From a virus, in the IMG/VR virus record IMGVR_UViG_3300036715_002161, positions 32,001 to 96,000 of that record: a stretch of 64,000 bases of DNA; one strand, given 5' to 3'. Positions within the stretch are counted from its first letter, which is position 1. Every line of letters starts with the position of its first letter. Made by a program: the position numbers and the translations under genes. Positions 1 through 64,000 of the stretch are shown here, piece after piece. The notes beneath the pieces were generated by a model that was given only the letters and a program-made list of their open reading frames with translations, was not told the DNA's origin and made no database searches.

Positions 1-13
1 TCTTTCTGACAAT

Positions 14-361
14 ATGATGACTTCAAAAGGGCCCAGGTCTGAACTTGGTCTTACCAAGGAGACTAAACTAGTATTGATAAACGGTACTGTCCAGATATTA
101 ATCCAGTCAAGATTCGAAGGTACCTGTGAAAAGATTACAGATTATACAGAACACTTTCTGGTTTGGGCGGCACAGTTTTTGTGTAATACTCAAGGATTTA
201 AAACCTTTGGATTACCTCTTCAGGTAAGTCCTTGTACCCCAAACCGGGAGGATAATGAGATATTCGAAGTCTCCCTTGGTATACCTTGGAGCATGGAAGA
301 AAGCTGGAGCATAAGTGACGATGCCATAGTTTTGAAAAACATTAACTTTAGTATAGACTAA
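14..361 (+). CDS. hypothetical protein (may be 5'-truncated by window edge)
   Basis: ORF track; no recognisable motif. Confidence 0.5.
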   Translation: MMTSKGPRSELGLTKETKLVLINGTVQILIQSRFEGTCEKITDYTEHFLVWAAQFLCNTQGFKTFGLPLQVSPCTPNREDNEIFEVSLGIPWSMEESWSISDDAIVLKNINFSID

Positions 362-396
362 GAGTTAAAATAAAGTATTATTTAGGAATATAATAA

Positions 397-3033
397 ATGT
401 CTTATATCAAGCCAAGCCCCCAGATTTATCAGGAGTTACAAAACTCCGGTGGTGTAGCCAATTCCACCCCTGATCTGGATACCTGTATTATTGGTCCGCT
501 GTATAATAACCTGGCCTATGTCCCAGGTAGCTTGGCTAGCCAAATTGAAACGGCGGCCAAATCAACTGTCTATACCACTGGTTCTATGACGGCCAAGTCT
601 GCCCTGTTGACCGTAACCGCCACTGGTAGTATTGCAGTCGGAGCAGTAGCCCTGGTCCCAGGAGCTGGTCTAGGGGCGGCCACCCTACAGGCAATAGTCC
701 TAGGGATTGCAGGTAATGTAATTACTCTAGATACTGTAGCCAGTACCACTGTGACTGATGTACTTGTCTCTACTAAAGCTTCTATTACAAATCCACAGGC
801 GTCCAATACTTTCTCTCTACCCAATCAAATCCCAGGTCAGATGGTAGATGCTTCCTCGATTAACTTGGTAGTAAGCAATGCTAAAGTTCAGACTATGCTC
901 ACCGGTTTTCTAGGGCAATCAGGCTCTAGTCTATTATCTGTCCTAATTCCCAGTGGTATTACAGGAACCGGTACTGGCGGAACTAACTCTCTGACACTGA
1001 ATAGTGTATCGAGTGCTAATAAACTAGTTGTTGGTGATGTAATCTCTGTGGCAGGTACCACTTTTGCAGGTGGTGGGTCCTCAGCTATTATTACATCTAA
1101 AACTAGTACTGTATTGACCCTATCAGCTGCCCTGGTAGGCACAGTAAATACTGCCGCCGTCACAAAGACGATTCCGTCTAACTTGAACAGTGTGACCAAT
1201 ACCCTTAGAGCTGAACCAGGTGATACACTAAGCCTATCTTATGTAAATACTTCTGGCTCTTCAGTACTGTACAGTTCAGTTATTAGAAGTGTAGTTACCT
1301 CTACAGGTAACAGTGGCACTATGTCTACTATCAATGCATTTGATCAAATGCCTGCTGATATGAGTTTTGTAGGTGTAGGTACCATTTCACTAAGTACTCC
1401 TACGACACTGACCTTAGTATCTAATCCAGGTTTTGCCGCCGGGCAAAAAATAGTTGTATCTGGAGCTGGCACGAGTGGTTCTGACCTAGTTACTGATATT
1501 ACTGGTTTGTCAGGTCTGACCTTAACTCTTCTTGCCGGGGCAAGTACTGCCGTAGCAGGGGCCGCCGTTATTAGTAGTCCTACCGTCTCTTTGATGGTCT
1601 TAAAGTCATATCAGGATTTGGTCGTTCCAATTACACGTCCAATTTCAGGCGGAACCTCATATAACACTACTGCCACTGGAACTACCGGTAATGTAGTAAT
1701 TAATCCCAACCCAGAAGTTAATTTTGGACAGATTGCCTCAGGCGATGTTTACTTCGGCTACAGAGCTCTTCGTACCGACAAGACCAATCAGATCCTTACT
1801 ATAAATAACGCAAGTGATGCAGCAGGCCAACTTGGTGATCTTACAGATGCCAACCCTCTGGGTCTAGGATGTATAATGGCCTTGGCCAATACTACTGGCC
1901 GTATCAAGGCTATTGCAGTTGGAAGTGAAGATCTTTTTGGATATGAACAAGCTTTATTTACCAGTCAGGCAGAACGACTATATTGTATCGTACCATTGAC
2001 CCAAGACCCCTCTATTCTAGAGGCATGTAGTCTACATGCAATAGAACAGTCTACACCAGACAAAGCAGCCTGGAGAGTGGTAGTTGTTAATAAGGCTATT
2101 CCACAGAATTTAGATATTGGTGCCGCCTCTGCGACCAATCCTACTGTTGGGGCTTCTATAGCCCTGTCAGGTAGTAGCTATGTTCTTACCTCTACGGCCT
2201 CAACCTTTATAAGTGATGGTATCTCTGCCGGAGATACGGTCAAAGTGGTTGCAACCAGTCTAGGGGCTACAAACCTTTCTTATACTGTCCTATCTATTGT
2301 CAGTAATCAGCAATTGGTTATTTCAGCCACTTCCGGAGCTACAGCAGTACAGTTATACATTTCCCGCCCCTTGACCCGTAGCCAACAGGCCGCCGAGGTT
2401 GCTGCAAGTGCCCATAACTATAATTCTAACCGTACTTGGATGGTTGGTCCCGATGTAGCTGGTATTGAAGTAGATGGAGTGGTAAAGAATCTTCCAGGTT
2501 ATTATATTGCATGTGCCCATGCCGGTCTTGTTTCAGGTCTACCCGTTCAACAAGGTATGACCAACATCGGTGTTGCAGGTATTACCAATCTAGTCCATTC
2601 CAACTATTATTTTTCCAAGGACGACCTCAATACAATGGCCGCAGCCGGTGTATGTATGTATGTCCAAGATAGTCAGACGGGTACACCTTATATTAGACAT
2701 GCTCTTACCACGGATACTACAGTTCTAGAGTATCGTGAACAGCTTGTTGTAAAAAACTGGGACTTCCTGTCTTACTTTTATTATGATCTGGTTAAGTCCT
2801 TTATCGGAACCTGGAATACCACTACGGCAACCTTTGGTATTATTCGCCAAACCATTGATGCAGGCTCTGCCCTATTGAAGAGTAAGCCTCTTCCCAGAAT
2901 TGGTCCTCCCTTGATTGATGCAAAAATTAAAAGCATGGGACAAGATCCGGTTAACAAAGATACTGGTAATGTAGTTATGTCAGTCAGTGTAGTTTATCCA
3001 TTAAACTATCTGAATATTTATTTAGTTATTTAA
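397..3033 (+). CDS. contractile tail sheath protein with long Thr/Ser/Gly-rich inserted domains
   Basis: 878 aa; sheath-like C-terminus (IRHALTTD...EQLVVKNWDF...VVYPLNYLNIYLVI); precedes tube-like gene; AGGA SD and TAAAATA motif upstream. Confidence 0.8.
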   Translation: MSYIKPSPQIYQELQNSGGVANSTPDLDTCIIGPLYNNLAYVPGSLASQIETAAKSTVYTTGSMTAKSALLTVTATGSIAVGAVALVPGAGLGAATLQAIVLGIAGNVITLDTVASTTVTDVLVSTKASITNPQASNTFSLPNQIPGQMVDASSINLVVSNAKVQTMLTGFLGQSGSSLLSVLIPSGITGTGTGGTNSLTLNSVSSANKLVVGDVISVAGTTFAGGGSSAIITSKTSTVLTLSAALVGTVNTAAVTKTIPSNLNSVTNTLRAEPGDTLSLSYVNTSGSSVLYSSVIRSVVTSTGNSGTMSTINAFDQMPADMSFVGVGTISLSTPTTLTLVSNPGFAAGQKIVVSGAGTSGSDLVTDITGLSGLTLTLLAGASTAVAGAAVISSPTVSLMVLKSYQDLVVPITRPISGGTSYNTTATGTTGNVVINPNPEVNFGQIASGDVYFGYRALRTDKTNQILTINNASDAAGQLGDLTDANPLGLGCIMALANTTGRIKAIAVGSEDLFGYEQALFTSQAERLYCIVPLTQDPSILEACSLHAIEQSTPDKAAWRVVVVNKAIPQNLDIGAASATNPTVGASIALSGSSYVLTSTASTFISDGISAGDTVKVVATSLGATNLSYTVLSIVSNQQLVISATSGATAVQLYISRPLTRSQQAAEVAASAHNYNSNRTWMVGPDVAGIEVDGVVKNLPGYYIACAHAGLVSGLPVQQGMTNIGVAGITNLVHSNYYFSKDDLNTMAAAGVCMYVQDSQTGTPYIRHALTTDTTVLEYREQLVVKNWDFLSYFYYDLVKSFIGTWNTTTATFGIIRQTIDAGSALLKSKPLPRIGPPLIDAKIKSMGQDPVNKDTGNVVMSVSVVYPLNYLNIYLVI

Positions 3034-3045
3034 TAGGAAATTAAC

Positions 3046-3717
3046 ATGGCTGTAGAATCAGTAAATGATAGATTAGGCACTACCGTAGGTGCGGGCTTTG
3101 CTCCAGACTTTGACTGGAAAGGCAACTACGTATCCAGCCTTAATGATGATGGTCTTGAGCGATTTAGTCAATATTCGGCTTCACCAGATAGTACTCTGCT
3201 TTTGGCGGGGCCTGCCCGGTTTTCGGCAATTAGCTCACCCACGGTGTCCTTGACCCCAATCGGTCTAGTAGATGGTATTGGTATCCAACAGAATCCAAGC
3301 CTTAGTAGACTTTATGAGATTGGTTCTAACCGCAGTTTCTTCACTCGTGGTAAAACCGTCTCAAGTGTAAGCTTTAGTAAGATGTTGGCCGACCAGGCAA
3401 ACATCTTGGCCGCATGTACCCAAAATTCATATAAGCCTGTTACCGATTCTACTGGTACCAAAGCTCCGGGTAATAATACCAATCCAGAGATTCAAATGAA
3501 CTTGGACTCAGAAGTTTTTGGGGTTCCATTCGGCCTTCTATTAGTATTCAAGTCTAGGGGTGGTGATGACTCTGGTACAGGTAAAATCCTGACGGCTATC
3601 TACTTAGAAAATTGCATGTTTGCCAACTATAGTTTTAGTATAAGCTCAGGCCAACCTGTAATCATGGACTCTGTGGCAATGGAATATGATCGAACCGTTC
3701 CAGTCTCTCTGGTCTAA
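3046..3717 (+). CDS. tail tube protein
   Basis: Follows sheath; LSRLYEIGS and IYLENCMFANYSFSIS tube-like motifs; followed by terminator. Confidence 0.7.
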   Translation: MAVESVNDRLGTTVGAGFAPDFDWKGNYVSSLNDDGLERFSQYSASPDSTLLLAGPARFSAISSPTVSLTPIGLVDGIGIQQNPSLSRLYEIGSNRSFFTRGKTVSSVSFSKMLADQANILAACTQNSYKPVTDSTGTKAPGNNTNPEIQMNLDSEVFGVPFGLLLVFKSRGGDDSGTGKILTAIYLENCMFANYSFSISSGQPVIMDSVAMEYDRTVPVSLV

Positions 3718-3727
3718 AAAGAAAAGT

Positions 3728-3757
3728 AAAAACCCGTAGCTTTTACGGGTTTTTTTT
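3728..3757 (+). terminator. intrinsic terminator
   Basis: AAAAACCCGTA/TACGGGTTTTT hairpin with T-tract after tube gene. Confidence 0.85.
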
Positions 3758-3770
3758 CGGGGTAATTAAA

Positions 3771-4808
3771 TTGAGTATTTTAAATAGTTCTTTCAGATCT
3801 GATTCTGGCATGATGGAGGCCATAGTTACCTCTGTAGATCCCATTAAGTTCTTGTGTGACTGTAAAACCCTTAAAGGACAACGTCTACGAGGTGTTACCT
3901 GGCTACTTTCCAGCAGAACAGACAGCTTCACCCCAACTTCTGGAGACAGAGTGTTAATAACTACTGCTACCTCATATCCTTTAATACTAGGTCTAATTCC
4001 AGCCATAGGGCCTTCAGTTGATTTTTCTTCACAAATAGGTACCACAGGTCCCTCTACGGACCAAGGATCAGCTACAGGCCTTTCTAGTGGCTTTCAAAGC
4101 AATCCGTATAAACCAGCAGATTTTACTGCCGGAGATCATATCCAGACTAACTTGTCAGGAGGATTGGTAGGACTTCTGAGAGAGGGTACTGCTCTGGTAA
4201 GGGCAAGTCCCCTGGCCCAAATAATAGTCTCTAGGTGGGATGATCTGGTGAGAGTGGTTGGCCGCAACTATGATCTGATGTGTGATTTCAGTAGTGAGAC
4301 CATAGCCAATATATATGGCAGGCTATATAGATATTATGGATTTAACCGGGATTTAACCGGATCTAAGAATAGTCATTTTGAGTACACTGAAATCCATGGA
4401 GATGTAGCCGCAGGAGAACACTGTAAGGACGCACCTTTTGGAACACCTAAGCCAATACCCAGCCCAATTTCTATAGTAATTAAAAAAAGACTGATAGGTG
4501 CGGGTAGTGCTGGGGATGTAATGGTAGAAACCCTGGATGAATCTGGGGAAATGATAATTGTAATCGGTAACAGTACTCAGACGGCAAATGCCGGTACGAT
4601 AATAGACCGGGTCGGGACTTCGACTAGGACTACTGTAGCCAATCAAATACAGGACATTGTATCCAACTCTTCAGTAACCATCAATCCAAGTTCAATTTCA
4701 ATAAACTTCAATGATGTTTCCACGGCCATCTTTGATTCAACCGGGGTTAGAATAGAATCTCATAGTCATTATATGAGAGTGGATACTTCCGGAGTTCATT
4801 TTGGCTAA
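3771..4808 (+). CDS. baseplate spike/hub-like (gp5/gpV-type) protein
   Basis: OB-fold-like N-terminus (AIVTSVDP...PTSGDRVLI) and beta-repeat C-terminus with His pair (SHSH). Confidence 0.55.
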   Translation: MSILNSSFRSDSGMMEAIVTSVDPIKFLCDCKTLKGQRLRGVTWLLSSRTDSFTPTSGDRVLITTATSYPLILGLIPAIGPSVDFSSQIGTTGPSTDQGSATGLSSGFQSNPYKPADFTAGDHIQTNLSGGLVGLLREGTALVRASPLAQIIVSRWDDLVRVVGRNYDLMCDFSSETIANIYGRLYRYYGFNRDLTGSKNSHFEYTEIHGDVAAGEHCKDAPFGTPKPIPSPISIVIKKRLIGAGSAGDVMVETLDESGEMIIVIGNSTQTANAGTIIDRVGTSTRTTVANQIQDIVSNSSVTINPSSISINFNDVSTAIFDSTGVRIESHSHYMRVDTSGVHFG

Positions 4809-4841
4809 AACTAGGCCTCCCAATAGGGAGGATAGTTTAGG

Positions 4842-4949
4842 TTAATTAAAAGGTACTACAAACCTCTGTACTGCTTTATTGTAAAGATCCGGTACTTCCA
4901 CAAGATGGTATCCTTTCAGAGGTATAGGCCTCAGGGAAATGCTAGCCAT
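4842..4949 (-). CDS. possible 35-aa small protein (MASISLRPIPLKGYHLVEVPDLYNKAVQRFVVPFN)
   Basis: Read manually; lies between promoter at 4987-5015 and hairpin at 4816-4831; no clear SD. Confidence 0.3.
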   Translation of the reverse strand: MASISLRPIPLKGYHLVEVPDLYNKAVQRFVVPFN

Positions 4950-4986
4950 AACATTTGAGAAATCCCTAAGACTTCTATCTACTATT

Positions 4987-5015
4987 CTTATACCAAAAAT
5001 CAGAGTCCTTATTTA
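4987..5015 (-). promoter_or_regulatory. early promoter TAAATA-N17-(TGG)TATAAG
   Basis: Same motif as at 10466, 10805, 21123, 23116, 33794. Confidence 0.6.
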
Positions 5016-5028
5016 AAACCTTGGTAAC

Positions 5029-5433
5029 TTATATTGAGCTGATCAGTTCCTCTGGAATTTCAACCTCATCACCAAGTTTGCTGGCAACGTAGCAGCGCAT
5101 GGCTGTTATGAGTGGGGTGGGCCCAAACTTAATCCAATTTCCTTCGTAGTTGTGTATGTGACATTCACATTGGCTTTCTAGTCTGTATGCTTCAAGCCAT
5201 GTATGCTGTGTAAGCCCTTTGATGCGATCAATAATAGGCCCGCCTTGTTCCCAGTCGGTTGAAGGATTGAAATACACACGACTTCCGCCGTGATCTGGGT
5301 CGCCCCCAACACAGATAAGAAGCCACTTGCCCTCAATCAATTTGACATTACCAATTGGGTACATGGCATCTTCACACTTCGCCACCGCCCAATCCAGGGC
5401 TAGTCCGGTTAGTTCTTCTGTTTTCATTTTCAT
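5029..5433 (-). CDS. NinX/DUF2591-like phage protein
   Basis: ELTGLALDWAVAKCE...PSTDWEQGGPII...GPTPLITAMRCYVASKLGDEVEIPEEL. Confidence 0.7.
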   Translation of the reverse strand: MKMKTEELTGLALDWAVAKCEDAMYPIGNVKLIEGKWLLICVGGDPDHGGSRVYFNPSTDWEQGGPIIDRIKGLTQHTWLEAYRLESQCECHIHNYEGNWIKFGPTPLITAMRCYVASKLGDEVEIPEELISSI

Positions 5434-6020
5434 TTCAGCTCCTCCGGCATTTCAACTTCTTCACCAAGCCTGCTGGCAACATAGTATCGTAGGGCAGCAA
5501 TGAGTAGGGTTTCCCCATAGCTTATCCTTCCATATAAATAACCTCGGGCTTGCCACTTCCCTGCAATCCAGTTCGCCCCTATCTTCTCACGCTCAATAAT
5601 AGGCCCGCCTTGTTCCCAATAAGTGGATGGATTCCATGGCATCCACAAGTCCCAGTGATCTGGTAACTCGTTACCGTCTTCAGTTTGTCCCCTTACTTCC
5701 ATACTTCCACCTATGCTGAATCTAACCTTGCGATTATCACACTTTGCCACAGCCCAATTTAGAGCAGTGCCTGTTAGTTCTGCTATTTTGATTTTCATTT
5801 CAATCCCCCTTATCCCGTCTAGGTCCTCAACCCATATACTAGTATGGTTATTGGCCCATACATTCCCAATGCAGAGCAGCTTCCCACTCTCTGTCCTGGG
5901 GCAACAATCCATGCTTTTGTTTTCCCATATGTAGCAGCCTAAGCACTTGCCCTTGATGGGAGTAGGCATTGTCTTGAGACTCACCTCCCTGACTATAGTA
6001 ACGTTCGTTTTGATTTTCAT
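5430..6020 (-). CDS. NinX/DUF2591-like protein fused to an N-terminal Cys-rich module
   Basis: Internal MKIKIAELTGTALNWAVAK...; N-terminal part paralogous to N-terminus of 7077..7526. Confidence 0.65.
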   Translation of the reverse strand: MKIKTNVTIVREVSLKTMPTPIKGKCLGCYIWENKSMDCCPRTESGKLLCIGNVWANNHTSIWVEDLDGIRGIEMKIKIAELTGTALNWAVAKCDNRKVRFSIGGSMEVRGQTEDGNELPDHWDLWMPWNPSTYWEQGGPIIEREKIGANWIAGKWQARGYLYGRISYGETLLIAALRYYVASRLGEEVEMPEELK

Positions 6021-6505
6021 TTCAGTTCCTCAGGTATTTCAACTTCTTCACCAAGTGTGTTGGCAACATAACATCGTAGGGCAGCAATGAGTGGAGTTGG
6101 GCCGACATATGTGTCACTTTTGTAAAGTATTATAGATTTGTCTTCGTGCCAGGTAGTGTAGCTCCAATCCCAGGATTGCGATTCTATTGTTGCTACCCAG
6201 TAGTTGCACGGCTTACCTAAATCACGGGAACACTGAAAGATACCAATACCCTCACGCTCAATAATAGGCCACATATCAGCGCCCGTGTACTCAACGGGAT
6301 TACCGAATAGACCTACAGGCTTGCCGTTCAGCAAGAAACGATGCTCCCCTACCTTGTTCTTGTAGGTAGTGTTTGGATTGATGTCATCCCAGTTCCACAC
6401 CTGGGGCACTCTTTCGTTCATTACAACGGCTACTTGCATACCTTCTGCTTTGGCCATCAGCCAGTCGAGCTGCAACTTGGTTGCGTCTGCTACTTTTATT
6501 TTCAT
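6017..6505 (-). CDS. NinX/DUF2591-like phage protein
   Basis: LDWLMAKAEG...PIIEREGI...GPTPLIAALRCYVA..LGEEVEIPEELK. Confidence 0.7.
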   Translation of the reverse strand: MKIKVADATKLQLDWLMAKAEGMQVAVVMNERVPQVWNWDDINPNTTYKNKVGEHRFLLNGKPVGLFGNPVEYTGADMWPIIEREGIGIFQCSRDLGKPCNYWVATIESQSWDWSYTTWHEDKSIILYKSDTYVGPTPLIAALRCYVANTLGEEVEIPEELK

Positions 6506-6559
6506 AGGTAACCCTCCAGAGCCTAGTCTATTTCAACTTCTTGTGCATAGAGTCCGACC

Positions 6560-6844
6560 TCATGTTTTCAACTCCAGATTATGAAGTAAAGTTTCAACTG
6601 CGCACAGCGTCTCCCATGTCGGCGCTTTAGACGTCCCCACTTCCCCGCCGATGCATTCATTCGCCAGCTTGCTTAAGGCCGCCAGCATATCCGGTGCCGC
6701 CGCGATTAAGTGGGCATTTGCTTTTTCGGTTGCTAGAGGAAGCTCCATGTTGTCACATTGACAGATAATACCAATCCCATCCCGTGCGTAAACACGGTGA
6801 GGGTTGGTGCCTTTGACGACCCAGGGGCCTGGTGTATGTCTCAT
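6560..6844 (-). CDS. phage hypothetical protein (HTPGPW...ANAHLIAAAPDML family)
   Basis: Common phage motif; ATGA overlap with upstream gene. Confidence 0.6.
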   Translation of the reverse strand: MRHTPGPWVVKGTNPHRVYARDGIGIICQCDNMELPLATEKANAHLIAAAPDMLAALSKLANECIGGEVGTSKAPTWETLCAVETLLHNLELKT

Positions 6845-7080
6845 GTTTTCACTCCATCTAAGATATTCGTTGCATCCCCGGCGGTGATGATGCCCATTAA
6901 ACGCAGTGCAATTACGTTTGGCACTGTTGCCGCAATCCATACGTCATACATACCCGAGGTCCAGTTAGGGTGCTTGCTCTTTTTTATCAGGTCGGGAAGT
7001 TGGGCGATGCCTTTGTCGTTGGCGGCAAAGTGAATGTCCACGCCACGCCGAAAGCCCACGCAGAAAATATCAGGGTTCAT
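6841..7080 (-). CDS. hypothetical protein
   Basis: Translationally coupled on both sides. Confidence 0.55.
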   Translation of the reverse strand: MNPDIFCVGFRRGVDIHFAANDKGIAQLPDLIKKSKHPNWTSGMYDVWIAATVPNVIALRLMGIITAGDATNILDGVKT

Positions 7081-7526
7081 TTCGACTCCTCAATGAGCCC
7101 GCGCCACGGGGCGTGCTTGTACTTTGTGCTCTGATCATGGTGCTTGCACCCGAACTCGTATATCGCATTCTGCTTGCCACAGCCCCAGATGTACCAGACC
7201 TCACCGTCGAAGTAGTGATAGTTATTATCATCATCTTGGACATCGAATAGAGTGTCAGGTATTACTGAGAACTGGCGCTGATACAGGCCTGGTTCTTGGG
7301 GCAGGGTGTATCCGTCCTGCCAACTACTGACCACATAGACTGGCGTGGCCTCAACCCAAACAATATCTTCCTCTTCCTCTTGGCAGATCAAGTGTCCGTC
7401 CTTCCCCCCGGAGCAGTCCTTGGTGTTGTAGTTCTCAAACAGGTAACAGCCGAAGCATAGGCCCTTCCTGGGGGCTGGCATTTTCTTGAGACTCACACCT
7501 TTGATCGTAATAGTTTTGGTTTTCAT
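7077..7526 (-). CDS. hypothetical protein
   Basis: Coupled ORF; N-terminus paralogous to 5430..6020. Confidence 0.6.
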   Translation of the reverse strand: MKTKTITIKGVSLKKMPAPRKGLCFGCYLFENYNTKDCSGGKDGHLICQEEEEDIVWVEATPVYVVSSWQDGYTLPQEPGLYQRQFSVIPDTLFDVQDDDNNYHYFDGEVWYIWGCGKQNAIYEFGCKHHDQSTKYKHAPWRGLIEESK

Positions 7527-7894
7527 TTCAGATCCTCTGGAATTTCCACTTCGTCACCCAGCTTGCTGGCAACGTAACAGCGCATGGCTGCGATTATAGG
7601 CGTGGGGCCATAACTCCACAGTGCTTTTCTATCTCTATACGTACGTGCTCCCCATCCGGCTGTACCGTTAGGATCTCTTATGATGTCTATGCTTTCCCGC
7701 TCAATAATCGGCCCGACTTCTTCCCAACCCAGGAACGGCGTGTAGCAGGCTGGAGATGGTAGCTCAGGTACAACAATCTGATCACTTGCATAGTGTATCC
7801 CTATTGTTTCTCCCCACACCAAGTGTGGCATCTCTATCATGCAGACGGAATAGCAAAGGGCCTTTCCCGATAGTTCTGCTGTTTTGATTTTCAT
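7523..7894 (-). CDS. NinX/DUF2591-like phage protein
   Basis: MKIKTAELSGKAL...GPIIERESI...GPTPIIAAMRCYVASKLGDEVEIPEDLK. Confidence 0.7.
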   Translation of the reverse strand: MKIKTAELSGKALCYSVCMIEMPHLVWGETIGIHYASDQIVVPELPSPACYTPFLGWEEVGPIIERESIDIIRDPNGTAGWGARTYRDRKALWSYGPTPIIAAMRCYVASKLGDEVEIPEDLK

Positions 7895-8002
7895 TCTAAG
7901 TCCTTGAAGCAAAGTGTAGCGTAGTGGGTTCAGCCTCTCCAGCATGTTTTGATATCAAATTAGTGGGGTACTTTTCATCTTCAGTTCTCCTATGGTCAGT
8001 CT

Positions 8003-8605
8003 TTAGGACCTTTCCATATCTCTTGCAGTCTCTTGCCATGGCGCTCGGCCTTCACACATTTTGATGAACATCGCTTTTTGAGCTTCTTCCTCAGTATCCC
8101 TATCAGAAGCCCATAGAGTAGCCTGCTCTGCTGCTTGTGGAGCATACTTCGAAGTAACCCAGACAGCAGCGCGAGAAGCATCCCATTCATCGGCGTTCTG
8201 TGCAGCGCGAGCTGCATCCCTAGCAGCAACCCACGCATCAGTTAAGTCCATATCTGTAGCCCTTCCATTGGCGTATAACGTTGCTATGTCCAGAGCTATT
8301 AAGCTATGTGGACTAGTCATCAAGTGTTGTACCCTTCTAGCACACCAAACAGCAAATAGACGTGCGTCTCTTTCTATACCTGGGATACAGCGGAGCGCCC
8401 ATAATGCGTTATCTAGACAGTTACTATGTACTATTGAAGACAGTAGTATATCTCCCTTATGTGCGTAACGTATATAGGATTTTCTAATGGAATCTTTGCA
8501 GGTGAAGGGGAGTCCCTGAAGGCTTCTAACTACCTTGTTATAACTTTCAAAATAGGCTCCTTTTTTACGTAGATCGGAAAGGGTTACTGTAATAGGATAG
8601 TTCAT
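8003..8605 (-). CDS. phage protein of RLFAVWCARRVQHL family (Imm5-like)
   Basis: Paralog of 11814..12395. Confidence 0.6.
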   Translation of the reverse strand: MNYPITVTLSDLRKKGAYFESYNKVVRSLQGLPFTCKDSIRKSYIRYAHKGDILLSSIVHSNCLDNALWALRCIPGIERDARLFAVWCARRVQHLMTSPHSLIALDIATLYANGRATDMDLTDAWVAARDAARAAQNADEWDASRAAVWVTSKYAPQAAEQATLWASDRDTEEEAQKAMFIKMCEGRAPWQETARDMERS

Positions 8606-8624
8606 TTTAGTTCCTCTGCTATCG

Positions 8625-8645
8625 CTGGTTATCTCTACGTTAGAC
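8625..8645 (+). repeat. attC-like half site (L'-R')
   Basis: GGTTATCTCTAC-GTTAGAC. Confidence 0.5.
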
Positions 8646-8647
8646 TC

Positions 8648-8923
8648 CTAAACCAGCGAGTATCCGTCCTCAAAAGCTTTTGCTGGTGAATATGACTGAT
8701 ACCCGTCCTCATATACAACATAGTAGCCGCCCACATCAGGACTGTGCTTTTGCATATATTCATGCGGCACACGAAACGGTTCATACCTCGTGTTGGCTGG
8801 GTGAATCATCATGCTGCCGTCACTCTCATTTCCTGGTTGAGTCGGGTCAACCATGTTGTAAATTTTCAGCGCCCACACTTCCTTGTGGCATCTGTACTTT
8901 GGCATTTCTAAGCTTGCATTCAT
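8648..8923 (-). CDS. phage hypothetical protein
   Basis: MPKYRCHKEVWALKI...GGYYVVYEDGYQSYSPAKAFEDGY, widespread phage motif. Confidence 0.65.
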   Translation of the reverse strand: MNASLEMPKYRCHKEVWALKIYNMVDPTQPGNESDGSMMIHPANTRYEPFRVPHEYMQKHSPDVGGYYVVYEDGYQSYSPAKAFEDGYSLV

Positions 8924-8960
8924 GGTATTTCCTTTGTTGCGCCACACTTCAAGGGCAGTG

Positions 8961-9022
8961 GGCTAACCCTACGTTCGAGCGGACGCTGGTAAAGCGTCAT
9001 GCCCCTCAACTACACGTTATGG
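8961..9022 (+). repeat. integron attC-like site (complete)
   Basis: GGCTAAC-cctacg-TTCGAGCGG-ACGCT..AGCGT..CCCCTCAA-ctacac-GTTATGG. Confidence 0.75.
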
Positions 9023-9262
9023 CACACGAACCACTACGCGCCACTTGAATATAAAAAATCCACGCATCTCTACGTGCCCGATCTTTCCTTTTACCATTTC
9101 GTTAAAGCTTTCTACGGTCATCCATCCGTCTATGTCCGTCTTGATCGCCTTGGCTGCTTGAGATACATCCAAGATAATTACTTCTGATAATCCCCATCCG
9201 CAGCGATGGAATAGACATACGTCGCCTTTCTTGTATGCCACTTGTGCTGTTTCGAGTTTCAT
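9017..9262 (-). CDS. hypothetical cassette-like ORF
   Basis: Stop TAA lies inside the attC R' box. Confidence 0.6.
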   Translation of the reverse strand: MKLETAQVAYKKGDVCLFHRCGWGLSEVIILDVSQAAKAIKTDIDGWMTVESFNEMVKGKIGHVEMRGFFIFKWRVVVRVP

Positions 9263-9263
9263 T

Positions 9264-9521
9264 TCAATCCCCCTCTATGGTTGTTAAGTTAATTTGGAAA
9301 TACTCAGCCAGCTCGGACCTATTTCTCATTACACTAAAGTAGGTACTGCCAATATTACAATCTTCAGGTTTGGGATAATCGGGGAACTCACCGTCCCAGT
9401 TAACCACGGCTATCTCTGTGCGCCACTGCAAAGCCTGCCCATCAGTCTTGAATAATCGCAGTAGCGTGCAGTACTTAGTAATCCACTGTGCTACTACTAC
9501 GCTTTGCTGTTCTTCACTCAT
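9264..9521 (-). CDS. hypothetical protein
   Basis: Paralog of 15600..15854 (MSEEQQSVV). Confidence 0.6.
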   Translation of the reverse strand: MSEEQQSVVVAQWITKYCTLLRLFKTDGQALQWRTEIAVVNWDGEFPDYPKPEDCNIGSTYFSVMRNRSELAEYFQINLTTIEGD

Positions 9522-9522
9522 G

Positions 9523-9747
9523 TCAGCTTTCCTTTGTTACCGCCGAAAAGAACCTGTCGCCTTTACCTGTAGGCTGTACAGTCATTGGGTCAAATCCCAT
9601 CTTCTCGCCAAGTTTGGCCCAGGCTGCATTTGCGTTTTCCTGAACGCTACGCACCGTGGCACATTGGAGCGCGATCATCGGTACTGGCCTCATTGCGTCA
9701 AACAGCGCAGTAAGATCATCGGCTGTCATTTCATAGTTTGTCCGCAT
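9523..9747 (-). CDS. hypothetical protein
   Basis: AAGGA SD; packed in operon. Confidence 0.6.
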   Translation of the reverse strand: MRTNYEMTADDLTALFDAMRPVPMIALQCATVRSVQENANAAWAKLGEKMGFDPMTVQPTGKGDRFFSAVTKES

Positions 9748-9759
9748 TTCGTTTCCTTT

Positions 9760-10086
9760 TCAAATTGCTCGTGTCTTCAAAACCTCGCCTGCTTCAAGTA
9801 ATGCAGCAGGATCGTATGCTATACCCACGGACCCATCAGCCCTGCGAATGACCAGTCTAGCGAAAAGGTTGGCAATTTTTCTGAGTCGCTCAATCTCGGC
9901 TGCCTCATCTCGCAAAGTGAGAAGGTCTGCAATCGCATTGGAGTACTTGTTAATGGCATTGACGGCATCATTGTGGTGTACCCCAAACATATCACCGTCG
10001 TCAAAGGCGAAGGCTATCTTTGCTAACTTCTCCGCATCTTTCAGTGCGGCTATCGCCCTGTTAATTACTTCGTTCTTTGTGTCCAT
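9760..10086 (-). CDS. hypothetical protein
   Basis: GGAG SD just after an attC-like site. Confidence 0.6.
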   Translation of the reverse strand: MDTKNEVINRAIAALKDAEKLAKIAFAFDDGDMFGVHHNDAVNAINKYSNAIADLLTLRDEAAEIERLRKIANLFARLVIRRADGSVGIAYDPAALLEAGEVLKTRAI

Positions 10087-10096
10087 ATTTTCTCCG

Positions 10097-10150
10097 ATTT
10101 AACCTGGCAGTCTAGCTGACCCTTACAAGTTGCTCACTTTTGCGTTAGGC
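10097..10150 (+). repeat. degenerate attC-like site
   Basis: ATTTAAC...GCTCACTTTGC-GTTAGGC; upstream gene stop lies in R'. Confidence 0.55.
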
Positions 10151-10405
10151 CAACTCAAATACATGGAATATTAGGTAGCCTCCGTGAATCCCATAGGTTC
10201 CCACGTACTCGCCCGGACCGTCATGTATTAGATTGCCTGTGCCGTAGGTGGCAAAGTTGCGGGGCACGATAGGTTCCATCTCATCCACTAAAGCCCACAG
10301 TTGTGGTATGCCGTCTTGTGCTTGCACCTTAAGTAGCTTCGCACCCTTGTGGATGTGTAGGGTTTGCAAGTCAGTAACTGTCAGCGTCCATTTCAAAATT
10401 TTCAT
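10145..10405 (-). CDS. phage hypothetical protein
   Basis: MKILKWTL...PQLWALVD...GTG...YVGT...FHVFE; GGAG SD before ATG at 10405. Confidence 0.65.
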   Translation of the reverse strand: MKILKWTLTVTDLQTLHIHKGAKLLKVQAQDGIPQLWALVDEMEPIVPRNFATYGTGNLIHDGPGEYVGTYGIHGGYLIFHVFELA

Positions 10406-10530
10406 GTTCTCTCCAAGGTTATGCGGGCCATTACTAATATAAATAGAGAGTATCTCTCTACTATTGTTATACCAAAATAAGTGTACTTTGACTAAAAAAA
10501 ATAAAGGACCTGGTAAGGTCACCCTTATTT

Positions 10531-10558
10531 AAAAAACAGCGCTCTGAATTGAGCGCTG
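10531..10558 (-). terminator. intrinsic terminator
   Basis: CAGCGCTC/GAGCGCTG hairpin with A6 on + (T6 on -), after gene 10565..10750. Confidence 0.75.
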
Positions 10559-10564
10559 CTGTTG

Positions 10565-10750
10565 TTACATAGCTCCGACCGTGTGGTCATCAAACACCTC
10601 TGATAGACTGGTCTTCAGATACTGTTCTACCTTGTAACACCCATAGGCCGTGATAGAAAGCCCCAGTATACTCAGATAGGTGTCATAGTTGGACTTAAGG
10701 TGATCCAAGACCTTAGATGTAAAACTTGCTTCTTTGGCAGGTGCATTCAT
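10565..10750 (-). CDS. small membrane protein
   Basis: AAGGAG SD, own promoter and terminator, one hydrophobic stretch. Confidence 0.6.
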   Translation of the reverse strand: MNAPAKEASFTSKVLDHLKSNYDTYLSILGLSITAYGCYKVEQYLKTSLSEVFDDHTVGAM

Positions 10751-10896
10751 TTGTAATACTCCTTATATTATATTTGGACAAACGGTATGTTTTATCCTAC
10801 TATTGTTATACCAAAATAAGTGTACTTTGACTAAAAAAATAAAGGGCCTAGAGTAGTGACCAAGGTTTTACTTGGTAAGGTCTACCACTATTTAAA

Positions 10897-10941
10897 AACC
10901 CTGACCCGCAAAAGCTTCATCCGGTTAACTCTATGTTATGT
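10897..10941 (+). repeat. partial attC-like site, similar to 19360-19422
   Basis: ...gacccgcaaaagcttcatccggttaactctat-GTTATGT; gene stop lies in R'. Confidence 0.55.
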
Positions 10942-11202
10942 GTCACTTGGTACGTTGGTTATTTCAGCATTATAGCGAGTATTCCATCGCTCTATTGCCT
11001 GCTCTTTGTCACGCCCGATCCGTTCGATCATCCGGCTTGGGCCAGGGGCTTCAGCGCACCAATGCCGCACCGAAACGCTGACCGGGTCGCTATACCTCAT
11101 GCCAACCCAGACTCTCCCGTTGTCTTTGAATTCGGTTATACCGCCGGGACAAAACGGGCACGGTAGCAACCGCTTCAAATCTTCATCCTTAGCTTCTATC
11201 AT
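10936..11202 (-). CDS. Lar-like restriction alleviation protein
   Basis: LLPCPFCPGG...AIERWN. Confidence 0.55.
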   Translation of the reverse strand: MIEAKDEDLKRLLPCPFCPGGITEFKDNGRVWVGMRYSDPVSVSVRHWCAEAPGPSRMIERIGRDKEQAIERWNTRYNAEITNVPSDT

Positions 11203-11539
11203 TTCAGCCTCCTATCATCTGTCTGCACCTCTTGCAGTCTCTTGCCACAGTGCATTTTATTATCCGATGGTGTGCCCTCGCTTATGTCAAAAAGGTTTCC
11301 GCATCCGGTAACCCAAAAGCCATTATTGTCTTCAACCCAGTTACACTGTTCACTCATTTCAATTGTTCCTTTGTTAGAAGGCTCTCGCCACAGTATGGGC
11401 ATACACGTGAGTGCCTCTCTGACCGGTTTCCCCTGACGAACCCAAAGCAGTTTCCGCAGGTGCTAACCCAAAAACCTTCTCCGTCGTTGTCTTCGACCCA
11501 TGTATATGTTTTGTCTTCATGCAGTAGTGTATCCATCAT
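11199..11539 (-). CDS. two tandem small Cys-rich paralogous ORFs (11354..11539 and 11199..~11357)
   Basis: Both contain WVEDN..G.FWV..CGN.F. Confidence 0.55.
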
Positions 11540-11583
11540 TTCTCCTTTTCAAAGTGCCTCACTTCAAAGGTAGGCGGTTAACC

Positions 11584-11838
11584 TTAGCCACCTATGCGCC
11601 GGTACTCCATGCATACAGTATCTGTGACCGTCTGCATGGTTGCTATCTTCCCTATATACATTGGCTGTATATGTGTGCGATACACAGGATTCACGCATTC
11701 CCAGTCGCCTTTCTTAAGTTCAAATGTTGGCTGATTGATTTCTTTCCATAAGCCAACACTAACAACAGCAAAGATGCCTGTTAAGATAACTACTATAATC
11801 CATTCCATACGATTCATATTTTCTCCTCTGTTTGCCAT
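11584..11838 (-). CDS. small membrane-anchored hypothetical protein
   Basis: N-terminal hydrophobic helix. Confidence 0.55.
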   Translation of the reverse strand: MANRGENMNRMEWIIVVILTGIFAVVSVGLWKEINQPTFELKKGDWECVNPVYRTHIQPMYIGKIATMQTVTDTVCMEYRRIGG

Positions 11839-12395
11839 GGCGCTCGGCCTTCACACATTTTGATGAACATCGATTTCTGAGCATCTTCCTCAGAAGCTCC
11901 AGTAGCAGCCCTAGCAGCAAACGCAGCAGCCCCCGCAGCAGCCTTAGCAGCCCTAGCAGCAAACGCAGCAGCAAACGCAGCAGTCCCTTCAGTAGTCCAC
12001 GCAGCAGCATTCGCAGCAGTCCACGCAGCAGCCAATTCAGAATCCGTAGCCTCTCCATTGGCATAGCGCTCAGCTACGTCTGGCGCGGCTATGCTGCGTG
12101 GATCAGTCATCAAGTGTTGCACCCTCCTAGCACACCAAACAGCAAATAGGCGGGAGTCCCTTTCTGTACCTGGAATACATAGGAGAGCCCACAGGGCATC
12201 ACCCAGGCAATTACTAGAGACTATGGAAGCCAACGGTAGAGGCCCCCTATGTTCGTAGCTGATGTAGTATTCTCGGGTGGAATCCAGGCTGGTGAACGGG
12301 AGTCCCTGAAGGCTTCTAACTACCTTGTTATATCCATTAAAGCAGGCTCTTTTTTTACTTAGGGAGGAAAGGGTTATTGTTAGCGGGTAGTTCAT
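11814..12395 (-). CDS. phage protein of RLFAVWCARRVQHL family (Imm5-like), Ala-rich tail
   Basis: Paralog of 8003..8605. Confidence 0.6.
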   Translation of the reverse strand: MNYPLTITLSSLSKKRACFNGYNKVVRSLQGLPFTSLDSTREYYISYEHRGPLPLASIVSSNCLGDALWALLCIPGTERDSRLFAVWCARRVQHLMTDPRSIAAPDVAERYANGEATDSELAAAWTAANAAAWTTEGTAAFAAAFAARAAKAAAGAAAFAARAATGASEEDAQKSMFIKMCEGRAPWQTEEKI

Positions 12396-12461
12396 AGTGG
12401 TGTTCCTTGAATGTTATCTGGCAGCATCTTGGCGCGTCTTCTGTACCGGGCAATTAACTTA

Positions 12462-12959
12462 TTACTTGGGCGTAGTGTAGAGCGGGAGACAAAAACTCTC
12501 ATTCCAACCATCAGTCGTCTTTGCAAAAGAGTGGTAATGCCAATCTCCTGCATCGTCCACTAGGAATCGAGAATAGCCATAAGGCTTACTCTGTACTTTG
12601 TAGGCGGCAATGCGCTCTTCAAGCACCGCCGCGTAGCCGTCCATGCAACGGGCTTGGTTGCGCAACCGTGACTGTTCGGCTTCCGACAGATCGGCAAACT
12701 GAATCGTATGAAAGAAGGTAGATAACTTTATCAGCTTCTTGTCGAGTTCGGCCTTCTCAGTTAAAACGCGTTTATGGACGTAGGTTTTGAATGCGTCTTC
12801 TGGCCGATGATTGATCTCTTCCATTTGTGCTATTAGTGCTTCTCTGAGTACAATGATGGCTGGACGGCATTTCTTTTCCCATATTCTGTAGTAACTGCCG
12901 CCCAGTATAGATATTTCTTCTAGCGCCTCAAGCGCCAGTTCCATTGCTTTCTTGCTCAT
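12462..12959 (-). CDS. chimeric phage protein (MSKKAM module + coiled-coil crAss001_48-like module)
   Basis: RVLTEKAELDKKLIKL..F...EQSRL..Q...M..Y..VLEERIAA. Confidence 0.55.
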   Translation of the reverse strand: MSKKAMELALEALEEISILGGSYYRIWEKKCRPAIIVLREALIAQMEEINHRPEDAFKTYVHKRVLTEKAELDKKLIKLSTFFHTIQFADLSEAEQSRLRNQARCMDGYAAVLEERIAAYKVQSKPYGYSRFLVDDAGDWHYHSFAKTTDGWNESFCLPLYTTPK

Positions 12960-12960
12960 A

Positions 12961-13518
12961 TCAATCTCCATAAGGTAGTCCATCTGTAAGCGCATTGCCA
13001 GCGTTTCCTTGCTGCTCCGGGTTGTTCGGGTTAGGCGACACACCATTAGTATTGAGCACATTTATAGGTATCCCAATGCAGGCATTAACGCAGGCCGCAA
13101 TCCGCTTAGCGTCGGACTCAGAAATTGCGTAGCCGATTTTCTCTCCCGGTGGGCAGACATACCAGCCATCTATATCCTCACCATATCCCCATATCGTGCC
13201 GCCTAACCCTACATTCGAGAGCGACTCCCCAAAAGCGTAGCTCGCCATCGCGGCGCGCAACATTTCAACTTCGGCATTCGAGTCGGACTCACCCTGCTGC
13301 TTGATTGCTTCAACAGTCGAAGCGTGACAACCCATGCGTTCGCAGCCACCTACAAACCCTTCTAATGAGCAGCCATCTTCAAACTCTGGGCCATTATCTT
13401 GTTGAGTGATCGCTTCCTTAAGTGCGGCGATGGCAGCATCACTTTTAGGAATCGCCCGCGTCTGCTCACGGTGATATTCCAGCGCCTCAAGTGCCTGTTC
13501 CATTGCTTTCTTGCTCAT
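12961..13518 (-). CDS. chimeric hypothetical protein reading through an attC-like site
   Basis: MSKKAM module...SLSNVGLG (attC arm at 13201)...AKRIAACVNAC. Confidence 0.55.
   Translation of the reverse strand: MSKKAMEQALEALEYHREQTRAIPKSDAAIAALKEAITQQDNGPEFEDGCSLEGFVGGCERMGCHASTVEAIKQQGESDSNAEVEMLRAAMASYAFGESLSNVGLGGTIWGYGEDIDGWYVCPPGEKIGYAISESDAKRIAACVNACIGIPINVLNTNGVSPNPNNPEQQGNAGNALTDGLPYGD
13201..13282 (+). repeat. attC-like site embedded in an ORF
   Basis: GCCTAAC-cctaca-TTCGAGAGCGAC, nearly identical to left arm at 17876; right arm degenerate. Confidence 0.6.
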
Positions 13519-13519
13519 T

Positions 13520-13780
13520 TCAATCTCCATAGGGTAGTCCATCCGTAAGTGCGTTGCCAGCGTTAGCCACCTCATTCTCATAATCTGGCGGGTCCACGAA
13601 ATAAAAATTTCTCGGCAAAGGTGCAAGGCCATCAAGTTTTGCAGCAAGCATCCAGAGAAGTTTTTCCCGAACTACAACGCCATCCACTTCAGTAACAAAG
13701 TGGTCGCCCTCTTGCCACACAAATACAGGAAACCTTCCACAGTACGTTAGGTGCAGCGTTATTGCTTCGTTTTTGTTCAT
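13520..13780 (-). CDS. hypothetical protein
   Basis: Ends ANAGNALTDGLPYGD like 12961..13518; reads through GTTAGCC at 13562. Confidence 0.55.
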   Translation of the reverse strand: MNKNEAITLHLTYCGRFPVFVWQEGDHFVTEVDGVVVREKLLWMLAAKLDGLAPLPRNFYFVDPPDYENEVANAGNALTDGLPYGD

Positions 13781-13882
13781 GTTTTACTCCGTTGTTAGCC
13801 GTGGTCGAACTATTCAATCGCCGCCATAGCGAATTTCTTACGAATCGCATCAATACAATCACATGGGGTTGTATCTGGCATC

Positions 13883-14182
13883 TTATCCAACTCTATCACC
13901 TAAGTAGAGTGGGCGGCAAAGAGAGACATTCCAACCCTCAGTTGTCATTGCAATAGAATGTAAACGCCGATAACCTAGATCGTCTAACATGTATCTAGCA
14001 TAGCCGAACGGCTCATCCAGCTGCTTGATCGCTTCTTTGAGTACATCTGTGGCTGTGCATCCATAGAATAGAGCTTCTTGCAGGACCGACATTCCAGCAT
14101 TTGATCCTGAGTGCTTATGTGCTATAGTTGCGTCCCATTTTTCTAAGGCATCAAGCGCCAGTTCCATTGCTTTCTTGCTCAT
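13883..14182 (-). CDS. hypothetical protein (MSKKAM module)
   Basis: Shares N- and C-terminal modules with 12462..12959. Confidence 0.55.
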   Translation of the reverse strand: MSKKAMELALDALEKWDATIAHKHSGSNAGMSVLQEALFYGCTATDVLKEAIKQLDEPFGYARYMLDDLGYRRLHSIAMTTEGWNVSLCRPLYLGDRVG

Positions 14183-14382
14183 TTCAATCTCCCTGGGGTA
14201 GTATCAATGGTTAGCGCCAACTCTTGCAAGTCTGCCATTACTTCTTTATTCATGGCTATACACCAGGCAGCGAATCTGTAGCGAGTCCAGCGCATAGGTG
14301 CATCGTCGTCAATAATCTGGCACAAAGCCCATGCAATGCGGTCTTTTGTACTTGCGGTTTCTTTGTCGTATGGTATGTACAT
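14179..14382 (-). CDS. hypothetical protein
   Basis: Coupled ORF. Confidence 0.5.
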   Translation of the reverse strand: MYIPYDKETASTKDRIAWALCQIIDDDAPMRWTRYRFAAWCIAMNKEVMADLQELALTIDTTPGRLK

Positions 14383-14407
14383 ATCAATCCCCTTGGTTAT
14401 GGGTTAC

Positions 14408-15100
14408 TTACAGGGTTTCTTTAAAGTGCTTCATTGTAACTGGGCAGACGGCAGTCGCCAGTTCCAGTAAAGCCTCAGCGTACACCCGGATTTCGTACTG
14501 GGCATGTGCATGAAGTCGAAGACGCAAGAAGTGCATGAGGTTGTGTAGGTCGACCGAGGCAAACATATGGCTGTAGGTACCCGTAGTGAGTACTGACCTG
14601 GCTAGCTCTCTTGGACAGCCTTCCCTGATGAGGCTCTGGTATACCTCAAAGCATGAGTTGTTGGCAGCATCGATAGTCAGCTGGAATTTGCTGGCTAATG
14701 GATGTACTTCCTCAGTCCTCATTTGTTTATTGTCCTTGCTTTGCGTGGTTATTTGAGCCAGCTCCGGTACGTAGTACTCTTCTGGTAGCTCTGCGTACCT
14801 AGCACTAACTTCATTGTAGCTCCAGGTGCGGTGGCGGTGCCACTGTCTCAATACGAAGATGGGGGCCTTCACCTCAAAGGTGAACTGCACCGACTCAAAG
14901 GGGCTTGTGTGTTTGTTATTCAGCAGGTACTTGATGAGCTTCTCATCCTTACCCGAATCCTCTCCTGTGCGCCACTCCGCTGCATAGCTTACGCGAGCTG
15001 CCCGCACTATGGATAGATCACTGCCCATACTATCTACTAGCCTGACTAACCCACGGTCCAATACTTTGAATTCCATTTTAATCTCCTGTAGTTCGTTCAC
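14408..15100 (-). CDS. thyX: FAD-dependent thymidylate synthase
   Basis: AARVSY, HTSPFE, RQWHRHRTWSYNEVSARY ThyX motif, ELARSVL, LRLHAHAQYEIR. Confidence 0.95.
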   Translation of the reverse strand: MNELQEIKMEFKVLDRGLVRLVDSMGSDLSIVRAARVSYAAEWRTGEDSGKDEKLIKYLLNNKHTSPFESVQFTFEVKAPIFVLRQWHRHRTWSYNEVSARYAELPEEYYVPELAQITTQSKDNKQMRTEEVHPLASKFQLTIDAANNSCFEVYQSLIREGCPRELARSVLTTGTYSHMFASVDLHNLMHFLRLRLHAHAQYEIRVYAEALLELATAVCPVTMKHFKETL

Positions 15101-15333
15101 GTTGGGGCTGTCTCTGATTGGGGAATATCAAGGAATCTCACATGCTCTAAAGGTACATTGCTTATAGTTCCATCTGGCCACTCAACAATTGCAGTTGTGT
15201 AGTTACCCGCACAAGTCGCGAACTCTTCGTAGTTCACGCCGAATTGATGAAACATCGCTTCGCCCTTTTCCTCCAGTCTCCATACACCGCTGGGGAACTG
15301 CTTTTTAAGCTCACTTACCATTACTTTACGCAT
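15097..15333 (-). CDS. phage hypothetical protein
   Basis: FHQFGVNYEEF...GNYTTAIVEWPDG motif. Confidence 0.6.
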   Translation of the reverse strand: MRKVMVSELKKQFPSGVWRLEEKGEAMFHQFGVNYEEFATCAGNYTTAIVEWPDGTISNVPLEHVRFLDIPQSETAPT

Positions 15334-15370
15334 TTCATTTCCTTTCTTTCATCTTGGTGCATATCACGGG

Positions 15371-15598
15371 TTAGGGGTAGGCGGCTAACCTTACTTTGGG
15401 GCGTAGCGGGCACCATTTTGGTATCGCCTGTTTATTATCGTTCCATTTGCGCAGAGCTATACGCTTGTTGTGATGTGCTTTGCATGTCCACTCATCTATT
15501 GACTCGAATACATCCGCTTTGTGGAAGCGTTTGCTCTCATGATTAGGGCACCACCCGCAGTCCGCCACTGTCCTTATAAACTGTACTGTTTCAGTCAT
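15371..15598 (-). CDS. small Cys-rich hypothetical protein
   Basis: CGWCP...C...IPKWCPL. Confidence 0.55.
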   Translation of the reverse strand: MTETVQFIRTVADCGWCPNHESKRFHKADVFESIDEWTCKAHHNKRIALRKWNDNKQAIPKWCPLRPKVRLAAYP

Positions 15599-15599
15599 T

Positions 15600-15854
15600 T
15601 CAATCCCCCTCCATGGTTGTGAAGAAAGTTTGGAAATACTCGGCCCGCTCAGTCATATTGCTCATTAGATAAAAGTATATGCAGCCAATATCACAATATT
15701 CAGGTTCAGGATCATCAGGGAACTCATCGGCCCAGTTAGCCACGGCTATCTCTGTGCGCCACTGAAAAGCCTGCTCCTTAGTCTTGAACACCCGCACCTC
15801 TGTGCTATCTACTGTTTTGTATAATGCTACTACGCTTTGCTGTTCTTCACTCAT
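15600..15854 (-). CDS. hypothetical protein
   Basis: Paralog of 9264..9521. Confidence 0.6.
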   Translation of the reverse strand: MSEEQQSVVALYKTVDSTEVRVFKTKEQAFQWRTEIAVANWADEFPDDPEPEYCDIGCIYFYLMSNMTERAEYFQTFFTTMEGD

Positions 15855-15881
15855 GTCAACTTACCTTTGAACGCTGTGATT

Positions 15882-16073
15882 CTATTCATGCTCGGCCCTG
15901 GCCTCAAGTACCCTGTAGTCCTTACTGTACTGATCGTTTAATTCCCCCCACAGTGGGTCATCTGCTGTGAGTTTGGTAGGCTTATGCGCCCAAATCTCAT
16001 TTGTTATCGCTGCACCCACTATACCTCCCATGACCATTGAGACCGAAGCCAAAAGCAAATCGTGGTTAATCAT
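15882..16073 (-). CDS. small membrane hypothetical protein
   Basis: Hydrophobic N-terminus, coupled ORF. Confidence 0.45.
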   Translation of the reverse strand: MINHDLLLASVSMVMGGIVGAAITNEIWAHKPTKLTADDPLWGELNDQYSKDYRVLEARAEHE

Positions 16074-16293
16074 TTTCTACTCCGTAACTTGGTGTAAAAC
16101 AAGTTGAACAAACGCAGCACACGCAACATTCAATATCTGGCCGATCATTATCCTCAAAGCTTTTAATGTCTTGCTCAGTATATCCTGCATCTTTCCGGTT
16201 TTTTGCACTCCAGTCACCACTCCCTCCACCCCAATCAGAATCAAGGCGAAAGTGTCCAATTCTTGTGCTTTTACAGTTAGGGCAAATCTGCAT
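16066..16293 (-). CDS. Cys-rich zinc-ribbon-like protein
   Basis: MQICPNCKS...CCVCCVC; paralog of N-terminus of 19623..20048. Confidence 0.55.
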   Translation of the reverse strand: MQICPNCKSTRIGHFRLDSDWGGGSGDWSAKNRKDAGYTEQDIKSFEDNDRPDIECCVCCVCSTCFTPSYGVEND

Positions 16294-16540
16294 AACTCTC
16301 TCCTATTAAGCTAGATGGACTGAAGTATTTAATAAGCGAAAACATGGCATCTTTGTCTTGCGACCATTTGCACTTCACAATAACCTGGGTTGTCGTGTTC
16401 TCGCCTTCCTTGGGTCGCAGCACCTTTAACGCTTTTGCCCAGCCATACCTTGGATGGTCTTTGTGCCTGTAGCTTTTGTCAATCACTATGTCTTTTGCTC
16501 TCATCATTTTCTCCGTCCTGTAGCTCAATACTTCAAACAT
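16277..16540 (-). CDS. hypothetical protein
   Basis: ORF track, packed in operon. Confidence 0.5.
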   Translation of the reverse strand: MFEVLSYRTEKMMRAKDIVIDKSYRHKDHPRYGWAKALKVLRPKEGENTTTQVIVKCKWSQDKDAMFSLIKYFSPSSLIGESYADLP

Positions 16541-16976
16541 CGCTTTCCTCCACTAAGCCCTGAGGTGTCGGCAGCTTAGTGGTGTCCACTCCGAAGCAAC
16601 TTTGCATGAAGCGTGTAGTCGCTGCGTTGGCCTCGTCGGGCAGTATGCCTTCGTACAGCATATTCATCGCAATCTCGCAGTGCCATCCCCACGCATATTT
16701 GGGGTCATCTCGCATTTCACTCTTCAAGATTTCGAGCGCCGCCTCAATGCGACTTGGTGTCTTGGTGTCGCCATCTAGGCTGCACCGCGCCGGCCATTGA
16801 GAGAACGGTTCGCAGGTGCTGTCAACCCCGCGCAGTTCCATAAAAGCTTTGATTTCTTCAGCCATCGGGGCAGAGTTGTTGGCCGAAGCAGTCAAAGGCT
16901 TGTTACGCATTGTAAGATAGTCGCCGAAGTCTAACAGCACTCCCGCAACAATGTGATCCAGTCGTTCAAGGCTCAT
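16533..16976 (-). CDS. hypothetical protein
   Basis: AAGGA SD in shared leader; DPKYAWGWHCEIAM motif. Confidence 0.6.
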   Translation of the reverse strand: MSLERLDHIVAGVLLDFGDYLTMRNKPLTASANNSAPMAEEIKAFMELRGVDSTCEPFSQWPARCSLDGDTKTPSRIEAALEILKSEMRDDPKYAWGWHCEIAMNMLYEGILPDEANAATTRFMQSCFGVDTTKLPTPQGLVEESDV

Positions 16977-17024
16977 AGTTTAATTTCCTTTTAAAGTTCC
17001 GCACTTTGAAGGTAGGCGGCTAAC

Positions 17025-17324
17025 CTACCAAATAGCAACCAACTTTCGTCCGTTTGCTTTGTCGCCATCTATCAGTTCAATCCTAACGCCAGGAACAAAA
17101 GTAATTGCTTCGGCTACATTATCACCTTGCTGCGTAGTTACTTGTACAACACACCCAACACCATCAATCTGCATTGCCTTTGTTGACTTCATCCACCCTT
17201 GCGCCGTGGAGGATGCTTTGCAAATAAGCTGGAATGTATCACCATTGCCAAACACTTTCAAGTCGTTAATATTCGCAGTTGCTCCTTTCACCTCTGTGAT
17301 GTCCATCAATTTAGGTTCTGTCAT
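17025..17324 (-). CDS. phage hypothetical protein
   Basis: GNGDTFQLICKASS..QGWMKSTKAM...GCVVQVTTQ; GAGGA SD before MTEPK. Confidence 0.65.
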   Translation of the reverse strand: MTEPKLMDITEVKGATANINDLKVFGNGDTFQLICKASSTAQGWMKSTKAMQIDGVGCVVQVTTQQGDNVAEAITFVPGVRIELIDGDKANGRKLVAIW

Positions 17325-17417
17325 CTTACTTTCCTCTTTCAAAATGCCGCACTTCAAAGGTAGGCGGTTAACCTCTTGCTCCGTATCAAATACGTTCAAG
17401 CGGATTATGTAGCACTG

Positions 17418-17600
17418 TCATTTCGGCTTAGTGGCGTCTCCGATGTTCTTCATCACACCTTTGAGTGCAGTAGCGGTATGAGGCTCATCCTTATCGGTGA
17501 GTGCTCCTCCCATTGTTATCACGTCAGCGACAATCGCAACAGGTGTTTCGACAACAACACCAATAACTGCCTTGGTCAAATTCTCAAGTAATCCAAACAT
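17418..17600 (-). CDS. small hypothetical protein
   Basis: Paralog of 18241..18435 (MFG.L.NLTKA). Confidence 0.6.
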   Translation of the reverse strand: MFGLLENLTKAVIGVVVETPVAIVADVITMGGALTDKDEPHTATALKGVMKNIGDATKPK

Positions 17601-17674
17601 AGTCTATTCATCCTTTTAAAGTGCCTCACTTCAAGGGTAGGAGGCTAAACCATTTTCTCGGTATCTGGTGCATA

Positions 17675-17935
17675 TCACGGGTTAGGCCACTCTGCCACGG
17701 TGGTAACGTCCTTCGATGCTCCGCACCGTATGCACAAATAGCCTGTGGTAGCCCACTTCAACCCGTCGCTGTCTGGTTGCAGGTCTAACATTCCACATGT
17801 GACCGACCATCGGTGCAAACCAAGCCAACAAAGCATCGGCGTGTACCCAACTTTTGCCGCCAACGATTGCTTCTGGCCTAACCCTACATTCGAGAGGGAC
17901 GCTCCTTCAGCAGTTTCATTATTGTTTGAGTTCAT
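17675..17935 (-). CDS. hypothetical protein starting inside an attC loop
   Basis: N-terminus ...SLSNVGLG encoded by attC arm; LCWLGLHRW...CIRCG. Confidence 0.55.
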   Translation of the reverse strand: MNSNNNETAEGASLSNVGLGQKQSLAAKVGYTPMLCWLGLHRWSVTCGMLDLQPDSDGLKWATTGYLCIRCGASKDVTTVAEWPNP

Positions 17936-17964
17936 CAGTCGCGCCCCTCAATTCAGCGTTAGCC
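17876..17964 (+). repeat. integron attC-like site (complete)
   Basis: GCCTAAC-cctaca-TTCGAGAGGGACGC...GCGCCCCTCAA-ttcagc-GTTAGCC. Confidence 0.85.
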
Positions 17965-18203
17965 ACCTCAAACTGAGATCCGTGGTAAACCTCTTTATTC
18001 GTGTAGTCTGAGATTTGCCACATTCCAGACCCTTCGTTAAACCACCACGCTAGATCTGGATAATTATCGTCCGGCTTGCTTAACTGGAATAGCGTCCCAC
18101 CTACTTTCCTTAGGTGCGTAGCTGCGGCACGTCTAGTGGCTAACACTTTGGTCAAGCGGGACTGGCCGTCAGCGGCTTCGGTTGTTTCTTGTGTTTCACT
18201 CAT
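17919..18203 (-). CDS. hypothetical protein running from one attC loop to the next
   Basis: SD/ATG in loop of 18138-18251 site; stop in loop of 17876-17964 site. Confidence 0.6.
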   Translation of the reverse strand: MSETQETTEAADGQSRLTKVLATRRAAATHLRKVGGTLFQLSKPDDNYPDLAWWFNEGSGMWQISDYTNKEVYHGSQFEVANAELRGATDELKQ

Positions 18204-18251
18204 TGCTTATCTCCTGTTGTTGCGGCCAGCCCCTTACCTTCTACGTTATGT
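18138..18251 (+). repeat. integron attC-like site (complete)
   Basis: GGCTAAC-actttg-GTCAAGCGGGACTGGCCG...CGGCCAGCCCCTTAC-cttctac-GTTATGT. Confidence 0.85.
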
Positions 18252-18435
18252 CACTATCTATGGCCTTGTTAACGCTCTTTCCAGCCGCATTAAGTAAGTC
18301 GCCAGTGCGTCCGAATGGGTGGTCATCCTCATGGTCAGCACTTGCGAATAATGTCAATATATCAACTACGAGTGCGACTGGTGTTAATGCCACGGCAACT
18401 GCTGCCTTTGTCAAATTTCTAAGTATTCCAAACAT
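18241..18435 (-). CDS. small hypothetical protein
   Basis: Paralog of 17418..17600. Confidence 0.6.
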   Translation of the reverse strand: MFGILRNLTKAAVAVALTPVALVVDILTLFASADHEDDHPFGRTGDLLNAAGKSVNKAIDSDIT

Positions 18436-18454
18436 TTTTCTCTTTCAAAGTTAT

Positions 18455-18472
18455 ACCTAACCCGCGTTAGGT
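18455..18472 (+). repeat. collapsed attC-like site (only R''/R' boxes left)
   Basis: ACCTAAC-ccgc-GTTAGGT. Confidence 0.5.
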
Positions 18473-18921
18473 GCTTCCAAATGCTGAAGCTCCAGATAAA
18501 AACGGTGATACTCGGCAATCCGCTCGACGTCCTTCGGGCGCACGCCCTTTAGTCGGCGAATGTCGCTGTTGTGGCGCAGGTCTGCCATCTTCACCATCAC
18601 TGCGTCAGGATTTGCTTTTACTCGTGCCTTGTAGTCGTCGTATGCCTCGCCATCAACCTTGGTGAGCGCCACGATGCCGGCAATTACGCGCTCGGAAAAA
18701 CCGTTGTAGCGCAGCGTTCCGACGCCATCCTCTACACGCTTAAATGTGTCTTCCACAAGGTCGTGCCCAAGGGCAATACACATCAGTTCCTCGTCGTCGG
18801 TCTTCAAGTAATGCATCACCTTCAGCGGGTGCAGGATGTACGGGTTTCCACCCTTGTCAAACTGGCCGTCATGTCGGTTTGTCGCCAGCACAAGCATTCT
18901 GGAAAGCTGCTCGCCTTTCAT
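18457..18921 (-). CDS. HD-domain protein, RelA/SpoT hydrolase-like (stand-alone)
   Basis: HDGQFDKGGNPYILHPLKVM...GHDLVEDT...VKMADLRHN. Confidence 0.8.
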   Translation of the reverse strand: MKGEQLSRMLVLATNRHDGQFDKGGNPYILHPLKVMHYLKTDDEELMCIALGHDLVEDTFKRVEDGVGTLRYNGFSERVIAGIVALTKVDGEAYDDYKARVKANPDAVMVKMADLRHNSDIRRLKGVRPKDVERIAEYHRFYLELQHLEAPNAG

Positions 18922-18953
18922 TTGTCGCCACCTTTCTCTGTAGTTGCCGCCGC

Positions 18954-19005
18954 ACCTAACAAGTCGTTGCAGGCGGCGGCCAGCCCTTTACCCCCTACGT
19001 TAGCG
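18954..19005 (+). repeat. hybrid attC-like site
   Basis: ACCTAAC-aagtcgttgcaggcg joined to cggccagccctttacc...GTTAGCG (right arm like 18138 site). Confidence 0.65.
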
Positions 19006-19353
19006 TCCATCATCTTCACGCATGATGTCGCCGTTGAGTTCGATCCGTTTACGGTCAAGCTGGCGGACTGTTTCGATCACATCGCTTGCCCAAAAAACCT
19101 CGGCCTGGGTGTACTTAGTGCCATATTCTCTGTTTATAATCTGAGCCTTGTACTCGGCAGCAAACCAAGACCGCCCAGCAAAGGTATATGCCACGGCAGC
19201 CAACCCGGCGGTAATCGCCAAAAGGAATCCGAGCACCCCAGCCATAGTGCCTATGCCGTCATAGGTTTCTCTGCTGTACCACATCAGTGCTACTGCAATA
19301 ACGCTAGCTGCAATAATTGCTACAAGTATTAAAATCATCTTTATCTCCTTCAA
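19000..19353 (-). CDS. membrane protein
   Basis: Two hydrophobic helices; stop lies in R' box. Confidence 0.6.
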   Translation of the reverse strand: MKEIKMILILVAIIAASVIAVALMWYSRETYDGIGTMAGVLGFLLAITAGLAAVAYTFAGRSWFAAEYKAQIINREYGTKYTQAEVFWASDVIETVRQLDRKRIELNGDIMREDDGR

Positions 19354-19359
19354 AGTTAT

Positions 19360-19422
19360 GCCTAACCCTACGTTAAACCCGGACTCCGCAAAAGCGCGTA
19401 TCCGATTAACTCTACGTTATGC
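19360..19422 (+). repeat. integron attC-like site (complete)
   Basis: GCCTAAC-cctacg-TTAAACCCGGAC...TCCGATTAAC-tctac-GTTATGC. Confidence 0.7.
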
Positions 19423-19626
19423 GTCACTTGGTGTATAATCTGCGTTAGGCGCCTTCCAGTTTTCATAATTAGCTCTTATGCGGTTGCATCGGTGACAATC
19501 GCACATAGCATCGTATGACTCATAGTTGCTAGTTGCTTTCAGGTAGGATATCCACTCGTGAACGGCAGCTAACCCGGCGTTCGAGCGCACGGGCAACGGC
19601 GCGGCTTCTTTTTCAGCTTCGTTCAT
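19417..19626 (-). CDS. hypothetical protein starting inside an attC loop
   Basis: N-terminus ...VRSNAGLAA from attC arm; stop lies in next R' box. Confidence 0.55.
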   Translation of the reverse strand: MNEAEKEAAPLPVRSNAGLAAVHEWISYLKATSNYESYDAMCDCHRCNRIRANYENWKAPNADYTPSDA

Positions 19627-19671
19627 GGTTTCTCCTCGCGCCGTTCCCCGGCGCTCAACTTTGCGTTAGGC
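19567..19671 (+). repeat. integron attC-like site (complete, long stem)
   Basis: AGCTAAC-ccggcg-TTCGAGCGCACGGGCAACGGCGCG...CGCGCCGTTCCCCGGCGCTCAA-ctttgc-GTTAGGC. Confidence 0.85.
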
Positions 19672-20048
19672 ATCACCTCCCACCAAGTCTGTGGAGCGTA
19701 TCTTTCAAGCGGGGAATCGAAGTCCCCCAAGTACAATTTGCCATCGTCGCCCTGCAAAACAGTGTGGTATTGGTCACGGTCATGTGAATTAAACAATGTG
19801 TCCCCTGCCTTGATTTCAGTTCCGTTCTTGTCTTGCATTGCGTCACTTGGTGTAAAACAAGTTGAACATACGCAGCACACGCAACATTCAATATCTGGCC
19901 GCTCGTTATCCTCAAAGCTTTTAACGTCTTGCTCGGTATACCCTGCGTCTTTCCCGTTTTCTGCACCCCAATAACCGCTCCCTCCATAATTATGATTGAT
20001 GCTAAGGCGTCCAATTCTTGTGCTTTTACAGTTAGGGCAAATTTGCAT
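19623..20048 (-). CDS. fusion of Cys-rich module and YopX-like DKNGTEIKAGD module
   Basis: N-half paralogous to 16066..16293; C-terminus PNAKLSAG from attC arm. Confidence 0.55.
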   Translation of the reverse strand: MQICPNCKSTRIGRLSINHNYGGSGYWGAENGKDAGYTEQDVKSFEDNERPDIECCVCCVCSTCFTPSDAMQDKNGTEIKAGDTLFNSHDRDQYHTVLQGDDGKLYLGDFDSPLERYAPQTWWEVMPNAKLSAGERREEKP

Positions 20049-20071
20049 AACTCTCTCCTATTTAACACCGT

Positions 20072-20099
20072 GCCTAACAAATCATTCCAGGCGTTATAC
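20072..20099 (+). repeat. collapsed attC-like site
   Basis: GCCTAAC-aaatcattccaggc-GTTATAC; gene stop lies in R'. Confidence 0.55.
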
Positions 20100-20471
20100 C
20101 TTGCCCAAAATATGAGACAGTGCCCAGTATTCTGGGTTGAAAAACGCCGCCACAATCCCCTGCGCTGATCCAATCACTACCACCTGAGTGGTAATAAAAT
20201 AAACAGCTGTTGCAATCCATGCCAAAACTGCGCCTTCGTGTTCCCATTCAGCTTCTGGGTATTTATTATATTCAGTCTTAGCTGGTTTTGTGGTTTTATC
20301 TTTAACAAACCGCATCAAGACAATTGCCAATATCACCATCACGATGTCCGTAACTAAATCAATGCCACCACTTATAGGCGCTTGGTGCAGCAAAACATCC
20401 CACAAATGCTGTGCTGTTGTTCCAAGCTTCTCGGCCAGTTTCTCAATCAGCGCTGTTGTTTTATCGTCCAT
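20094..20471 (-). CDS. phage membrane protein
   Basis: LAEKLGTTAQHLWDVL..QA...FFNPEYWAL motif, two TM helices. Confidence 0.65.
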   Translation of the reverse strand: MDDKTTALIEKLAEKLGTTAQHLWDVLLHQAPISGGIDLVTDIVMVILAIVLMRFVKDKTTKPAKTEYNKYPEAEWEHEGAVLAWIATAVYFITTQVVVIGSAQGIVAAFFNPEYWALSHILGKV

Positions 20472-20579
20472 CTTTATCTCCAGTTAAAAGGTATACAAAT
20501 CATTCTAGGTGACGGGCGAAAATCCGCCATCCTCTGAGTTAATGCTTGTTGCGTATCACGGATTAGCCTTTACAATTTT

Positions 20580-20786
20580 CTAGATTTCCCGCGCCGCATT
20601 AGCCCATGCTTCATCCTCAGTTCTGCCAAGTCCTAATAGTCTACGGGAGAATCTTTCTGGCCAATACCTCTCGTTAAGCCATTTTTTTTGGTCGGGGCTT
20701 ATGTACCATACACTCCATTCACCAGTGCTTTCATGCTCTATGCTGGCCTGAGGGTAGAGAATTAATACCTTGTCTTTACTATTCAC
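20580..20786 (-). CDS. hypothetical protein
   Basis: LGLGRTEDEAWANAA; coupled ORF. Confidence 0.55.
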   Translation of the reverse strand: MNSKDKVLILYPQASIEHESTGEWSVWYISPDQKKWLNERYWPERFSRRLLGLGRTEDEAWANAAREI

Positions 20787-21139
20787 TCTCGTCTCCGGTA
20801 GGCCTGAATATCATCCCGCATGAATGCATTCTGTAATACATAAAAGAAAAACCGAGACACAATTCCCAACCCGATTAATGCTACCCAGCTTTTAACTTCA
20901 AGGCCAAACCCAAAAGTCCACGCGGCAACGGCAATCGCAAGATCAATCGTGTATGTAACCCACGCCCTGAAGAATCTAAACGTATTACTCGGGGCTGGCG
21001 CTGAACCCAGCATCTCACTTTTTAGTTCAACACCAAACCTGGCAATCATTCCTGCCTGCCGCTCATTAAATCCTGCCGTCCGTGCTTCGGCATAGGTCCC
21101 AAATTTCACTGCATTCTCCTTACTTATACCAAAAACCAA
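20783..21139 (-). CDS. membrane hypothetical protein, first gene of the array (true start probably GTG near 21110)
   Basis: AAGGAG SD directly after promoter at 21123. Confidence 0.55.
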   Translation of the reverse strand: MVFGISKENAVKFGTYAEARTAGFNERQAGMIARFGVELKSEMLGSAPAPSNTFRFFRAWVTYTIDLAIAVAAWTFGFGLEVKSWVALIGLGIVSRFFFYVLQNAFMRDDIQAYRRRE

Positions 21140-21151
21140 GGTCTATGTTTA
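21123..21151 (-). promoter_or_regulatory. early promoter driving the small-ORF array: TAAACA-N17-(TGG)TATAAG
   Basis: Overlaps RT stop codon; matches the other early promoters. Confidence 0.65.
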
Positions 21152-22120
21152 AAACTCTGGTAACTCTACTATTTCTGGGTTAAGTGCGTCCTTCAACTTA
21201 TCAAATAAGGGCTCTGCTCCCTGCGGATTCAATTGGTTAAACCACCCCAACCTTCCCGTTAGGTAGTTTTTAAACTCTCCAGAGGTCATACTATTCTTGA
21301 CCGCCTCAGGTTCAAGTCCATAAAGACTTACGTTGTGAACCATGGCCCGAAGCTTTTTACGCTCATGTCTGATCAGATTAGTTTTCTGATTTACTACTAC
21401 CCCACATACATAGTGTCGATTCTTTTTGGTCATAACCTTGGTTTTGGCATTATTAATCTTAAAGCCAAAAGTGGTCAAGGTCTGTTTAATAAAAGCCAAG
21501 ACCTCGCCTATTTCCATTCTCCCAGTGGAGGAAATAGTAATGTCATCGGCATAGATCGTCAAGGTAAGATCTCTTTCTCTACAGTACGATTCTAAGATGG
21601 GGCCAAAAGTCTTAGCTATTACCAGGTTACTAATCTTAGGGCTTGTAATGGCTCCTTGTGGGACAAAGAATTTATAAGTACAAAGTTCAGAAATCAGTCT
21701 TGCTGGTTTAGGACCAAATCCATCATCAGTAAAGATTTTCATCAAATGGTCTTGATGTATACTGGTAAAGAAGTCATTAAGATCGACGCTTACTACTACG
21801 CTTTTGCCCACATGACTCTGAGCCATCTTAGGTATAGATCTGGCCTTTTCAAAAGCATGAATATATCCAGGTATATCATAAGTACTCAAGACTCTGCTAA
21901 GTAGTCTATATTGAACTAATCTCATTTGCCCAGAAGGATTGTAGATATTCCTAAAGCCTCCAGATCTTTTAGGAATCCGAAAGAAGCTGTAATGTTCTAA
22001 TTTGTTCAGACCAAGCCAAGTCAGCCTCCGAGCATTCCCCACTTCCAATATCTGAGATAATTCCAGGTTTGTCTCTGGTCGCACGAACGGGGGTGGAGGT
22101 AACTGCATTTGATCCGACAT
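21149..22120 (-). CDS. retron-type reverse transcriptase
   Basis: IPKRSGGFRNI, MAQSH (NAxxH-like), VDLNDFFTSI, VPQGAITSPKISN, YADD, VCG (VTG-like); AAGGA SD before ATG 22120. Confidence 0.92.
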   Translation of the reverse strand: MSDQMQLPPPPFVRPETNLELSQILEVGNARRLTWLGLNKLEHYSFFRIPKRSGGFRNIYNPSGQMRLVQYRLLSRVLSTYDIPGYIHAFEKARSIPKMAQSHVGKSVVVSVDLNDFFTSIHQDHLMKIFTDDGFGPKPARLISELCTYKFFVPQGAITSPKISNLVIAKTFGPILESYCRERDLTLTIYADDITISSTGRMEIGEVLAFIKQTLTTFGFKINNAKTKVMTKKNRHYVCGVVVNQKTNLIRHERKKLRAMVHNVSLYGLEPEAVKNSMTSGEFKNYLTGRLGWFNQLNPQGAEPLFDKLKDALNPEIVELPEF

Positions 22121-22377
22121 AAACTTTCCTTTTAAGTAATTGTAATCCAGAGGCTGGGTATAGTTTTTTGTTATAAGATAAAAAACCATTTTTAAGAACA
22201 GAGGGGGTCATATCTAAATGAACAAATAATCTAGACTCTACCCCTATAACTACTCGGAAATAATCCCAGGCCTCATCCTGCTGATTAAAAATGGCGAAAG
22301 TATTCTTTTTGTATACAAGATCTGGGCTTTGACCTTTATATCCTTTCGGATGGATGGCCGTTTCAACCGTCATAAGA

Positions 22378-22920
22378 CTATCCTCTAAGTTTATATATTG
22401 ATATTAAATTCTCTGCCTGGGCACGAGCATCTGACCCGGCATGATGGGCTAACATTGGTCTTGTATGTATCCAACCTCTGGCCAGGTTGGAATCTTTAAA
22501 CTCAGCCAAGACCGTGCGATAGCATCTGTTGTTTCTAAAAGACCAAGGTACAGAGTAATTAATACTAGTGTAGGCATTGGCCAAAATTACATTATCAAAA
22601 TCAGACCCATTACCCCAAACTTTAATCTCTGAGCTGGAGCTATAAGAGAAGAAAAACTCAGAGAAATCGGCCAAGGCATCAGGCAGGCTTACTCCATGCT
22701 TGAATTCCGCCCTAGCGGCATCGGACTGTTCTAACCACCAAAGAACAGTGTCTGCATCCATTGTTCCACCACACTCTACGGAACTAATCAGGCTAACCTT
22801 CCTATAAAAATCCATTCCTATGGTAAAATTCTTCAGGTCTACCTCTATTGCTCCGATTGCAGTGATTGCAGCATTCGGGCCAGTGCCCATTGTTTCTAAG
22901 TCTAGTACTAGGTTTTTCAT
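22378..22920 (-). CDS. DEDDh 3'-5' exonuclease (DUF5051/RNase AS-like)
   Basis: LDLETMG...WGNGSDFDNVIL...RCYRT...HHAGSDA. Confidence 0.85.
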   Translation of the reverse strand: MKNLVLDLETMGTGPNAAITAIGAIEVDLKNFTIGMDFYRKVSLISSVECGGTMDADTVLWWLEQSDAARAEFKHGVSLPDALADFSEFFFSYSSSSEIKVWGNGSDFDNVILANAYTSINYSVPWSFRNNRCYRTVLAEFKDSNLARGWIHTRPMLAHHAGSDARAQAENLISIYKLRG

Positions 22921-23051
22921 ACTGCTACCTTACGGTCTTCAAAAAGCTTTTCTAAGAGGCCAGCACCAAATGTACAGATTTGAGCTATTAGAGAAGCTAT
23001 TTGAATGATTACTTTGAAAGATGAATAAACTGACTGTAAAAAGACCCACAT
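22917..23051 (-). CDS. 44-aa small protein (MWVFLQSVYSSFKVIIQ...)
   Basis: Read manually; AAGGA SD; ATGA overlap with exonuclease start. Confidence 0.5.
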   Translation of the reverse strand: MWVFLQSVYSSFKVIIQIASLIAQICTFGAGLLEKLFEDRKVAV

Positions 23052-23115
23052 ATAATATTCCTTAGAGTTGAAAAAAAAGAGGTACGAGTTTGGCTAGCAT
23101 AACGTCCTCAAAATG

Positions 23116-23143
23116 CTTATACCAAAAAAACTTGAAATGTCTA
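23116..23143 (-). promoter_or_regulatory. early promoter TAGACA-N16-(TGG)TATAAG
   Basis: Shared motif; faces exonuclease/RT operon. Confidence 0.65.
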
Positions 23144-23154
23144 GGTACCCCTTT

Positions 23155-23670
23155 TTAGGTTTGTCAAAGCCCTTTTCCAAACTTTTCGTTTGAAATCAAG
23201 TACTTACCTTCCCAACTGACAAACTGACAAACTTTCTTGAAAAAAATGCCCCCACCTCTATATAAAAAGCTCTATTAGAACGAAAGTATGACAACCTCTA
23301 TATATATATATAATATAATATAATATAATATATATATATAGAACAAGGGGTTAGCTCTTTTTTGTAGAGACCCAGGCTTTTCCTTTTATAGAGGTTGGCA
23401 AATAATTTTATGCTGTAGACAGAAAAGATGTGCCATTTTCACGAAAAGTTTTGTCAGTTTGTCAATAATGGGGTTAAGTGCTTGATTTTAAAAAGAAATC
23501 CAACTGACAAAACTATTTTCCCATTTGTCAATAACTGACAAAGTATAGATAACTCTTTGTTTTAATTAACTTTTTTAATTTGTCCATTTTGTCAATAAAA
23601 TCCAAAAATTGACAAACTGACAAAATGCCTCTGACAGACTTTTGGAGTTTTGTCAGTAATTTGTCATAGA
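23155..23670. repeat. non-coding palindromic region with TGACAAA iterons and AT-only core; candidate replication origin or packaging site
   Basis: About a dozen TGACAAA/TTTGTCA copies; inverted arms 23189-23236 and 23443-23491; A/T-only core 23299-23340; located at the divergent strand switch. Confidence 0.6.
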
Positions 23671-23683
23671 CTAAAATAATGCA

Positions 23684-24088
23684 ATGACTGATGTATTGCT
23701 TACCCGACAACTTCACCAGGCCGACAGGGCCGGTAGACACTACGACTACCGAATTGTAATTGGTGACAAGGCCTTGTCTTGGGCCACTAAAAAAGAAATG
23801 CCCGACCCAGGGAAATCCATTGTCTTATGGGAACAACCGGTTCATACTGCCTCTTATGCTCTTACAGAGAATCTGGTAATTCCCAAGGGTAACTACGGAG
23901 CTGGTACTACAGAGCTCCAGTTTGTAAGAAAGGCTACTATGGAAGACCACGGTAAGGATACTTATACTTTGAATGTCAAAGATGGGTCTAGATTTTTGTT
24001 GAAGAAGATACCAGCCTACGGAGAAACGGCCTGGCTGTTTAAAAATATGCCTAATAAATACTTAGAGAAGCTATCTCACTATGCGTAA
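23684..24088 (+). CDS. LigD 3'-phosphoesterase-like domain protein
   Basis: QLHQADRAGRHYDYRI...SWA...H..SY...IPKGNYGAG. Confidence 0.75.
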   Translation: MTDVLLTRQLHQADRAGRHYDYRIVIGDKALSWATKKEMPDPGKSIVLWEQPVHTASYALTENLVIPKGNYGAGTTELQFVRKATMEDHGKDTYTLNVKDGSRFLLKKIPAYGETAWLFKNMPNKYLEKLSHYA

Positions 24089-24776
24089 ATCCAGAAGACC
24101 AAAAACCTCCTTGAGAGAGTCACCCTATTCACTACCAGAACAGGCATATCATAGAGAGCCTGAACCGATAAGACCTAAGACGGCAAACCAGGATAGATAC
24201 ATCAAAGCAATCAAGACGGGTAAGGTAATCTTTGGTACCGGCTCTGCCGGGTCTGGTAAAAGCTTTATTGCAGCCTCCATGGCTGCCGATATGATTCGTA
24301 ACGGGGAATTCAGCAAGTTACTGATCATTCGACCAGCAGTAGGGGCCCAGGAGGACCTTGGATTTATACCCGGGGAATTGGAAGAGAAGTATGCCCCTTA
24401 TATTTTCCCAATTAAGGAAATCCTATACGAACGGCTGGGCAAGAGCCAGACAGATTATATGCTTAAGGTTGGTAAGATTGAAGGTGCCCCGATTGCCTTC
24501 CTTAGAGGTAGGACTTTTAAGGATTGTGTCGTCCTTGTGGATGAAGCTCAGAATATTACTCCCGGACAGATGAAACTAATACTTACTCGTATCGGAGAAA
24601 ACTGCAAAATGATTATTACTGGTGACTCAAGCCAAAGGGATCTGACTGGCAAGTCAGGATTAAATGATGCCATAGAAAAGATTGGCTGGATTCCTCAGGT
24701 TAAGGTAGTTACCTTTACGGCTGCTGATGTTGTCCGGTCTGGTATTTGTGGAGATATTGTTTCCAGCTATGAATAA
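24081..24776 (+). CDS. phoH: PhoH family ATPase
   Basis: PKTANQ, GSAGSGKS, LGFIPGELEEK, FLRGRTF, DEAQN, LTRIGE, GDSSQRD. Confidence 0.95.
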   Translation: MRKSRRPKTSLRESPYSLPEQAYHREPEPIRPKTANQDRYIKAIKTGKVIFGTGSAGSGKSFIAASMAADMIRNGEFSKLLIIRPAVGAQEDLGFIPGELEEKYAPYIFPIKEILYERLGKSQTDYMLKVGKIEGAPIAFLRGRTFKDCVVLVDEAQNITPGQMKLILTRIGENCKMIITGDSSQRDLTGKSGLNDAIEKIGWIPQVKVVTFTAADVVRSGICGDIVSSYE

Positions 24777-26340
24777 GTACCTAGAAAAAATAGCCTTGGA
24801 CTTAATGGGTCTTACTCATCCCTTAAAGCCTTCAGTCTTAAAGGCTGGAGCCTTGAAATTTAAAAGTCTGAGGGCTGCTGACACCTTTAAAATTCCCGCT
24901 AAAGTAATGGGTTTAGACAAGGCTGCTGCCGACCTTTCTCCTAGACAGGAAAAAGCCTTGAAGAAGATGGATGACACAGGCGGAGTAATTCTCAACCATT
25001 CTACTGGTAGTGGTAAAACTAGAGTCTTTTTAGTTGCCGCCCAGAGAGCTTTAGAGGCCAATCCCAACAAAAGGGCCTTACTAGTGGCCCCGGCCAGTCT
25101 GACTAATAACGTCGACAAAGAGATCTTAAAACACAATATTAAGCTAGACCGGGACAGATTGGATGTACTGTCTTATGAAAAGGCCGTCATTGACTCTGAC
25201 AAGCTTTCAAAAAATAAGTATGCCTTGGCTATTGCTGATGAAGCCCAGAAGCTCCGCAATATAGGAACCAAAAGACACTCCGTTATTTCTGAGCTTTTTA
25301 AAGACTCTGACAAAAGACTGTTGGCCTCGGCCACTCCTGACTACAATAATGTTTCTGATATCGGGGCCATGGTAAACTTGGCCGCTGGTAGCAAGGTTAT
25401 GCCTGAGGGAAAGCAAGCCTTTGACGAAAGGTATGTTGATAAAAAGATGGTCTCGGCCCCTATTCTACAACGTATCTTTGGTGCCCCGCCAAAAGAAGTC
25501 TCCAATATTAAAAATAAAAAAGAGCTGGCCTCAGTGGTCAATAAATATTCTGACTACTACAACAGCAGCGAAGACCCAGAGTCGGCCAAGCATTTTGCCC
25601 GCAAAGAAGAGAAGGTCATAGACGTCAAGATGAGTGCCCTTCAGCACCGTCTTTATAAGTATTCGGAAGATAGTCTACCTTGGCACCTCAAGATTAAAAT
25701 CCGGGCTGGTATGCCTTTAGATAAAAAAGACTCTGCCCAGATACAGGCCTTTAGTTCTAACATTAGACAAATCTCTAATTCTACCAGGAAGTACCTGCCT
25801 AATTACGAAGATCCTACTCCCAAGATTAAGGCCGCAGTAGATAGTCTGGAAAAAGACTACCGGACAAACAAGGAATTCCGTGGAGTGGTCTACTCCAATT
25901 TCCTGGAGGCTGGCCTTAATGACTACTCAAGAGAATTGACCAAAAGAAAGATACCACATAATATATTTACCGGTTCTTTGAACAAAAATCAAAAAAGCGC
26001 AATGGAAGAAGAGTATAATACTGGCAAGGTACCGGTCTTATTGATTTCTAGTTCTGGTGCCGAAGGACTTAACCTTTTAAAAACCAGGAAGCTTCAGATC
26101 CTGGAAAATCACTGGAATGAGTCTAAGATTAAACAGGTAATGGGTAGATCTATTAGATATGATTCTCATAAAGATTTACCAGAGAAAGATCGGGTAGTAG
26201 AAATTGAAAGATATAACTCAGTCTTCCCCGATGGAATCCTTGGCAAGTCTAGGAGTAATAGTATTGATACCTATATGATGCATAATGCAGCCCACAAACA
26301 AAGTCTGTCAGATCAGATGAATAAACTATATGATAGGTGA
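24769..26340 (+). CDS. SF2 (SNF2-like) helicase
   Basis: HSTGSGKT, DEAQ, SATP, SGAEGLNL, QVMGRSIR. Confidence 0.85.
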   Translation: MNKYLEKIALDLMGLTHPLKPSVLKAGALKFKSLRAADTFKIPAKVMGLDKAAADLSPRQEKALKKMDDTGGVILNHSTGSGKTRVFLVAAQRALEANPNKRALLVAPASLTNNVDKEILKHNIKLDRDRLDVLSYEKAVIDSDKLSKNKYALAIADEAQKLRNIGTKRHSVISELFKDSDKRLLASATPDYNNVSDIGAMVNLAAGSKVMPEGKQAFDERYVDKKMVSAPILQRIFGAPPKEVSNIKNKKELASVVNKYSDYYNSSEDPESAKHFARKEEKVIDVKMSALQHRLYKYSEDSLPWHLKIKIRAGMPLDKKDSAQIQAFSSNIRQISNSTRKYLPNYEDPTPKIKAAVDSLEKDYRTNKEFRGVVYSNFLEAGLNDYSRELTKRKIPHNIFTGSLNKNQKSAMEEEYNTGKVPVLLISSSGAEGLNLLKTRKLQILENHWNESKIKQVMGRSIRYDSHKDLPEKDRVVEIERYNSVFPDGILGKSRSNSIDTYMMHNAAHKQSLSDQMNKLYDR

Positions 26341-26651
26341 CTATGAATTCAATTTGTAGAATAGGTGATATTGTAACCGGCACATGTCTAGTAAGTACCA
26401 CTGGACACCCAAGAAGTTTTACCGGGACTTGGACTACTGGAAGTCAAGTGGTTTTTGCTGACAACATAGGGGTAGTCAGACTTGGGGACTCTGGTATTAC
26501 TGATTGTAATCATACTTTTATAGCAATAACTGGATCTCCTTATAGCACCGTAGAAGGACTGCCTTTGATCAAGGTAGGGGATACTGTTGAAGTAATAGGT
26601 GGTGGTACCGGAACTGCAATAACTGGTAGCCCTATGGGAGACTCCTTCTAA
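26337..26651 (+). CDS. PAAR-like spike tip protein
   Basis: CRIGD...TGS..VFAD...RLGD...CNH...TGS repeats. Confidence 0.75.
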   Translation: MTMNSICRIGDIVTGTCLVSTTGHPRSFTGTWTTGSQVVFADNIGVVRLGDSGITDCNHTFIAITGSPYSTVEGLPLIKVGDTVEVIGGGTGTAITGSPMGDSF

Positions 26652-27529
26652 TGTTTACTAGGGCCAAATACAAACAAGGACAAGACTGGACCTCTTTGGA
26701 AAATCCGGCGGCATCGGTCAAACTGGACGGTGGTCATTATTTTTTGGCAATAGACAACCATGGAGAAGCCAAGTTTATCAGTCGTCGTAAAGGGGTTAAG
26801 GGTAATTACCCAGAAAGACAGGCAAGCCTACCTCACCTGTCTGGTCCTTACCCAGAAGACTTTAGAGGAAACGTATTTTCGGTCGAGCTTATCCATACTG
26901 GCCACCACCCAGGTCCAGAATCCCATCCTCAGGCCTCTGGAATTTTAAATAGTCTACCAGATAGGGCAATGGCCACCCAAGTTGCCACAGGCCCAATTAG
27001 GGCAGTCTTATTAGATGTAATACACCCCGCCCTTCCTACTTATGGTCAGAAGATCTCATATTTGAAATCCCTGGAAACCCAGTATAATAAACCAAATGTA
27101 TTATATGCTATACCAGTAGAAACTAATCCCAGTAGAATTGCTGACCTTATTGACTCTACTCGCAGTGAAGGTAGAGAGGGTGTAATCATTACCTCAATGA
27201 CCGCCCCCGAGACTAATAACCCTAGGATAAAAATAAAGCACTGTCAGACTTATAACTTGGTAGTGACTGGAATCACTCAGGAGGTAGGTCAAGACACGCG
27301 GCCAAAAGAATCAGCCGGGGCCTTGATTGTATCGGACTCTACTGGTAGAGAAGTAGCCTCGGTAGGCACTGGTCTAAGTCATGATCTTCGTAAAGAAATA
27401 TGGAAAAACAAACCAGCCTGGATTGGTAAACTTATTCAGGTCAAGACCTTCGGCCTTAAGGTAAACCGACTTGCTTCCCCTGTATTCAATGGGGATGCCG
27501 ATGGTGAAGTTGATACCATACCGAGCTAA
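26651..27529 (+). CDS. ATP-dependent DNA ligase
   Basis: KLDG (KxDG), EGVII, KIKH, OB-fold VGTGLS. Confidence 0.85.
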   Translation: MFTRAKYKQGQDWTSLENPAASVKLDGGHYFLAIDNHGEAKFISRRKGVKGNYPERQASLPHLSGPYPEDFRGNVFSVELIHTGHHPGPESHPQASGILNSLPDRAMATQVATGPIRAVLLDVIHPALPTYGQKISYLKSLETQYNKPNVLYAIPVETNPSRIADLIDSTRSEGREGVIITSMTAPETNNPRIKIKHCQTYNLVVTGITQEVGQDTRPKESAGALIVSDSTGREVASVGTGLSHDLRKEIWKNKPAWIGKLIQVKTFGLKVNRLASPVFNGDADGEVDTIPS

Positions 27530-27538
27530 AATAGTCCT

Positions 27539-28093
27539 ATGACAGAATTAGAATCAAAAATAATTGAGCAGATTATCCAGGCCTATAAAAATCAGGGAGT
27601 GAACCCTAGAAAAATAATGGATAACCCTATTTTTCTACACCTGCCCCTGGCATCAAAAATAGAAGTAATTAAGCAATATAGCTTGGCCTTGAGGTCTAAT
27701 CCAGAAACCTCTGCCGCCAATACAGCCATACAGGCACTTAAATCTGGGCTGTCGGGAGCCGTCCTGTCTGCTGGCATATCTGGCCTCAGTCAGAAGACAA
27801 AACTGCTGAGTCCATTAGTAAGAGGCCCAAAAGGGTTTAATTCAACTAACCTTGCATATGCCGCTGGAATCGGGGCAAGTCTAGGTATTATTAAAAGTTT
27901 AGTCTTTTCGCAAATGAAAAGAATGGATGACCAAAGATTTAGCAATATGGTGGCCAATAATTCCCCAGAGACGGTACTTGGTATCAATTATACAACTGGA
28001 AAACTAAATCCAGAATCAGTAAATTCAAACCCTATTATTTCTCAACTGAGTTTGATGAACAATGTATTACATGGCGAGATACATAGAGGATGA
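27539..28093 (+). CDS. hypothetical late protein
   Basis: TAAAATA motif 5 nt upstream of ATG. Confidence 0.6.
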   Translation: MTELESKIIEQIIQAYKNQGVNPRKIMDNPIFLHLPLASKIEVIKQYSLALRSNPETSAANTAIQALKSGLSGAVLSAGISGLSQKTKLLSPLVRGPKGFNSTNLAYAAGIGASLGIIKSLVFSQMKRMDDQRFSNMVANNSPETVLGINYTTGKLNPESVNSNPIISQLSLMNNVLHGEIHRG

Positions 28094-28118
28094 ACCTCAT
28101 TAATAAGGTAAATATAGG

Positions 28119-28976
28119 ATGTTAGCACACAATTTAAAGGAGATCCTTACACTGATCCCAGAAGCCTCCGAACTAGTAAAACAGGCTTCTATAGAAGAAG
28201 AGTTCCCTACAAATAATAAGGACTCGGTCTGCGCCTCCTACCTACGTATGAATTACTTGACCAAGGTGGCCAATCTAAATATTGCCCCAGAGACTAAATC
28301 TAAGATTATCAAGGCAGCCTCTTTGTATCAAGTAAGAGACAGACTGGACACGATGTCTAGAAAGTTTAATCCATCGCTTGAAAAGACGGCCAGTCAAAAG
28401 GCCGATGAATTAATTATTGAATTTGAAGACAGCGTTGGCAATCCTTTGGGCTTAGAAAAAATAGCCTCTTTGGCCGAAGCAATTGTTGACCAGGATTTAA
28501 ACCTATATAATAATCCTATGGTAGACTTATATGCCGTAAAGGGTTGGTTAAATAAAGAGGCCGCAGTAAAGACCTTAGCCAACCGCTTCTATCAGACCAA
28601 AGATCAAGACTTTGTCAAAATTGCCCGTATGGTTTTGGACAATGTAAGAGAAGACGACCAGAGTCAAATTAGACAAGTCTGCCGGACTGTGACCCAGTTG
28701 GATAAACGAGCAGGCCTAGACCTTATTGGGTTCAACTTCTATAAAGAGGCCCTTATTACAAAAGAAGCTGCCTTTAAGTCAGTATTAAAGATTAAGCTTT
28801 TAAACAAAGAAATTCCATACGAGACTATTGCCAAATTTGGCAAAGAGCGTATTGGTCAAGTCTTGGGTAGTTCTGTCTCAGAAGGTATGAATGACGACCC
28901 CGTCAATAATAAGTATCTTATCGAGTCCCTACCTAAAGATTTACAGACAGTCTTGGTAAAGGTATTAAATGTCTGA
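28119..28976 (+). CDS. hypothetical protein (possible head-associated protein)
   Basis: Repeated KxAS / LEKIAS motifs. Confidence 0.55.
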   Translation: MLAHNLKEILTLIPEASELVKQASIEEEFPTNNKDSVCASYLRMNYLTKVANLNIAPETKSKIIKAASLYQVRDRLDTMSRKFNPSLEKTASQKADELIIEFEDSVGNPLGLEKIASLAEAIVDQDLNLYNNPMVDLYAVKGWLNKEAAVKTLANRFYQTKDQDFVKIARMVLDNVREDDQSQIRQVCRTVTQLDKRAGLDLIGFNFYKEALITKEAAFKSVLKIKLLNKEIPYETIAKFGKERIGQVLGSSVSEGMNDDPVNNKYLIESLPKDLQTVLVKVLNV

Positions 28977-29502
28977 CCTTGGATTAGCCTCCTTAAAGGA
29001 TATTAGAGATAACCTGGACCGTATATTTGGTGAGGGTCTTTGGGAAAACCTTGAGACGGAAACCATTTCTCTTACCTTGGATGTTGTCCTAGACCCTTTG
29101 GCCAGAGACAAAATCTCTTTGTTAAGGGTATTGGCTCATGACCCCGACCTATTTTTTGAAGATCCTATGGTATTTCTACATGGTGTAGAGGTTATTAATA
29201 ATAATGTGGCCGACTTCGATTTCCTGCCCGTCCCCTCTACCTTGGAGGCAATATATGCCATTGACCAGGTCAATGAACTTATTGACGAACCGGTTAAAGT
29301 CTCTGACTTTTCTCTTGGGGTAAAAAAAACCTTGGCCAACATTTTGGTCCAAGATGGATTTTCCCACATACCAAGCCAACTCTCTGGGGTACCCTTGGGT
29401 TGGATAACCAACTTTCCGGAGACACAAGATAAGACAGATGTTTCAAACCGGGACTTGGCAATTAAGGCCTACTCTAAACATATGATGGATGAGCAAAAAT
29501 AA
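28969..29502 (+). CDS. hypothetical protein
   Basis: Coupled ORF. Confidence 0.6.
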   Translation: MSDLGLASLKDIRDNLDRIFGEGLWENLETETISLTLDVVLDPLARDKISLLRVLAHDPDLFFEDPMVFLHGVEVINNNVADFDFLPVPSTLEAIYAIDQVNELIDEPVKVSDFSLGVKKTLANILVQDGFSHIPSQLSGVPLGWITNFPETQDKTDVSNRDLAIKAYSKHMMDEQK

Positions 29503-29906
29503 TGGAATACATGTTAGGTCAACCCATTACCATAGTATTTCCCAGTCAAGGATTAATTTCAGGTCTTACTAGTTTCCCAGATCTTAGAATTTTTGTAGAT
29601 GGTGTCCTGACACCTGAAACAGTAACTTTTAGGGACTTGAGCAATGGGTTATATTCTATGTCTTTTAACTCCAATGCTTCTGGTGCCTATACCGTGTACA
29701 TTCAAGGAGCCATTCAAACTAGGTTCAATGTTGTAACCCGTGATGTCTATAGCTTCCTTAGAAATATAGAAGATGAGGCCATAGGCAGTTGGACTTGGAA
29801 TAAAGTAACCGGAGTAATGTCTATTATAAGACAAGATAGTTCTATTCTCGGTACATTTAAAATAATTGACACAGCAGACTCCTCTTCCAGAGAGCGTCTA
29901 GGCTAA
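29502..29906 (+). CDS. hypothetical beta-rich (Ig-like) virion protein
   Basis: NGLYSMSF....GAYTVYI pattern. Confidence 0.5.
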   Translation: MEYMLGQPITIVFPSQGLISGLTSFPDLRIFVDGVLTPETVTFRDLSNGLYSMSFNSNASGAYTVYIQGAIQTRFNVVTRDVYSFLRNIEDEAIGSWTWNKVTGVMSIIRQDSSILGTFKIIDTADSSSRERLG

Positions 29907-29946
29907 AAAAATCCCGAAAGTATTTTCCGGGATTAGGGATTTTTTC
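29905..29946. terminator. terminator between convergent genes
   Basis: AAAAAATCCC...GGGATTTTTT hairpin. Confidence 0.65.
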
Positions 29947-30834
29947 TTAGGCCGCCAACAAAATAGCCTTATCAAATTCTATAGAAGCTATTTTCATCAG
30001 AGTATCAATATTTGATCCGGGAAGGGTATAACCGCTCTGCCAGGAGTCTTGACTTACTAATTCTCTCAAGTATTTAAAATCTGTATGCCTATAAATACAC
30101 CCAGAGTCTAACCCGATGTCAATTCTGTGGTAATCAATATCTTTGGCATAGTAGATATTTTGTACCACAGAAAAAGCCGTGGCCGCAACCAAAACATTAA
30201 TAGCCATAGTCTGATCCAGGTCAGCGCAGCTGGCCGTAGAAGTAGTCTCAACCATCTGATTAAAATAGTCTACATCCATATACAGAGAAGGTACTCTAAC
30301 ACTAAAGGGGACACTCTTATTACTTATAAGTTTTTCCAAGATTTCTCCAGAGGCTTGACATGCACTTGGACTACTAGTCCCCATTACTTTTACCTGGCCA
30401 TAATTATCTCCATTACCAGTATCTATGATTATGCCTACCACTGAATTGGCGGAAATCCATGCCTGAATATCTTTCCTAGAGGATACCGAGTCTACACATA
30501 GTATGTGTAATGCTACTTCACCATACTCCATAGTATTAGACTGTGAATCTGTAATTGAGGTAGTCTCTGCCTTAATATTAATATCATAGGCTTTGGCATA
30601 CCGAGCAGCTAATACCTCTGACTTATATTTACCGACGTCAGAAGTCACAAAATTTTGTCTACTTAAATTTTTAGCCTCTACAGTGTCAAAATCAAAAAGG
30701 ACAATCTCCGGATTAATTACATGTGGCAGACTTTTAAGAAACTGAGCCACCAATGGAACCAGTCTAGAACCAGTTCCACCACATCCATGTATGTATACTT
30801 TGTTAGGAAATAGGCTTGAAGTGTTATATATCAT
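29947..30834 (-). CDS. E1-like ThiF family protein (PRTRC-type)
   Basis: GCGGTGS, DFDTVEAKNLSRQNF..SDVGKYKS, CVDS, DTGN, SC...Q..AIN. Confidence 0.9.
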   Translation of the reverse strand: MIYNTSSLFPNKVYIHGCGGTGSRLVPLVAQFLKSLPHVINPEIVLFDFDTVEAKNLSRQNFVTSDVGKYKSEVLAARYAKAYDINIKAETTSITDSQSNTMEYGEVALHILCVDSVSSRKDIQAWISANSVVGIIIDTGNGDNYGQVKVMGTSSPSACQASGEILEKLISNKSVPFSVRVPSLYMDVDYFNQMVETTSTASCADLDQTMAINVLVAATAFSVVQNIYYAKDIDYHRIDIGLDSGCIYRHTDFKYLRELVSQDSWQSGYTLPGSNIDTLMKIASIEFDKAILLAA

Positions 30835-30841
30835 TTCTTAT

Positions 30842-31837
30842 TTATCCTATAAATCCGTTGGTCGCATAGTGTCTTCTGCCATTTTCTGTCAGATTCTGAT
30901 AGGCTTCATTAATAATAAGTTTTAGATTTTCATCATTGTGATGATTGTCCATTACAAAATCAAGGGCATCTCCGATTATATATTCATAGTCATCATCCCC
31001 TAGTCCTACGGGATCAATGTCTTCCAGTCGTCTACGTCTACCACCATTATCAAAATCTACGGGAGGGATAATATAATCATCCTCTTGAAAGCCATACAGC
31101 TTAGAGCTTTCCTGGTCATAAAAAGGAGTGATCTGTCCGTATTTGGGGGGATAATTATGTGGCTCCGGAACAGAAATTTGATCTAGCCAGGTAGGATCGA
31201 TTTGTACTATGTCCAAAGAGGGTATCTCAAAGATCTCATCAACTTGTACTGGATAGTTAAGTTCACGGAAGTTGAACCGGAACACCATGGTAGGCTCCTT
31301 GTCCAGATTACCAATTACTCCTGAATAATAGATACAGCCTTTATCATTATTATTGTCTGTACCACTAAAGAAGCTACTCATTGTATTATGGGAGTGCATG
31401 TCTAAGACAATAATACTGCCTGATGGTAGAGTGCTTGCATCATACGAAAAAGATACTGCCGCCTTTGATACCGTCTGTTTCGGGACCGAGACATGATACC
31501 CCTTTTCTTTTGTCCATAAGACAAAACAGTGGGCTTCATATTCAGCCTTCTTATGAGTAATTACTTCTTTAAAAAACTTGGTGATTTGATGGAGAATAGA
31601 CTTTGGGATTTTGCCATCTGGTAAGAAGTTCAGTTCCTCTTTTAATTTGTCTCCGTCACCAACTGCTTCTGCCGGTAGGCTTGGGATTTTCAGGCGGACA
31701 CTACGACCACCTACCAGGTTTTGATGTTTTAGAAACCCATCAGAAGTCGTTACATAGATGGTTGAATAGGATCCGACTACATCTTTGAATTCATCTTCTG
31801 AACAAACACAGGAGACATATGGTACAAGAATTTTCAT
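30842..31837 (-). CDS. prokaryotic JAB/JAMM metallopeptidase (PRTRC protein A-like)
   Basis: EAHC...VPKQTVS...LDMHSHNTMSSFFSGTDNNND (E..HxH..S..D). Confidence 0.85.
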   Translation of the reverse strand: MKILVPYVSCVCSEDEFKDVVGSYSTIYVTTSDGFLKHQNLVGGRSVRLKIPSLPAEAVGDGDKLKEELNFLPDGKIPKSILHQITKFFKEVITHKKAEYEAHCFVLWTKEKGYHVSVPKQTVSKAAVSFSYDASTLPSGSIIVLDMHSHNTMSSFFSGTDNNNDKGCIYYSGVIGNLDKEPTMVFRFNFRELNYPVQVDEIFEIPSLDIVQIDPTWLDQISVPEPHNYPPKYGQITPFYDQESSKLYGFQEDDYIIPPVDFDNGGRRRRLEDIDPVGLGDDDYEYIIGDALDFVMDNHHNDENLKLIINEAYQNLTENGRRHYATNGFIG

Positions 31838-31850
31838 TTTTAAGTCCTCG

Positions 31851-32618
31851 TCATGCTAATTGGTGTAAAGTTGGCAATATTTCACTCAGGTCATTCGCCA
31901 CAGGAGTTGGAGCTAGATGTGGACTATCCCGTAGCATATAGTACGGAAAGGTTTCGGCATCTTCTAGGATTTTATACCAGGAGGAAACATTGCCTCTGAA
32001 GGTAGTATCATTAATGGATAGGTCATCGTTGAAGGGAGTATCAAACAACATGGTGTAATAATAGTGAAGACCTTTTAAGTTTTTGGAAAATACTCTAGGA
32101 GTAGTATTGCCTCCGTAGCACATATGACCATCATTATATATATTAGAAAATGGGAGTATCCAAATATGTTTTAGATGATCTTTTTCTGTAGGTACTTGTT
32201 CTAGCAGCTCTACTGACTCGGCTCCAAGATCAGTACAAAAATATCTGATATCCTTTAGGTAATATGAGTTATCTGGTTTAATATCTAAGGTAAAGGATAA
32301 TATAATGTTTGGAGCCGCAACTTTATAAATGGTCTCGGGGTCGTAGCTCTTTTTGTATTTAAGGTCTTGTTTTTTTGCAGGGAAGTAGGTACTTAATTTT
32401 ATACCTTGAGTTGTCCTGGAAAATCGTATACAGTTTGGTGGTAGACTAAAAGCTTCTTCAGAATTTGGTTGAGCTACTTCCTTAGATACTGTTTTTAAAA
32501 AGTCATTAATAGAAATTATCTTGCTACTGGTACTGAGACTATTACCGGTGTCCACTTCGACACAATCTGTATACATTTTTATATTTATATATGGCTCGCT
32601 AATATTTTCTTCAGTCAT
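31851..32618 (-). CDS. prokaryotic E2 family D protein (PRTRC protein B-like)
   Basis: LPFSNIYNDGHMCYGG...FDTPFNDDL; operon context with E1 and JAB. Confidence 0.75.
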   Translation of the reverse strand: MTEENISEPYINIKMYTDCVEVDTGNSLSTSSKIISINDFLKTVSKEVAQPNSEEAFSLPPNCIRFSRTTQGIKLSTYFPAKKQDLKYKKSYDPETIYKVAAPNIILSFTLDIKPDNSYYLKDIRYFCTDLGAESVELLEQVPTEKDHLKHIWILPFSNIYNDGHMCYGGNTTPRVFSKNLKGLHYYYTMLFDTPFNDDLSINDTTFRGNVSSWYKILEDAETFPYYMLRDSPHLAPTPVANDLSEILPTLHQLA

Positions 32619-32839
32619 ACAAAATCCCCTTCTATGAAGATGTTAACCATTTTTAGGCGGTTATTAATAACGCCTAGATTACTTCTACCTATTGTAAAAT
32701 CCCCAATTTCAAAGTCTATTAGTTGATTTAGTATTTCAAGGGAGGTTATCGTTTGTGATAAGTTTTCCATCAAGGCCAGACCTTTAGAGTATAGATCTTC
32801 TGAATCAACAAATCCCTTCTTTAGGTTACCTATATTCAT
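32615..32839 (-). CDS. hypothetical protein in Ubl operon
   Basis: ATGA overlaps on both sides. Confidence 0.55.
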   Translation of the reverse strand: MNIGNLKKGFVDSEDLYSKGLALMENLSQTITSLEILNQLIDFEIGDFTIGRSNLGVINNRLKMVNIFIEGDFV

Positions 32840-33456
32840 TGTGTATCTACCGGGTTATAACGCATTCTAATTCTTAGGATATTTTGCATAGCTTTTATAA
32901 CCTCTGGAAAATACCACACATATCTATATGGGGTGAATGAACGGTTAGGGTTTAATGGTTTCATCAGTACTGATATACTCTGAGTATTAACATACTCGGC
33001 ATTTACAATACTTGCTGTTAGCGTTATCCCCAAAGTAGTAGATGCTTTTACCAACTTAGCAAGATACCTAACCATAGTCTCAGATCCTTTGGGCGACATT
33101 CTACCTAAAAACTGTATCTTTAGTGGTACTCCCCGATTAATATTAGGAGGAGAAATAATTACATTAGGCCTATGTGGGAAAGGTATATAAGTAAAAGCCC
33201 CTTGGTACGACTTTAAGGCCTGTGACCCAGCTATTTTAAGTAGGGAATAAAATGGATCACTCCACCCCGATAATGTATACCTTTGGTCTGCCGAGAACCC
33301 ATAGAAGGATTTAAAGTTTCTAGTCACAGCCTTTAATTCCAGTAGTCTACTAAAGGTAAATTTAACAAGAGACTCCGATATAAGTGCTGATTGTAATCTA
33401 CTTGAAAGGACATCTACTGCCCGTTTTCTTTTAAGTGGTATTGTTTCGTATATCAA
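32836..33456 (-). CDS. hypothetical protein in Ubl operon
   Basis: 206 aa ORF coupled to downstream genes. Confidence 0.55.
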   Translation of the reverse strand: MIYETIPLKRKRAVDVLSSRLQSALISESLVKFTFSRLLELKAVTRNFKSFYGFSADQRYTLSGWSDPFYSLLKIAGSQALKSYQGAFTYIPFPHRPNVIISPPNINRGVPLKIQFLGRMSPKGSETMVRYLAKLVKASTTLGITLTASIVNAEYVNTQSISVLMKPLNPNRSFTPYRYVWYFPEVIKAMQNILRIRMRYNPVDTQ

Positions 33457-33476
33457 TTCTTAACCCCTGGAAAACT

Positions 33477-33509
33477 AAAAAAAACATTGACCTGGCCAGA
33501 GGTCAATGT
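33477..33509 (-). terminator. intrinsic terminator/attenuator after the Ubl gene
   Basis: ACATTGACCT/AGGTCAATGT hairpin with A8 on + strand. Confidence 0.75.
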
Positions 33510-33531
33510 CCTTAAACTAAAAAAGTTTTTT

Positions 33532-33729
33532 TTAGCCTTTGGTACCCGTTTTTGCGCGGAAGGTGAATTCCACATTACCATCGGAGTCAGTCTCTTGACT
33601 TGCATCCATAGAGGCCATGCCGGGCACACCACCCTTCAGGTTGCGGACGATGTCGTCTACAGTATAGTGATCACCTGGAAGAGAATATGATTCGCCGGTC
33701 GTTGCAATGTTTACGGTAGTTGTTGCCAT
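33532..33729 (-). CDS. ubiquitin-like protein (PRTRC protein C-like)
   Basis: 65 aa ending FRAKTGTKG; AGGA SD; first gene of E2-JAB-E1 operon. Confidence 0.75.
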   Translation of the reverse strand: MATTTVNIATTGESYSLPGDHYTVDDIVRNLKGGVPGMASMDASQETDSDGNVEFTFRAKTGTKG

Positions 33730-33793
33730 GTTTTTAATTTCCTATAGGGTTAAGTAAAAAAGAAGAAAGACTAAATATCTTTCCTCTAAATTG

Positions 33794-33821
33794 CTTATAC
33801 CATGAAATTCAAAAATATCTA
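33794..33821 (-). promoter_or_regulatory. early promoter TAGATA-N16-(TGG)TATAAG for Ubl operon
   Basis: Shared early motif. Confidence 0.6.
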
Positions 33822-33849
33822 ATTCAAAAGGCCTATGTTAAAATACGGC

Positions 33850-35460
33850 ATGACACAAAAGAAAGTGAAGTTAACTACTTCGCAGCTGGGCAGGGCAATA
33901 TTGTCCTTTAAGGGGAAACCCTTTTCCCTGGACGGCTATAAACCATTTACTGAAATATATGACTTTGACCCACCTCTGATGACGGTCAAGTGTTCCAGAC
34001 AGGTTGGTAAGACTCTATCCATTGGGGCCATCAAAGCCCTTAAGTGTATATCAAGGCCTTATTTCACCTCTCTGTATATTGCCCCATTGTCAGTCCAGGC
34101 CTCACGGTTTTCAACTACTTACCTAGACCCTTTCCTGAATTCCCCTCTGGTCAAGAAATACTATAGGGATACCAGTTCGAAGAAAAATGTCTTTGAAAAG
34201 ACATTGAATAATGGTTCTATAATGTTCTTGTCTTATGCCGAGTCCGAGGTAGACGCCGACCGAGTTCGAGGGGTGGCCGGAGATGCCCTTTCCGTAGATG
34301 AAGTTCAAGACGTCCAAGCCGAAGCCTTGCCTATCCTATATGAATCTTTGTCGGCCTCAGACTATGCCCTTAAGAGGCACTATGGTACTCCTAAGTCAGA
34401 ACAGAATACCTTAGAGGTACTGTTCAAAAAGGGGTCGGGTAGTGAGTGGTGTGTTAAATGTAATCATTGTAATCACTGGAACATTCCCTGGGACCATGAC
34501 AATTGTGTAGCCATCTGTAGTGGACTAGTAGGACCTATTTGTATTAAATGCTCTAACCTATTAGACGTAACCTCCGGAGGATGGATCTCGGCCAGACCAG
34601 ACCAAAACAAAGTACATGTGTCTATGCATATACCAAGGTTTATGCTGGAGTCTAGGGCCAACCCTAAAAAGTGGGGGGAACTACAACATGCCATAACAGA
34701 GTATTCTACCAGCAAGCTAGACAATGAAGTCTTTGGTATTGCCAGTGGCAGTGCTGGCCGTATTCTTTCTCAGAAAGAGGCGATGGAGTGCTGTAACCCA
34801 GAAGTCTCTGAATTTGATACTTGCTGGGCGATGGACTCTCGTGGTATAGTTGCAATTGCAGTAGGGGTAGACTGGTCTTTGGTAGGTAGTAAAGTTAGCC
34901 ATACGACAATTACTGTTGCCGGGTTTGATAGTACCGGTAAGCTGTACGTAATGTATGCCAAAAGAATAGATGAAAAAGATGTACAGAAACAGGTCCGGGA
35001 AGTAATTGACATTTATCGTAGATTTAACGCCCAGATTATTTGTAGCGACCGTGGAGTAGGTGTTATGCAGGGGCAATTAATTTCTCAGATTATAGGTTCT
35101 GACAAAGCTTATATGATACAATTAGGGGCAGCCAAAGTTCCATTGACCCTGGACCGTGCTGGCGGTTATATGTTCGCCGACAGGACAATGGCTATGGACT
35201 CCGTTATATTTAAGGCCAAGTTAGGCCGTTCTAAGTTGGAGACTCCAAGCTGGAATCTGATGTCTTCACCTTTTTGGTCAGATTGGCTTAATTGTTATGA
35301 TGAAGAAACCAGGTCAGGAAGAAAAGTTTATAGAAAGAATGACGGAACGACCGACGACCTGTTAATGTCAACGGCCTTCGCCAATATTGGATTTCAGATA
35401 ATGCAGGGCGACTTCACTTATCTGGATCAGCAAGACCCACATCAACTAGGAGATTTTTAA
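33850..35460 (+). CDS. terL: terminase large subunit (GpA-like, with Zn finger)
   Basis: SRQVGKT Walker A, VDEVQD Walker B, GTPK, CxxC...CxxC, GVDW nuclease motif; start at 33850 chosen from TAAAATA spacing. Confidence 0.85.
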   Translation: MTQKKVKLTTSQLGRAILSFKGKPFSLDGYKPFTEIYDFDPPLMTVKCSRQVGKTLSIGAIKALKCISRPYFTSLYIAPLSVQASRFSTTYLDPFLNSPLVKKYYRDTSSKKNVFEKTLNNGSIMFLSYAESEVDADRVRGVAGDALSVDEVQDVQAEALPILYESLSASDYALKRHYGTPKSEQNTLEVLFKKGSGSEWCVKCNHCNHWNIPWDHDNCVAICSGLVGPICIKCSNLLDVTSGGWISARPDQNKVHVSMHIPRFMLESRANPKKWGELQHAITEYSTSKLDNEVFGIASGSAGRILSQKEAMECCNPEVSEFDTCWAMDSRGIVAIAVGVDWSLVGSKVSHTTITVAGFDSTGKLYVMYAKRIDEKDVQKQVREVIDIYRRFNAQIICSDRGVGVMQGQLISQIIGSDKAYMIQLGAAKVPLTLDRAGGYMFADRTMAMDSVIFKAKLGRSKLETPSWNLMSSPFWSDWLNCYDEETRSGRKVYRKNDGTTDDLLMSTAFANIGFQIMQGDFTYLDQQDPHQLGDF

Positions 35461-35879
35461 TGAGTAAAGAAGTAAAAGAAGAAGTAAAAGAGAACACCAA
35501 GTACAAAGAAGAAGATCTATTGGCTATCTTTGATACCCTTATGTTTGAAGGTAAGTATACTGAAGATGTAATGATTAAGGGCAAGCTTAAGGTGACGTTT
35601 AGGTCAATGTCTGCCAAAGATGTATCAGAGACTTCTGCCCTTCTGGACTCCAAGAACTATATCTTATATGAAACCATGCAGCAACAAAGAGCGTTACTCA
35701 ACCTGAGCCGCTGCCTTGACTTTTATAATCAAAAAGACTTGTCCACAATGACTTCTGATAATAAAATGGCATTCATTGAAGGCCTCCCTGCTGCAATGGT
35801 GGCTGCCTTGTCAGACTCTCTTGGGGAGTTCTCTGTCAAAGTTATGAAAGCCTGCGAGGTAGGTGAGAAAAATTTTTAA
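35460..35879 (+). CDS. tail assembly chaperone (G-like)
   Basis: Upstream of tape measure; ends at A-AAT-TTT slippery site. Confidence 0.7.
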   Translation: MSKEVKEEVKENTKYKEEDLLAIFDTLMFEGKYTEDVMIKGKLKVTFRSMSAKDVSETSALLDSKNYILYETMQQQRALLNLSRCLDFYNQKDLSTMTSDNKMAFIEGLPAAMVAALSDSLGEFSVKVMKACEVGEKNF

Positions 35880-36241
35880 AACAGTCGTGGGCCATTAGCC
35901 GACTTAAATTATATACCTCTGGAATAAAACCTCCACCTCTTGGAAGCCCCCAAGATATAGTCCTTAGAAAGTTTGATCTTATACAGGAAGAGAAGCAGGT
36001 TATATTAAATAAGATAATGACTCAACACATTATTAGTCAAAGTAGGGGGGATTCTTTTGTCTCCTCTATTAAGAAGCTGTGGAGTCATTATGTTAGTTTG
36101 GCCTATGGTATAGAAGACAAGTCAGTAGATGAGGAAGTGGCTATGCGTCATGAATATGATTTCTTCAAACATCTACGTCCAGTAATGTCTAAGACCGCAG
36201 AAGGTATAACGGTAGTCAAAGGTCTGCTAGGGTTAAAATAA
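35870..36241 (+). CDS. tail assembly chaperone frameshift extension (GT-like)
   Basis: -1 frame open from 35870 to stop at 36241. Confidence 0.65.
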   Translation, partial: KFLKQSWAISRLKLYTSGIKPPPLGSPQDIVLRKFDLIQEEKQVILNKIMTQHIISQSRGDSFVSSIKKLWSHYVSLAYGIEDKSVDEEVAMRHEYDFFKHLRPVMSKTAEGITVVKGLLGLK

Positions 36242-36244
36242 AGT

Positions 36245-39136
36245 ATGGCTGACATCTTTAAAACCCAGGCAGATACTAGGTTTAACTCTTTTACTGATCC
36301 CCTTAACCCGGTCAATACAAACTCTGGGTCATGGGGTATTAATTCAGCCTATCTGACTCCGAGTTATACTGCCCAGTATAGACCCGGCTATCAAGGACCC
36401 TACGGAACCCAGTATGGTAACTCGGGTAATCCTGGGTTTTTCCATTCCTTAAATGCCACCTTAAATCCTTTTAGTGCTGCCCCTGGCCCTGGTGGAAACG
36501 TATACAATCAAACTTCTGGCTATTATAGCTCACTAGGACAAACACCGATGGCGGGTGCAGCCTCCTTGGCTCAGAACTATGTCTTACCTATGACGGCCAG
36601 CTACTATGCCTTCAAATACCTTAATCGTCCCAGTCATGCCATAGGTAGGGCGGCCCTGGGTGGATTTTCCAGAGGTGTTATGTCAGGTCTAGGGGCTAAT
36701 GCTGGTATGGCCGCCGGAGCTGGAGAAATGATGGGGGCAGTAGGTGGCTTCGCGGCAGAATTTGCGCTTCCCGGTATGGTGGCTCAGGCTGCCTTGGCCC
36801 CGGCAAATGCCATGATCTTTAACCCAATGGTAAACAACTTTCAGACCGCTGACATGTTAAGACGTAATACGGCGGGTATTACTTTTGGTGGTGGATATGG
36901 TAATGATGTAACTGGTGGTGGTTTGAGTCGTAGATCAGCCTCTAGGATGTCCACTCAGATGAGTCAAATAGGTGCCCGTGATCAAACCTTCAGTATGGAT
37001 GAAGTTACTGACATTGCCGATAATTCTATGAGGGCCGGGCTATACGATAACGTCAAGGCCAAGGACTTGGTCGGTAAGACAAAACAGATTGTAACCCAGA
37101 TTAAGACCATTATGCAGTTTGCCAATACCTCTGATTATAAAGAGGCTATTGAGCTTATGGCGACCATTCAAAGGTCAGGTGTAGGGGTAGGTACTGCCAT
37201 GAGCCAGTTTACTACCACAATGGGTGGGTATGCGGCCACTGCTGGTGTCTCTACTCAGAGAATGATGAATACCGTAGGTATGCAGGGTCAATATATGTTC
37301 GGGGCAAATGGATTAAATCCAGCCCTGGGGCAGTTGGCGGCAGGTAAGTCTTATGCCTCCTTTATGGCAGCTAACCGTCAGGGTTTAATTTCTCAAAGCT
37401 TGCTGGCCACAATGGGTGGAGCCGAAGGGGCAGCCCAATCCTCTATTACAGGCCAATTAAATGCCTATCAGAGTCCATATGCCAACATTATTGGGTATAA
37501 CGCCTTATATAATGGCGGAGCCGGGAAATCAGTCATAGACAACGTTACAAAATTCGGAGGGGCTGCTGCTCGTGACCCTATTGGAGTACGGGGTAAAATG
37601 CTTCTTCACCAAAATGATATTACTGGTTCCATGACCAAGGCTGGGCCTATGGGTGTGGAAAGGATGATCGAAGACTATGTTGATAATAATCACGGATTGT
37701 CCAGGGATAAAAATGGGAAAATTTCTCCAGAAGTAGCTATGGTGGCCTTGGTAGACGGTCTTGGTATGAGCCCAGAGAACGCTAAGGCCGTTATGATAGA
37801 TCGTATGAACCAGGAAGACCCGGAGGTTCTTAAGGCCCGGATGGCTGCCCTTACTAAGAATGGTGCTGACCAAACCATGTCTTATATGAAAAATCAGAAT
37901 ATTAACTATGGCCCACTTAATGGAGCTGTTCAAGGTATAAGCGGGGCTTGGAGAGGAGCTAAGGCGGCTGGAGCCAGGGGAGTAGGGCGAACTGTTGGAG
38001 CCCTGTCTGCAATTATTGGAGACGACACAGAAAAAGCTTTGTCGGGAGCTCAATACGGCGACCTAAAAGGTCAGGTGTATGACCCCAGTAGAAAAGTTGA
38101 AGGCAAGGTTAAAAGACTTAAAAATATAGAATCCTTTGATCGACTAGACCCAACGAATGAGATAAATAAGCTGGCTGATGCGGGGGATGAGGATGCTCAG
38201 ACTTATATAGACAATTCTGGCCCAGCTGGTAATAAAAGCCTACAGAAAGAAGCCTTTCGCAGAATGTCTACTATGGGAAAAATTTCTGCTGATGAAGAAT
38301 TCTATCATAACGCTGCCTCTATAAATATGGAGGGCGGTACTACAACGGCTACCCCAGCTGGCTCCAAGAATGACCTATTAACCTCTAGATTAGGCGAAAT
38401 CAGGAAGATAGGAAAAGAAGGTATGATGAGGGGTATGGCAGAAGACTTAATGCTAGGTACTCTACGCACTGACCTAAAGGGGGCTAAATCTGCCAAAGAT
38501 GCCCAAGATATTGTGGATAGGTTTAATACGGTTAGTGGTAGGACTGGTAAGAATAAATTGGATATAGCCACGGCTAGAAGCTTGGCCGACTCGGATGCTA
38601 AAAACTTCGTTAATCAGGGATTATCTGAGGCTGGTCTTAGAATGACTGAACTTGGGTTTGATCCTAAAAACCCATATGCTTTCTTTAAAAGCGAGGCCGA
38701 TCAGTTAGAAAGTGGTAAGGGTAATCTATGGGATTCCATAAAAGATAAGGATGCCCGGGCCAGAATTATGGGGCTCAAAGGTACAGCACGTAGAGATGCC
38801 TTGGAAAAGGAAGTTTTTAATGGTATTAAAATCTATGACAAAATGTCCACTTACGAAGGAGGAGACGCAGACGATGCTTCCAATCTGAATGAGCAACGTA
38901 TGCAGACGGCCAGAGATATGAACCAGGCCTTGACCGAATATAAGAGTAAGGCCATAGACTTCAGTACTTATAAGAGAGAAATTTCTGAAATCTCCTTTGC
39001 CGGATCAGTATCTAAATTTGATAAGGCAGTAAATAATTGGGTGAGTAAAACAGAGGGAGGTAAGCTTCCAGGATTTGATAAAATAAACTTCGGCAAGGGT
39101 AAAGACCCAGCCGTCAGAACTTTAAAGGAACCATAA
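36245..39136 (+). CDS. tape measure protein
   Basis: 963 aa, Ala/Gly/Met-rich helical; follows chaperone pair. Confidence 0.65.
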   Translation: MADIFKTQADTRFNSFTDPLNPVNTNSGSWGINSAYLTPSYTAQYRPGYQGPYGTQYGNSGNPGFFHSLNATLNPFSAAPGPGGNVYNQTSGYYSSLGQTPMAGAASLAQNYVLPMTASYYAFKYLNRPSHAIGRAALGGFSRGVMSGLGANAGMAAGAGEMMGAVGGFAAEFALPGMVAQAALAPANAMIFNPMVNNFQTADMLRRNTAGITFGGGYGNDVTGGGLSRRSASRMSTQMSQIGARDQTFSMDEVTDIADNSMRAGLYDNVKAKDLVGKTKQIVTQIKTIMQFANTSDYKEAIELMATIQRSGVGVGTAMSQFTTTMGGYAATAGVSTQRMMNTVGMQGQYMFGANGLNPALGQLAAGKSYASFMAANRQGLISQSLLATMGGAEGAAQSSITGQLNAYQSPYANIIGYNALYNGGAGKSVIDNVTKFGGAAARDPIGVRGKMLLHQNDITGSMTKAGPMGVERMIEDYVDNNHGLSRDKNGKISPEVAMVALVDGLGMSPENAKAVMIDRMNQEDPEVLKARMAALTKNGADQTMSYMKNQNINYGPLNGAVQGISGAWRGAKAAGARGVGRTVGALSAIIGDDTEKALSGAQYGDLKGQVYDPSRKVEGKVKRLKNIESFDRLDPTNEINKLADAGDEDAQTYIDNSGPAGNKSLQKEAFRRMSTMGKISADEEFYHNAASINMEGGTTTATPAGSKNDLLTSRLGEIRKIGKEGMMRGMAEDLMLGTLRTDLKGAKSAKDAQDIVDRFNTVSGRTGKNKLDIATARSLADSDAKNFVNQGLSEAGLRMTELGFDPKNPYAFFKSEADQLESGKGNLWDSIKDKDARARIMGLKGTARRDALEKEVFNGIKIYDKMSTYEGGDADDASNLNEQRMQTARDMNQALTEYKSKAIDFSTYKREISEISFAGSVSKFDKAVNNWVSKTEGGKLPGFDKINFGKGKDPAVRTLKEP

Positions 39137-39137
39137 A

Positions 39138-39347
39138 ATGGCCAAGGCAGTTATTAATACCAAACTTTTGGCATTGACCCCAGCCCAAGTTTACTTACAA
39201 CAGGTAGGTGCTACTTTTGAGGCCATTAGATATAGCAATACCGACTTGTCGTATATACCCGCTCAATTTGGTGGATTGACGGGCCAAAACCTGGTTTCTA
39301 ATAGTGGGGTAGTATTAGAAGTAATTTCCTTTGATATAGAATCATGA
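39138..39347 (+). CDS. small virion protein
   Basis: Coupled ORF in tail module. Confidence 0.5.
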   Translation: MAKAVINTKLLALTPAQVYLQQVGATFEAIRYSNTDLSYIPAQFGGLTGQNLVSNSGVVLEVISFDIES

Positions 39348-40741
39348 CATTTCCTTTTACAAGTAGTCCTGTAGTACCATCTAGTCTGACTAGTTTTCTT
39401 ACACCCGATTCTCCACTTCAGGCTAGTAAGGTACCGGTTGCCTCCACCAATCTGAATAATTTCTTGACTAGTCAACCATATAACGATAGTAGTCCAGACA
39501 GAGATGGCGGAAATACCAGACTAGGAATTGTCCTACCCAGGTCAGCAAGTAACCGTATGAGTAACGGAGTAGTCCAGGCTACGACTAAGGATTATAACTC
39601 CAGGGGAGTAGTTGCGGCCATGAGACTTAAGGTCAATCCTAATCTTAAAAATAGACCTACAAGCCAAGGTGGGCTGGATTATTCTTCTGATATAGATTCT
39701 CTTACAAAAGAAGGGCTTACTTTCCAGAACTTTTTATTGACCGACATTCAGGTTACATATAGTGAAAAAGTTCAAATTATGACTACTTTTGGTGATAACG
39801 AAGTAGCCTACTATTTCGGTAGACAGCCGGTAGTATATAATTTGTCAGGTGTACTGGTAGATGCCATAAACTTTGAATGGTTTACCAAATTCGTAGCCTT
39901 ATACCAAAATACCCTCAGAGGTAGTCAGCTGGCCAAGAACTATGAATTATTGGAAATATTATTACCTAATATAAAACTTGTTGGCAGTATAATGTCTTTG
40001 TCAACAAATCAGAATGCGGCCAGGGATACAGATATAGGGTTTGTCCTTCAATTTTTAGCCAAGGGTTTTGTCCCTCAGCCTATGCCTGCTGGGACTGGAG
40101 CTGTTGGAATCGGCAAACCAATGCTTACCTTTGACACGAATAAGGTTCCCAATCTGAGTAATCAAGTATCTGTTTTATTTGGGGCCAATATCGGATCCGC
40201 AAGTAATGTACTTAGTACTACTACTGGATTAGGCAGTATACTGTCTAAAAACCCCTTTTCATCTATTACTAACCCTTTGACATCAGCCGCATCTATAATT
40301 GAGTCATCCTTTTCTCCTGTTTATGGTATCCTATCTGATATAACCAAACTTATAAACACTGGTGGTGGGGATATTGCCAGTATTATTAACTCATTTAGCA
40401 GCCCAGTTAATGCCATACTTAAATCTATTAATAATATCTCCAAGGAAGCCTTCGCCCTTGGGACGGCCATAGATAACCAGATAAAACAAATTGCTGACAT
40501 AGGATTAAAGGGCCGTAATAGTATTACTCAGACATTAATAGGTGTTAAGAATGCAGTTGGATCCATTACTCGTATTCCACATACAGCATCTCAAGCCTTC
40601 GCCTCTTTAGTTACTGGCGGTAGGGTTTCTTCTAAGGCGGCCATATTAGGAGGCGGATTCCGCTCAAGTCATACTGCCGACAAAATACCACTATTACACT
40701 CAGGATCCACTTATAAACCTTCCTCTGGGGCCTCTCTATGA
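39344..40741 (+). CDS. tail/baseplate structural protein
   Basis: Tube-fold-like YSEKVQIMTTFGD..YYFGRQP...LSGVL segment. Confidence 0.55.
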   Translation: MTFPFTSSPVVPSSLTSFLTPDSPLQASKVPVASTNLNNFLTSQPYNDSSPDRDGGNTRLGIVLPRSASNRMSNGVVQATTKDYNSRGVVAAMRLKVNPNLKNRPTSQGGLDYSSDIDSLTKEGLTFQNFLLTDIQVTYSEKVQIMTTFGDNEVAYYFGRQPVVYNLSGVLVDAINFEWFTKFVALYQNTLRGSQLAKNYELLEILLPNIKLVGSIMSLSTNQNAARDTDIGFVLQFLAKGFVPQPMPAGTGAVGIGKPMLTFDTNKVPNLSNQVSVLFGANIGSASNVLSTTTGLGSILSKNPFSSITNPLTSAASIIESSFSPVYGILSDITKLINTGGGDIASIINSFSSPVNAILKSINNISKEAFALGTAIDNQIKQIADIGLKGRNSITQTLIGVKNAVGSITRIPHTASQAFASLVTGGRVSSKAAILGGGFRSSHTADKIPLLHSGSTYKPSSGASL

Positions 40742-41595
40742 GTCTAAGAGAATACTCTAATTTCCTAGTCTTTGAAGGAGTCCTGGAAAGTATAGGAAAT
40801 GTCTCTCCTATAATGTCTCAGCTAAGGGATATGATTCTATATCCACATCTTAAAATTGTAGAAACAGATTGTAATACTTTTATGGGTAGAGTATTACCTT
40901 TGACCCCAGACCTAACTGGAGAGATAGAAGTATCAACCGGTGTAGCCTTGACTAAAGCCAGGATAAACTACCTATACTCAAAAGGTATCTATACTACTCA
41001 GGTAAGATCTATCAATACTTGTACCTCTATAGATGGTATCTGTACCAAGTGTTTCTCTGGCACATTCCCGGAAAAGAGCACACCAGAAGTCGGGTCTATT
41101 GTCAGTATACCTCCTAGATACATATTATCTTTTGACATAGTTATCGGAAATGGTCATAGCAATACATATACTCTGAATTTTGCCCCTGAGGCCACAGATA
41201 CTACTTTGTTGTTTATTAATGGTATTTTATCGCCTTCTAACACATATGATATACAAGGTAATATTCTTACTACTTTAACCCCACTACCAATAAATGACAT
41301 AATAGCCGTCAAAAATTATGGTCTTAGTACCTCCGGACTATTGGGGTTTTTTGCCAGGAGTTATTCTGGGGCAGTTTTCGGAATACATGAGCTGCCTACT
41401 TATCCCTTACCTATTAGACAAGGTCTTTACGAAACAGTAGTAATACCAGATGCAGTATTGGATCAGGCTTTTACGGAACTAGAGAAATTTCCAATAACCT
41501 CTACCACCCTTGAGTATTATGGTACAATAAATTCTAACCTGGAAAAAGCCTTGTTCTTATTATACAACTATGCAATCTACTCATCAATTCAATAA
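40738..41595 (+). CDS. protein with RNAP beta-prime-like Zn motif plus virion-type beta domain
   Basis: IVETDCNT...VRSINTCTSIDGICTKCF. Confidence 0.5.
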   Translation: MSLREYSNFLVFEGVLESIGNVSPIMSQLRDMILYPHLKIVETDCNTFMGRVLPLTPDLTGEIEVSTGVALTKARINYLYSKGIYTTQVRSINTCTSIDGICTKCFSGTFPEKSTPEVGSIVSIPPRYILSFDIVIGNGHSNTYTLNFAPEATDTTLLFINGILSPSNTYDIQGNILTTLTPLPINDIIAVKNYGLSTSGLLGFFARSYSGAVFGIHELPTYPLPIRQGLYETVVIPDAVLDQAFTELEKFPITSTTLEYYGTINSNLEKALFLLYNYAIYSSIQ

Positions 41596-43879
41596 TAACC
41601 AATCCTATACTGATGTAGTATTTCAAGAATTTGCTCTTTTTATTGAGGGAGTAGAAGTCCCATTTACCTCTATGTCAGTATCTTCTGGGCTGGGGACTTT
41701 ACCAACGGCAGTAATAACTGTACCACCAGCCCCGGCCTTAATGGATATAGCTGTTTTCTATCAACCTAAGGTACATATTTTTTATAGGGATACCATAGGA
41801 GGTATAGACGATGGGGCCAATGCCGGTGATCCCAATAGACAGCCGGGAACTTGGAGACTACTATTTAAAGGTATAATTGCCAGTAGTTCCTTTCAGAAAT
41901 CTATTAATTCTTCTACTGAGAATATCCAGTTTTCCTGTATACATAAGTATAGTGTTACCAGAGATATGCTATTGGACTATACCGCTCGATTTAATCTCCA
42001 AACAGATAGGTCCACCCAGGGGACTTCTCCCGGAGCGGCCAATAGTCAAGTGAGTATTTTGGCGGCATTAGAGAGTATAACTGATAATGATCCGGCCACA
42101 GAGGCCACTCTGACCACACCTACTAATTCAGTCAAAACTTCTACCCTACCTTTATTTTTACGGAATTTCAAAAATAGACTTATTGGTATTCCAGGGGTCA
42201 TGGTCAATTTCTGGCAACAAATAAAAAGGGATACTTTTAATAAAGACTTGCTTCCTTTTATGGATATATTTAATAAATTATATCTACCGCTGGTAGAATC
42301 AGGTCTACAGATTTTCCAAAGGACTACCGGTCATAGGTTTATAGAATCATTAATAGATGGTTCTAAGACTGACTATGATTGTGGGGCGGCCAATGGAGGG
42401 GTAAGGAAAATAATCACTCCTCACCCATATAGACTATTTATTGAGTCAGCTATTCAACAGGAAATGGCTATAAGAGTTATTAGTGAAACCATGCAGAATA
42501 CTGGGGAACTTACTGATATTTTCTCTTTGTTCAATGCGGTCTATGAATCTATCGACTACGATATGATTACTTTGGCCAGCCCAGCCGAGTCTGCTAATAT
42601 GCTAGATGGGGTCAGTACCTGGGCCGCCGATACTATTATAAAACCCAAACTACCTTTTTATTATTCTCCAACTTGTAATATTTTCTTACCAGGGATGTAT
42701 CTATCCTTAAATGTAAATAGTGATGAAAGCAATATTCCTAGTAGACTAGACTTTAGAAATGATGAGAGTATTGATGGTACTAATAGTGCCAAACTAAATA
42801 CTTACTTTAGGGCTCCGGCATCTGTTAGAGAAGCCATATCCAAAGGGTTTGATCCTCAGGGTAAAAATGACCTTTTGAGTACTACCGGCCAAGGTAAGGG
42901 TAAATTCAGTAAATATGAGCAAGGCAGGGGTGTCAAGGTAGAAGTGGGTGTTTTACCTAGATGGCTATCTATGTTTAGTGCCGCTCAGTTTTCTGATCAA
43001 AGTAGTAGTAAAGAAAGCTGGCCAGACCCTACAAATAAAAACAACTATGATTCTATTGATAGACTGGCAAATGCCTGGACTGCCAGGTATGGCAAAGAAA
43101 AGGATAATCTAAATCCATGGGTTAAAAACTCTGATGTCCAACCCTACCATAGAATGCTATTTTCTGCCGTTGACTACTATTATACTCAGTATGTTGCCAG
43201 AAGTAGGGCTGGTGTAATGGATTGTCCGTTTAACCCATATGTAATACCTGGGTATCCCTTGGACATTATCTCAGGAAACCCAACCTCGCCAAGTTTCCAT
43301 GGCTTATGTACTAGCATAACCCATACAATAACCTCTACCTCTTGCCAGACTACTGTGTCTTTTGCCGCAGCCCTGACTTATTCTCAACTGGTAAACTACT
43401 ATATACCTTTTGTTCACCCCTGGTTAGAGGTCAGCCTTGGCTTGGCCGATAATCCTACTTTGGTGGCCAACACTGAAGGCAAGATAAAGGCCAAGCAGTT
43501 CTACAAAGGGGTATTATCCAATTACGTAACTGCCATAGGACCAGAGGACTTGCTGAACTTTTCTACCGGTTTACCCAACCCTTTGACAAGAGGAGGGGAC
43601 AACTTGGTCGGACCAGGAGGATCAGCCACTTCAGTAGAGGGACATAATGGCGGAGAAATTAACCCCAATCTGACCTATCAAGGTAATCTAAGTTTAGCAT
43701 ACAGAGAAATTGAGTCCAAGGACAGTATAATGGCCAGAGAAAATATAAAGTTTATTGATATGCATCCCTCCGTATACAATAGTACCGTCTTCAAGTATAT
43801 TGATAAAATTATTACTGACCCTAGTCAAAGACTAGATCTTAACCAAAGTCCATTCCTGGACTATGCTGACCCCAGTTAA
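41570..43879 (+). CDS. baseplate hub-like protein
   Basis: LFIEGVEVPF N-terminus; PFNPYVIPGYP...SITHTI hub-like motif. Confidence 0.55.
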   Translation: MQSTHQFNNNQSYTDVVFQEFALFIEGVEVPFTSMSVSSGLGTLPTAVITVPPAPALMDIAVFYQPKVHIFYRDTIGGIDDGANAGDPNRQPGTWRLLFKGIIASSSFQKSINSSTENIQFSCIHKYSVTRDMLLDYTARFNLQTDRSTQGTSPGAANSQVSILAALESITDNDPATEATLTTPTNSVKTSTLPLFLRNFKNRLIGIPGVMVNFWQQIKRDTFNKDLLPFMDIFNKLYLPLVESGLQIFQRTTGHRFIESLIDGSKTDYDCGAANGGVRKIITPHPYRLFIESAIQQEMAIRVISETMQNTGELTDIFSLFNAVYESIDYDMITLASPAESANMLDGVSTWAADTIIKPKLPFYYSPTCNIFLPGMYLSLNVNSDESNIPSRLDFRNDESIDGTNSAKLNTYFRAPASVREAISKGFDPQGKNDLLSTTGQGKGKFSKYEQGRGVKVEVGVLPRWLSMFSAAQFSDQSSSKESWPDPTNKNNYDSIDRLANAWTARYGKEKDNLNPWVKNSDVQPYHRMLFSAVDYYYTQYVARSRAGVMDCPFNPYVIPGYPLDIISGNPTSPSFHGLCTSITHTITSTSCQTTVSFAAALTYSQLVNYYIPFVHPWLEVSLGLADNPTLVANTEGKIKAKQFYKGVLSNYVTAIGPEDLLNFSTGLPNPLTRGGDNLVGPGGSATSVEGHNGGEINPNLTYQGNLSLAYREIESKDSIMARENIKFIDMHPSVYNSTVFKYIDKIITDPSQRLDLNQSPFLDYADPS

Positions 43880-43888
43880 AATAAAGGT

Positions 43889-44098
43889 ATGATTTCTACC
43901 TCAAGTCTGGCCGTCGGAGTTCAAACCGGTGCTGAATTAATTCCTACCAATGCTGCACCGGTTCTAAGTTCGACAAGTGACGCCTTGGCCTGTTTTAGTC
44001 AACAACAGTTCAGTGCCAAACTACAAACTTACTTGGTAAGCTATGTAATGGCAGTGGGTGGTTACTATTCATTATACTCAGGGTTTAATCCAGAATGA
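43889..44098 (+). CDS. small hypothetical late protein
   Basis: TAAAATA 5 nt upstream of ATG. Confidence 0.5.
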   Translation: MISTSSLAVGVQTGAELIPTNAAPVLSSTSDALACFSQQQFSAKLQTYLVSYVMAVGGYYSLYSGFNPE

Positions 44099-44790
44099 CA
44101 GAAGATGTAAAAAATCTAGACCAAGAGCTTTACTTTAAATGGGTTGAGGATAAATCCAAGCCTAACCTCAGCAAACTTGTAAAGCAGCTTTATCCAATTA
44201 TATACTCGGAAGTCCGTAGACAGTCTGGTACTTTACCAGAAGCTGCTCTTTCTGGGGAGGCCAAGAAATGGGCCATTAAAGCCATACAGACGTATGACCC
44301 TAGCAAGGGGGCCTTATTGTCTACTCATACTGTAAACTACCTGGCCAAGACTCGTAGACTTAACTATAAGTATCAAAATGCAGTTAGGCTTCCAGAAAAT
44401 CTACATAGACAATTCTCTGAGTTTAGAAATGTAGTTAGTCATTTGACTGATAATCTAAATCGTGATCCGACAGATGATGAGATTGCCGATGAAATTGGCT
44501 GGAGTAGGCCACAGGTGGTTAAGTTTAAAGGTGGTCTGTATGATGACCTGCTGGAATCAGGCTCATTAAAGCCTACTGAGGCAACTCAGTTTAATTCTAA
44601 TAAGTTCTTGTTGGACCATATACTTTCTCAATTAGATAGCCAAGAAAAATTTATACTGAATAATAGAGGTACTATGAATTCAACTCAATTGGCAGAAGCC
44701 TTGGGGGTAAATGTAAGTCGCCTCAATTATCTTGTCATGAAGTTGACCAACAAAGTAGCCGCCACTAAAAAAGAAATAGGCATGTACTAG
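44095..44790 (+). CDS. sigma70-family (FliA/SigF-like) sigma factor
   Basis: AIKAIQTYDPSKG..LSTH (region 2), VRLP, LNRDPTDDEIADEIG (region 3), LAEALGVNVSR HTH (region 4). Confidence 0.8.
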   Translation: MTEDVKNLDQELYFKWVEDKSKPNLSKLVKQLYPIIYSEVRRQSGTLPEAALSGEAKKWAIKAIQTYDPSKGALLSTHTVNYLAKTRRLNYKYQNAVRLPENLHRQFSEFRNVVSHLTDNLNRDPTDDEIADEIGWSRPQVVKFKGGLYDDLLESGSLKPTEATQFNSNKFLLDHILSQLDSQEKFILNNRGTMNSTQLAEALGVNVSRLNYLVMKLTNKVAATKKEIGMY

Positions 44791-44791
44791 T

Positions 44792-45169
44792 ATGGCTGAG
44801 ACAACTACCAGTTTAGGTACAGACCTAAACAGCATACTCGATACTATAAAAGGATATAATAGCGCTATAAAAGCTCACCTATTATCTCCAGTAACAGACA
44901 CACCTATACTGTTAGATTTAATTAAGCAGTTTAATATTGATAACATAATAACCAAATCTAATAGAGAAGCCTTTGCTGGAGGGGACTTAGATCGAGGGGT
45001 GTTAGTAGATGTAATACATCAATATGACGCCCTTATGAGAGAAATATCTATGAGAGCATCTGCCAAGCTAGAATACTACTCTACTGCCGCGGTTGAACTA
45101 GATAATATAAACTCTAAGCTTGATAATCAAAGGGGAATATTTATTAATACTATAAGGGGATCTGCATGA
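44792..45169 (+). CDS. hypothetical protein
   Basis: Coupled ORF. Confidence 0.55.
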   Translation: MAETTTSLGTDLNSILDTIKGYNSAIKAHLLSPVTDTPILLDLIKQFNIDNIITKSNREAFAGGDLDRGVLVDVIHQYDALMREISMRASAKLEYYSTAAVELDNINSKLDNQRGIFINTIRGSA

Positions 45170-45663
45170 ACCCACGCATAGGCATTGCCGAGAACCTACC
45201 AGTAGGAGCCACCAATGATTTATTATTGGTAAGTACTCCTGAGGGCTATCCACAAGGCCAGCTTTTTTTTAAATTTGAGGACACCCCTAGAAAAATTACG
45301 GGTATTCAGAAAGTAGCCCAGCTATTTTTTAAGATACTTTTTAGCACAAAAGGCTCTGATCCGGTTCGGCCCAATATAGGCACGACTTTTTCGGCCAATA
45401 CGATAGGGGCCAACATAACCACTAATGATAGTGTCTTCTTGGCAACCATAACAGATGCTATAAACGATGCGGGTAATCAGGTTAAAGGTATTCTAAATAC
45501 CCAGGGTAGTGACCCTGCTAGTCAACTAAGTAGATTATCTATTCTTGGCATAACCACTTTTAAGGATGCCTTGGGAGTATATGTTCAGATAACTACTGCT
45601 GCCGGTGAATCCGCCTCCGTGGCTATACCTTTCCCGGAACTTAACCTACCCCTTTCCAGTTAA
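45166..45663 (+). CDS. baseplate wedge gp25-like protein
   Basis: ITGIQKVAQ...ILFSTKGSDP..P.IGT. Confidence 0.7.
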   Translation: MNPRIGIAENLPVGATNDLLLVSTPEGYPQGQLFFKFEDTPRKITGIQKVAQLFFKILFSTKGSDPVRPNIGTTFSANTIGANITTNDSVFLATITDAINDAGNQVKGILNTQGSDPASQLSRLSILGITTFKDALGVYVQITTAAGESASVAIPFPELNLPLSS

Positions 45664-45671
45664 AATAACAC

Positions 45672-47669
45672 ATGACTATTACTACTGACCTATTCAGCTA
45701 TTTACCAGGCCTTCAAGTATCTCCCAACGAAATCTTAGAGAGTGAGTTATTTTGCCAGCAAGTGTTACAGGCTCAGTTCCCCGACACTGATTGGAGGCAA
45801 GGTACGGGTGTTACCGATATGGTAATTAGGCCTAGTGCAACTCTACTGGCCTTAATTAATAAGGCACTAATTTTCTATTTCTCTCAAAATACCTTGGCCA
45901 GTGTAACCAATGACACTTCTACCAGTATCGTAGATAGTCTGTTGTCCAATTGGTTTATTACTAGAAATCAAGGATCTGCCTCAGTAATTAATGCCAGACT
46001 ATATTTTGCTGTATCTAAAAATGTCATCTTAAATACGAGTACATATTTTTCCCCAGATAACGTCTTACGTTTTTACCCAAGTGGTTCTCTGGCATTCAAT
46101 GCAGATCAGATGAGTCTTGATATACCCTCTAATTCTTGGTACATAGATGTAGACCTGGTGGCAGAAACTCCAGGTAGTGGCTATGACATAAGCTCAGGTA
46201 GTCTATTATATTTCACCACATTCGACACTTATTTCTTACATGCCGAGATCAACTATTTGTCAGCGACATCGATTTCCTCCGAGAGTAACCTAGATTTTGT
46301 AAAAAGAACTTCGGACAGTATCTCTACTCGTAATCTTATAAATAACCCCAGTATCAGCTCTAACCTACTGGAGAATTTTTCCCTTATAACTGAAGTAGCC
46401 TCAAAAGGTCTAGGGGACCCAGAAATGATTAGGGATCTTAGTCTAGTAACACCCCCATTTCCAAACGTACCAATATGGGTACATACGGGAGGTATGGTGG
46501 ACGTATATTGCAGAGTACCTTTGACTACTAATACGTTACAATTTGTAACTGATGTTAATGGCAAAGTCTATATACCCGGCCCTAACTACAAAGGCATTCG
46601 CTCAGGCGTAACCGGAGGTATAGACGTTGATACAATGTTTGTAACTCATTGCCAAGCCTTACCCAATACTTTTCAAATTACTGTAGATTCTACTAATGGA
46701 CTCGTCCTATTTGGGAATATAAGTATTGAAGGGGCGGCTCCTGGAAATAATACCTTAAATACCCAGATAACGGCCATATCCGGGTCTCTTATTACTGTGG
46801 CCGACAAGATTTGGAATACTCTTTCGGACGCCGTGGTAGGCCCTGCCTATGTTGTTAGCAATCCTAATTTTGGTCAAGCTTCTGGCGTGTCCTTGAACAG
46901 TGGCTCTAATACTACTAATACTTTTGCCTTTTCCCCTTTTGCCGAAGTTTCTTTTGCTGGATTAGTCATTAGTGGTACTACTGGGTTAGCCACGGCCACC
47001 AGACCAGATCATGGTATCACTCCCGGTAGGTATGTGACCATATCAGGAGCTACTCCTACAGGATATAATGGAACTTTTAAAGTTCTGTCATCTACAAAAG
47101 ATACTTTTACCTATGAGATAGCTCCTAGTGTGACCGGGGCGGCTACTGGAATAATTAGCCTGTTCTATGTAGTTCCCAATAGTGATATTGGTTTTAGCAG
47201 TAGGCAACAATTACTATACGACTTTGGTACTGGCCAGGCCAATAAGACAGTTAGTCTTTCATTACATTCTTTTCAAGGATTGGACGGTATTCAGAACTAC
47301 CTATCCAGTAAGAGTAATAAGGTCTTGGCTGCTGATTTATTGGCTCGTGGATTTAATCTATGTATGCTGGATATTGAAATAGTAGGATATACTGGGGTAG
47401 CACCTAGTTCTGCCTTGTCTCTATCCCTGACACAAAACTATCTGTCCTCTTTAGTTCCAGGCCAGGTTTTTGTTATGTCTGACCTGCTATCTACTTTGTA
47501 CTCTGGCGGTATTACTACTATAAAGACTCCAATATCAATTACTTATAATATATATACCCGTGACCTGGTTCCTCCCATATCTGGTACTATTACGGACACC
47601 TTAAACACTAGAGATTCAACCAATATATTTATGGTTAATAGCATTAGTACTAGCTCAGAAAATGTCTAA
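45672..47669 (+). CDS. baseplate wedge J/gp6-like protein
   Basis: GT...DMVIRP, VAETPGSGYDI, ESNLDFVKR, GGMVDVY. Confidence 0.7.
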   Translation: MTITTDLFSYLPGLQVSPNEILESELFCQQVLQAQFPDTDWRQGTGVTDMVIRPSATLLALINKALIFYFSQNTLASVTNDTSTSIVDSLLSNWFITRNQGSASVINARLYFAVSKNVILNTSTYFSPDNVLRFYPSGSLAFNADQMSLDIPSNSWYIDVDLVAETPGSGYDISSGSLLYFTTFDTYFLHAEINYLSATSISSESNLDFVKRTSDSISTRNLINNPSISSNLLENFSLITEVASKGLGDPEMIRDLSLVTPPFPNVPIWVHTGGMVDVYCRVPLTTNTLQFVTDVNGKVYIPGPNYKGIRSGVTGGIDVDTMFVTHCQALPNTFQITVDSTNGLVLFGNISIEGAAPGNNTLNTQITAISGSLITVADKIWNTLSDAVVGPAYVVSNPNFGQASGVSLNSGSNTTNTFAFSPFAEVSFAGLVISGTTGLATATRPDHGITPGRYVTISGATPTGYNGTFKVLSSTKDTFTYEIAPSVTGAATGIISLFYVVPNSDIGFSSRQQLLYDFGTGQANKTVSLSLHSFQGLDGIQNYLSSKSNKVLAADLLARGFNLCMLDIEIVGYTGVAPSSALSLSLTQNYLSSLVPGQVFVMSDLLSTLYSGGITTIKTPISITYNIYTRDLVPPISGTITDTLNTRDSTNIFMVNSISTSSENV

Positions 47670-50616
47670 TAATATTTCGCAGTTTTCTTCCAAAGGTCTT
47701 GATCTTGGTATAGACTCCAAGGTCTTGACCTTTATGTATGGGTTATCCGACTTTTGGAGATTCATGTTTGAAGACTCTGAAAAAATAAATCTTCTATTAG
47801 AGTCTGGGGCTACTCAGGCATCAGAAATTTATAATCATTTTCTACAACTGACCTCTACCCTTAGTCTGGAGGGTATTTCAGCTCTGACAAATTCCCAGAT
47901 AAAGCTGGTTTTAATAAATTCTACTGACCTGGTACCCGGCACGCCTTCTACTTATAAAATAAATGGTATATCTATTTCTTCTGCTAGGTTTATAGCAGAC
48001 AAACCTTTTCTGCCAACGGCCACCTTAGAAGAAGGAGCTCATTACTTTATAGATGCCGGCTCTAATAATCTGTTACTATATAAACCAATAGAATCAATAG
48101 GTTTTCCTTCTAGAGTATTACCGGACGGTACTACTCAGTATTCTATTTGGATGGTGGATGCCAGGATAGATGAACAACTAATATCTAAGTATTATGGCAA
48201 TCTGATTTCCATAAGCCCAGAAACGTCTACAGATAACTTTAGTAACTTTGTATATGGACTATATTACCTATATACCAATGGTCCGGTTCTAAATACAATT
48301 AAAAAGGCCCTTAATCTAGTCCTAGGCATCCCGTTGGCTAGAGGCGTAGAGACTATACTTGACATTAGGCTATACCCCAATTCGCAACAGTATTTAGTAA
48401 CCACCGATTCCAACTCCTACTTATTACCCTATGGATTATCTCCAACCGGACAGGTAGGGGATGTTCTACAACCATTTCAGGAATTAACAAGTTGGGTAGT
48501 TATTAAGGATTACGTATCCGACGGAGTGTGGTGGCTTAATCTAGCTATACCTCCAGAACTGATACCATACCCCCCCAATGGTAAGGATAATAGGGCTACT
48601 GCTGGTAGTCATGCAGAGTATGTCATGGCCAATTACTTGTACAAAAATACTTTTTTGGTCAATGTAAATACTACAAGTTTCAAAGACTTGGAACTTTTTA
48701 CAAAACTAACAGACGTTATTAGCAGAGTTCGGCCAACTTATACAAGCCCTATTTACATTTGGTCGGTTCCGGTCCCAGATGAAAAAATAGGTATATCAGA
48801 TGCTAATCTAACCCTGGAGGTAGACAGCGTCCAAGTAGAATACGTATGCCCTAATATAGGGGTTTTTACAAGAGACTCCACTACTCCTATTTCTAGAAGA
48901 GGCGGGGCTTTTACCAGATTTTCTGGCCCCTCTTCTATGGACCGTCAGGTTGGAACTAGCCCAATAGACAATGGTACAGGCACCATAGTAAATGGGACTA
49001 CGGTTACTGGCTTTCAAGGCAGATTAAGACAATTTAGAAGTGCGACCAAAAACGAAGAAGGCTGGTTAAAAGCAGTAGTAGTCTATCCTACTGACAACTT
49101 CGTCCCCAACAATACTACACTATCTTTCTGTAGGGGTATAGATACCACTATTTCATCTTGGGGTATACCCGTCTATACAAACCCAGCCTATGCGGGGTTT
49201 AGGTCTGTATATTTACATACTACTAGTGTTGACTCTTTAAGAGCCAATGGCATAGAATTTACAGCCGTTTCAAATGACGTTACAGTACAGGTTACTGATA
49301 GTACGATAGGTAACGGCGATGGTGCTACTTCTAGCTTCAGGATAACTACCGGAGCTCAGACCTTGGTTGGAAATACCGACGTATTCAAAACTAACTGGCA
49401 GGGTAGGCAGTTACAGTATTTAAATCCCAGAACTAACTTATTGACAGGCTCTGAAAGTATATCCAATGGATCCAATGGATGGTATGGTAATGATAGTCCG
49501 GTATACACTACGGATGGTACCATAGGACCAGATGGTGTAGGAGTAGCCCAGTTATTAATTGCAGGTGCTCAAAATTCCGGGTATGGTATTGGGAGCTTCC
49601 AATTAGGCATATTTGTACTTGGTCTGCAATATACTATGTCTTTATTTTTTAAAGTCCCATCTAGCGGTAATTGTAATATAATATTTGGTAGTGATATAGA
49701 GCTTTGTGCAGTAAATACCACTACTTTAAAAGCTTCTTCCACAAAGGGAACTACTACTTTGACCAGTGTTGGTAATGGATGGTATAGGGCAAGTATTACC
49801 TTCACAGCTACAACCCCTAACCCTGTTATATACTCGTCCAATACGGGACGAGTATACATATGGGGTGCTCAAATAGAACGGTCCCCGGTACTCACTTCTT
49901 ATATCAAAACAACCACAGCCCAAGTTACTAGAACGGACTATTCATTAGTAGATGGACAAGTGATAATGAATAACCCTATACCTGAGAGTGGATCTATCAT
50001 TAGCTGGTCTGGGGCCTATAGTGAAAGTAAACAAACATCTAATGGGACTGGAGGATGGCATACTCTGGCTTCTGGATCTAGGAATACAATGGGCATAAAT
50101 ACTGCTCCAATAAATGATGGTACCGGATACTCTGTTGCAAACTTCTTAATCCAAAACTTTAGCTCCTTATTTATAAGGGATACAGGGGCTAATCTACCGT
50201 GGTATTATCCAAAAAACTCGTATACCTCCATACCATTGTCCGTTTCAGACGTTATTTCTGGTGACTTCTTAATGTTTTTTGAGCATGGTGACGACACAGG
50301 TATTAGCGTATATTGGGTAACATCTAATAACAACTTCGTAGGAAGGCCCTATATAAGCACTAACTCCTCTGATGATTTGTCAATAACCATAAGTGGTAAC
50401 ATTTCTAGAGGTATGGGGAATATCGGTAGTCCATATTTTCTGACTCGTGGATCTCAGCAAGTAGTGATAGGCGGGGTAAGGGCTACTAATACCCTGAGTA
50501 TAGATGCTGGTACTACAGACCTAGGAGCCTTATACTCCAATTACTCAGATTCTTTAAACCTTATTCAAAATATGGATAGATCGGGTAAATCCCTAGTGGT
50601 CAAGGGATACTTCTAG
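47662..50616 (+). CDS. large baseplate wedge/tail protein with inserted carbohydrate-binding-like domain
   Basis: NGP....KKALNLVLGIP; RTNLLTGSE...GNGWYR..IWGAQIE...TSYI.TT insertion. Confidence 0.6.
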   Translation: MSNNISQFSSKGLDLGIDSKVLTFMYGLSDFWRFMFEDSEKINLLLESGATQASEIYNHFLQLTSTLSLEGISALTNSQIKLVLINSTDLVPGTPSTYKINGISISSARFIADKPFLPTATLEEGAHYFIDAGSNNLLLYKPIESIGFPSRVLPDGTTQYSIWMVDARIDEQLISKYYGNLISISPETSTDNFSNFVYGLYYLYTNGPVLNTIKKALNLVLGIPLARGVETILDIRLYPNSQQYLVTTDSNSYLLPYGLSPTGQVGDVLQPFQELTSWVVIKDYVSDGVWWLNLAIPPELIPYPPNGKDNRATAGSHAEYVMANYLYKNTFLVNVNTTSFKDLELFTKLTDVISRVRPTYTSPIYIWSVPVPDEKIGISDANLTLEVDSVQVEYVCPNIGVFTRDSTTPISRRGGAFTRFSGPSSMDRQVGTSPIDNGTGTIVNGTTVTGFQGRLRQFRSATKNEEGWLKAVVVYPTDNFVPNNTTLSFCRGIDTTISSWGIPVYTNPAYAGFRSVYLHTTSVDSLRANGIEFTAVSNDVTVQVTDSTIGNGDGATSSFRITTGAQTLVGNTDVFKTNWQGRQLQYLNPRTNLLTGSESISNGSNGWYGNDSPVYTTDGTIGPDGVGVAQLLIAGAQNSGYGIGSFQLGIFVLGLQYTMSLFFKVPSSGNCNIIFGSDIELCAVNTTTLKASSTKGTTTLTSVGNGWYRASITFTATTPNPVIYSSNTGRVYIWGAQIERSPVLTSYIKTTTAQVTRTDYSLVDGQVIMNNPIPESGSIISWSGAYSESKQTSNGTGGWHTLASGSRNTMGINTAPINDGTGYSVANFLIQNFSSLFIRDTGANLPWYYPKNSYTSIPLSVSDVISGDFLMFFEHGDDTGISVYWVTSNNNFVGRPYISTNSSDDLSITISGNISRGMGNIGSPYFLTRGSQQVVIGGVRATNTLSIDAGTTDLGALYSNYSDSLNLIQNMDRSGKSLVVKGYF

Positions 50617-50630
50617 GTTAAAATAATTCA

Positions 50631-51098
50631 ATGAACTTACAAGATAATATTGACTTGACCGGTACTCTGAGTATCTATCTAGATTATGGTGAAGGTAAAG
50701 AACTTTTTTTTAAAAAACAAAACTTAATCACAAATGTGGCTCGTATGGCCCTGCTCAGGTCTCTAACAATTTCTGGTGTTTCAGATCCTATAATAACTCT
50801 ACATGCAGGTACTGGAGGTACTAGTGACACCAAAGGATTATATCCATATGTAGAAAATCCTTTGGCAACCGGGTTGGCCCATGAGGTTATCGGGGTTCCA
50901 GTTAGCACCTTAGAAGACACCAATGCCATTACTATAACCTTTTTGGCCGATATTTTGACCACTCAGGCCAATGGATTACTGATAACAGAGGCTGGGCTTT
51001 TTAAAACAAGTGGGGCCATGTTTAATCTAAAAAACCATCCTGGTATTTTTAAAAGTGCTGCATTCTCCATTCACTATGAGTGGGTAATTGCCACATGA
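50631..51098 (+). CDS. tail-fibre/baseplate attachment protein
   Basis: NLITN...ANG..ITEAGLF motif. Confidence 0.6.
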   Translation: MNLQDNIDLTGTLSIYLDYGEGKELFFKKQNLITNVARMALLRSLTISGVSDPIITLHAGTGGTSDTKGLYPYVENPLATGLAHEVIGVPVSTLEDTNAITITFLADILTTQANGLLITEAGLFKTSGAMFNLKNHPGIFKSAAFSIHYEWVIAT

Positions 51099-51451
51099 GC
51101 TCTTTGACATTTACTACTTCTTTAGTAAATGATTCCTACCATATACAAGTTAACGTAACAGGAGGTAGTCAACTACCTTCTGGGATTTTCGTGTATGAAA
51201 ATTCTGGTACCAACCTACTAGGAAAATACTATGGTATTTGTAGTTTGGCTGAGTTAACCAGACTTACCCTATTTACAGGGGAGGTGTTACCAGTATTCGG
51301 AAATAGGTTTGTCCGTAGTACTCAGGCTGATATCTCTGTCCCATTGGATTCTGATATAGCCGGAATAATAGCGACAATAAGTCACTCTGTAAGATTGCTT
51401 AACAAGGCCTATACTGGTCTTGGGTCTGTGACAAGCATAGTTCCCCTCTGA
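51080..51451 (+). CDS. hypothetical virion protein
   Basis: ORF in tail module. Confidence 0.5.
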   Translation: MGNCHMSSLTFTTSLVNDSYHIQVNVTGGSQLPSGIFVYENSGTNLLGKYYGICSLAELTRLTLFTGEVLPVFGNRFVRSTQADISVPLDSDIAGIIATISHSVRLLNKAYTGLGSVTSIVPL

Positions 51452-51465
51452 GTTAAAATAAATTT

Positions 51466-53349
51466 ATGAAACAGATATACGCAAATAATGCAGCCTCTAC
51501 CCTAAGCGGTAGTATAGACAATATTCAGACTACTATAAACCTGACCTCTACAACAGGTTTTCCTGTACCTGCTGCAAACCAATACTTTTTGGTTACAATC
51601 CAGGCTGGTTCCCAGATTGAAATCTGTAGAATAACTGCGGTTAGTGCTGGAGTATTGACGGTGGCCGCAGGTGGCCGAGGCCAAGAAGGGACAGCTGCTC
51701 AAAGTTTTACTAGTGGGGCCGCAGTAGAGATACGGGTTACCAGAGATACTTTAAACGGTTTTACTAATGCCTTGGGACCACTAACGTCCATAGACTTACT
51801 GGACAAACCCGTAAATGCCCAAAGCAATAATAATAGCTATTTAACTGGTAGTATTGATCTATTCGGTAATCCTGTGGCAGTAATTGCCCGCGATAATTAC
51901 ACTTGGAATTTCTTAAACTATTCTCTTTTATTTTCAGGTACAGTTGCAGGATCAACCTCTGGAACAAGCAATATCTCTACATCAACCGGAACCTTGCCTA
52001 CTTTTACTAGTGGTGGTTCCTGTAATTATATTATTCAGTTTACTTCTGGAGCACTACAGGGTAGATCTAGAAATGTAACATCTTCGGTTTCTTCTACCGG
52101 TATATTATCTTGGACAACGGCTACTGCCTCAGCCCCAGGCAGTGGTGACTCCTTTGAAATATATCAGAATAATAATAGTATTCTAAATAGCCTTTCTAAC
52201 TCTAATATTGTTTTTCCTTTGGCAGGTAGCTATACCTTGCTGGCGTCAGACTCAGGTAAAACGTTCCTGGTAAGCACCGGTTCCATTACCTTGCCTAGTC
52301 CGTCTTCTGGCTTGAAATATAAGCTTGTTGGGGTAAATTCTGGTATTGCCACCTTAGTATCAAGTGGTGGCGTCCCGATCTATCTACCCGATTCAAGTAG
52401 TACGACCTCTTTGCCCGTAGGGCTAGTTACTACTATTGAGGTTGTATGTGATGGTACTAGTTGGTTTGTGCTTAATACTTCTGGGCAAGTGATAACCAAA
52501 ACTGCCACGGCGTCAAATCAGGCAATCTCACGAGGACAGGGAGATATTAGATACCAAGGTATACTAGGATATAACCCAGTAAGACAAGGGAATATATCTA
52601 CCCAGTCGCCTGGGCCAGTAATAAATATCGGGCAGTCTGTAGCTGACAACACCCGTGTTAAGCTTTCTGTAGATGCTACTGACCGAGGCAATGTAGTCTT
52701 GGAGAATGATAATAATACCTTCAATGGTATAAATACATTCAATCAACCAGTATATGTACCTGCGGCTTCTTTGGGGGGTCAGGCAATAAACTTGACTCAA
52801 GCTGATACCAGGTACACCCAAGGTATTAATTCAGTACAAAGAGGTAAGAATACAATTTGGATTCCAGCCGGAGCTATGACGTCCAGGGTCACCTCCGGGG
52901 CCGCTATTGGAATAGTAGAAACTACTTATAATAAGGTTGTGCATAAAACTTTGGATTTTTCCCAAGGAGTTGCCCAGTACGCTCAGTTTAAAGTTCGTAT
53001 GCCTAAGTCATGGAATGGGGCTGCTCCAGGTTTTGGAGCAACTTTTGTCTGGTCTGCTACCTCTGGAACTGGATCCGTAGTCTGGAGTATACAGGTTACC
53101 CCTATTGTCGATGGATCTCTAGATGCCATCTTCGGTACTGCCATAACTACAACTCAGGGTGTTACTACCGGAAATATTTTGACTACTTCAGAGACTGCCG
53201 GGTTTTTACCTACTGGGGCATATGTTAGGGCTTCTGAACCAACCTTGATTTTTCAAGTATCTAGGCTCATAACTGACACTTTAACTACTACTGCTAGCCT
53301 ACACGGTATCAGTCTTAGTTATATTACGGACCAAGCCAACGATGCTTAA
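51466..53349 (+). CDS. tail fibre protein
   Basis: ANNAASTL...EI..IT...RGQEGTAAQSF.SGA.VE.R N-terminus; mosaic C-terminus. Confidence 0.7.
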   Translation: MKQIYANNAASTLSGSIDNIQTTINLTSTTGFPVPAANQYFLVTIQAGSQIEICRITAVSAGVLTVAAGGRGQEGTAAQSFTSGAAVEIRVTRDTLNGFTNALGPLTSIDLLDKPVNAQSNNNSYLTGSIDLFGNPVAVIARDNYTWNFLNYSLLFSGTVAGSTSGTSNISTSTGTLPTFTSGGSCNYIIQFTSGALQGRSRNVTSSVSSTGILSWTTATASAPGSGDSFEIYQNNNSILNSLSNSNIVFPLAGSYTLLASDSGKTFLVSTGSITLPSPSSGLKYKLVGVNSGIATLVSSGGVPIYLPDSSSTTSLPVGLVTTIEVVCDGTSWFVLNTSGQVITKTATASNQAISRGQGDIRYQGILGYNPVRQGNISTQSPGPVINIGQSVADNTRVKLSVDATDRGNVVLENDNNTFNGINTFNQPVYVPAASLGGQAINLTQADTRYTQGINSVQRGKNTIWIPAGAMTSRVTSGAAIGIVETTYNKVVHKTLDFSQGVAQYAQFKVRMPKSWNGAAPGFGATFVWSATSGTGSVVWSIQVTPIVDGSLDAIFGTAITTTQGVTTGNILTTSETAGFLPTGAYVRASEPTLIFQVSRLITDTLTTTASLHGISLSYITDQANDA

Positions 53350-54100
53350 TGTCAATAGCCTTATCGGGTTCGGGGTTGGTGGTTCGGGATATGAAATCAA
53401 GATCTTGGTCAACACCGCAAACTTTTCGCTCACCTCCGCCCTGACTGCCGTAGGCTGGGGCGGCGGCCCAGCTGAGGTGAGAGTGATCGTGGCGCCAGGC
53501 GTGGTAGTCTACGGAACCGCCGGTAATCCTGGATTTACTACAAGTGGCGTTCCCTACGGCTCCGTCATCAATCTAGTCAATTCTGGAATAATTACCGGGG
53601 CGGGCGGTATGGGGGGCGACGCTACACCTGTAACTTATGGAGGCCCTGGAGGCTTTGGAGGAGTTGGCAGTACTGGGCTGATTACAACCGTGCCTATGAC
53701 GATTGACAATTCGGCAGGAGTGATTGCCGGTGGTGGTGGCGGCGGTGGTGCTGGAGGCACCAGTAAAGCTGGTGACGTTTACAGCACTGGTGGTGGTGCT
53801 GGTGGAGGGGGATCTGGCTTTGGAGCAGGAGGATTAGCATCTACAGTACACTACCTTGGAGGCACTCCTCAACCTGGAGCAGTAGGGGGCTTGTTAACTG
53901 GTGGTGCTGGTGGTGCTGGCGATTTCCCCGGGGCTGCGGGTGGCGGTTGGCCTGGTACTGGAATTGGGGGAACTGGGGCAAATCGTGTAGACGATCCCAG
54001 TTCCCTGCTCGGGGTCGGCGGCAATCCCGGAAACTGCACTTCAGGGAGCAGCTTCATAACATGGATAGCTACTGGAACTAGATATGGCACTCTTGCCTAG
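53342..54100 (+). CDS. glycine-rich receptor-recognising adhesin (gp38-like)
   Basis: IAGGGGGGGAGG repeats, C-terminal TW...GTRYG. Confidence 0.7.
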   Translation: MLNVNSLIGFGVGGSGYEIKILVNTANFSLTSALTAVGWGGGPAEVRVIVAPGVVVYGTAGNPGFTTSGVPYGSVINLVNSGIITGAGGMGGDATPVTYGGPGGFGGVGSTGLITTVPMTIDNSAGVIAGGGGGGGAGGTSKAGDVYSTGGGAGGGGSGFGAGGLASTVHYLGGTPQPGAVGGLLTGGAGGAGDFPGAAGGGWPGTGIGGTGANRVDDPSSLLGVGGNPGNCTSGSSFITWIATGTRYGTLA

Positions 54101-54148
54101 CTTATTTAAAAGTGGAGACAACGCGTTGTCTCCTGGAGATAGTTTAAA

Positions 54149-54697
54149 ATGCAGTATTCATTTGTAAACACAGAAGGAAATATAATTGATACCAGGGTTT
54201 TTATCGAAAGACCTGACAACCCCCATTATTCAAAAGGGGTCTGGCTCCCAGATGAGCCTCCAGAGTATAATCCAGAGATTGAAAATCTGGAAGTAGTTTA
54301 TCCAATTTCTATGGTGGCCGACTCCATCCCATACCTAGTCACAGACAAAGACATTGAGGTCATAAGATTGGCCAAAATAAAAGAGATGTACAGAGACTAC
54401 TTAGCAGCCCAACAGTTACCAGTTTATTATATGGGTAGTACTTTTCAGGCCGATCTGGCTAGTCAAGACGTTCTTGCTAAGAGCCTGGCTGGTATGAGTG
54501 TTGTTGCTCCAGCAGGTTTTTACTGGGTAGATGTCCAGAACAACAAGGTAGCAATGAGTTTTGAAAACCTCCAAGGCATGGCTGCCGCCATGTTCCAACA
54601 GGGATGGGATGCCTTTAAAAATCTACAAGATAAAAAAGACTTAGCTAGTTCTCCAGATGCCACCGTGGCAACAATAAAAAATATAACTTGGGCATGA
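54149..54697 (+). CDS. tail fibre assembly/DUF4376-like protein
   Basis: FQAD..SQ...FYWVD..NN.V.M....LQ.M...ITW. Confidence 0.65.
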   Translation: MQYSFVNTEGNIIDTRVFIERPDNPHYSKGVWLPDEPPEYNPEIENLEVVYPISMVADSIPYLVTDKDIEVIRLAKIKEMYRDYLAAQQLPVYYMGSTFQADLASQDVLAKSLAGMSVVAPAGFYWVDVQNNKVAMSFENLQGMAAAMFQQGWDAFKNLQDKKDLASSPDATVATIKNITWA

Positions 54698-54700
54698 TAG

Positions 54701-55033
54701 ATGGAATACGATTCTCGTATAGCAGTAGTAGAAATGAAGGTAGGAACCCTAGAGAAATCAATTGAGACTATGGCAGAAGGTATTCAACAGTTAGTTATTG
54801 CAGAGGCCAAGAGGGAGAACGACAAAGAGATTTTTGATCGTTTGTTTGACTCTATAAAGCAGCTCCGTGAATATTCTTATGCTATAGATAAAAAAATAAC
54901 TGACTACATATCTGCCCAGAATGAGGAGGATCTAAATCAATACAAAACCCTTTTATTTAAAATACTAGGGCTGATAGGTTTAGTCCTGGCCTCGGGTCTT
55001 TCAGGTTTTCTTTTTAAAACTCACCTGTTGTAA
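54701..55033 (+). CDS. coiled-coil membrane protein (holin/XhlA-like)
   Basis: RIAVVE coiled coil plus C-terminal TM helix. Confidence 0.45.
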   Translation: MEYDSRIAVVEMKVGTLEKSIETMAEGIQQLVIAEAKRENDKEIFDRLFDSIKQLREYSYAIDKKITDYISAQNEEDLNQYKTLLFKILGLIGLVLASGLSGFLFKTHLL

Positions 55034-55034
55034 A

Positions 55035-55481
55035 ATGAGAATAGTAATAAGATTCATACAATCTAACTCCTTGGTGTCTAAAGTAATTCGTTACTGGACC
55101 CGAGGGGATTGGTCTCATGTAGAACTTATGATGGACGACGGCTGGTTAGTGTCCAGTATTACTGATGGGGTTGAAATCAAGCCTTTTGGATATAATACTT
55201 CTTTGGTAATGCAGTATACAAACCTGTTTACCACGACTGAAAACTACTGTAAAATAATGGACTTTGCAGCTGCTCAGGTTGGTAAGCCTTATGATTGGAA
55301 ATCCATTTTGGGGTTTATTTTCAGAAGAGACTGGACCTTAGATAATTCCTGGATTTGTTCTGAGCTTATCTTGGCCTCCTTGATGGCAGGCGATGTTACC
55401 GTACTTAATACTAATAAATTAAATAGAGTAGATCCTAATACCCTTTATTTATCCCCGGTTTTTATACCAGAAAGAGGTTGA
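55035..55481 (+). CDS. permuted papain-like NlpC/P60 (YiiX/C92) enzyme
   Basis: WSHVE...QVGKPYD...WICSEL. Confidence 0.8.
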   Translation: MRIVIRFIQSNSLVSKVIRYWTRGDWSHVELMMDDGWLVSSITDGVEIKPFGYNTSLVMQYTNLFTTTENYCKIMDFAAAQVGKPYDWKSILGFIFRRDWTLDNSWICSELILASLMAGDVTVLNTNKLNRVDPNTLYLSPVFIPERG

Positions 55482-55486
55482 CCTAA

Positions 55487-55783
55487 ATGGCCCTAGTACA
55501 AACAGCAGTTAGATTTTTCCTCCAAAATGAGCCCAGGTACTGGACTGTGGACAACAGACCTTTGACTGACCTTGACTCTAATGTCAAAAGTATTGTCACT
55601 GAAATCGGATTGATAGAGGCCACTGGAGTTCTTGGGATGAAGTTTTATACAGGAGTAGGGTCTCCTGAGGGAGTAATTACGGCCTCAGTAGGCTCTCTCT
55701 ACGTAAGGTCTGACGGTGCAGTCAATACTACTCTTTATGTCAAACAAGTAGGTGCTGGGGCAACAGGTTGGGCGGCCAAATGA
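55487..55783 (+). CDS. small virion protein
   Basis: GSPEGVITASVGSLYVRSDG..TTLYVK..G...TGW motif. Confidence 0.6.
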   Translation: MALVQTAVRFFLQNEPRYWTVDNRPLTDLDSNVKSIVTEIGLIEATGVLGMKFYTGVGSPEGVITASVGSLYVRSDGAVNTTLYVKQVGAGATGWAAK

Positions 55784-56391
55784 TTACTCCTGAGCTTTTA
55801 CAAAAATGTTTAGGTCTTAATGGAGCTCAGGCAAAAATCTGGTCTGCCGTCTTGGGATATGTCTGCCTGAAGTTTGAGATAAATACACCTAAAAGACAAG
55901 CTGCCTTCCTGGCTCAAGTAGTGGTAGAATCCGAGTCCTTTACTCATTTGTCTGAAAATTTAAACTATTCTGAGATAGGATTATTGACCACTTTTAAAAA
56001 ATACTTTACCAAGGTAGAAGCTGCCAAATACGCCAAAAACAAGGTGGCCATTGCCAATCGAGTCTATGCCTCTAGATTTGGTAACGGTCCAGAAGAGTCT
56101 GGAGATGGCTGGAAATATCGTGGTAGAGGTCTTATTCAGATAACATTCCATGACAACTACCTAGACTGTGGCCTAGGGCTTGGAGTAGATCTATTAAATA
56201 ATCCAGAACTACTGGAGACGCCAAATTTGGCTGCCTCCTCTGCCGCCTGGTATTGGAAGAAACACGGCTGTAATGCCCTGGCTGACACAGATGACTTCCG
56301 ATCAATTACCAAGGTTATTAACGGTGGTTTAAACGATGAAGACCAGAGAGAGTCCTTCTGGGGTAAAATAAGACAGGAGATGAAAATATGA
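55780..56391 (+). CDS. glycoside hydrolase family 19 endolysin
   Basis: AAFLAQ..ES...ENLNYS...GDGWKYRGRGLIQIT...INGG. Confidence 0.9.
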   Translation: MITPELLQKCLGLNGAQAKIWSAVLGYVCLKFEINTPKRQAAFLAQVVVESESFTHLSENLNYSEIGLLTTFKKYFTKVEAAKYAKNKVAIANRVYASRFGNGPEESGDGWKYRGRGLIQITFHDNYLDCGLGLGVDLLNNPELLETPNLAASSAAWYWKKHGCNALADTDDFRSITKVINGGLNDEDQRESFWGKIRQEMKI

Positions 56392-56612
56392 AAATTCTAA
56401 AAGATAGTTTTACAGTTGCCAATGGCCAAGATTTTGATATTGGTAAAATTCTCTGGGTCATGGTATCATTAACTTTTATGGTGCTTGCAATCTTTTCAAT
56501 ATTGCTAAAAGGTCAAGCGTTTGACCCAGTTGGATTTGGTACCGGCGCTGGATTGGTCTTGGCTGGTGGTGGAGCCGCCCTAGGACTTAAGTCTGGAACA
56601 GAACCTAAATGA
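56388..56612 (+). CDS. putative holin
   Basis: 74 aa, two TM segments, coupled to endolysin. Confidence 0.55.
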   Translation: MKILKDSFTVANGQDFDIGKILWVMVSLTFMVLAIFSILLKGQAFDPVGFGTGAGLVLAGGGAALGLKSGTEPK

Positions 56613-57034
56613 CCGCCTTTAGAAATACTCTAGACCTTTCAAATCCCATGACCCTCTTTACGGGATTTGACCCCTATTATTGGGCTACAGATAATATTCC
56701 TCTGCAACAGCTACATGATAGAGACGCAGCCCTGGCCGATAGAATTGACCTAATCTCAGTAGGTAGAGTAGATGTAACAGGTAATGGCACAGCCTCCCCG
56801 GTAATAAATGCACTACCCACAGGTTGGGCTGTGACCCGTAACGGAACTGGTGACTATACCATTACCCATAGCTTATCGACTCTATTATATTCAGTTATGT
56901 CAAGTTGTCAAAGTACGACGCCGGCGTTTGTAAATCAATATGCAGCCTCCGCTAACACTTGTAGTATTCGTACATATAACCTGAGCGGGGCTGTAACTGA
57001 TATGCAATTTTCTTTATTGATAACCAGACTATGA
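56609..57034 (+). CDS. virion protein
   Basis: YYWATDNIPL (cf. 55487 gene), VTRNGTGDYTITH motif. Confidence 0.55.
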   Translation: MTAFRNTLDLSNPMTLFTGFDPYYWATDNIPLQQLHDRDAALADRIDLISVGRVDVTGNGTASPVINALPTGWAVTRNGTGDYTITHSLSTLLYSVMSSCQSTTPAFVNQYAASANTCSIRTYNLSGAVTDMQFSLLITRL

Positions 57035-57408
57035 ATCCCTATTTGCTATATATTAAGTGGGCAGTGCTCGTTGTTTTTGTATTGGTCTTGGTTGGTTTTG
57101 GCTATCATCTAGGCTCCAATCATTATGGTCCAATTATTGCCGACCTTACTGAAAAAGTAGAGGCGGCCAAGGATGCCCAGACTGCCTTGTCTCTTTCTCT
57201 AGAGGCTCAAACCCAGAATGCCGAAACGGCCAAAAAACAGGCCGATCTTGCCTTGGAAAATAGTAAGGCGGCCTTGGCTGCGGCCCGCAAGAGTCAGCAG
57301 AAGGCCTTAGACGAAATAGCTTTCTACAAAAGAGAGGTGGCTGACCCTAGAGGTCGCACCTGTTCCCAGGCAGTATTAGAAATAAAGGACAATATAAATG
57401 TTAAATAA
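57031..57408 (+). CDS. i-spanin (Rz-like)
   Basis: N-terminal TM, coiled coil, C-terminal Cys; overlaps lipoprotein gene. Confidence 0.7.
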   Translation: MNPYLLYIKWAVLVVFVLVLVGFGYHLGSNHYGPIIADLTEKVEAAKDAQTALSLSLEAQTQNAETAKKQADLALENSKAALAAARKSQQKALDEIAFYKREVADPRGRTCSQAVLEIKDNINVK

Positions 57409-57670
57409 AATTATACCTTTTCTCTTTTTAAGTCTGTGCTCCTGTGCTCAACCCGTAAGACCCAATGTAGTACCTCAGATTGTAAAAGTAGAAGTACCCG
57501 TTCCGTGTGTAGTTCCGGCTGTAGAAGAACCAGTATTTATAACAGATGCTGAATTAGCCACTATGTCAGACTACCAAGTAATAATTTCCCTATGGGTAGA
57601 CCATAAAGAGAGAAAGAATTATATTGAGGAACTTAAAGCCTCGAACAAAGGTTGTTCGGGGTTAAAATAG
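57398..57670 (+). CDS. o-spanin (Rz1-like lipoprotein)
   Basis: Lipobox LCSC, Pro-rich VEVPVPC. Confidence 0.75.
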   Translation: MLNKIIPFLFLSLCSCAQPVRPNVVPQIVKVEVPVPCVVPAVEEPVFITDAELATMSDYQVIISLWVDHKERKNYIEELKASNKGCSGLK

Positions 57671-57702
57671 AGTAGTAAATTAACCAATAGGATATTATCA
57701 AA

Positions 57703-58350
57703 ATGGCAGGAACAAGCGATTACTTACAGAATAAACTCATTGACTTTGAACTTAGAGGTCAGGCTTTTACTCCCACACCGACTATTTATATAGGCATTAT
57801 GACTTGTACCAATGGAGCTCGAACCAGTGGCATAGCCCTAGCCCTCAATGCTACAATTAGTATGGTTGCTGCTGACGGGTTTAATCATTTATATAAGACC
57901 ACTGTTGCTGGTAATACTGCCGTAACTGCTCCTCTTTTCCCAGGTGTTCCTGGAGAGACTATTACTGATGGTACCTGTACTTTGGTAGAACAGTCTGCAT
58001 CAATTCAGAATGGTACTGCCGTCGTGGAACCTACCGGTATTGGTAGCTATCAGCGAGCTTCTGTGTCAACCTCCATGGCTACTTTTAATAATACGCAGGC
58101 CTCTGGTACGGCTGTGGCCAGCTCAGGGACCTCCTCTACTACTTCAAATACCAATACAATTTCTTTTGTGGCTGCAACTGCTGCATGGACCTCTGGTACA
58201 ACCCAAGCTTGGGGTTTTGCCATTTTCGATGCCTTGTCTGGGGGTAACCTCCTACGCTATGGCGGCCTAAATGCAAACCAGGTTATTAACTCTGGAAATA
58301 CCCTGACCTTTGCCCCCGGTACCTTGGTTATAAAAATTGATAATGCCTAA
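57703..58350 (+). CDS. virion/tail fibre-associated structural protein
   Basis: SDYLQNKLID...FAIFDALSGGNLL.YG.L...F.PG.L motif. Confidence 0.65.
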   Translation: MAGTSDYLQNKLIDFELRGQAFTPTPTIYIGIMTCTNGARTSGIALALNATISMVAADGFNHLYKTTVAGNTAVTAPLFPGVPGETITDGTCTLVEQSASIQNGTAVVEPTGIGSYQRASVSTSMATFNNTQASGTAVASSGTSSTTSNTNTISFVAATAAWTSGTTQAWGFAIFDALSGGNLLRYGGLNANQVINSGNTLTFAPGTLVIKIDNA

Positions 58351-58386
58351 TATATCGGTTATAGATATAGATAACGACTAATATAA

Positions 58387-59613
58387 ATGATATTTGCAGC
58401 GACCTCATTCAGTACTAATTCGTTTAGTACTACTGGAACGGTGATGGTTGCCATATCTGGTAGTTCAAACTCTAGGGCCTATGGCTCTGGAGTTCCTATT
58501 AATTCTGTACTGGCCATAGGCCAGACCAATTCTAATAGTAGTTTGGCTGGAACGTTGGCCAAACAAGTAGCCATACTAGGCACGTCTAACTCCAATAGCA
58601 ATAGTTTTGTATCCCTCCCAACCCAGGCCTCTGGAGTTTCTGGGCAAGATACTTTGGCGTCTGCTCCATATTCTACAGTCAGCTTTGGTACTAGTATTGA
58701 TCTAGGCCTAATTAATATTTCTGGTATTATAGGTCAAAACTCAAACGGCTTAGCTTCAGTCTCTAGTATAAACCTTATTTCCGGTACGGCTGGTCAGTCA
58801 TCTAGCTCTACGGCCCAGTTTTTTACAATTACAACTAACTACATTTCCGGTACGGCTGTCCAGTCATCTAGTTCTACGGCCCAGTTTTTTACAATTACAA
58901 CTAACTACATTTCCGGGGTAGGGGGGCAAGTTTCATCAGGGTCAGGGGACTCGTCCAACCTGTCTTTTATCTCAGGACTAACTAGTCAAGTTCAAACTCA
59001 AGGTGCTGACAGTTTCTTGATAACCACCCCTTCTGGAGTTTCTGGCCAAAGAAGTGTAATGGCAGGGGACCTGTTCAATCCTGTGTTTATTACCACTGAC
59101 GGATCAGGTCAAACATCCTCTGGAAAAGGAACTGGAGTAATACCAACATGGATTAATCCAGGTCTCTCTAGTCAAGAAACAGTTTCTTTTGGAGATCTGG
59201 TAGTCGGAACTTTTATTGATCTGATACCGGTCTCAACTATACCTACTCAAATAGGAGAGGGTCCAGTTGTCTATCCAGTAGATCAAGACCTGGTTATATA
59301 CTCTGGGATTACTAGTAAGTTTCAGTTTGCCTATGTAGACCCCTTGTCTCTGCTACCAATCACCCTTGGTGGAGTAGAGGCGGTATTTGAGATAAGTAAT
59401 ATCAAAGATCAGTATAATATCATTTATACTCTGAGTACCCAAACAGGTGAGTTACAAATAGATCCTGTTTTCGGAGTAATCACCATTAATTTCTCTTCAG
59501 ATTTCACAGGTAGTACTGACCCTTTTTATGGTCTCTATAGGCTAAGACTGATAGCCTCCGGTACCAGTCTTCAAATCCTTAAAGGATTTATTTTATTGGA
59601 TGGGGCACCATGA
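58387..59613 (+). CDS. Ser/Gly-rich virion structural protein
   Basis: Repetitive ISG..GQ units; adaptor-like C-terminus. Confidence 0.55.
   Translation: MIFAATSFSTNSFSTTGTVMVAISGSSNSRAYGSGVPINSVLAIGQTNSNSSLAGTLAKQVAILGTSNSNSNSFVSLPTQASGVSGQDTLASAPYSTVSFGTSIDLGLINISGIIGQNSNGLASVSSINLISGTAGQSSSSTAQFFTITTNYISGTAVQSSSSTAQFFTITTNYISGVGGQVSSGSGDSSNLSFISGLTSQVQTQGADSFLITTPSGVSGQRSVMAGDLFNPVFITTDGSGQTSSGKGTGVIPTWINPGLSSQETVSFGDLVVGTFIDLIPVSTIPTQIGEGPVVYPVDQDLVIYSGITSKFQFAYVDPLSLLPITLGGVEAVFEISNIKDQYNIIYTLSTQTGELQIDPVFGVITINFSSDFTGSTDPFYGLYRLRLIASGTSLQILKGFILLDGAP
58777..58916 (+). repeat. in-frame 66-bp tandem duplication
   Basis: ISGTA.QSSSSTAQFFTITTNY twice; units start 58777 and 58843. Confidence 0.9.
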
Positions 59614-60101
59614 CAGCTTTGGCGATTCTATTTTGTGGTATATTCGATAGAATGAGGGGTTTCCACTGGAGATTCATGAGTTTCCTCTATGGCCTATTAA
59701 TGGCTTTTATCTTTGGTATTACCTGGAAACTCTCCCTAGTCTTTGCCCTGTTGTGGTGGCTGGGGGCTGCTCCTGGTTGGGGAGAGCCCCTAGGGTCTCT
59801 TTTTGCAGGCAGATTTCAAAAGGTCTCTAGTAGAGAATGGTGGCAGGTACTAGGTCTTCAAAATCCAGGAAATGAACTTTGGGCCTCTTTGTTTAGAGGA
59901 GCCATGTGGGGAGCCTGTATATTACCAATGTCCTACTGGTTTCCAAGACTAGTATTTCTTCCGGTAATAACTGCCCTAGGTTTTGTCCTGGCAGTACCCA
60001 TCGGCAAGTTTTTAGGCCATATCCTAAAAAAAGAATCCTGGGCCACAATGGAATTCGTAAGAGGCCTTTTGATGGGCCTGGGCATATTTATAATAAGCTA
60101 A
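59610..60101 (+). CDS. multi-pass membrane protein
   Basis: Several hydrophobic helices. Confidence 0.6.
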   Translation: MTALAILFCGIFDRMRGFHWRFMSFLYGLLMAFIFGITWKLSLVFALLWWLGAAPGWGEPLGSLFAGRFQKVSSREWWQVLGLQNPGNELWASLFRGAMWGACILPMSYWFPRLVFLPVITALGFVLAVPIGKFLGHILKKESWATMEFVRGLLMGLGIFIIS

Positions 60102-60125
60102 AATAATCACTTAAAGGAAAATTAA

Positions 60126-61436
60126 ATGTCTACTTCATATTCGTACCCAGAAAGAGTCCAACAGTCTGTAACCAACACCCCTGGAACAGGGTCTTTCATC
60201 CTCGGAGCTCCCGTGGTTGGCTTTACCTCCATGGCCGCAGACTCTACTCTTGAATCAGTTATTATTACTGAAGGTAGTACTTGGGAAGTACGTAAAGATT
60301 GTATCTATACTCAAAATAATCTAACCCTGACTCGTGGTACTTTGGTAGCTTCTAGTAGCGGTGGCACCATTACTTTTTCTGGTGCTTGTATTGTAGCAGT
60401 TGGTCTCAGTGGAAGCTCGGAGGGCCTTAAGCAGACCCGGATCAATTCTCTGGAAGGGAAAGTTTCTCAATTTTATACCAACAAAAGTAACTTTCCATCT
60501 CCGACTGGGGTGGTCGATGTTTTATATGTAGACAAATCTACTAATATAATCTGGGTTTGGAACGGCTCTGCCTATGCTTCTACCCCTATGGCAGTAGACG
60601 TCAATAATAACTTTATTGCCCAGATTGCCCCCAGAACTGGGACTATATCTAACTTGATGGGCATATTCAATGCAGCCTCTGGTGAGATTGCACGGACTAC
60701 TGACTTTACTGCCAAGGTTTTATATCCAACTACAGTCGGTGGTACACCGGTACTTGAGCCTGCCAACAAATTTATTGGCTATTTGTGGGTGCCGCTCAGT
60801 GGGAATACCGGAATTACCAATAACGGCGCAATTTCACTAAATACTACCGGTGCAATCATAGATCCTAATATTGCCTCTCTTGTCACTGTCAATACTAGTA
60901 ATATAGATTTATCAGCTCTAAATACCCTGTTCACAGGGTATCTCTCACATGTTAATATTTCCGGCAGAATACACTATTCAAGTCAGACCGACTCAGAGGG
61001 CTTTAATAGGGGTGTAAAGGTCCTTATAGGGGGAGCAGCCAATTCTCTTTTCACTAATGCAACACTTACTGTTGAGGCAAGACAAGGCGCATCTTTTAAT
61101 GGTACTATTTCTGGGAATACCTTGACAGTAACCGGTGTGTTTTATGGTAATATTATTATTGGCTCTGTTATTGCTGGGACTGGGGTTACTGCTGGTAGTA
61201 AAATCACAGCCTATGGCGCAACTCCTGGGCAGTATACTCTATCGGCAGCAAGCACAGTATCCACTGCAACCAAAATGACCATAGACAGTAGGGACACTAT
61301 AATCAATATTAATGAGAATTTAGATATGACTGCTCCTACTAACTTTTTAGGCTTTTCTGCAAACCATAATGCCGTTACCCTAATGCCCAACATATCAACT
61401 GCCGGGTACATTACCATCTCAATCTACTCGATATAA
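60126..61436 (+). CDS. tail fibre/spike-like protein
   Basis: ERVQQS...GTG.F.LG...GF...WEV; GTISGNTLTVT...GTGVTAG..I motif. Confidence 0.6.
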   Translation: MSTSYSYPERVQQSVTNTPGTGSFILGAPVVGFTSMAADSTLESVIITEGSTWEVRKDCIYTQNNLTLTRGTLVASSSGGTITFSGACIVAVGLSGSSEGLKQTRINSLEGKVSQFYTNKSNFPSPTGVVDVLYVDKSTNIIWVWNGSAYASTPMAVDVNNNFIAQIAPRTGTISNLMGIFNAASGEIARTTDFTAKVLYPTTVGGTPVLEPANKFIGYLWVPLSGNTGITNNGAISLNTTGAIIDPNIASLVTVNTSNIDLSALNTLFTGYLSHVNISGRIHYSSQTDSEGFNRGVKVLIGGAANSLFTNATLTVEARQGASFNGTISGNTLTVTGVFYGNIIIGSVIAGTGVTAGSKITAYGATPGQYTLSAASTVSTATKMTIDSRDTIININENLDMTAPTNFLGFSANHNAVTLMPNISTAGYITISIYSI

Positions 61437-61439
61437 TGA

Positions 61440-62756
61440 ATGAATATTCTATTCTCTCCCGGGGCTCCTTTAATAAGGGGTTTTAATCCACAAGATGATT
61501 TTACTTACACCGTCACGCAAAACCCTGGTGCTGCCGTAACCACCACCACTAGTGGACAATTATATGATGCTAATGTAACTCATTACTATAACTCAGGTAT
61601 TCCAAATAACTTTGACATCTCCATACAGCAGTCTCTTACTAACCCGATCAAGTCTATGTCGATTACCCCTGTTCCACCGACTTTGGCAACCATAGACTTG
61701 CAAGGTCATGTTACCTATAGTGGCCAGGAAACGGCTGTTTTTGAAATACAATCAGGAGGTATAACCCGCCGTTACTTTCAATGGATGCAGTCTATCGGAT
61801 TCGTAGATAACTATTACACTACCAGCTACTTGCCAAACTCCCTTGGTGAACATATAAGTTCGTCAACGGATGCTCTCCTGATTGGAAAAGTGGCGCAAGG
61901 ACAAACTAGCGGCTTGGCTTGGAATCTGAGTTACCCACAATCAGGTGGTAGTCAGAACCGACTGCTAAATTGTAACTATGATGTAAATGCTATAGCGGCT
62001 GATATTAACCCTAACTTTTTTGGTAAGGATATTTTAAATATCTCAGCAGTAGGCATTGTCAATACTCATGGTAGTACCGTCTTCAACGAACATCCGGGAC
62101 TGTTGATTACACCAAGGCATATCTTTGGTGCCAACCACTACCAAACTGGAAATGGTGTAATCGGCTCTAAAATAGTATTTATGGCTAACGATGGTAGTTT
62201 CCAAGTCAGAACCCTGATTGATAAATGGTCAGATTCAGGTAGAGATCATTGGCTCGGATACTTAGACGCCCCAGTAACAGGTATACCTGTTTTGAAAATC
62301 ATGCCAACTGGTTGGAGAACATACTTTAAAAGCCTCGATACCTCATTAGGTCCATATAAGGGTATAGTTGCTGTAATAAGTAAAACCACGCATCTAGCCA
62401 ATGGTACTGGTAACAGTGACCGTTGGGCAGTCAATGACTATCAGCAGTATATAATAAATTTTAGTGGTAGCGTCTGGGATTTTACTTCATGTGATACATC
62501 AACCTCTAGTCCAAGAAGTACATGGAATAGTCTCATCTCCGGTGGGGATAGTGGTGGAGGAGTGTTCCTCCTCGTACAAAATTCACTGGTATTGATTAGT
62601 GCCTATGTATTTCCTGGAGGAGGTTACTCTATAGAACAAAATTCATCTAGACTTGAATCCCAGATGCTCCTGCTCAGTACTAATAATGGTGGTAGTACTG
62701 CCGCTGTTGACAATACGTTTACCCGAGCCGATCTAAGTTCATTTACGACGTATTAG
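61440..62756 (+). CDS. trypsin-like serine protease domain protein (probably virion-associated)
   Basis: LITPRHIFGANH, D in RDHWLG, GGDSGG. Confidence 0.65.
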   Translation: MNILFSPGAPLIRGFNPQDDFTYTVTQNPGAAVTTTTSGQLYDANVTHYYNSGIPNNFDISIQQSLTNPIKSMSITPVPPTLATIDLQGHVTYSGQETAVFEIQSGGITRRYFQWMQSIGFVDNYYTTSYLPNSLGEHISSSTDALLIGKVAQGQTSGLAWNLSYPQSGGSQNRLLNCNYDVNAIAADINPNFFGKDILNISAVGIVNTHGSTVFNEHPGLLITPRHIFGANHYQTGNGVIGSKIVFMANDGSFQVRTLIDKWSDSGRDHWLGYLDAPVTGIPVLKIMPTGWRTYFKSLDTSLGPYKGIVAVISKTTHLANGTGNSDRWAVNDYQQYIINFSGSVWDFTSCDTSTSSPRSTWNSLISGGDSGGGVFLLVQNSLVLISAYVFPGGGYSIEQNSSRLESQMLLLSTNNGGSTAAVDNTFTRADLSSFTTY

Positions 62757-62954
62757 ACCAGGTGGAAAAGTGTAAGGTATGCCTTGTATGTTCAATCCTG
62801 ATTTCCGAATGTGAAGACACCGGAGATGCTTCAGCCAGAGTTAAGGAAGTTTTATCACGAATCTACTCAAACCACAAAGAAGAAATAGATGTCTTAATGG
62901 CTGAAAAAAATCTCTCTGAAGTAGAATTCAAGTCTACCACGACCTACTCTTAGC

Positions 62955-62986
62955 TAAAAAAAACGCCCAAACCACGGGCATTTTTT
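62955..62986. terminator. bidirectional terminator
   Basis: A-tract-GCCC..GGGC-T-tract between convergent genes. Confidence 0.6.
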
Positions 62987-63724
62987 CTAGATTTCTACTA
63001 CCAATTCCTGGATATATTCAGGGTTTAGCCTTATAGGTTCATATCCATAAGGGTTACAGATAACTCTGGTTTCTCCGATTTTATAGTCAAAGGAGTCATG
63101 AGTATGCCCGTGAATCCAGACCTCCGGTTGGTACTCCATAATCAATCTATCCAGGCTATTACTAAAGCAGTCATTTAAAAGGTCTCCTTTAAATCTGGCC
63201 GGAATGGATTGAAGACTAGGAGTATGATGGGTCACCACTACAGTTTTAACCTTAGTATCCAAGGCATCTTTCAAGAACTCGACAGTATTACTGTTCTCTA
63301 GTACTGTGTCTTCTACCCTAAGTCCTTTAATAACCCTATAATCTGAGAAGTATTTCTGGACTTCCCACTTTCTAGGCTCTTCTATATTAGTCCAAAGAGT
63401 GTCTCCGATAAATCTAATCCCTTCGAAGAAAAACTCATCTCCAGCCTGTAGGATCACACAGTTGGATAGGTCAGAGTATCTTTTTTTAAAGGCTTCCTTG
63501 GAGTATTGACTTCCGTAAAACTCGTGATTACCCGACACCATGACAAAAGTCTTGTCTGGATTCTCAATAAAGATTTCTCTGAGGCGATCTATAGACTCAT
63601 GGCTGGAGGAGGTCATATCCCCGGCCATGACAACCAAGTCTGCCTCTTTGCTAATAGTAATCCCTAGACTATCAATAGGTCTAAGAAATTCAAGATGGAC
63701 ATCTGACATTACTTGAAACTTCAT
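62987..63724 (-). CDS. calcineurin-like metallophosphoesterase
   Basis: SDVHLE, AGD, GNHE, THH.P, HGHTH. Confidence 0.9.
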   Translation of the reverse strand: MKFQVMSDVHLEFLRPIDSLGITISKEADLVVMAGDMTSSSHESIDRLREIFIENPDKTFVMVSGNHEFYGSQYSKEAFKKRYSDLSNCVILQAGDEFFFEGIRFIGDTLWTNIEEPRKWEVQKYFSDYRVIKGLRVEDTVLENSNTVEFLKDALDTKVKTVVVTHHTPSLQSIPARFKGDLLNDCFSNSLDRLIMEYQPEVWIHGHTHDSFDYKIGETRVICNPYGYEPIRLNPEYIQELVVEI

Positions 63725-63995
63725 TTTTTTCTCCTGCTAAAAATTCGCCCAAAAGAGCTGAATAGGCTGCTGCATCAACATAGTCATCAGCCCTAAAAGA
63801 ACCTTGACGACCACGTACTAGTTTTAATAATATCATAAACTCCCAGCCTTCGGCCTCTGTAAGTAAATGGCCAGTAAGGGAATTGAATACCTCGACTATG
63901 GTCTTCATACTACGTTCACCTTCTGGTTTATCTCGTTGACTACCTCGGTCTTTCATTTCAGAGGCAGCCTTCTCTAGGAAGTTAATTGCTTTCAT
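63690..63995 (-). CDS. DUF6378-like phage protein
   Basis: RG...D...ERSM...GW.FM.LLKLVR...D.YVDAAAY.AL. Confidence 0.65.
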   Translation of the reverse strand: MKAINFLEKAASEMKDRGSQRDKPEGERSMKTIVEVFNSLTGHLLTEAEGWEFMILLKLVRGRQGSFRADDYVDAAAYSALLGEFLAGEKNEVSSNVRCPS

Positions 63996-64000
63996 ATTGT

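What the first reader, a model, noticed from the sequence alone, without database searches (positions are those of the whole stretch)
17876..19671. attC loops carry the start codon and ribosome-binding site of the next gene; ORFs read through the arms in a fixed frame
Seen: the loop of 18138-18251 holds AGGAGA (18210-18215) and ATG (18203). The loop of 19567-19671 holds AGGAGA (19631-19636) and an ATGA stop/start overlap (19623-19626). The loop of 17876-17964 holds both the upstream stop and the downstream ATG. Downstream proteins cross R'' always as NNG-TTA (Leu): SNVGLG, TKVLA, SNAGLA, and again SNVGLG at 13201. Upstream proteins that do not stop in R' usually cross it as AAC (ANAEL, PNAKL, PNADY, PNAG, ANAG). 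Inference: the recombination hairpin doubles as a portable translation-initiation/coupling module whose SD stays in an unpaired loop, so shuffled genes remain expressed or form in-frame fusions.
Basis: partly seen in the sequence, partly recalled or inferred. Interest (0 to 1): 0.85.

Follow-up and report, generated by a model that had tools for sequence, protein, structure and literature searches.

The report
Phage integron cassettes read backwards
A large phage carries genuine integron recombination hairpins (attC sites) whose genes run on the opposite strand to bacterial cassettes, so several genes start inside the hairpin loop; this backwards layout recurs in many viral contigs and extends the integron model.

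Summary

The hairpins are true integron-type attC sites. They match a covariance model built from bacterial and viral sites. The same family sits beside integron integrases in bacteria. The 138-kb phage contig has no integrase, so this is a CALIN.

Every gene lies on the attC bottom strand. In 162 viral attCs of this family, 109 have only a bottom-strand gene start behind them and 3 only a top-strand one. In bacteria the counts are 1 and 27.

In long attCs the ribosome-binding site and start codon sit in the variable loop. This holds for 3 of 3 in the window. It holds for 16 of 31 in viral contigs, against 1 of 31 on the top strand. Orthologues keep the loop start despite a frame switch.

The "fixed frame" is not a rule: outside the window the counts are 12, 8 and 1. 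Frame use across R' follows from stop codons in the conserved boxes.

This scan has already noted the inverted layout on other phage DNA. I found it in none of the papers whose text I searched.

The parts
17876..17964 (+). attC site, 89 nt; the top strand is the window + strand. R'' is at 17876-17882 and R' at 17958-17964. Extra bases C and A sit on the L'' arm. The loop holds the stop of the 94-aa ORF and the ATG of the 86-aa ORF.
   Evidence: CM R1 60.3 bits, E 3e-13; this site was not in the training set. Folds.
18138..18251 (+). attC site, 114 nt, with three extra bases on the L'' arm. The loop holds the minus-strand SD and the ATG of the 94-aa ORF.
   Evidence: CM R1 22.9 bits as a local match and 45.4 bits as a whole-site match. 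In the RNA fold the SD and ATG are unpaired.
19567..19671 (+). attC site, 105 nt. The loop holds the SD and the ATGA stop/start overlap.
   Evidence: CM R1 24 bits local and 37 bits whole-site. 92% identical to L043:1-99. Fold z-score -5.3.
19360..19422 (+). Short attC, 63 nt. The TAA inside its R' is the stop of the 69-aa ORF. The SD and ATG of the next gene lie outside the site, at 19338-19350.
   Evidence: CM R1 61.9 bits; this site was in the training set. Start candidates.
8961..9022 (+). Short attC, 62 nt, at the far end of the array.
   Evidence: CM R1 52.7 bits; in the training set.
18954..19005 (+). Degenerate attC. The TAA in its R' is the stop of the 112-aa ORF.
   Evidence: CM R1 11.6 bits, E 2.1, a weak match. 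Its right half resembles that of 18138-18251.
18455..18472 (.). 18-nt palindrome made of R'' plus R' only, that is, an attC with its arms and loop deleted. The 154-aa HD-domain ORF crosses it as PNAG and stops there.
13201..13275 (+). Decayed attC lying wholly inside a long minus-strand ORF. It is a candidate in-frame fusion of two cassettes.
   Evidence: CM R1 16.7 bits, E 0.09. ORF translation. Peptide SNVGLG.
17919..18203 (-). 94-aa ORF. It starts in the loop of 18138-18251, reads through L''/R'' (...GQSRLTKVLA) and ends in the loop of 17876-17964.
   Evidence: Seven homologues are conserved from just after R'' up to the AAC codon of R'; their leaders and tails vary.
17675..17935 (-). 86-aa ORF. 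It starts in the loop of 17876-17964, 17 nt before the end of the upstream ORF.
   Evidence: Two orthologues keep the loop start, one of them in another frame across R''.
19417..19626 (-). 69-aa ORF. It starts in the loop of 19567-19671 and stops at the TAA inside the R' of 19360-19422.
19623..20048 (-). 141-aa ORF. It crosses R' and the L' arm of 19567-19671 (PNAKLSAGERREEKP) and stops at the ATGA overlap. Its first ~70 aa are paralogous to the 75-aa ORF at 16066-16293, so it may be a fusion.
   Evidence: (repeats D8, D15).
18210..18215 (-). AGGAGA Shine-Dalgarno motif, 6 nt upstream of the ATG at 18203; unpaired in the loop.
19631..19636 (-). AGGAGA Shine-Dalgarno motif, 4 nt upstream of the ATG at 19626; in the loop, apart from a predicted weak 2-bp pairing.
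17944..17949 (-). GAGGGG, the only SD-like motif before the ATG at 17935. It is part of the conserved L' box and is paired in the hairpin.
   Evidence: The same arrangement occurs in L001, L045 and L033 and in L098.

Best explanation
Window 8.9-19.7 kb is an array of genuine integron-type attC recombination sites in a large tailed phage. The contig has no integrase, so the array is a CALIN. All attC top strands lie on the window + strand and all genes lie on the - strand. Each cassette gene is therefore encoded on the attC bottom strand, the reverse of bacterial cassettes.

Consequences for each gene:
- A gene's own attC sits at its 5' end in the mRNA.
- In short attCs the ribosome-binding site and ATG follow R'' by 10-40 nt.
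- In long attCs they have moved into the variable terminal loop. The protein then begins with a 20-25-aa leader encoded by the loop, L'', spacer and R''.
- At its 3' end the gene runs to the cassette boundary. It either stops at the TAA inside the next R' box, or reads across AA|C in the only open frame (AAC) and stops in the neighbour's spacer, arm or loop. That stop sometimes overlaps the neighbour's start (ATGA), a geometry that allows translational coupling.

Shown here: attC identity, gene inversion, loop starts, cassette boundaries in relatives, and retention of the leader in orthologues.

Inferred, not shown: that these starts are used, that upstream ribosomes open the hairpin, and that a host or phage IntI still moves the cassettes of this particular phage.
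For: attC identity:
- Forty-three short sites (17 bacterial, 24 viral, 2 window) align with R''/R' boxes, 5-6-nt unpaired spacers and extra bases at columns 16, 20 and 24.
- 92.0% of cells are paired against 82.5% in shuffles. 103 cells show changes on both sides against 45.8 expected. 0 of 500 shuffles reach this.
- The extra-base positions match the G16/T20/T24 of Nivina 2016 (passages read).
- The model hits five window sites, all on the + strand.
- The minus strand folds more stably as DNA in 4 of 5 sites.
- The same 19-mer occurs in 25 bacterial genome stretches.
- L023 has a TIGR02249 integron integrase (489 bits, cut-off 265) beside such attCs.
- IntI homologues lie in 8 of 25 bacterial loci. 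Full-length copies also lie in viral loci L033 and L098.

Inversion:
- Of 162 non-edge viral attCs, an SD plus start with an ORF >=50 aa follows on the bottom strand only in 109, on the top strand only in 3, on both in 7 and on neither in 43.
- Of 69 bacterial attCs the counts are 1, 27, 3 and 38.

Loop starts:
- 3 of 3 long window sites have them. In viral contigs 16 of 31 long sites have them, against 1 of 31 on the top strand.

Cassette boundaries:
- A 73-aa gene with its attC occurs in 5 contigs with different neighbours. Homology starts at AA|C and ends at the next ...TAA|C.
- Homologues of the 94-aa ORF are conserved from R'' up to the AAC codon and then diverge.

Start use:
- Orthologues of the 86-aa ORF keep a loop ATG. 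One crosses R'' in another frame and regains the body's frame through compensating indels of +1 and -4 nt.
Against: - There are no expression data. No RNA run is listed for this DNA.
- No integrase lies in the contig, which is estimated 78% complete.
- Four further window sites are weak or decayed matches, so the array may be partly fossil.
- The SD of 17876-17964 lies inside the stem.
- 12 of 31 long viral attCs have no loop start.
- 43 of 162 viral sites have no SD-start on either strand by my simple test.
- Stop and start overlap or abut in only 8 of 23 loop-start sites.
- The one cultured phage CALIN that I could test, TJE1, has the canonical orientation. Inversion is therefore not universal in phages.
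- Gene calls are my own ORF/SD heuristics, not a trained gene finder.
- Viral status of the comparison contigs rests on the IMG/VR label.
Confidence: 0.75

Rival explanations
1. Fossil array with overprinting. A CALIN landed once in this phage lineage in the wrong orientation and is no longer recombined. Tightly packed phage genes then grew into the dead hairpins. On this view the loop starts, leaders and borrowed stops are by-products with no selected role in recombination or translation.
For: - No integrase lies in the contig.
- Several window sites are decayed or deleted: 18455-18472, 18954-19005, 13201-13275 and 10097-10150.
- Frame use is explained by stop content alone.
Against: - Five window sites keep full attC structure.
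- Identical cassette units occur in different contexts, with breakpoints exactly at AA|C.
- Protein families diverge exactly at the R' AAC codon.
- Full-length IntI lies beside inverted arrays in viral loci L033 and L098.
- An inverted cassette with a loop start sits first in a bacterial integron.
- The loop-start enrichment is strand-specific.
Confidence: 0.15
2. The true starts lie downstream of the hairpins. The loop ATGs are fortuitous, and gene callers merely extend ORFs to them.
For: - The leaders are poorly conserved in sequence.
- In L043 the same loop ATG gives only a 22-aa ORF.
Against: - The three window ORFs have no alternative start with an SD. The next ATGs would leave 34, 29 and 53 aa.
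- 16 of 31 bottom-strand sites have loop starts against 1 of 31 on the top strand.
- The reading frame is restored by compensating indels in an orthologue.
- All 7 homologues of the 94-aa ORF and all 3 of the 86-aa ORF keep an upstream Met at a similar distance.
Confidence: 0.07
3. The hairpins are not integron sites. They are a phage-specific regulatory repeat, either a terminator or a promoter-stem-loop cassette of the PeSL kind known from T4-type phages (recalled, not read here).
For: - They are intergenic hairpin repeats among small accessory genes.
- Rfam has no match to them. As far as I recall, Rfam holds no attC model, so this is weak.
Against: - Covariation and box structure match attC.
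- The same family bounds cassettes beside IntI in bacteria.
- No T-run terminator calls fall at the sites, and promoter-like sites are not enriched: 20 found against 22.6 expected.
Confidence: 0.03

Closest known systems
CALINs and integrons in phage genomes (Qi et al. 2023, PMC9892861; abstract, section 3.4 and searched passages read)
   Same: Clusters of attC sites without an integrase occur in virulent phages. Five of six phage attCs tested there recombined with attI1 under IntI1.
   Different: The text I read does not mention genes on the bottom strand or starts inside attC. It calls the TJE1 and PH101 arrays typical. TJE1 is canonical by my model. Its figures and supplements were not visible to me.
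Canonical integron cassettes (class 1 and sedentary chromosomal integrons; Nivina et al. 2016, PMC5027507, passages read)
   Same: R'/R'' boxes, unpaired central spacer, extrahelical bases at positions 16/20/24, a variable terminal structure, and cassette boundaries at AA|C of the bottom strand.
   Different: There the gene is on the top strand, its attC is 3' of it, and expression comes from Pc. Here the gene is on the bottom strand, the attC is its 5' leader, and no Pc or intI is present.
Reverse-oriented cassettes with their own promoters, such as toxin-antitoxin cassettes in chromosomal integrons (recalled; Qi et al. mention a TA cassette with its own promoter)
   Same: An ORF antisense to the array direction inside a normal cassette.
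   Different: Those are a minority within canonical arrays. Here whole arrays are inverted, and the translation start is built into the attC loop.
attC effects on cassette translation and fused cassettes (Fonseca and Vicente 2022 review, PMC8876359, passages read; Carvalho et al. 2024, PMC11511950, abstract read)
   Same: attC hairpins in polycistronic mRNA, translational coupling between cassettes, and fusions after attC loss are known ideas.
   Different: All of these concern the top-strand hairpin 3' of the gene. None describes an SD and ATG inside the attC loop on the bottom strand.
Integrons with intI in reverse orientation (Spirochaetota; one passage in Ghaly et al. 2022 preprint; the rest recalled)
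   Same: intI and the cassette genes end up co-oriented, as they do in viral loci L098 and L033.
   Different: There the integrase gene is the flipped part. Here intI keeps the canonical position relative to the attC top strands and the cassette genes are the flipped part.

Membership tests
Integron attC recombination site | Inverse core boxes: on the bottom strand, 5'-RYYYAAC (R') ... GTTRRRY-3' (R'') | tested here: met
   The AAC and GTT triplets are invariant in alignment A1. All five window sites have them. The outer box positions deviate in some sites, for example GTTATGC.
Integron attC recombination site | Unpaired central spacer between the R and L boxes | tested here: met
   5-nt and 5-6-nt spacers that are not complementary (columns 8-12 and 59-64 of A1).
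Integron attC recombination site | Extrahelical bases on the L'' arm that mark the bottom strand | tested here: met
   Unpaired columns 16, 20 and 24 on the top strand (C, C/A, A), which read G, G/T, T on the bottom strand. These positions are as given in passages of PMC5027507.
Integron attC recombination site | Conserved structure with variable sequence, and a variable terminal loop | tested here: met
   10 of 22 pairs show changes on both sides, and 0 of 500 shuffles reach the observed score. Window sites are 62-114 nt long.
Integron attC recombination site | Cassette boundaries at the AA|C of R' | tested here: met
   Met in relatives: five contigs; window against L098; protein tails diverge after the AAC codon. 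Not shown for movement within this phage.
Integron attC recombination site | Recombined by an integron integrase | not testable with these tools
   Only association is shown: IntI (TIGR02249) lies beside attCs of this family in L023 and in 7 other bacterial loci, and in viral loci L033 and L098.
Complete integron | intI gene with attI and Pc next to the array | tested here: not met
   No PF00589 match in the 138,036-bp record, while the 14 of 14 control genomes matched. No tblastn match to the L023 IntI. The contig is estimated 78% complete.
CALIN (cluster of attC sites lacking an integrase) | Two or more co-oriented attCs and no integrase nearby | tested here: met
   Seven model matches, all on the + strand, at 8961-19671.
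Canonical cassette organisation | ORF on the attC top strand with the attC 3' of the ORF | tested here: not met
   All five window attCs have only bottom-strand starts behind them. Viral sites give 109 bottom-only against 3 top-only; bacterial sites give 1 against 27.
Intrinsic terminator or PeSL-type promoter stem-loop | A hairpin followed by a T-run, or an early promoter attached to the stem-loop | tested here: not met
   No terminator-like call lies at the end of any attC on the minus (gene) strand; one weak + strand call (18164-18177) falls inside the loop of 18138-18251. Promoter-like sites number 20 against 22.6 expected. The definition of PeSL is recalled.

The most novel reading that the evidence does not exclude
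Phages keep their own branch of the integron cassette pool, marked by orientation.
- Its cassettes encode their gene on the attC bottom strand.
- They carry their ribosome-binding site, start codon and a short leader inside their own attC.
- They often end exactly at the TAA of the boundary box.

Such cassettes would be antisense to Pc, and so silent, when parked in a bacterial integron. The first cassette of L023 is an example of one parked there. They would be expressed when inserted into a phage array, which is transcribed on the bottom strand.

Host IntI, or the phage-borne IntI seen in L033 and L098, would shuffle them. Because leaders and C-terminal tails are supplied by the attCs, recombination or attC decay could also create new protein fusions.
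Probability: 0.35. Interest if true: 0.85.

Novelty: new variant of a known kind. Interest (0 to 1): 0.7.

Why it matters
Integrons are taught as bacterial platforms. A promoterless gene sits on the top strand, is followed by its attC, and is read from Pc.

Here, and in many viral contigs carrying the same attC family, the logic is mirrored:
- The gene is on the recombinogenic bottom strand.
- The attC is its 5' leader.
- In about half of the long sites, the loop that integron studies treat as a free "variable terminal structure" encodes the translation start.

If these sites are active, four things follow:
- Phages can draw on and feed the integron cassette pool with genes that are unreadable from Pc.
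- The recombination site is under joint DNA-structure and coding constraint.
- Annotation tools that assume the canonical orientation will mis-call these cassettes and their starts.
- There is a simple route to new N- and C-terminal fusions.

It also gives an experimental handle on how attC hairpins and translation interact.

Tried and rejected
Analyses that led nowhere or were replaced:
- A strict regex for perfect GCCTAAC...GTTAGGC pairs found nothing useful. Counts of the bare 7-mer are not above chance: 12 found against 8.2 expected.
- Calling the coding strand by longest ORF was too ambiguous (106 of 178 left flanks ambiguous). I replaced it with the SD-plus-start test.
- The frame labels printed were swapped for two frames. 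Corrected counts are AAC 80, TAA 53 and YTA-ACN 6 of 139. The explanation (a TGA at -4..-2 and the TAA in the box) was checked.
- Rfam gave no match in the window.
- blastn and tblastn of the window array against the fetched loci found only attCs and two small proteins in common. No close relative of the whole array is therefore in hand.
- Model R1 found nothing in Pseudoalteromonas phage H101 or Polaribacter phage P12002L. Their attCs are probably of another type, and the answer itself says an empty result shows nothing.

Sequencing runs:
- No RNA holder is listed, so there is no evidence on expression either way.
- Logan contigs of four DNA runs show joints and loose ends at or next to R boxes. 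Examples are a joint from 15602 to 19415 in three runs, a joint from 16077 to 19417 in one run, and loose ends at 19364/19418 and 8965/9021.
- These contigs break at repeats, and paralogues cross-map. I treat this only as a hint of strain-level cassette differences, not as evidence.

Literature:
- Searches for a description of inverted phage cassettes or starts inside attC were. None was found in the listed titles and abstracts or in the passages I read.
- Figures and supplementary tables of Qi et al. 2023 could not be seen. They may record gene orientation.

Rows dropped before counts:
- One search listed 210 viral matches (E <= 0.1). I used the 186 with E < 0.001, which became 178 after removing identical site-plus-flank duplicates.
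- One search listed 87 bacterial matches. I used 80, which became 79 after removing duplicates.
- Sites within 150-250 nt of a locus end were left out.
- L098 sites were added by hand.
Full report
**What the window is.** The window is bases 32001-96000 of a 138,036-bp IMG/VR virus record, estimated 78% complete. It encodes a large terminase (33835-35460), an SNF2 helicase and a reverse transcriptase. Its terminase is closest, at 45% identity, to that of the 181-kb Salmonella phage Arash. From about 5 kb to 23 kb all genes are small and lie on the minus strand.

**Checking the observation.**
- Minus-strand AGGAGA is at 18210-18215 with the ATG at 18203.
- AGGAGA is at 19631-19636 with the ATGA overlap at 19623-19626.
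- Inside 17876-17964 lie both the TAA of the 94-aa ORF (17919-17921) and the ATG of the 86-aa ORF (17935).
- All nine quoted peptides sit on R boxes.

**Are the hairpins attC sites?**
- A 19-nt pattern from the left arm occurs in 25 bacterial genome stretches. Most are beta- and gammaproteobacterial MAGs, and two are Stutzerimonas. It occurs in 2 viral contigs, and a looser pattern occurs in 72.
- Forty-three short sites (17 bacterial, 24 viral, 2 from the window) align into the textbook anatomy: a 7-nt R'' box, a 5-nt unpaired spacer, an L'' arm with unpaired bases at columns 16, 20 and 24, a variable loop, an L' arm, a spacer and an R' box.
- 92.0% of cells are paired against 82.5% in shuffles. 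103 cells show changes on both sides against 45.8 expected. 0 of 500 shuffles reach this, and sliding the partners drops pairing to 33-52%.
- The unpaired positions match the extrahelical bases G16, T/A20 and T24 that mark the bottom strand in Nivina et al. 2016 (passages read).
- A covariance model of this alignment finds seven sites in the whole contig. All are on the + strand and all lie between 8961 and 19671. One of them, 17876-17964, scored 60.3 bits without being in the training set.
- As single-stranded DNA the minus strand folds more stably in 4 of 5 sites.
- The same family bounds cassettes next to a bona fide integron integrase in L023 (TIGR02249, 489 bits against a cut-off of 265). 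IntI homologues lie in 8 of 25 bacterial loci.
- The phage contig has no tyrosine recombinase. It is therefore a CALIN, a kind of element already reported in phages (Qi et al. 2023; abstract and section 3.4 read).

**The key point: the genes are inverted.** The attC top strand is the window + strand, but the genes are on the minus strand. I asked, for each attC, whether an SD plus start with an ORF of at least 50 aa follows the site on the top or on the bottom strand.

| Set | Sites | Bottom only | Top only | Both | Neither |
|---|---|---|---|---|---|
| Bacterial | 69 | 1 | 27 | 3 | 38 |
| Viral | 162 | 109 | 3 | 7 | 43 |
| Window | 5 | 5 | 0 | 0 | 0 |

- The window layout is thus the norm for this attC family in viral contigs and the reverse of the bacterial norm.
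- It is not universal in phages. Tetrasphaera phage TJE1, one of Qi's validated cases, is canonical by the same model.

**These are still real cassettes.**
- A 73-aa gene preceded by its 67-70-nt attC occurs in five viral contigs at 80-92% protein identity, with unrelated neighbours.
- In the alignment, homology begins at the C of the R' AAC and ends at the ...TAA of the next R'. That is the integron crossover point.
- The window's 86-aa cassette recurs in L098 with other neighbours. It is conserved from behind R'' to the next R'.
- The seven homologues of the 94-aa ORF are conserved from just after R'' to the AAC codon of R'. After that their tails differ in sequence and length.

**Starts inside loops.** With genes on the bottom strand, a gene's own attC is its 5' leader.
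- In the two short window sites the SD and ATG follow R'' outside the hairpin.
- In all three long sites they are inside the loop.
- Among 31 long viral sites, 12 have a bottom-strand SD plus start in the loop that continues as an ORF of at least 40 aa. Another 4 give a short leader ORF whose stop abuts the next start.
- On the top strand only 1 of 31 has such a start. Among 22 long bacterial sites the bottom strand has one, in L023.
- The protein bodies behind these leaders are unrelated to each other.
- Two adjacent cassettes of L098 carry nearly the same attC and leader on different bodies.
- An attC 92% identical to 19567-19671 gives in L043 only a 22-aa peptide, coupled by ATGA to the next gene. 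In the window it is fused in frame.
- Orthologues argue that the loop starts are used. All three 86-aa proteins and all seven 94-aa proteins keep a Met 20-29 residues before the conserved body.
- The L098 orthologue crosses R'' in another frame and returns to the body's frame through indels of +1 and -4 nt.

**What is not supported.**
- The frame through R'' is not fixed. In 21 loop-start sites outside the window (20 viral, 1 bacterial) it is NNG-TTR in 12, the GTT codon in 8 and the third frame in 1. The expectation is 9.7, 8.7 and 2.7 if the start fell at random among the frames that are open. The window's 3 of 3, or 4 of 4 with the decayed site, is compatible with chance and shared descent.
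- At R', 139 bottom-strand ORFs of at least 50 aa reach the box. 80 are in the AAC frame, 53 in the TAA frame (51 of which stop in the box) and 6 in the third frame. Spurious top-strand ORFs are spread evenly at 46, 49 and 39 (labels corrected).
- The skew has a simple cause. The box supplies a TAA in one frame. The flank often holds a TGA at -4..-2 in another frame.
- Of 177 ORF ends near viral attCs, 17 lie at that TGA position (-4), 51 at the R' TAA, 35 in the spacer, 7 in the 5' arm, 17 in the loop, 17 in the 3' arm and 12 beyond the site. About half of the genes therefore borrow their stop from the neighbour's attC.
- The SD is unpaired in two window sites. In 17876-17964 the only SD-like motif is the conserved L' box itself, which is paired in the stem. 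There the upstream ORF runs through that arm and ends 17 nt past the ATG.
- Stop and start overlap or abut in 8 of 23 loop-start sites. In 13 the upstream ORF ends 15-58 nt before the start, and 2 have no upstream ORF end nearby.
- The attCs are not called as terminators, and promoter-like sites are not enriched.

**Fusions.**
- The decayed site at 13201-13275 lies wholly inside a long ORF.
- The 141-aa ORF is a 75-aa paralogue joined to a second part at the place where a relative ends at an R' box.
- Both are suggestive only.

**Limits.**
- There are no expression data.
- My gene calls are heuristics.
- The comparison contigs are viral only by their IMG/VR label.
- Supplements and figures of the papers could not be seen.

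**Earlier notes and the literature.**
- Earlier notes of this scan describe the same inverted layout on this genome and on other phage DNA. I reached and tested it independently here.
- In five literature searches and the passages I read, I found no description of it.

Noticed in passing
window 21149-22189 (-), with 22378-22920 (-): A retron-type reverse transcriptase lies directly upstream of the cassette array in the direction of transcription (PADLOC RT_III-A 233 bits; NCBIfam retron St85 191 bits, below its cut-off of 235). A DEDDh-like exonuclease precedes it. No link to the attCs was tested.
   Followed up: partly
L098:4608-5582 (+) and L033:7167-8168 (+): Two viral contigs with inverted arrays encode a full-length integron-integrase homologue, 59-60% identical to the L023 IntI. 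It has the canonical position relative to the attC top strands, so it is co-oriented with the cassette genes. Fragments also occur in L060 and L096.
   Followed up: partly
L023:3892-5324: In a bacterial chromosomal integron (IntI next to pdxJ/acpS/recO-like genes), the cassette nearest intI is inverted. Its SD, ATG and leader lie in the loop of a 123-nt attC and resemble window site 18138-18251. The following cassettes are canonical.
   Followed up: partly
window 8932-8969, 11547-11584, 16989-17026, 17337-17374, 17614-17651: A five-copy repeat (D9). It consists of an R''-like GTTARCC box followed by a small hairpin, an SD and an ATG. Only the first copy is attached to a full attC. The others look like cassette junctions that have lost the rest of the hairpin.
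   Followed up: partly
window 18455-18472: A perfect 18-nt palindrome made of R'' and R' with 4 nt between them, as if the arms and loop of an attC had been deleted.
   Followed up: no
window 19284-19717: In Logan contigs of four metagenomes, summed depth in this bin is 2-9 times that of neighbouring bins. Contigs matching only 19364-19418 diverge on both sides. The same attC therefore occurs in other contexts in those samples.
   Followed up: partly
window 11881-12033 and 8211-8510 / 12001-12300: A minus-strand coding repeat with 9/12-nt periodicity (GCAGC-rich on the + strand), inside one of two 300-nt paralogous segments that are 72% identical.
   Followed up: no
window 5028-7604 and 5413-15088: Several families of paralogous small genes share conserved 5' ends and SD regions (repeats D3, D4, D7, D11). 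They lie upstream of and within the array and are not bounded by detectable attCs.
   Followed up: no
window 18457-18921 (-): One cassette-like gene is an HD-domain protein (Pfam HD 20.1 bits, just under the cut-off). Its DNA matches phage genes annotated as metal-dependent phosphohydrolase or (p)ppGpp hydrolase/synthetase.
   Followed up: partly
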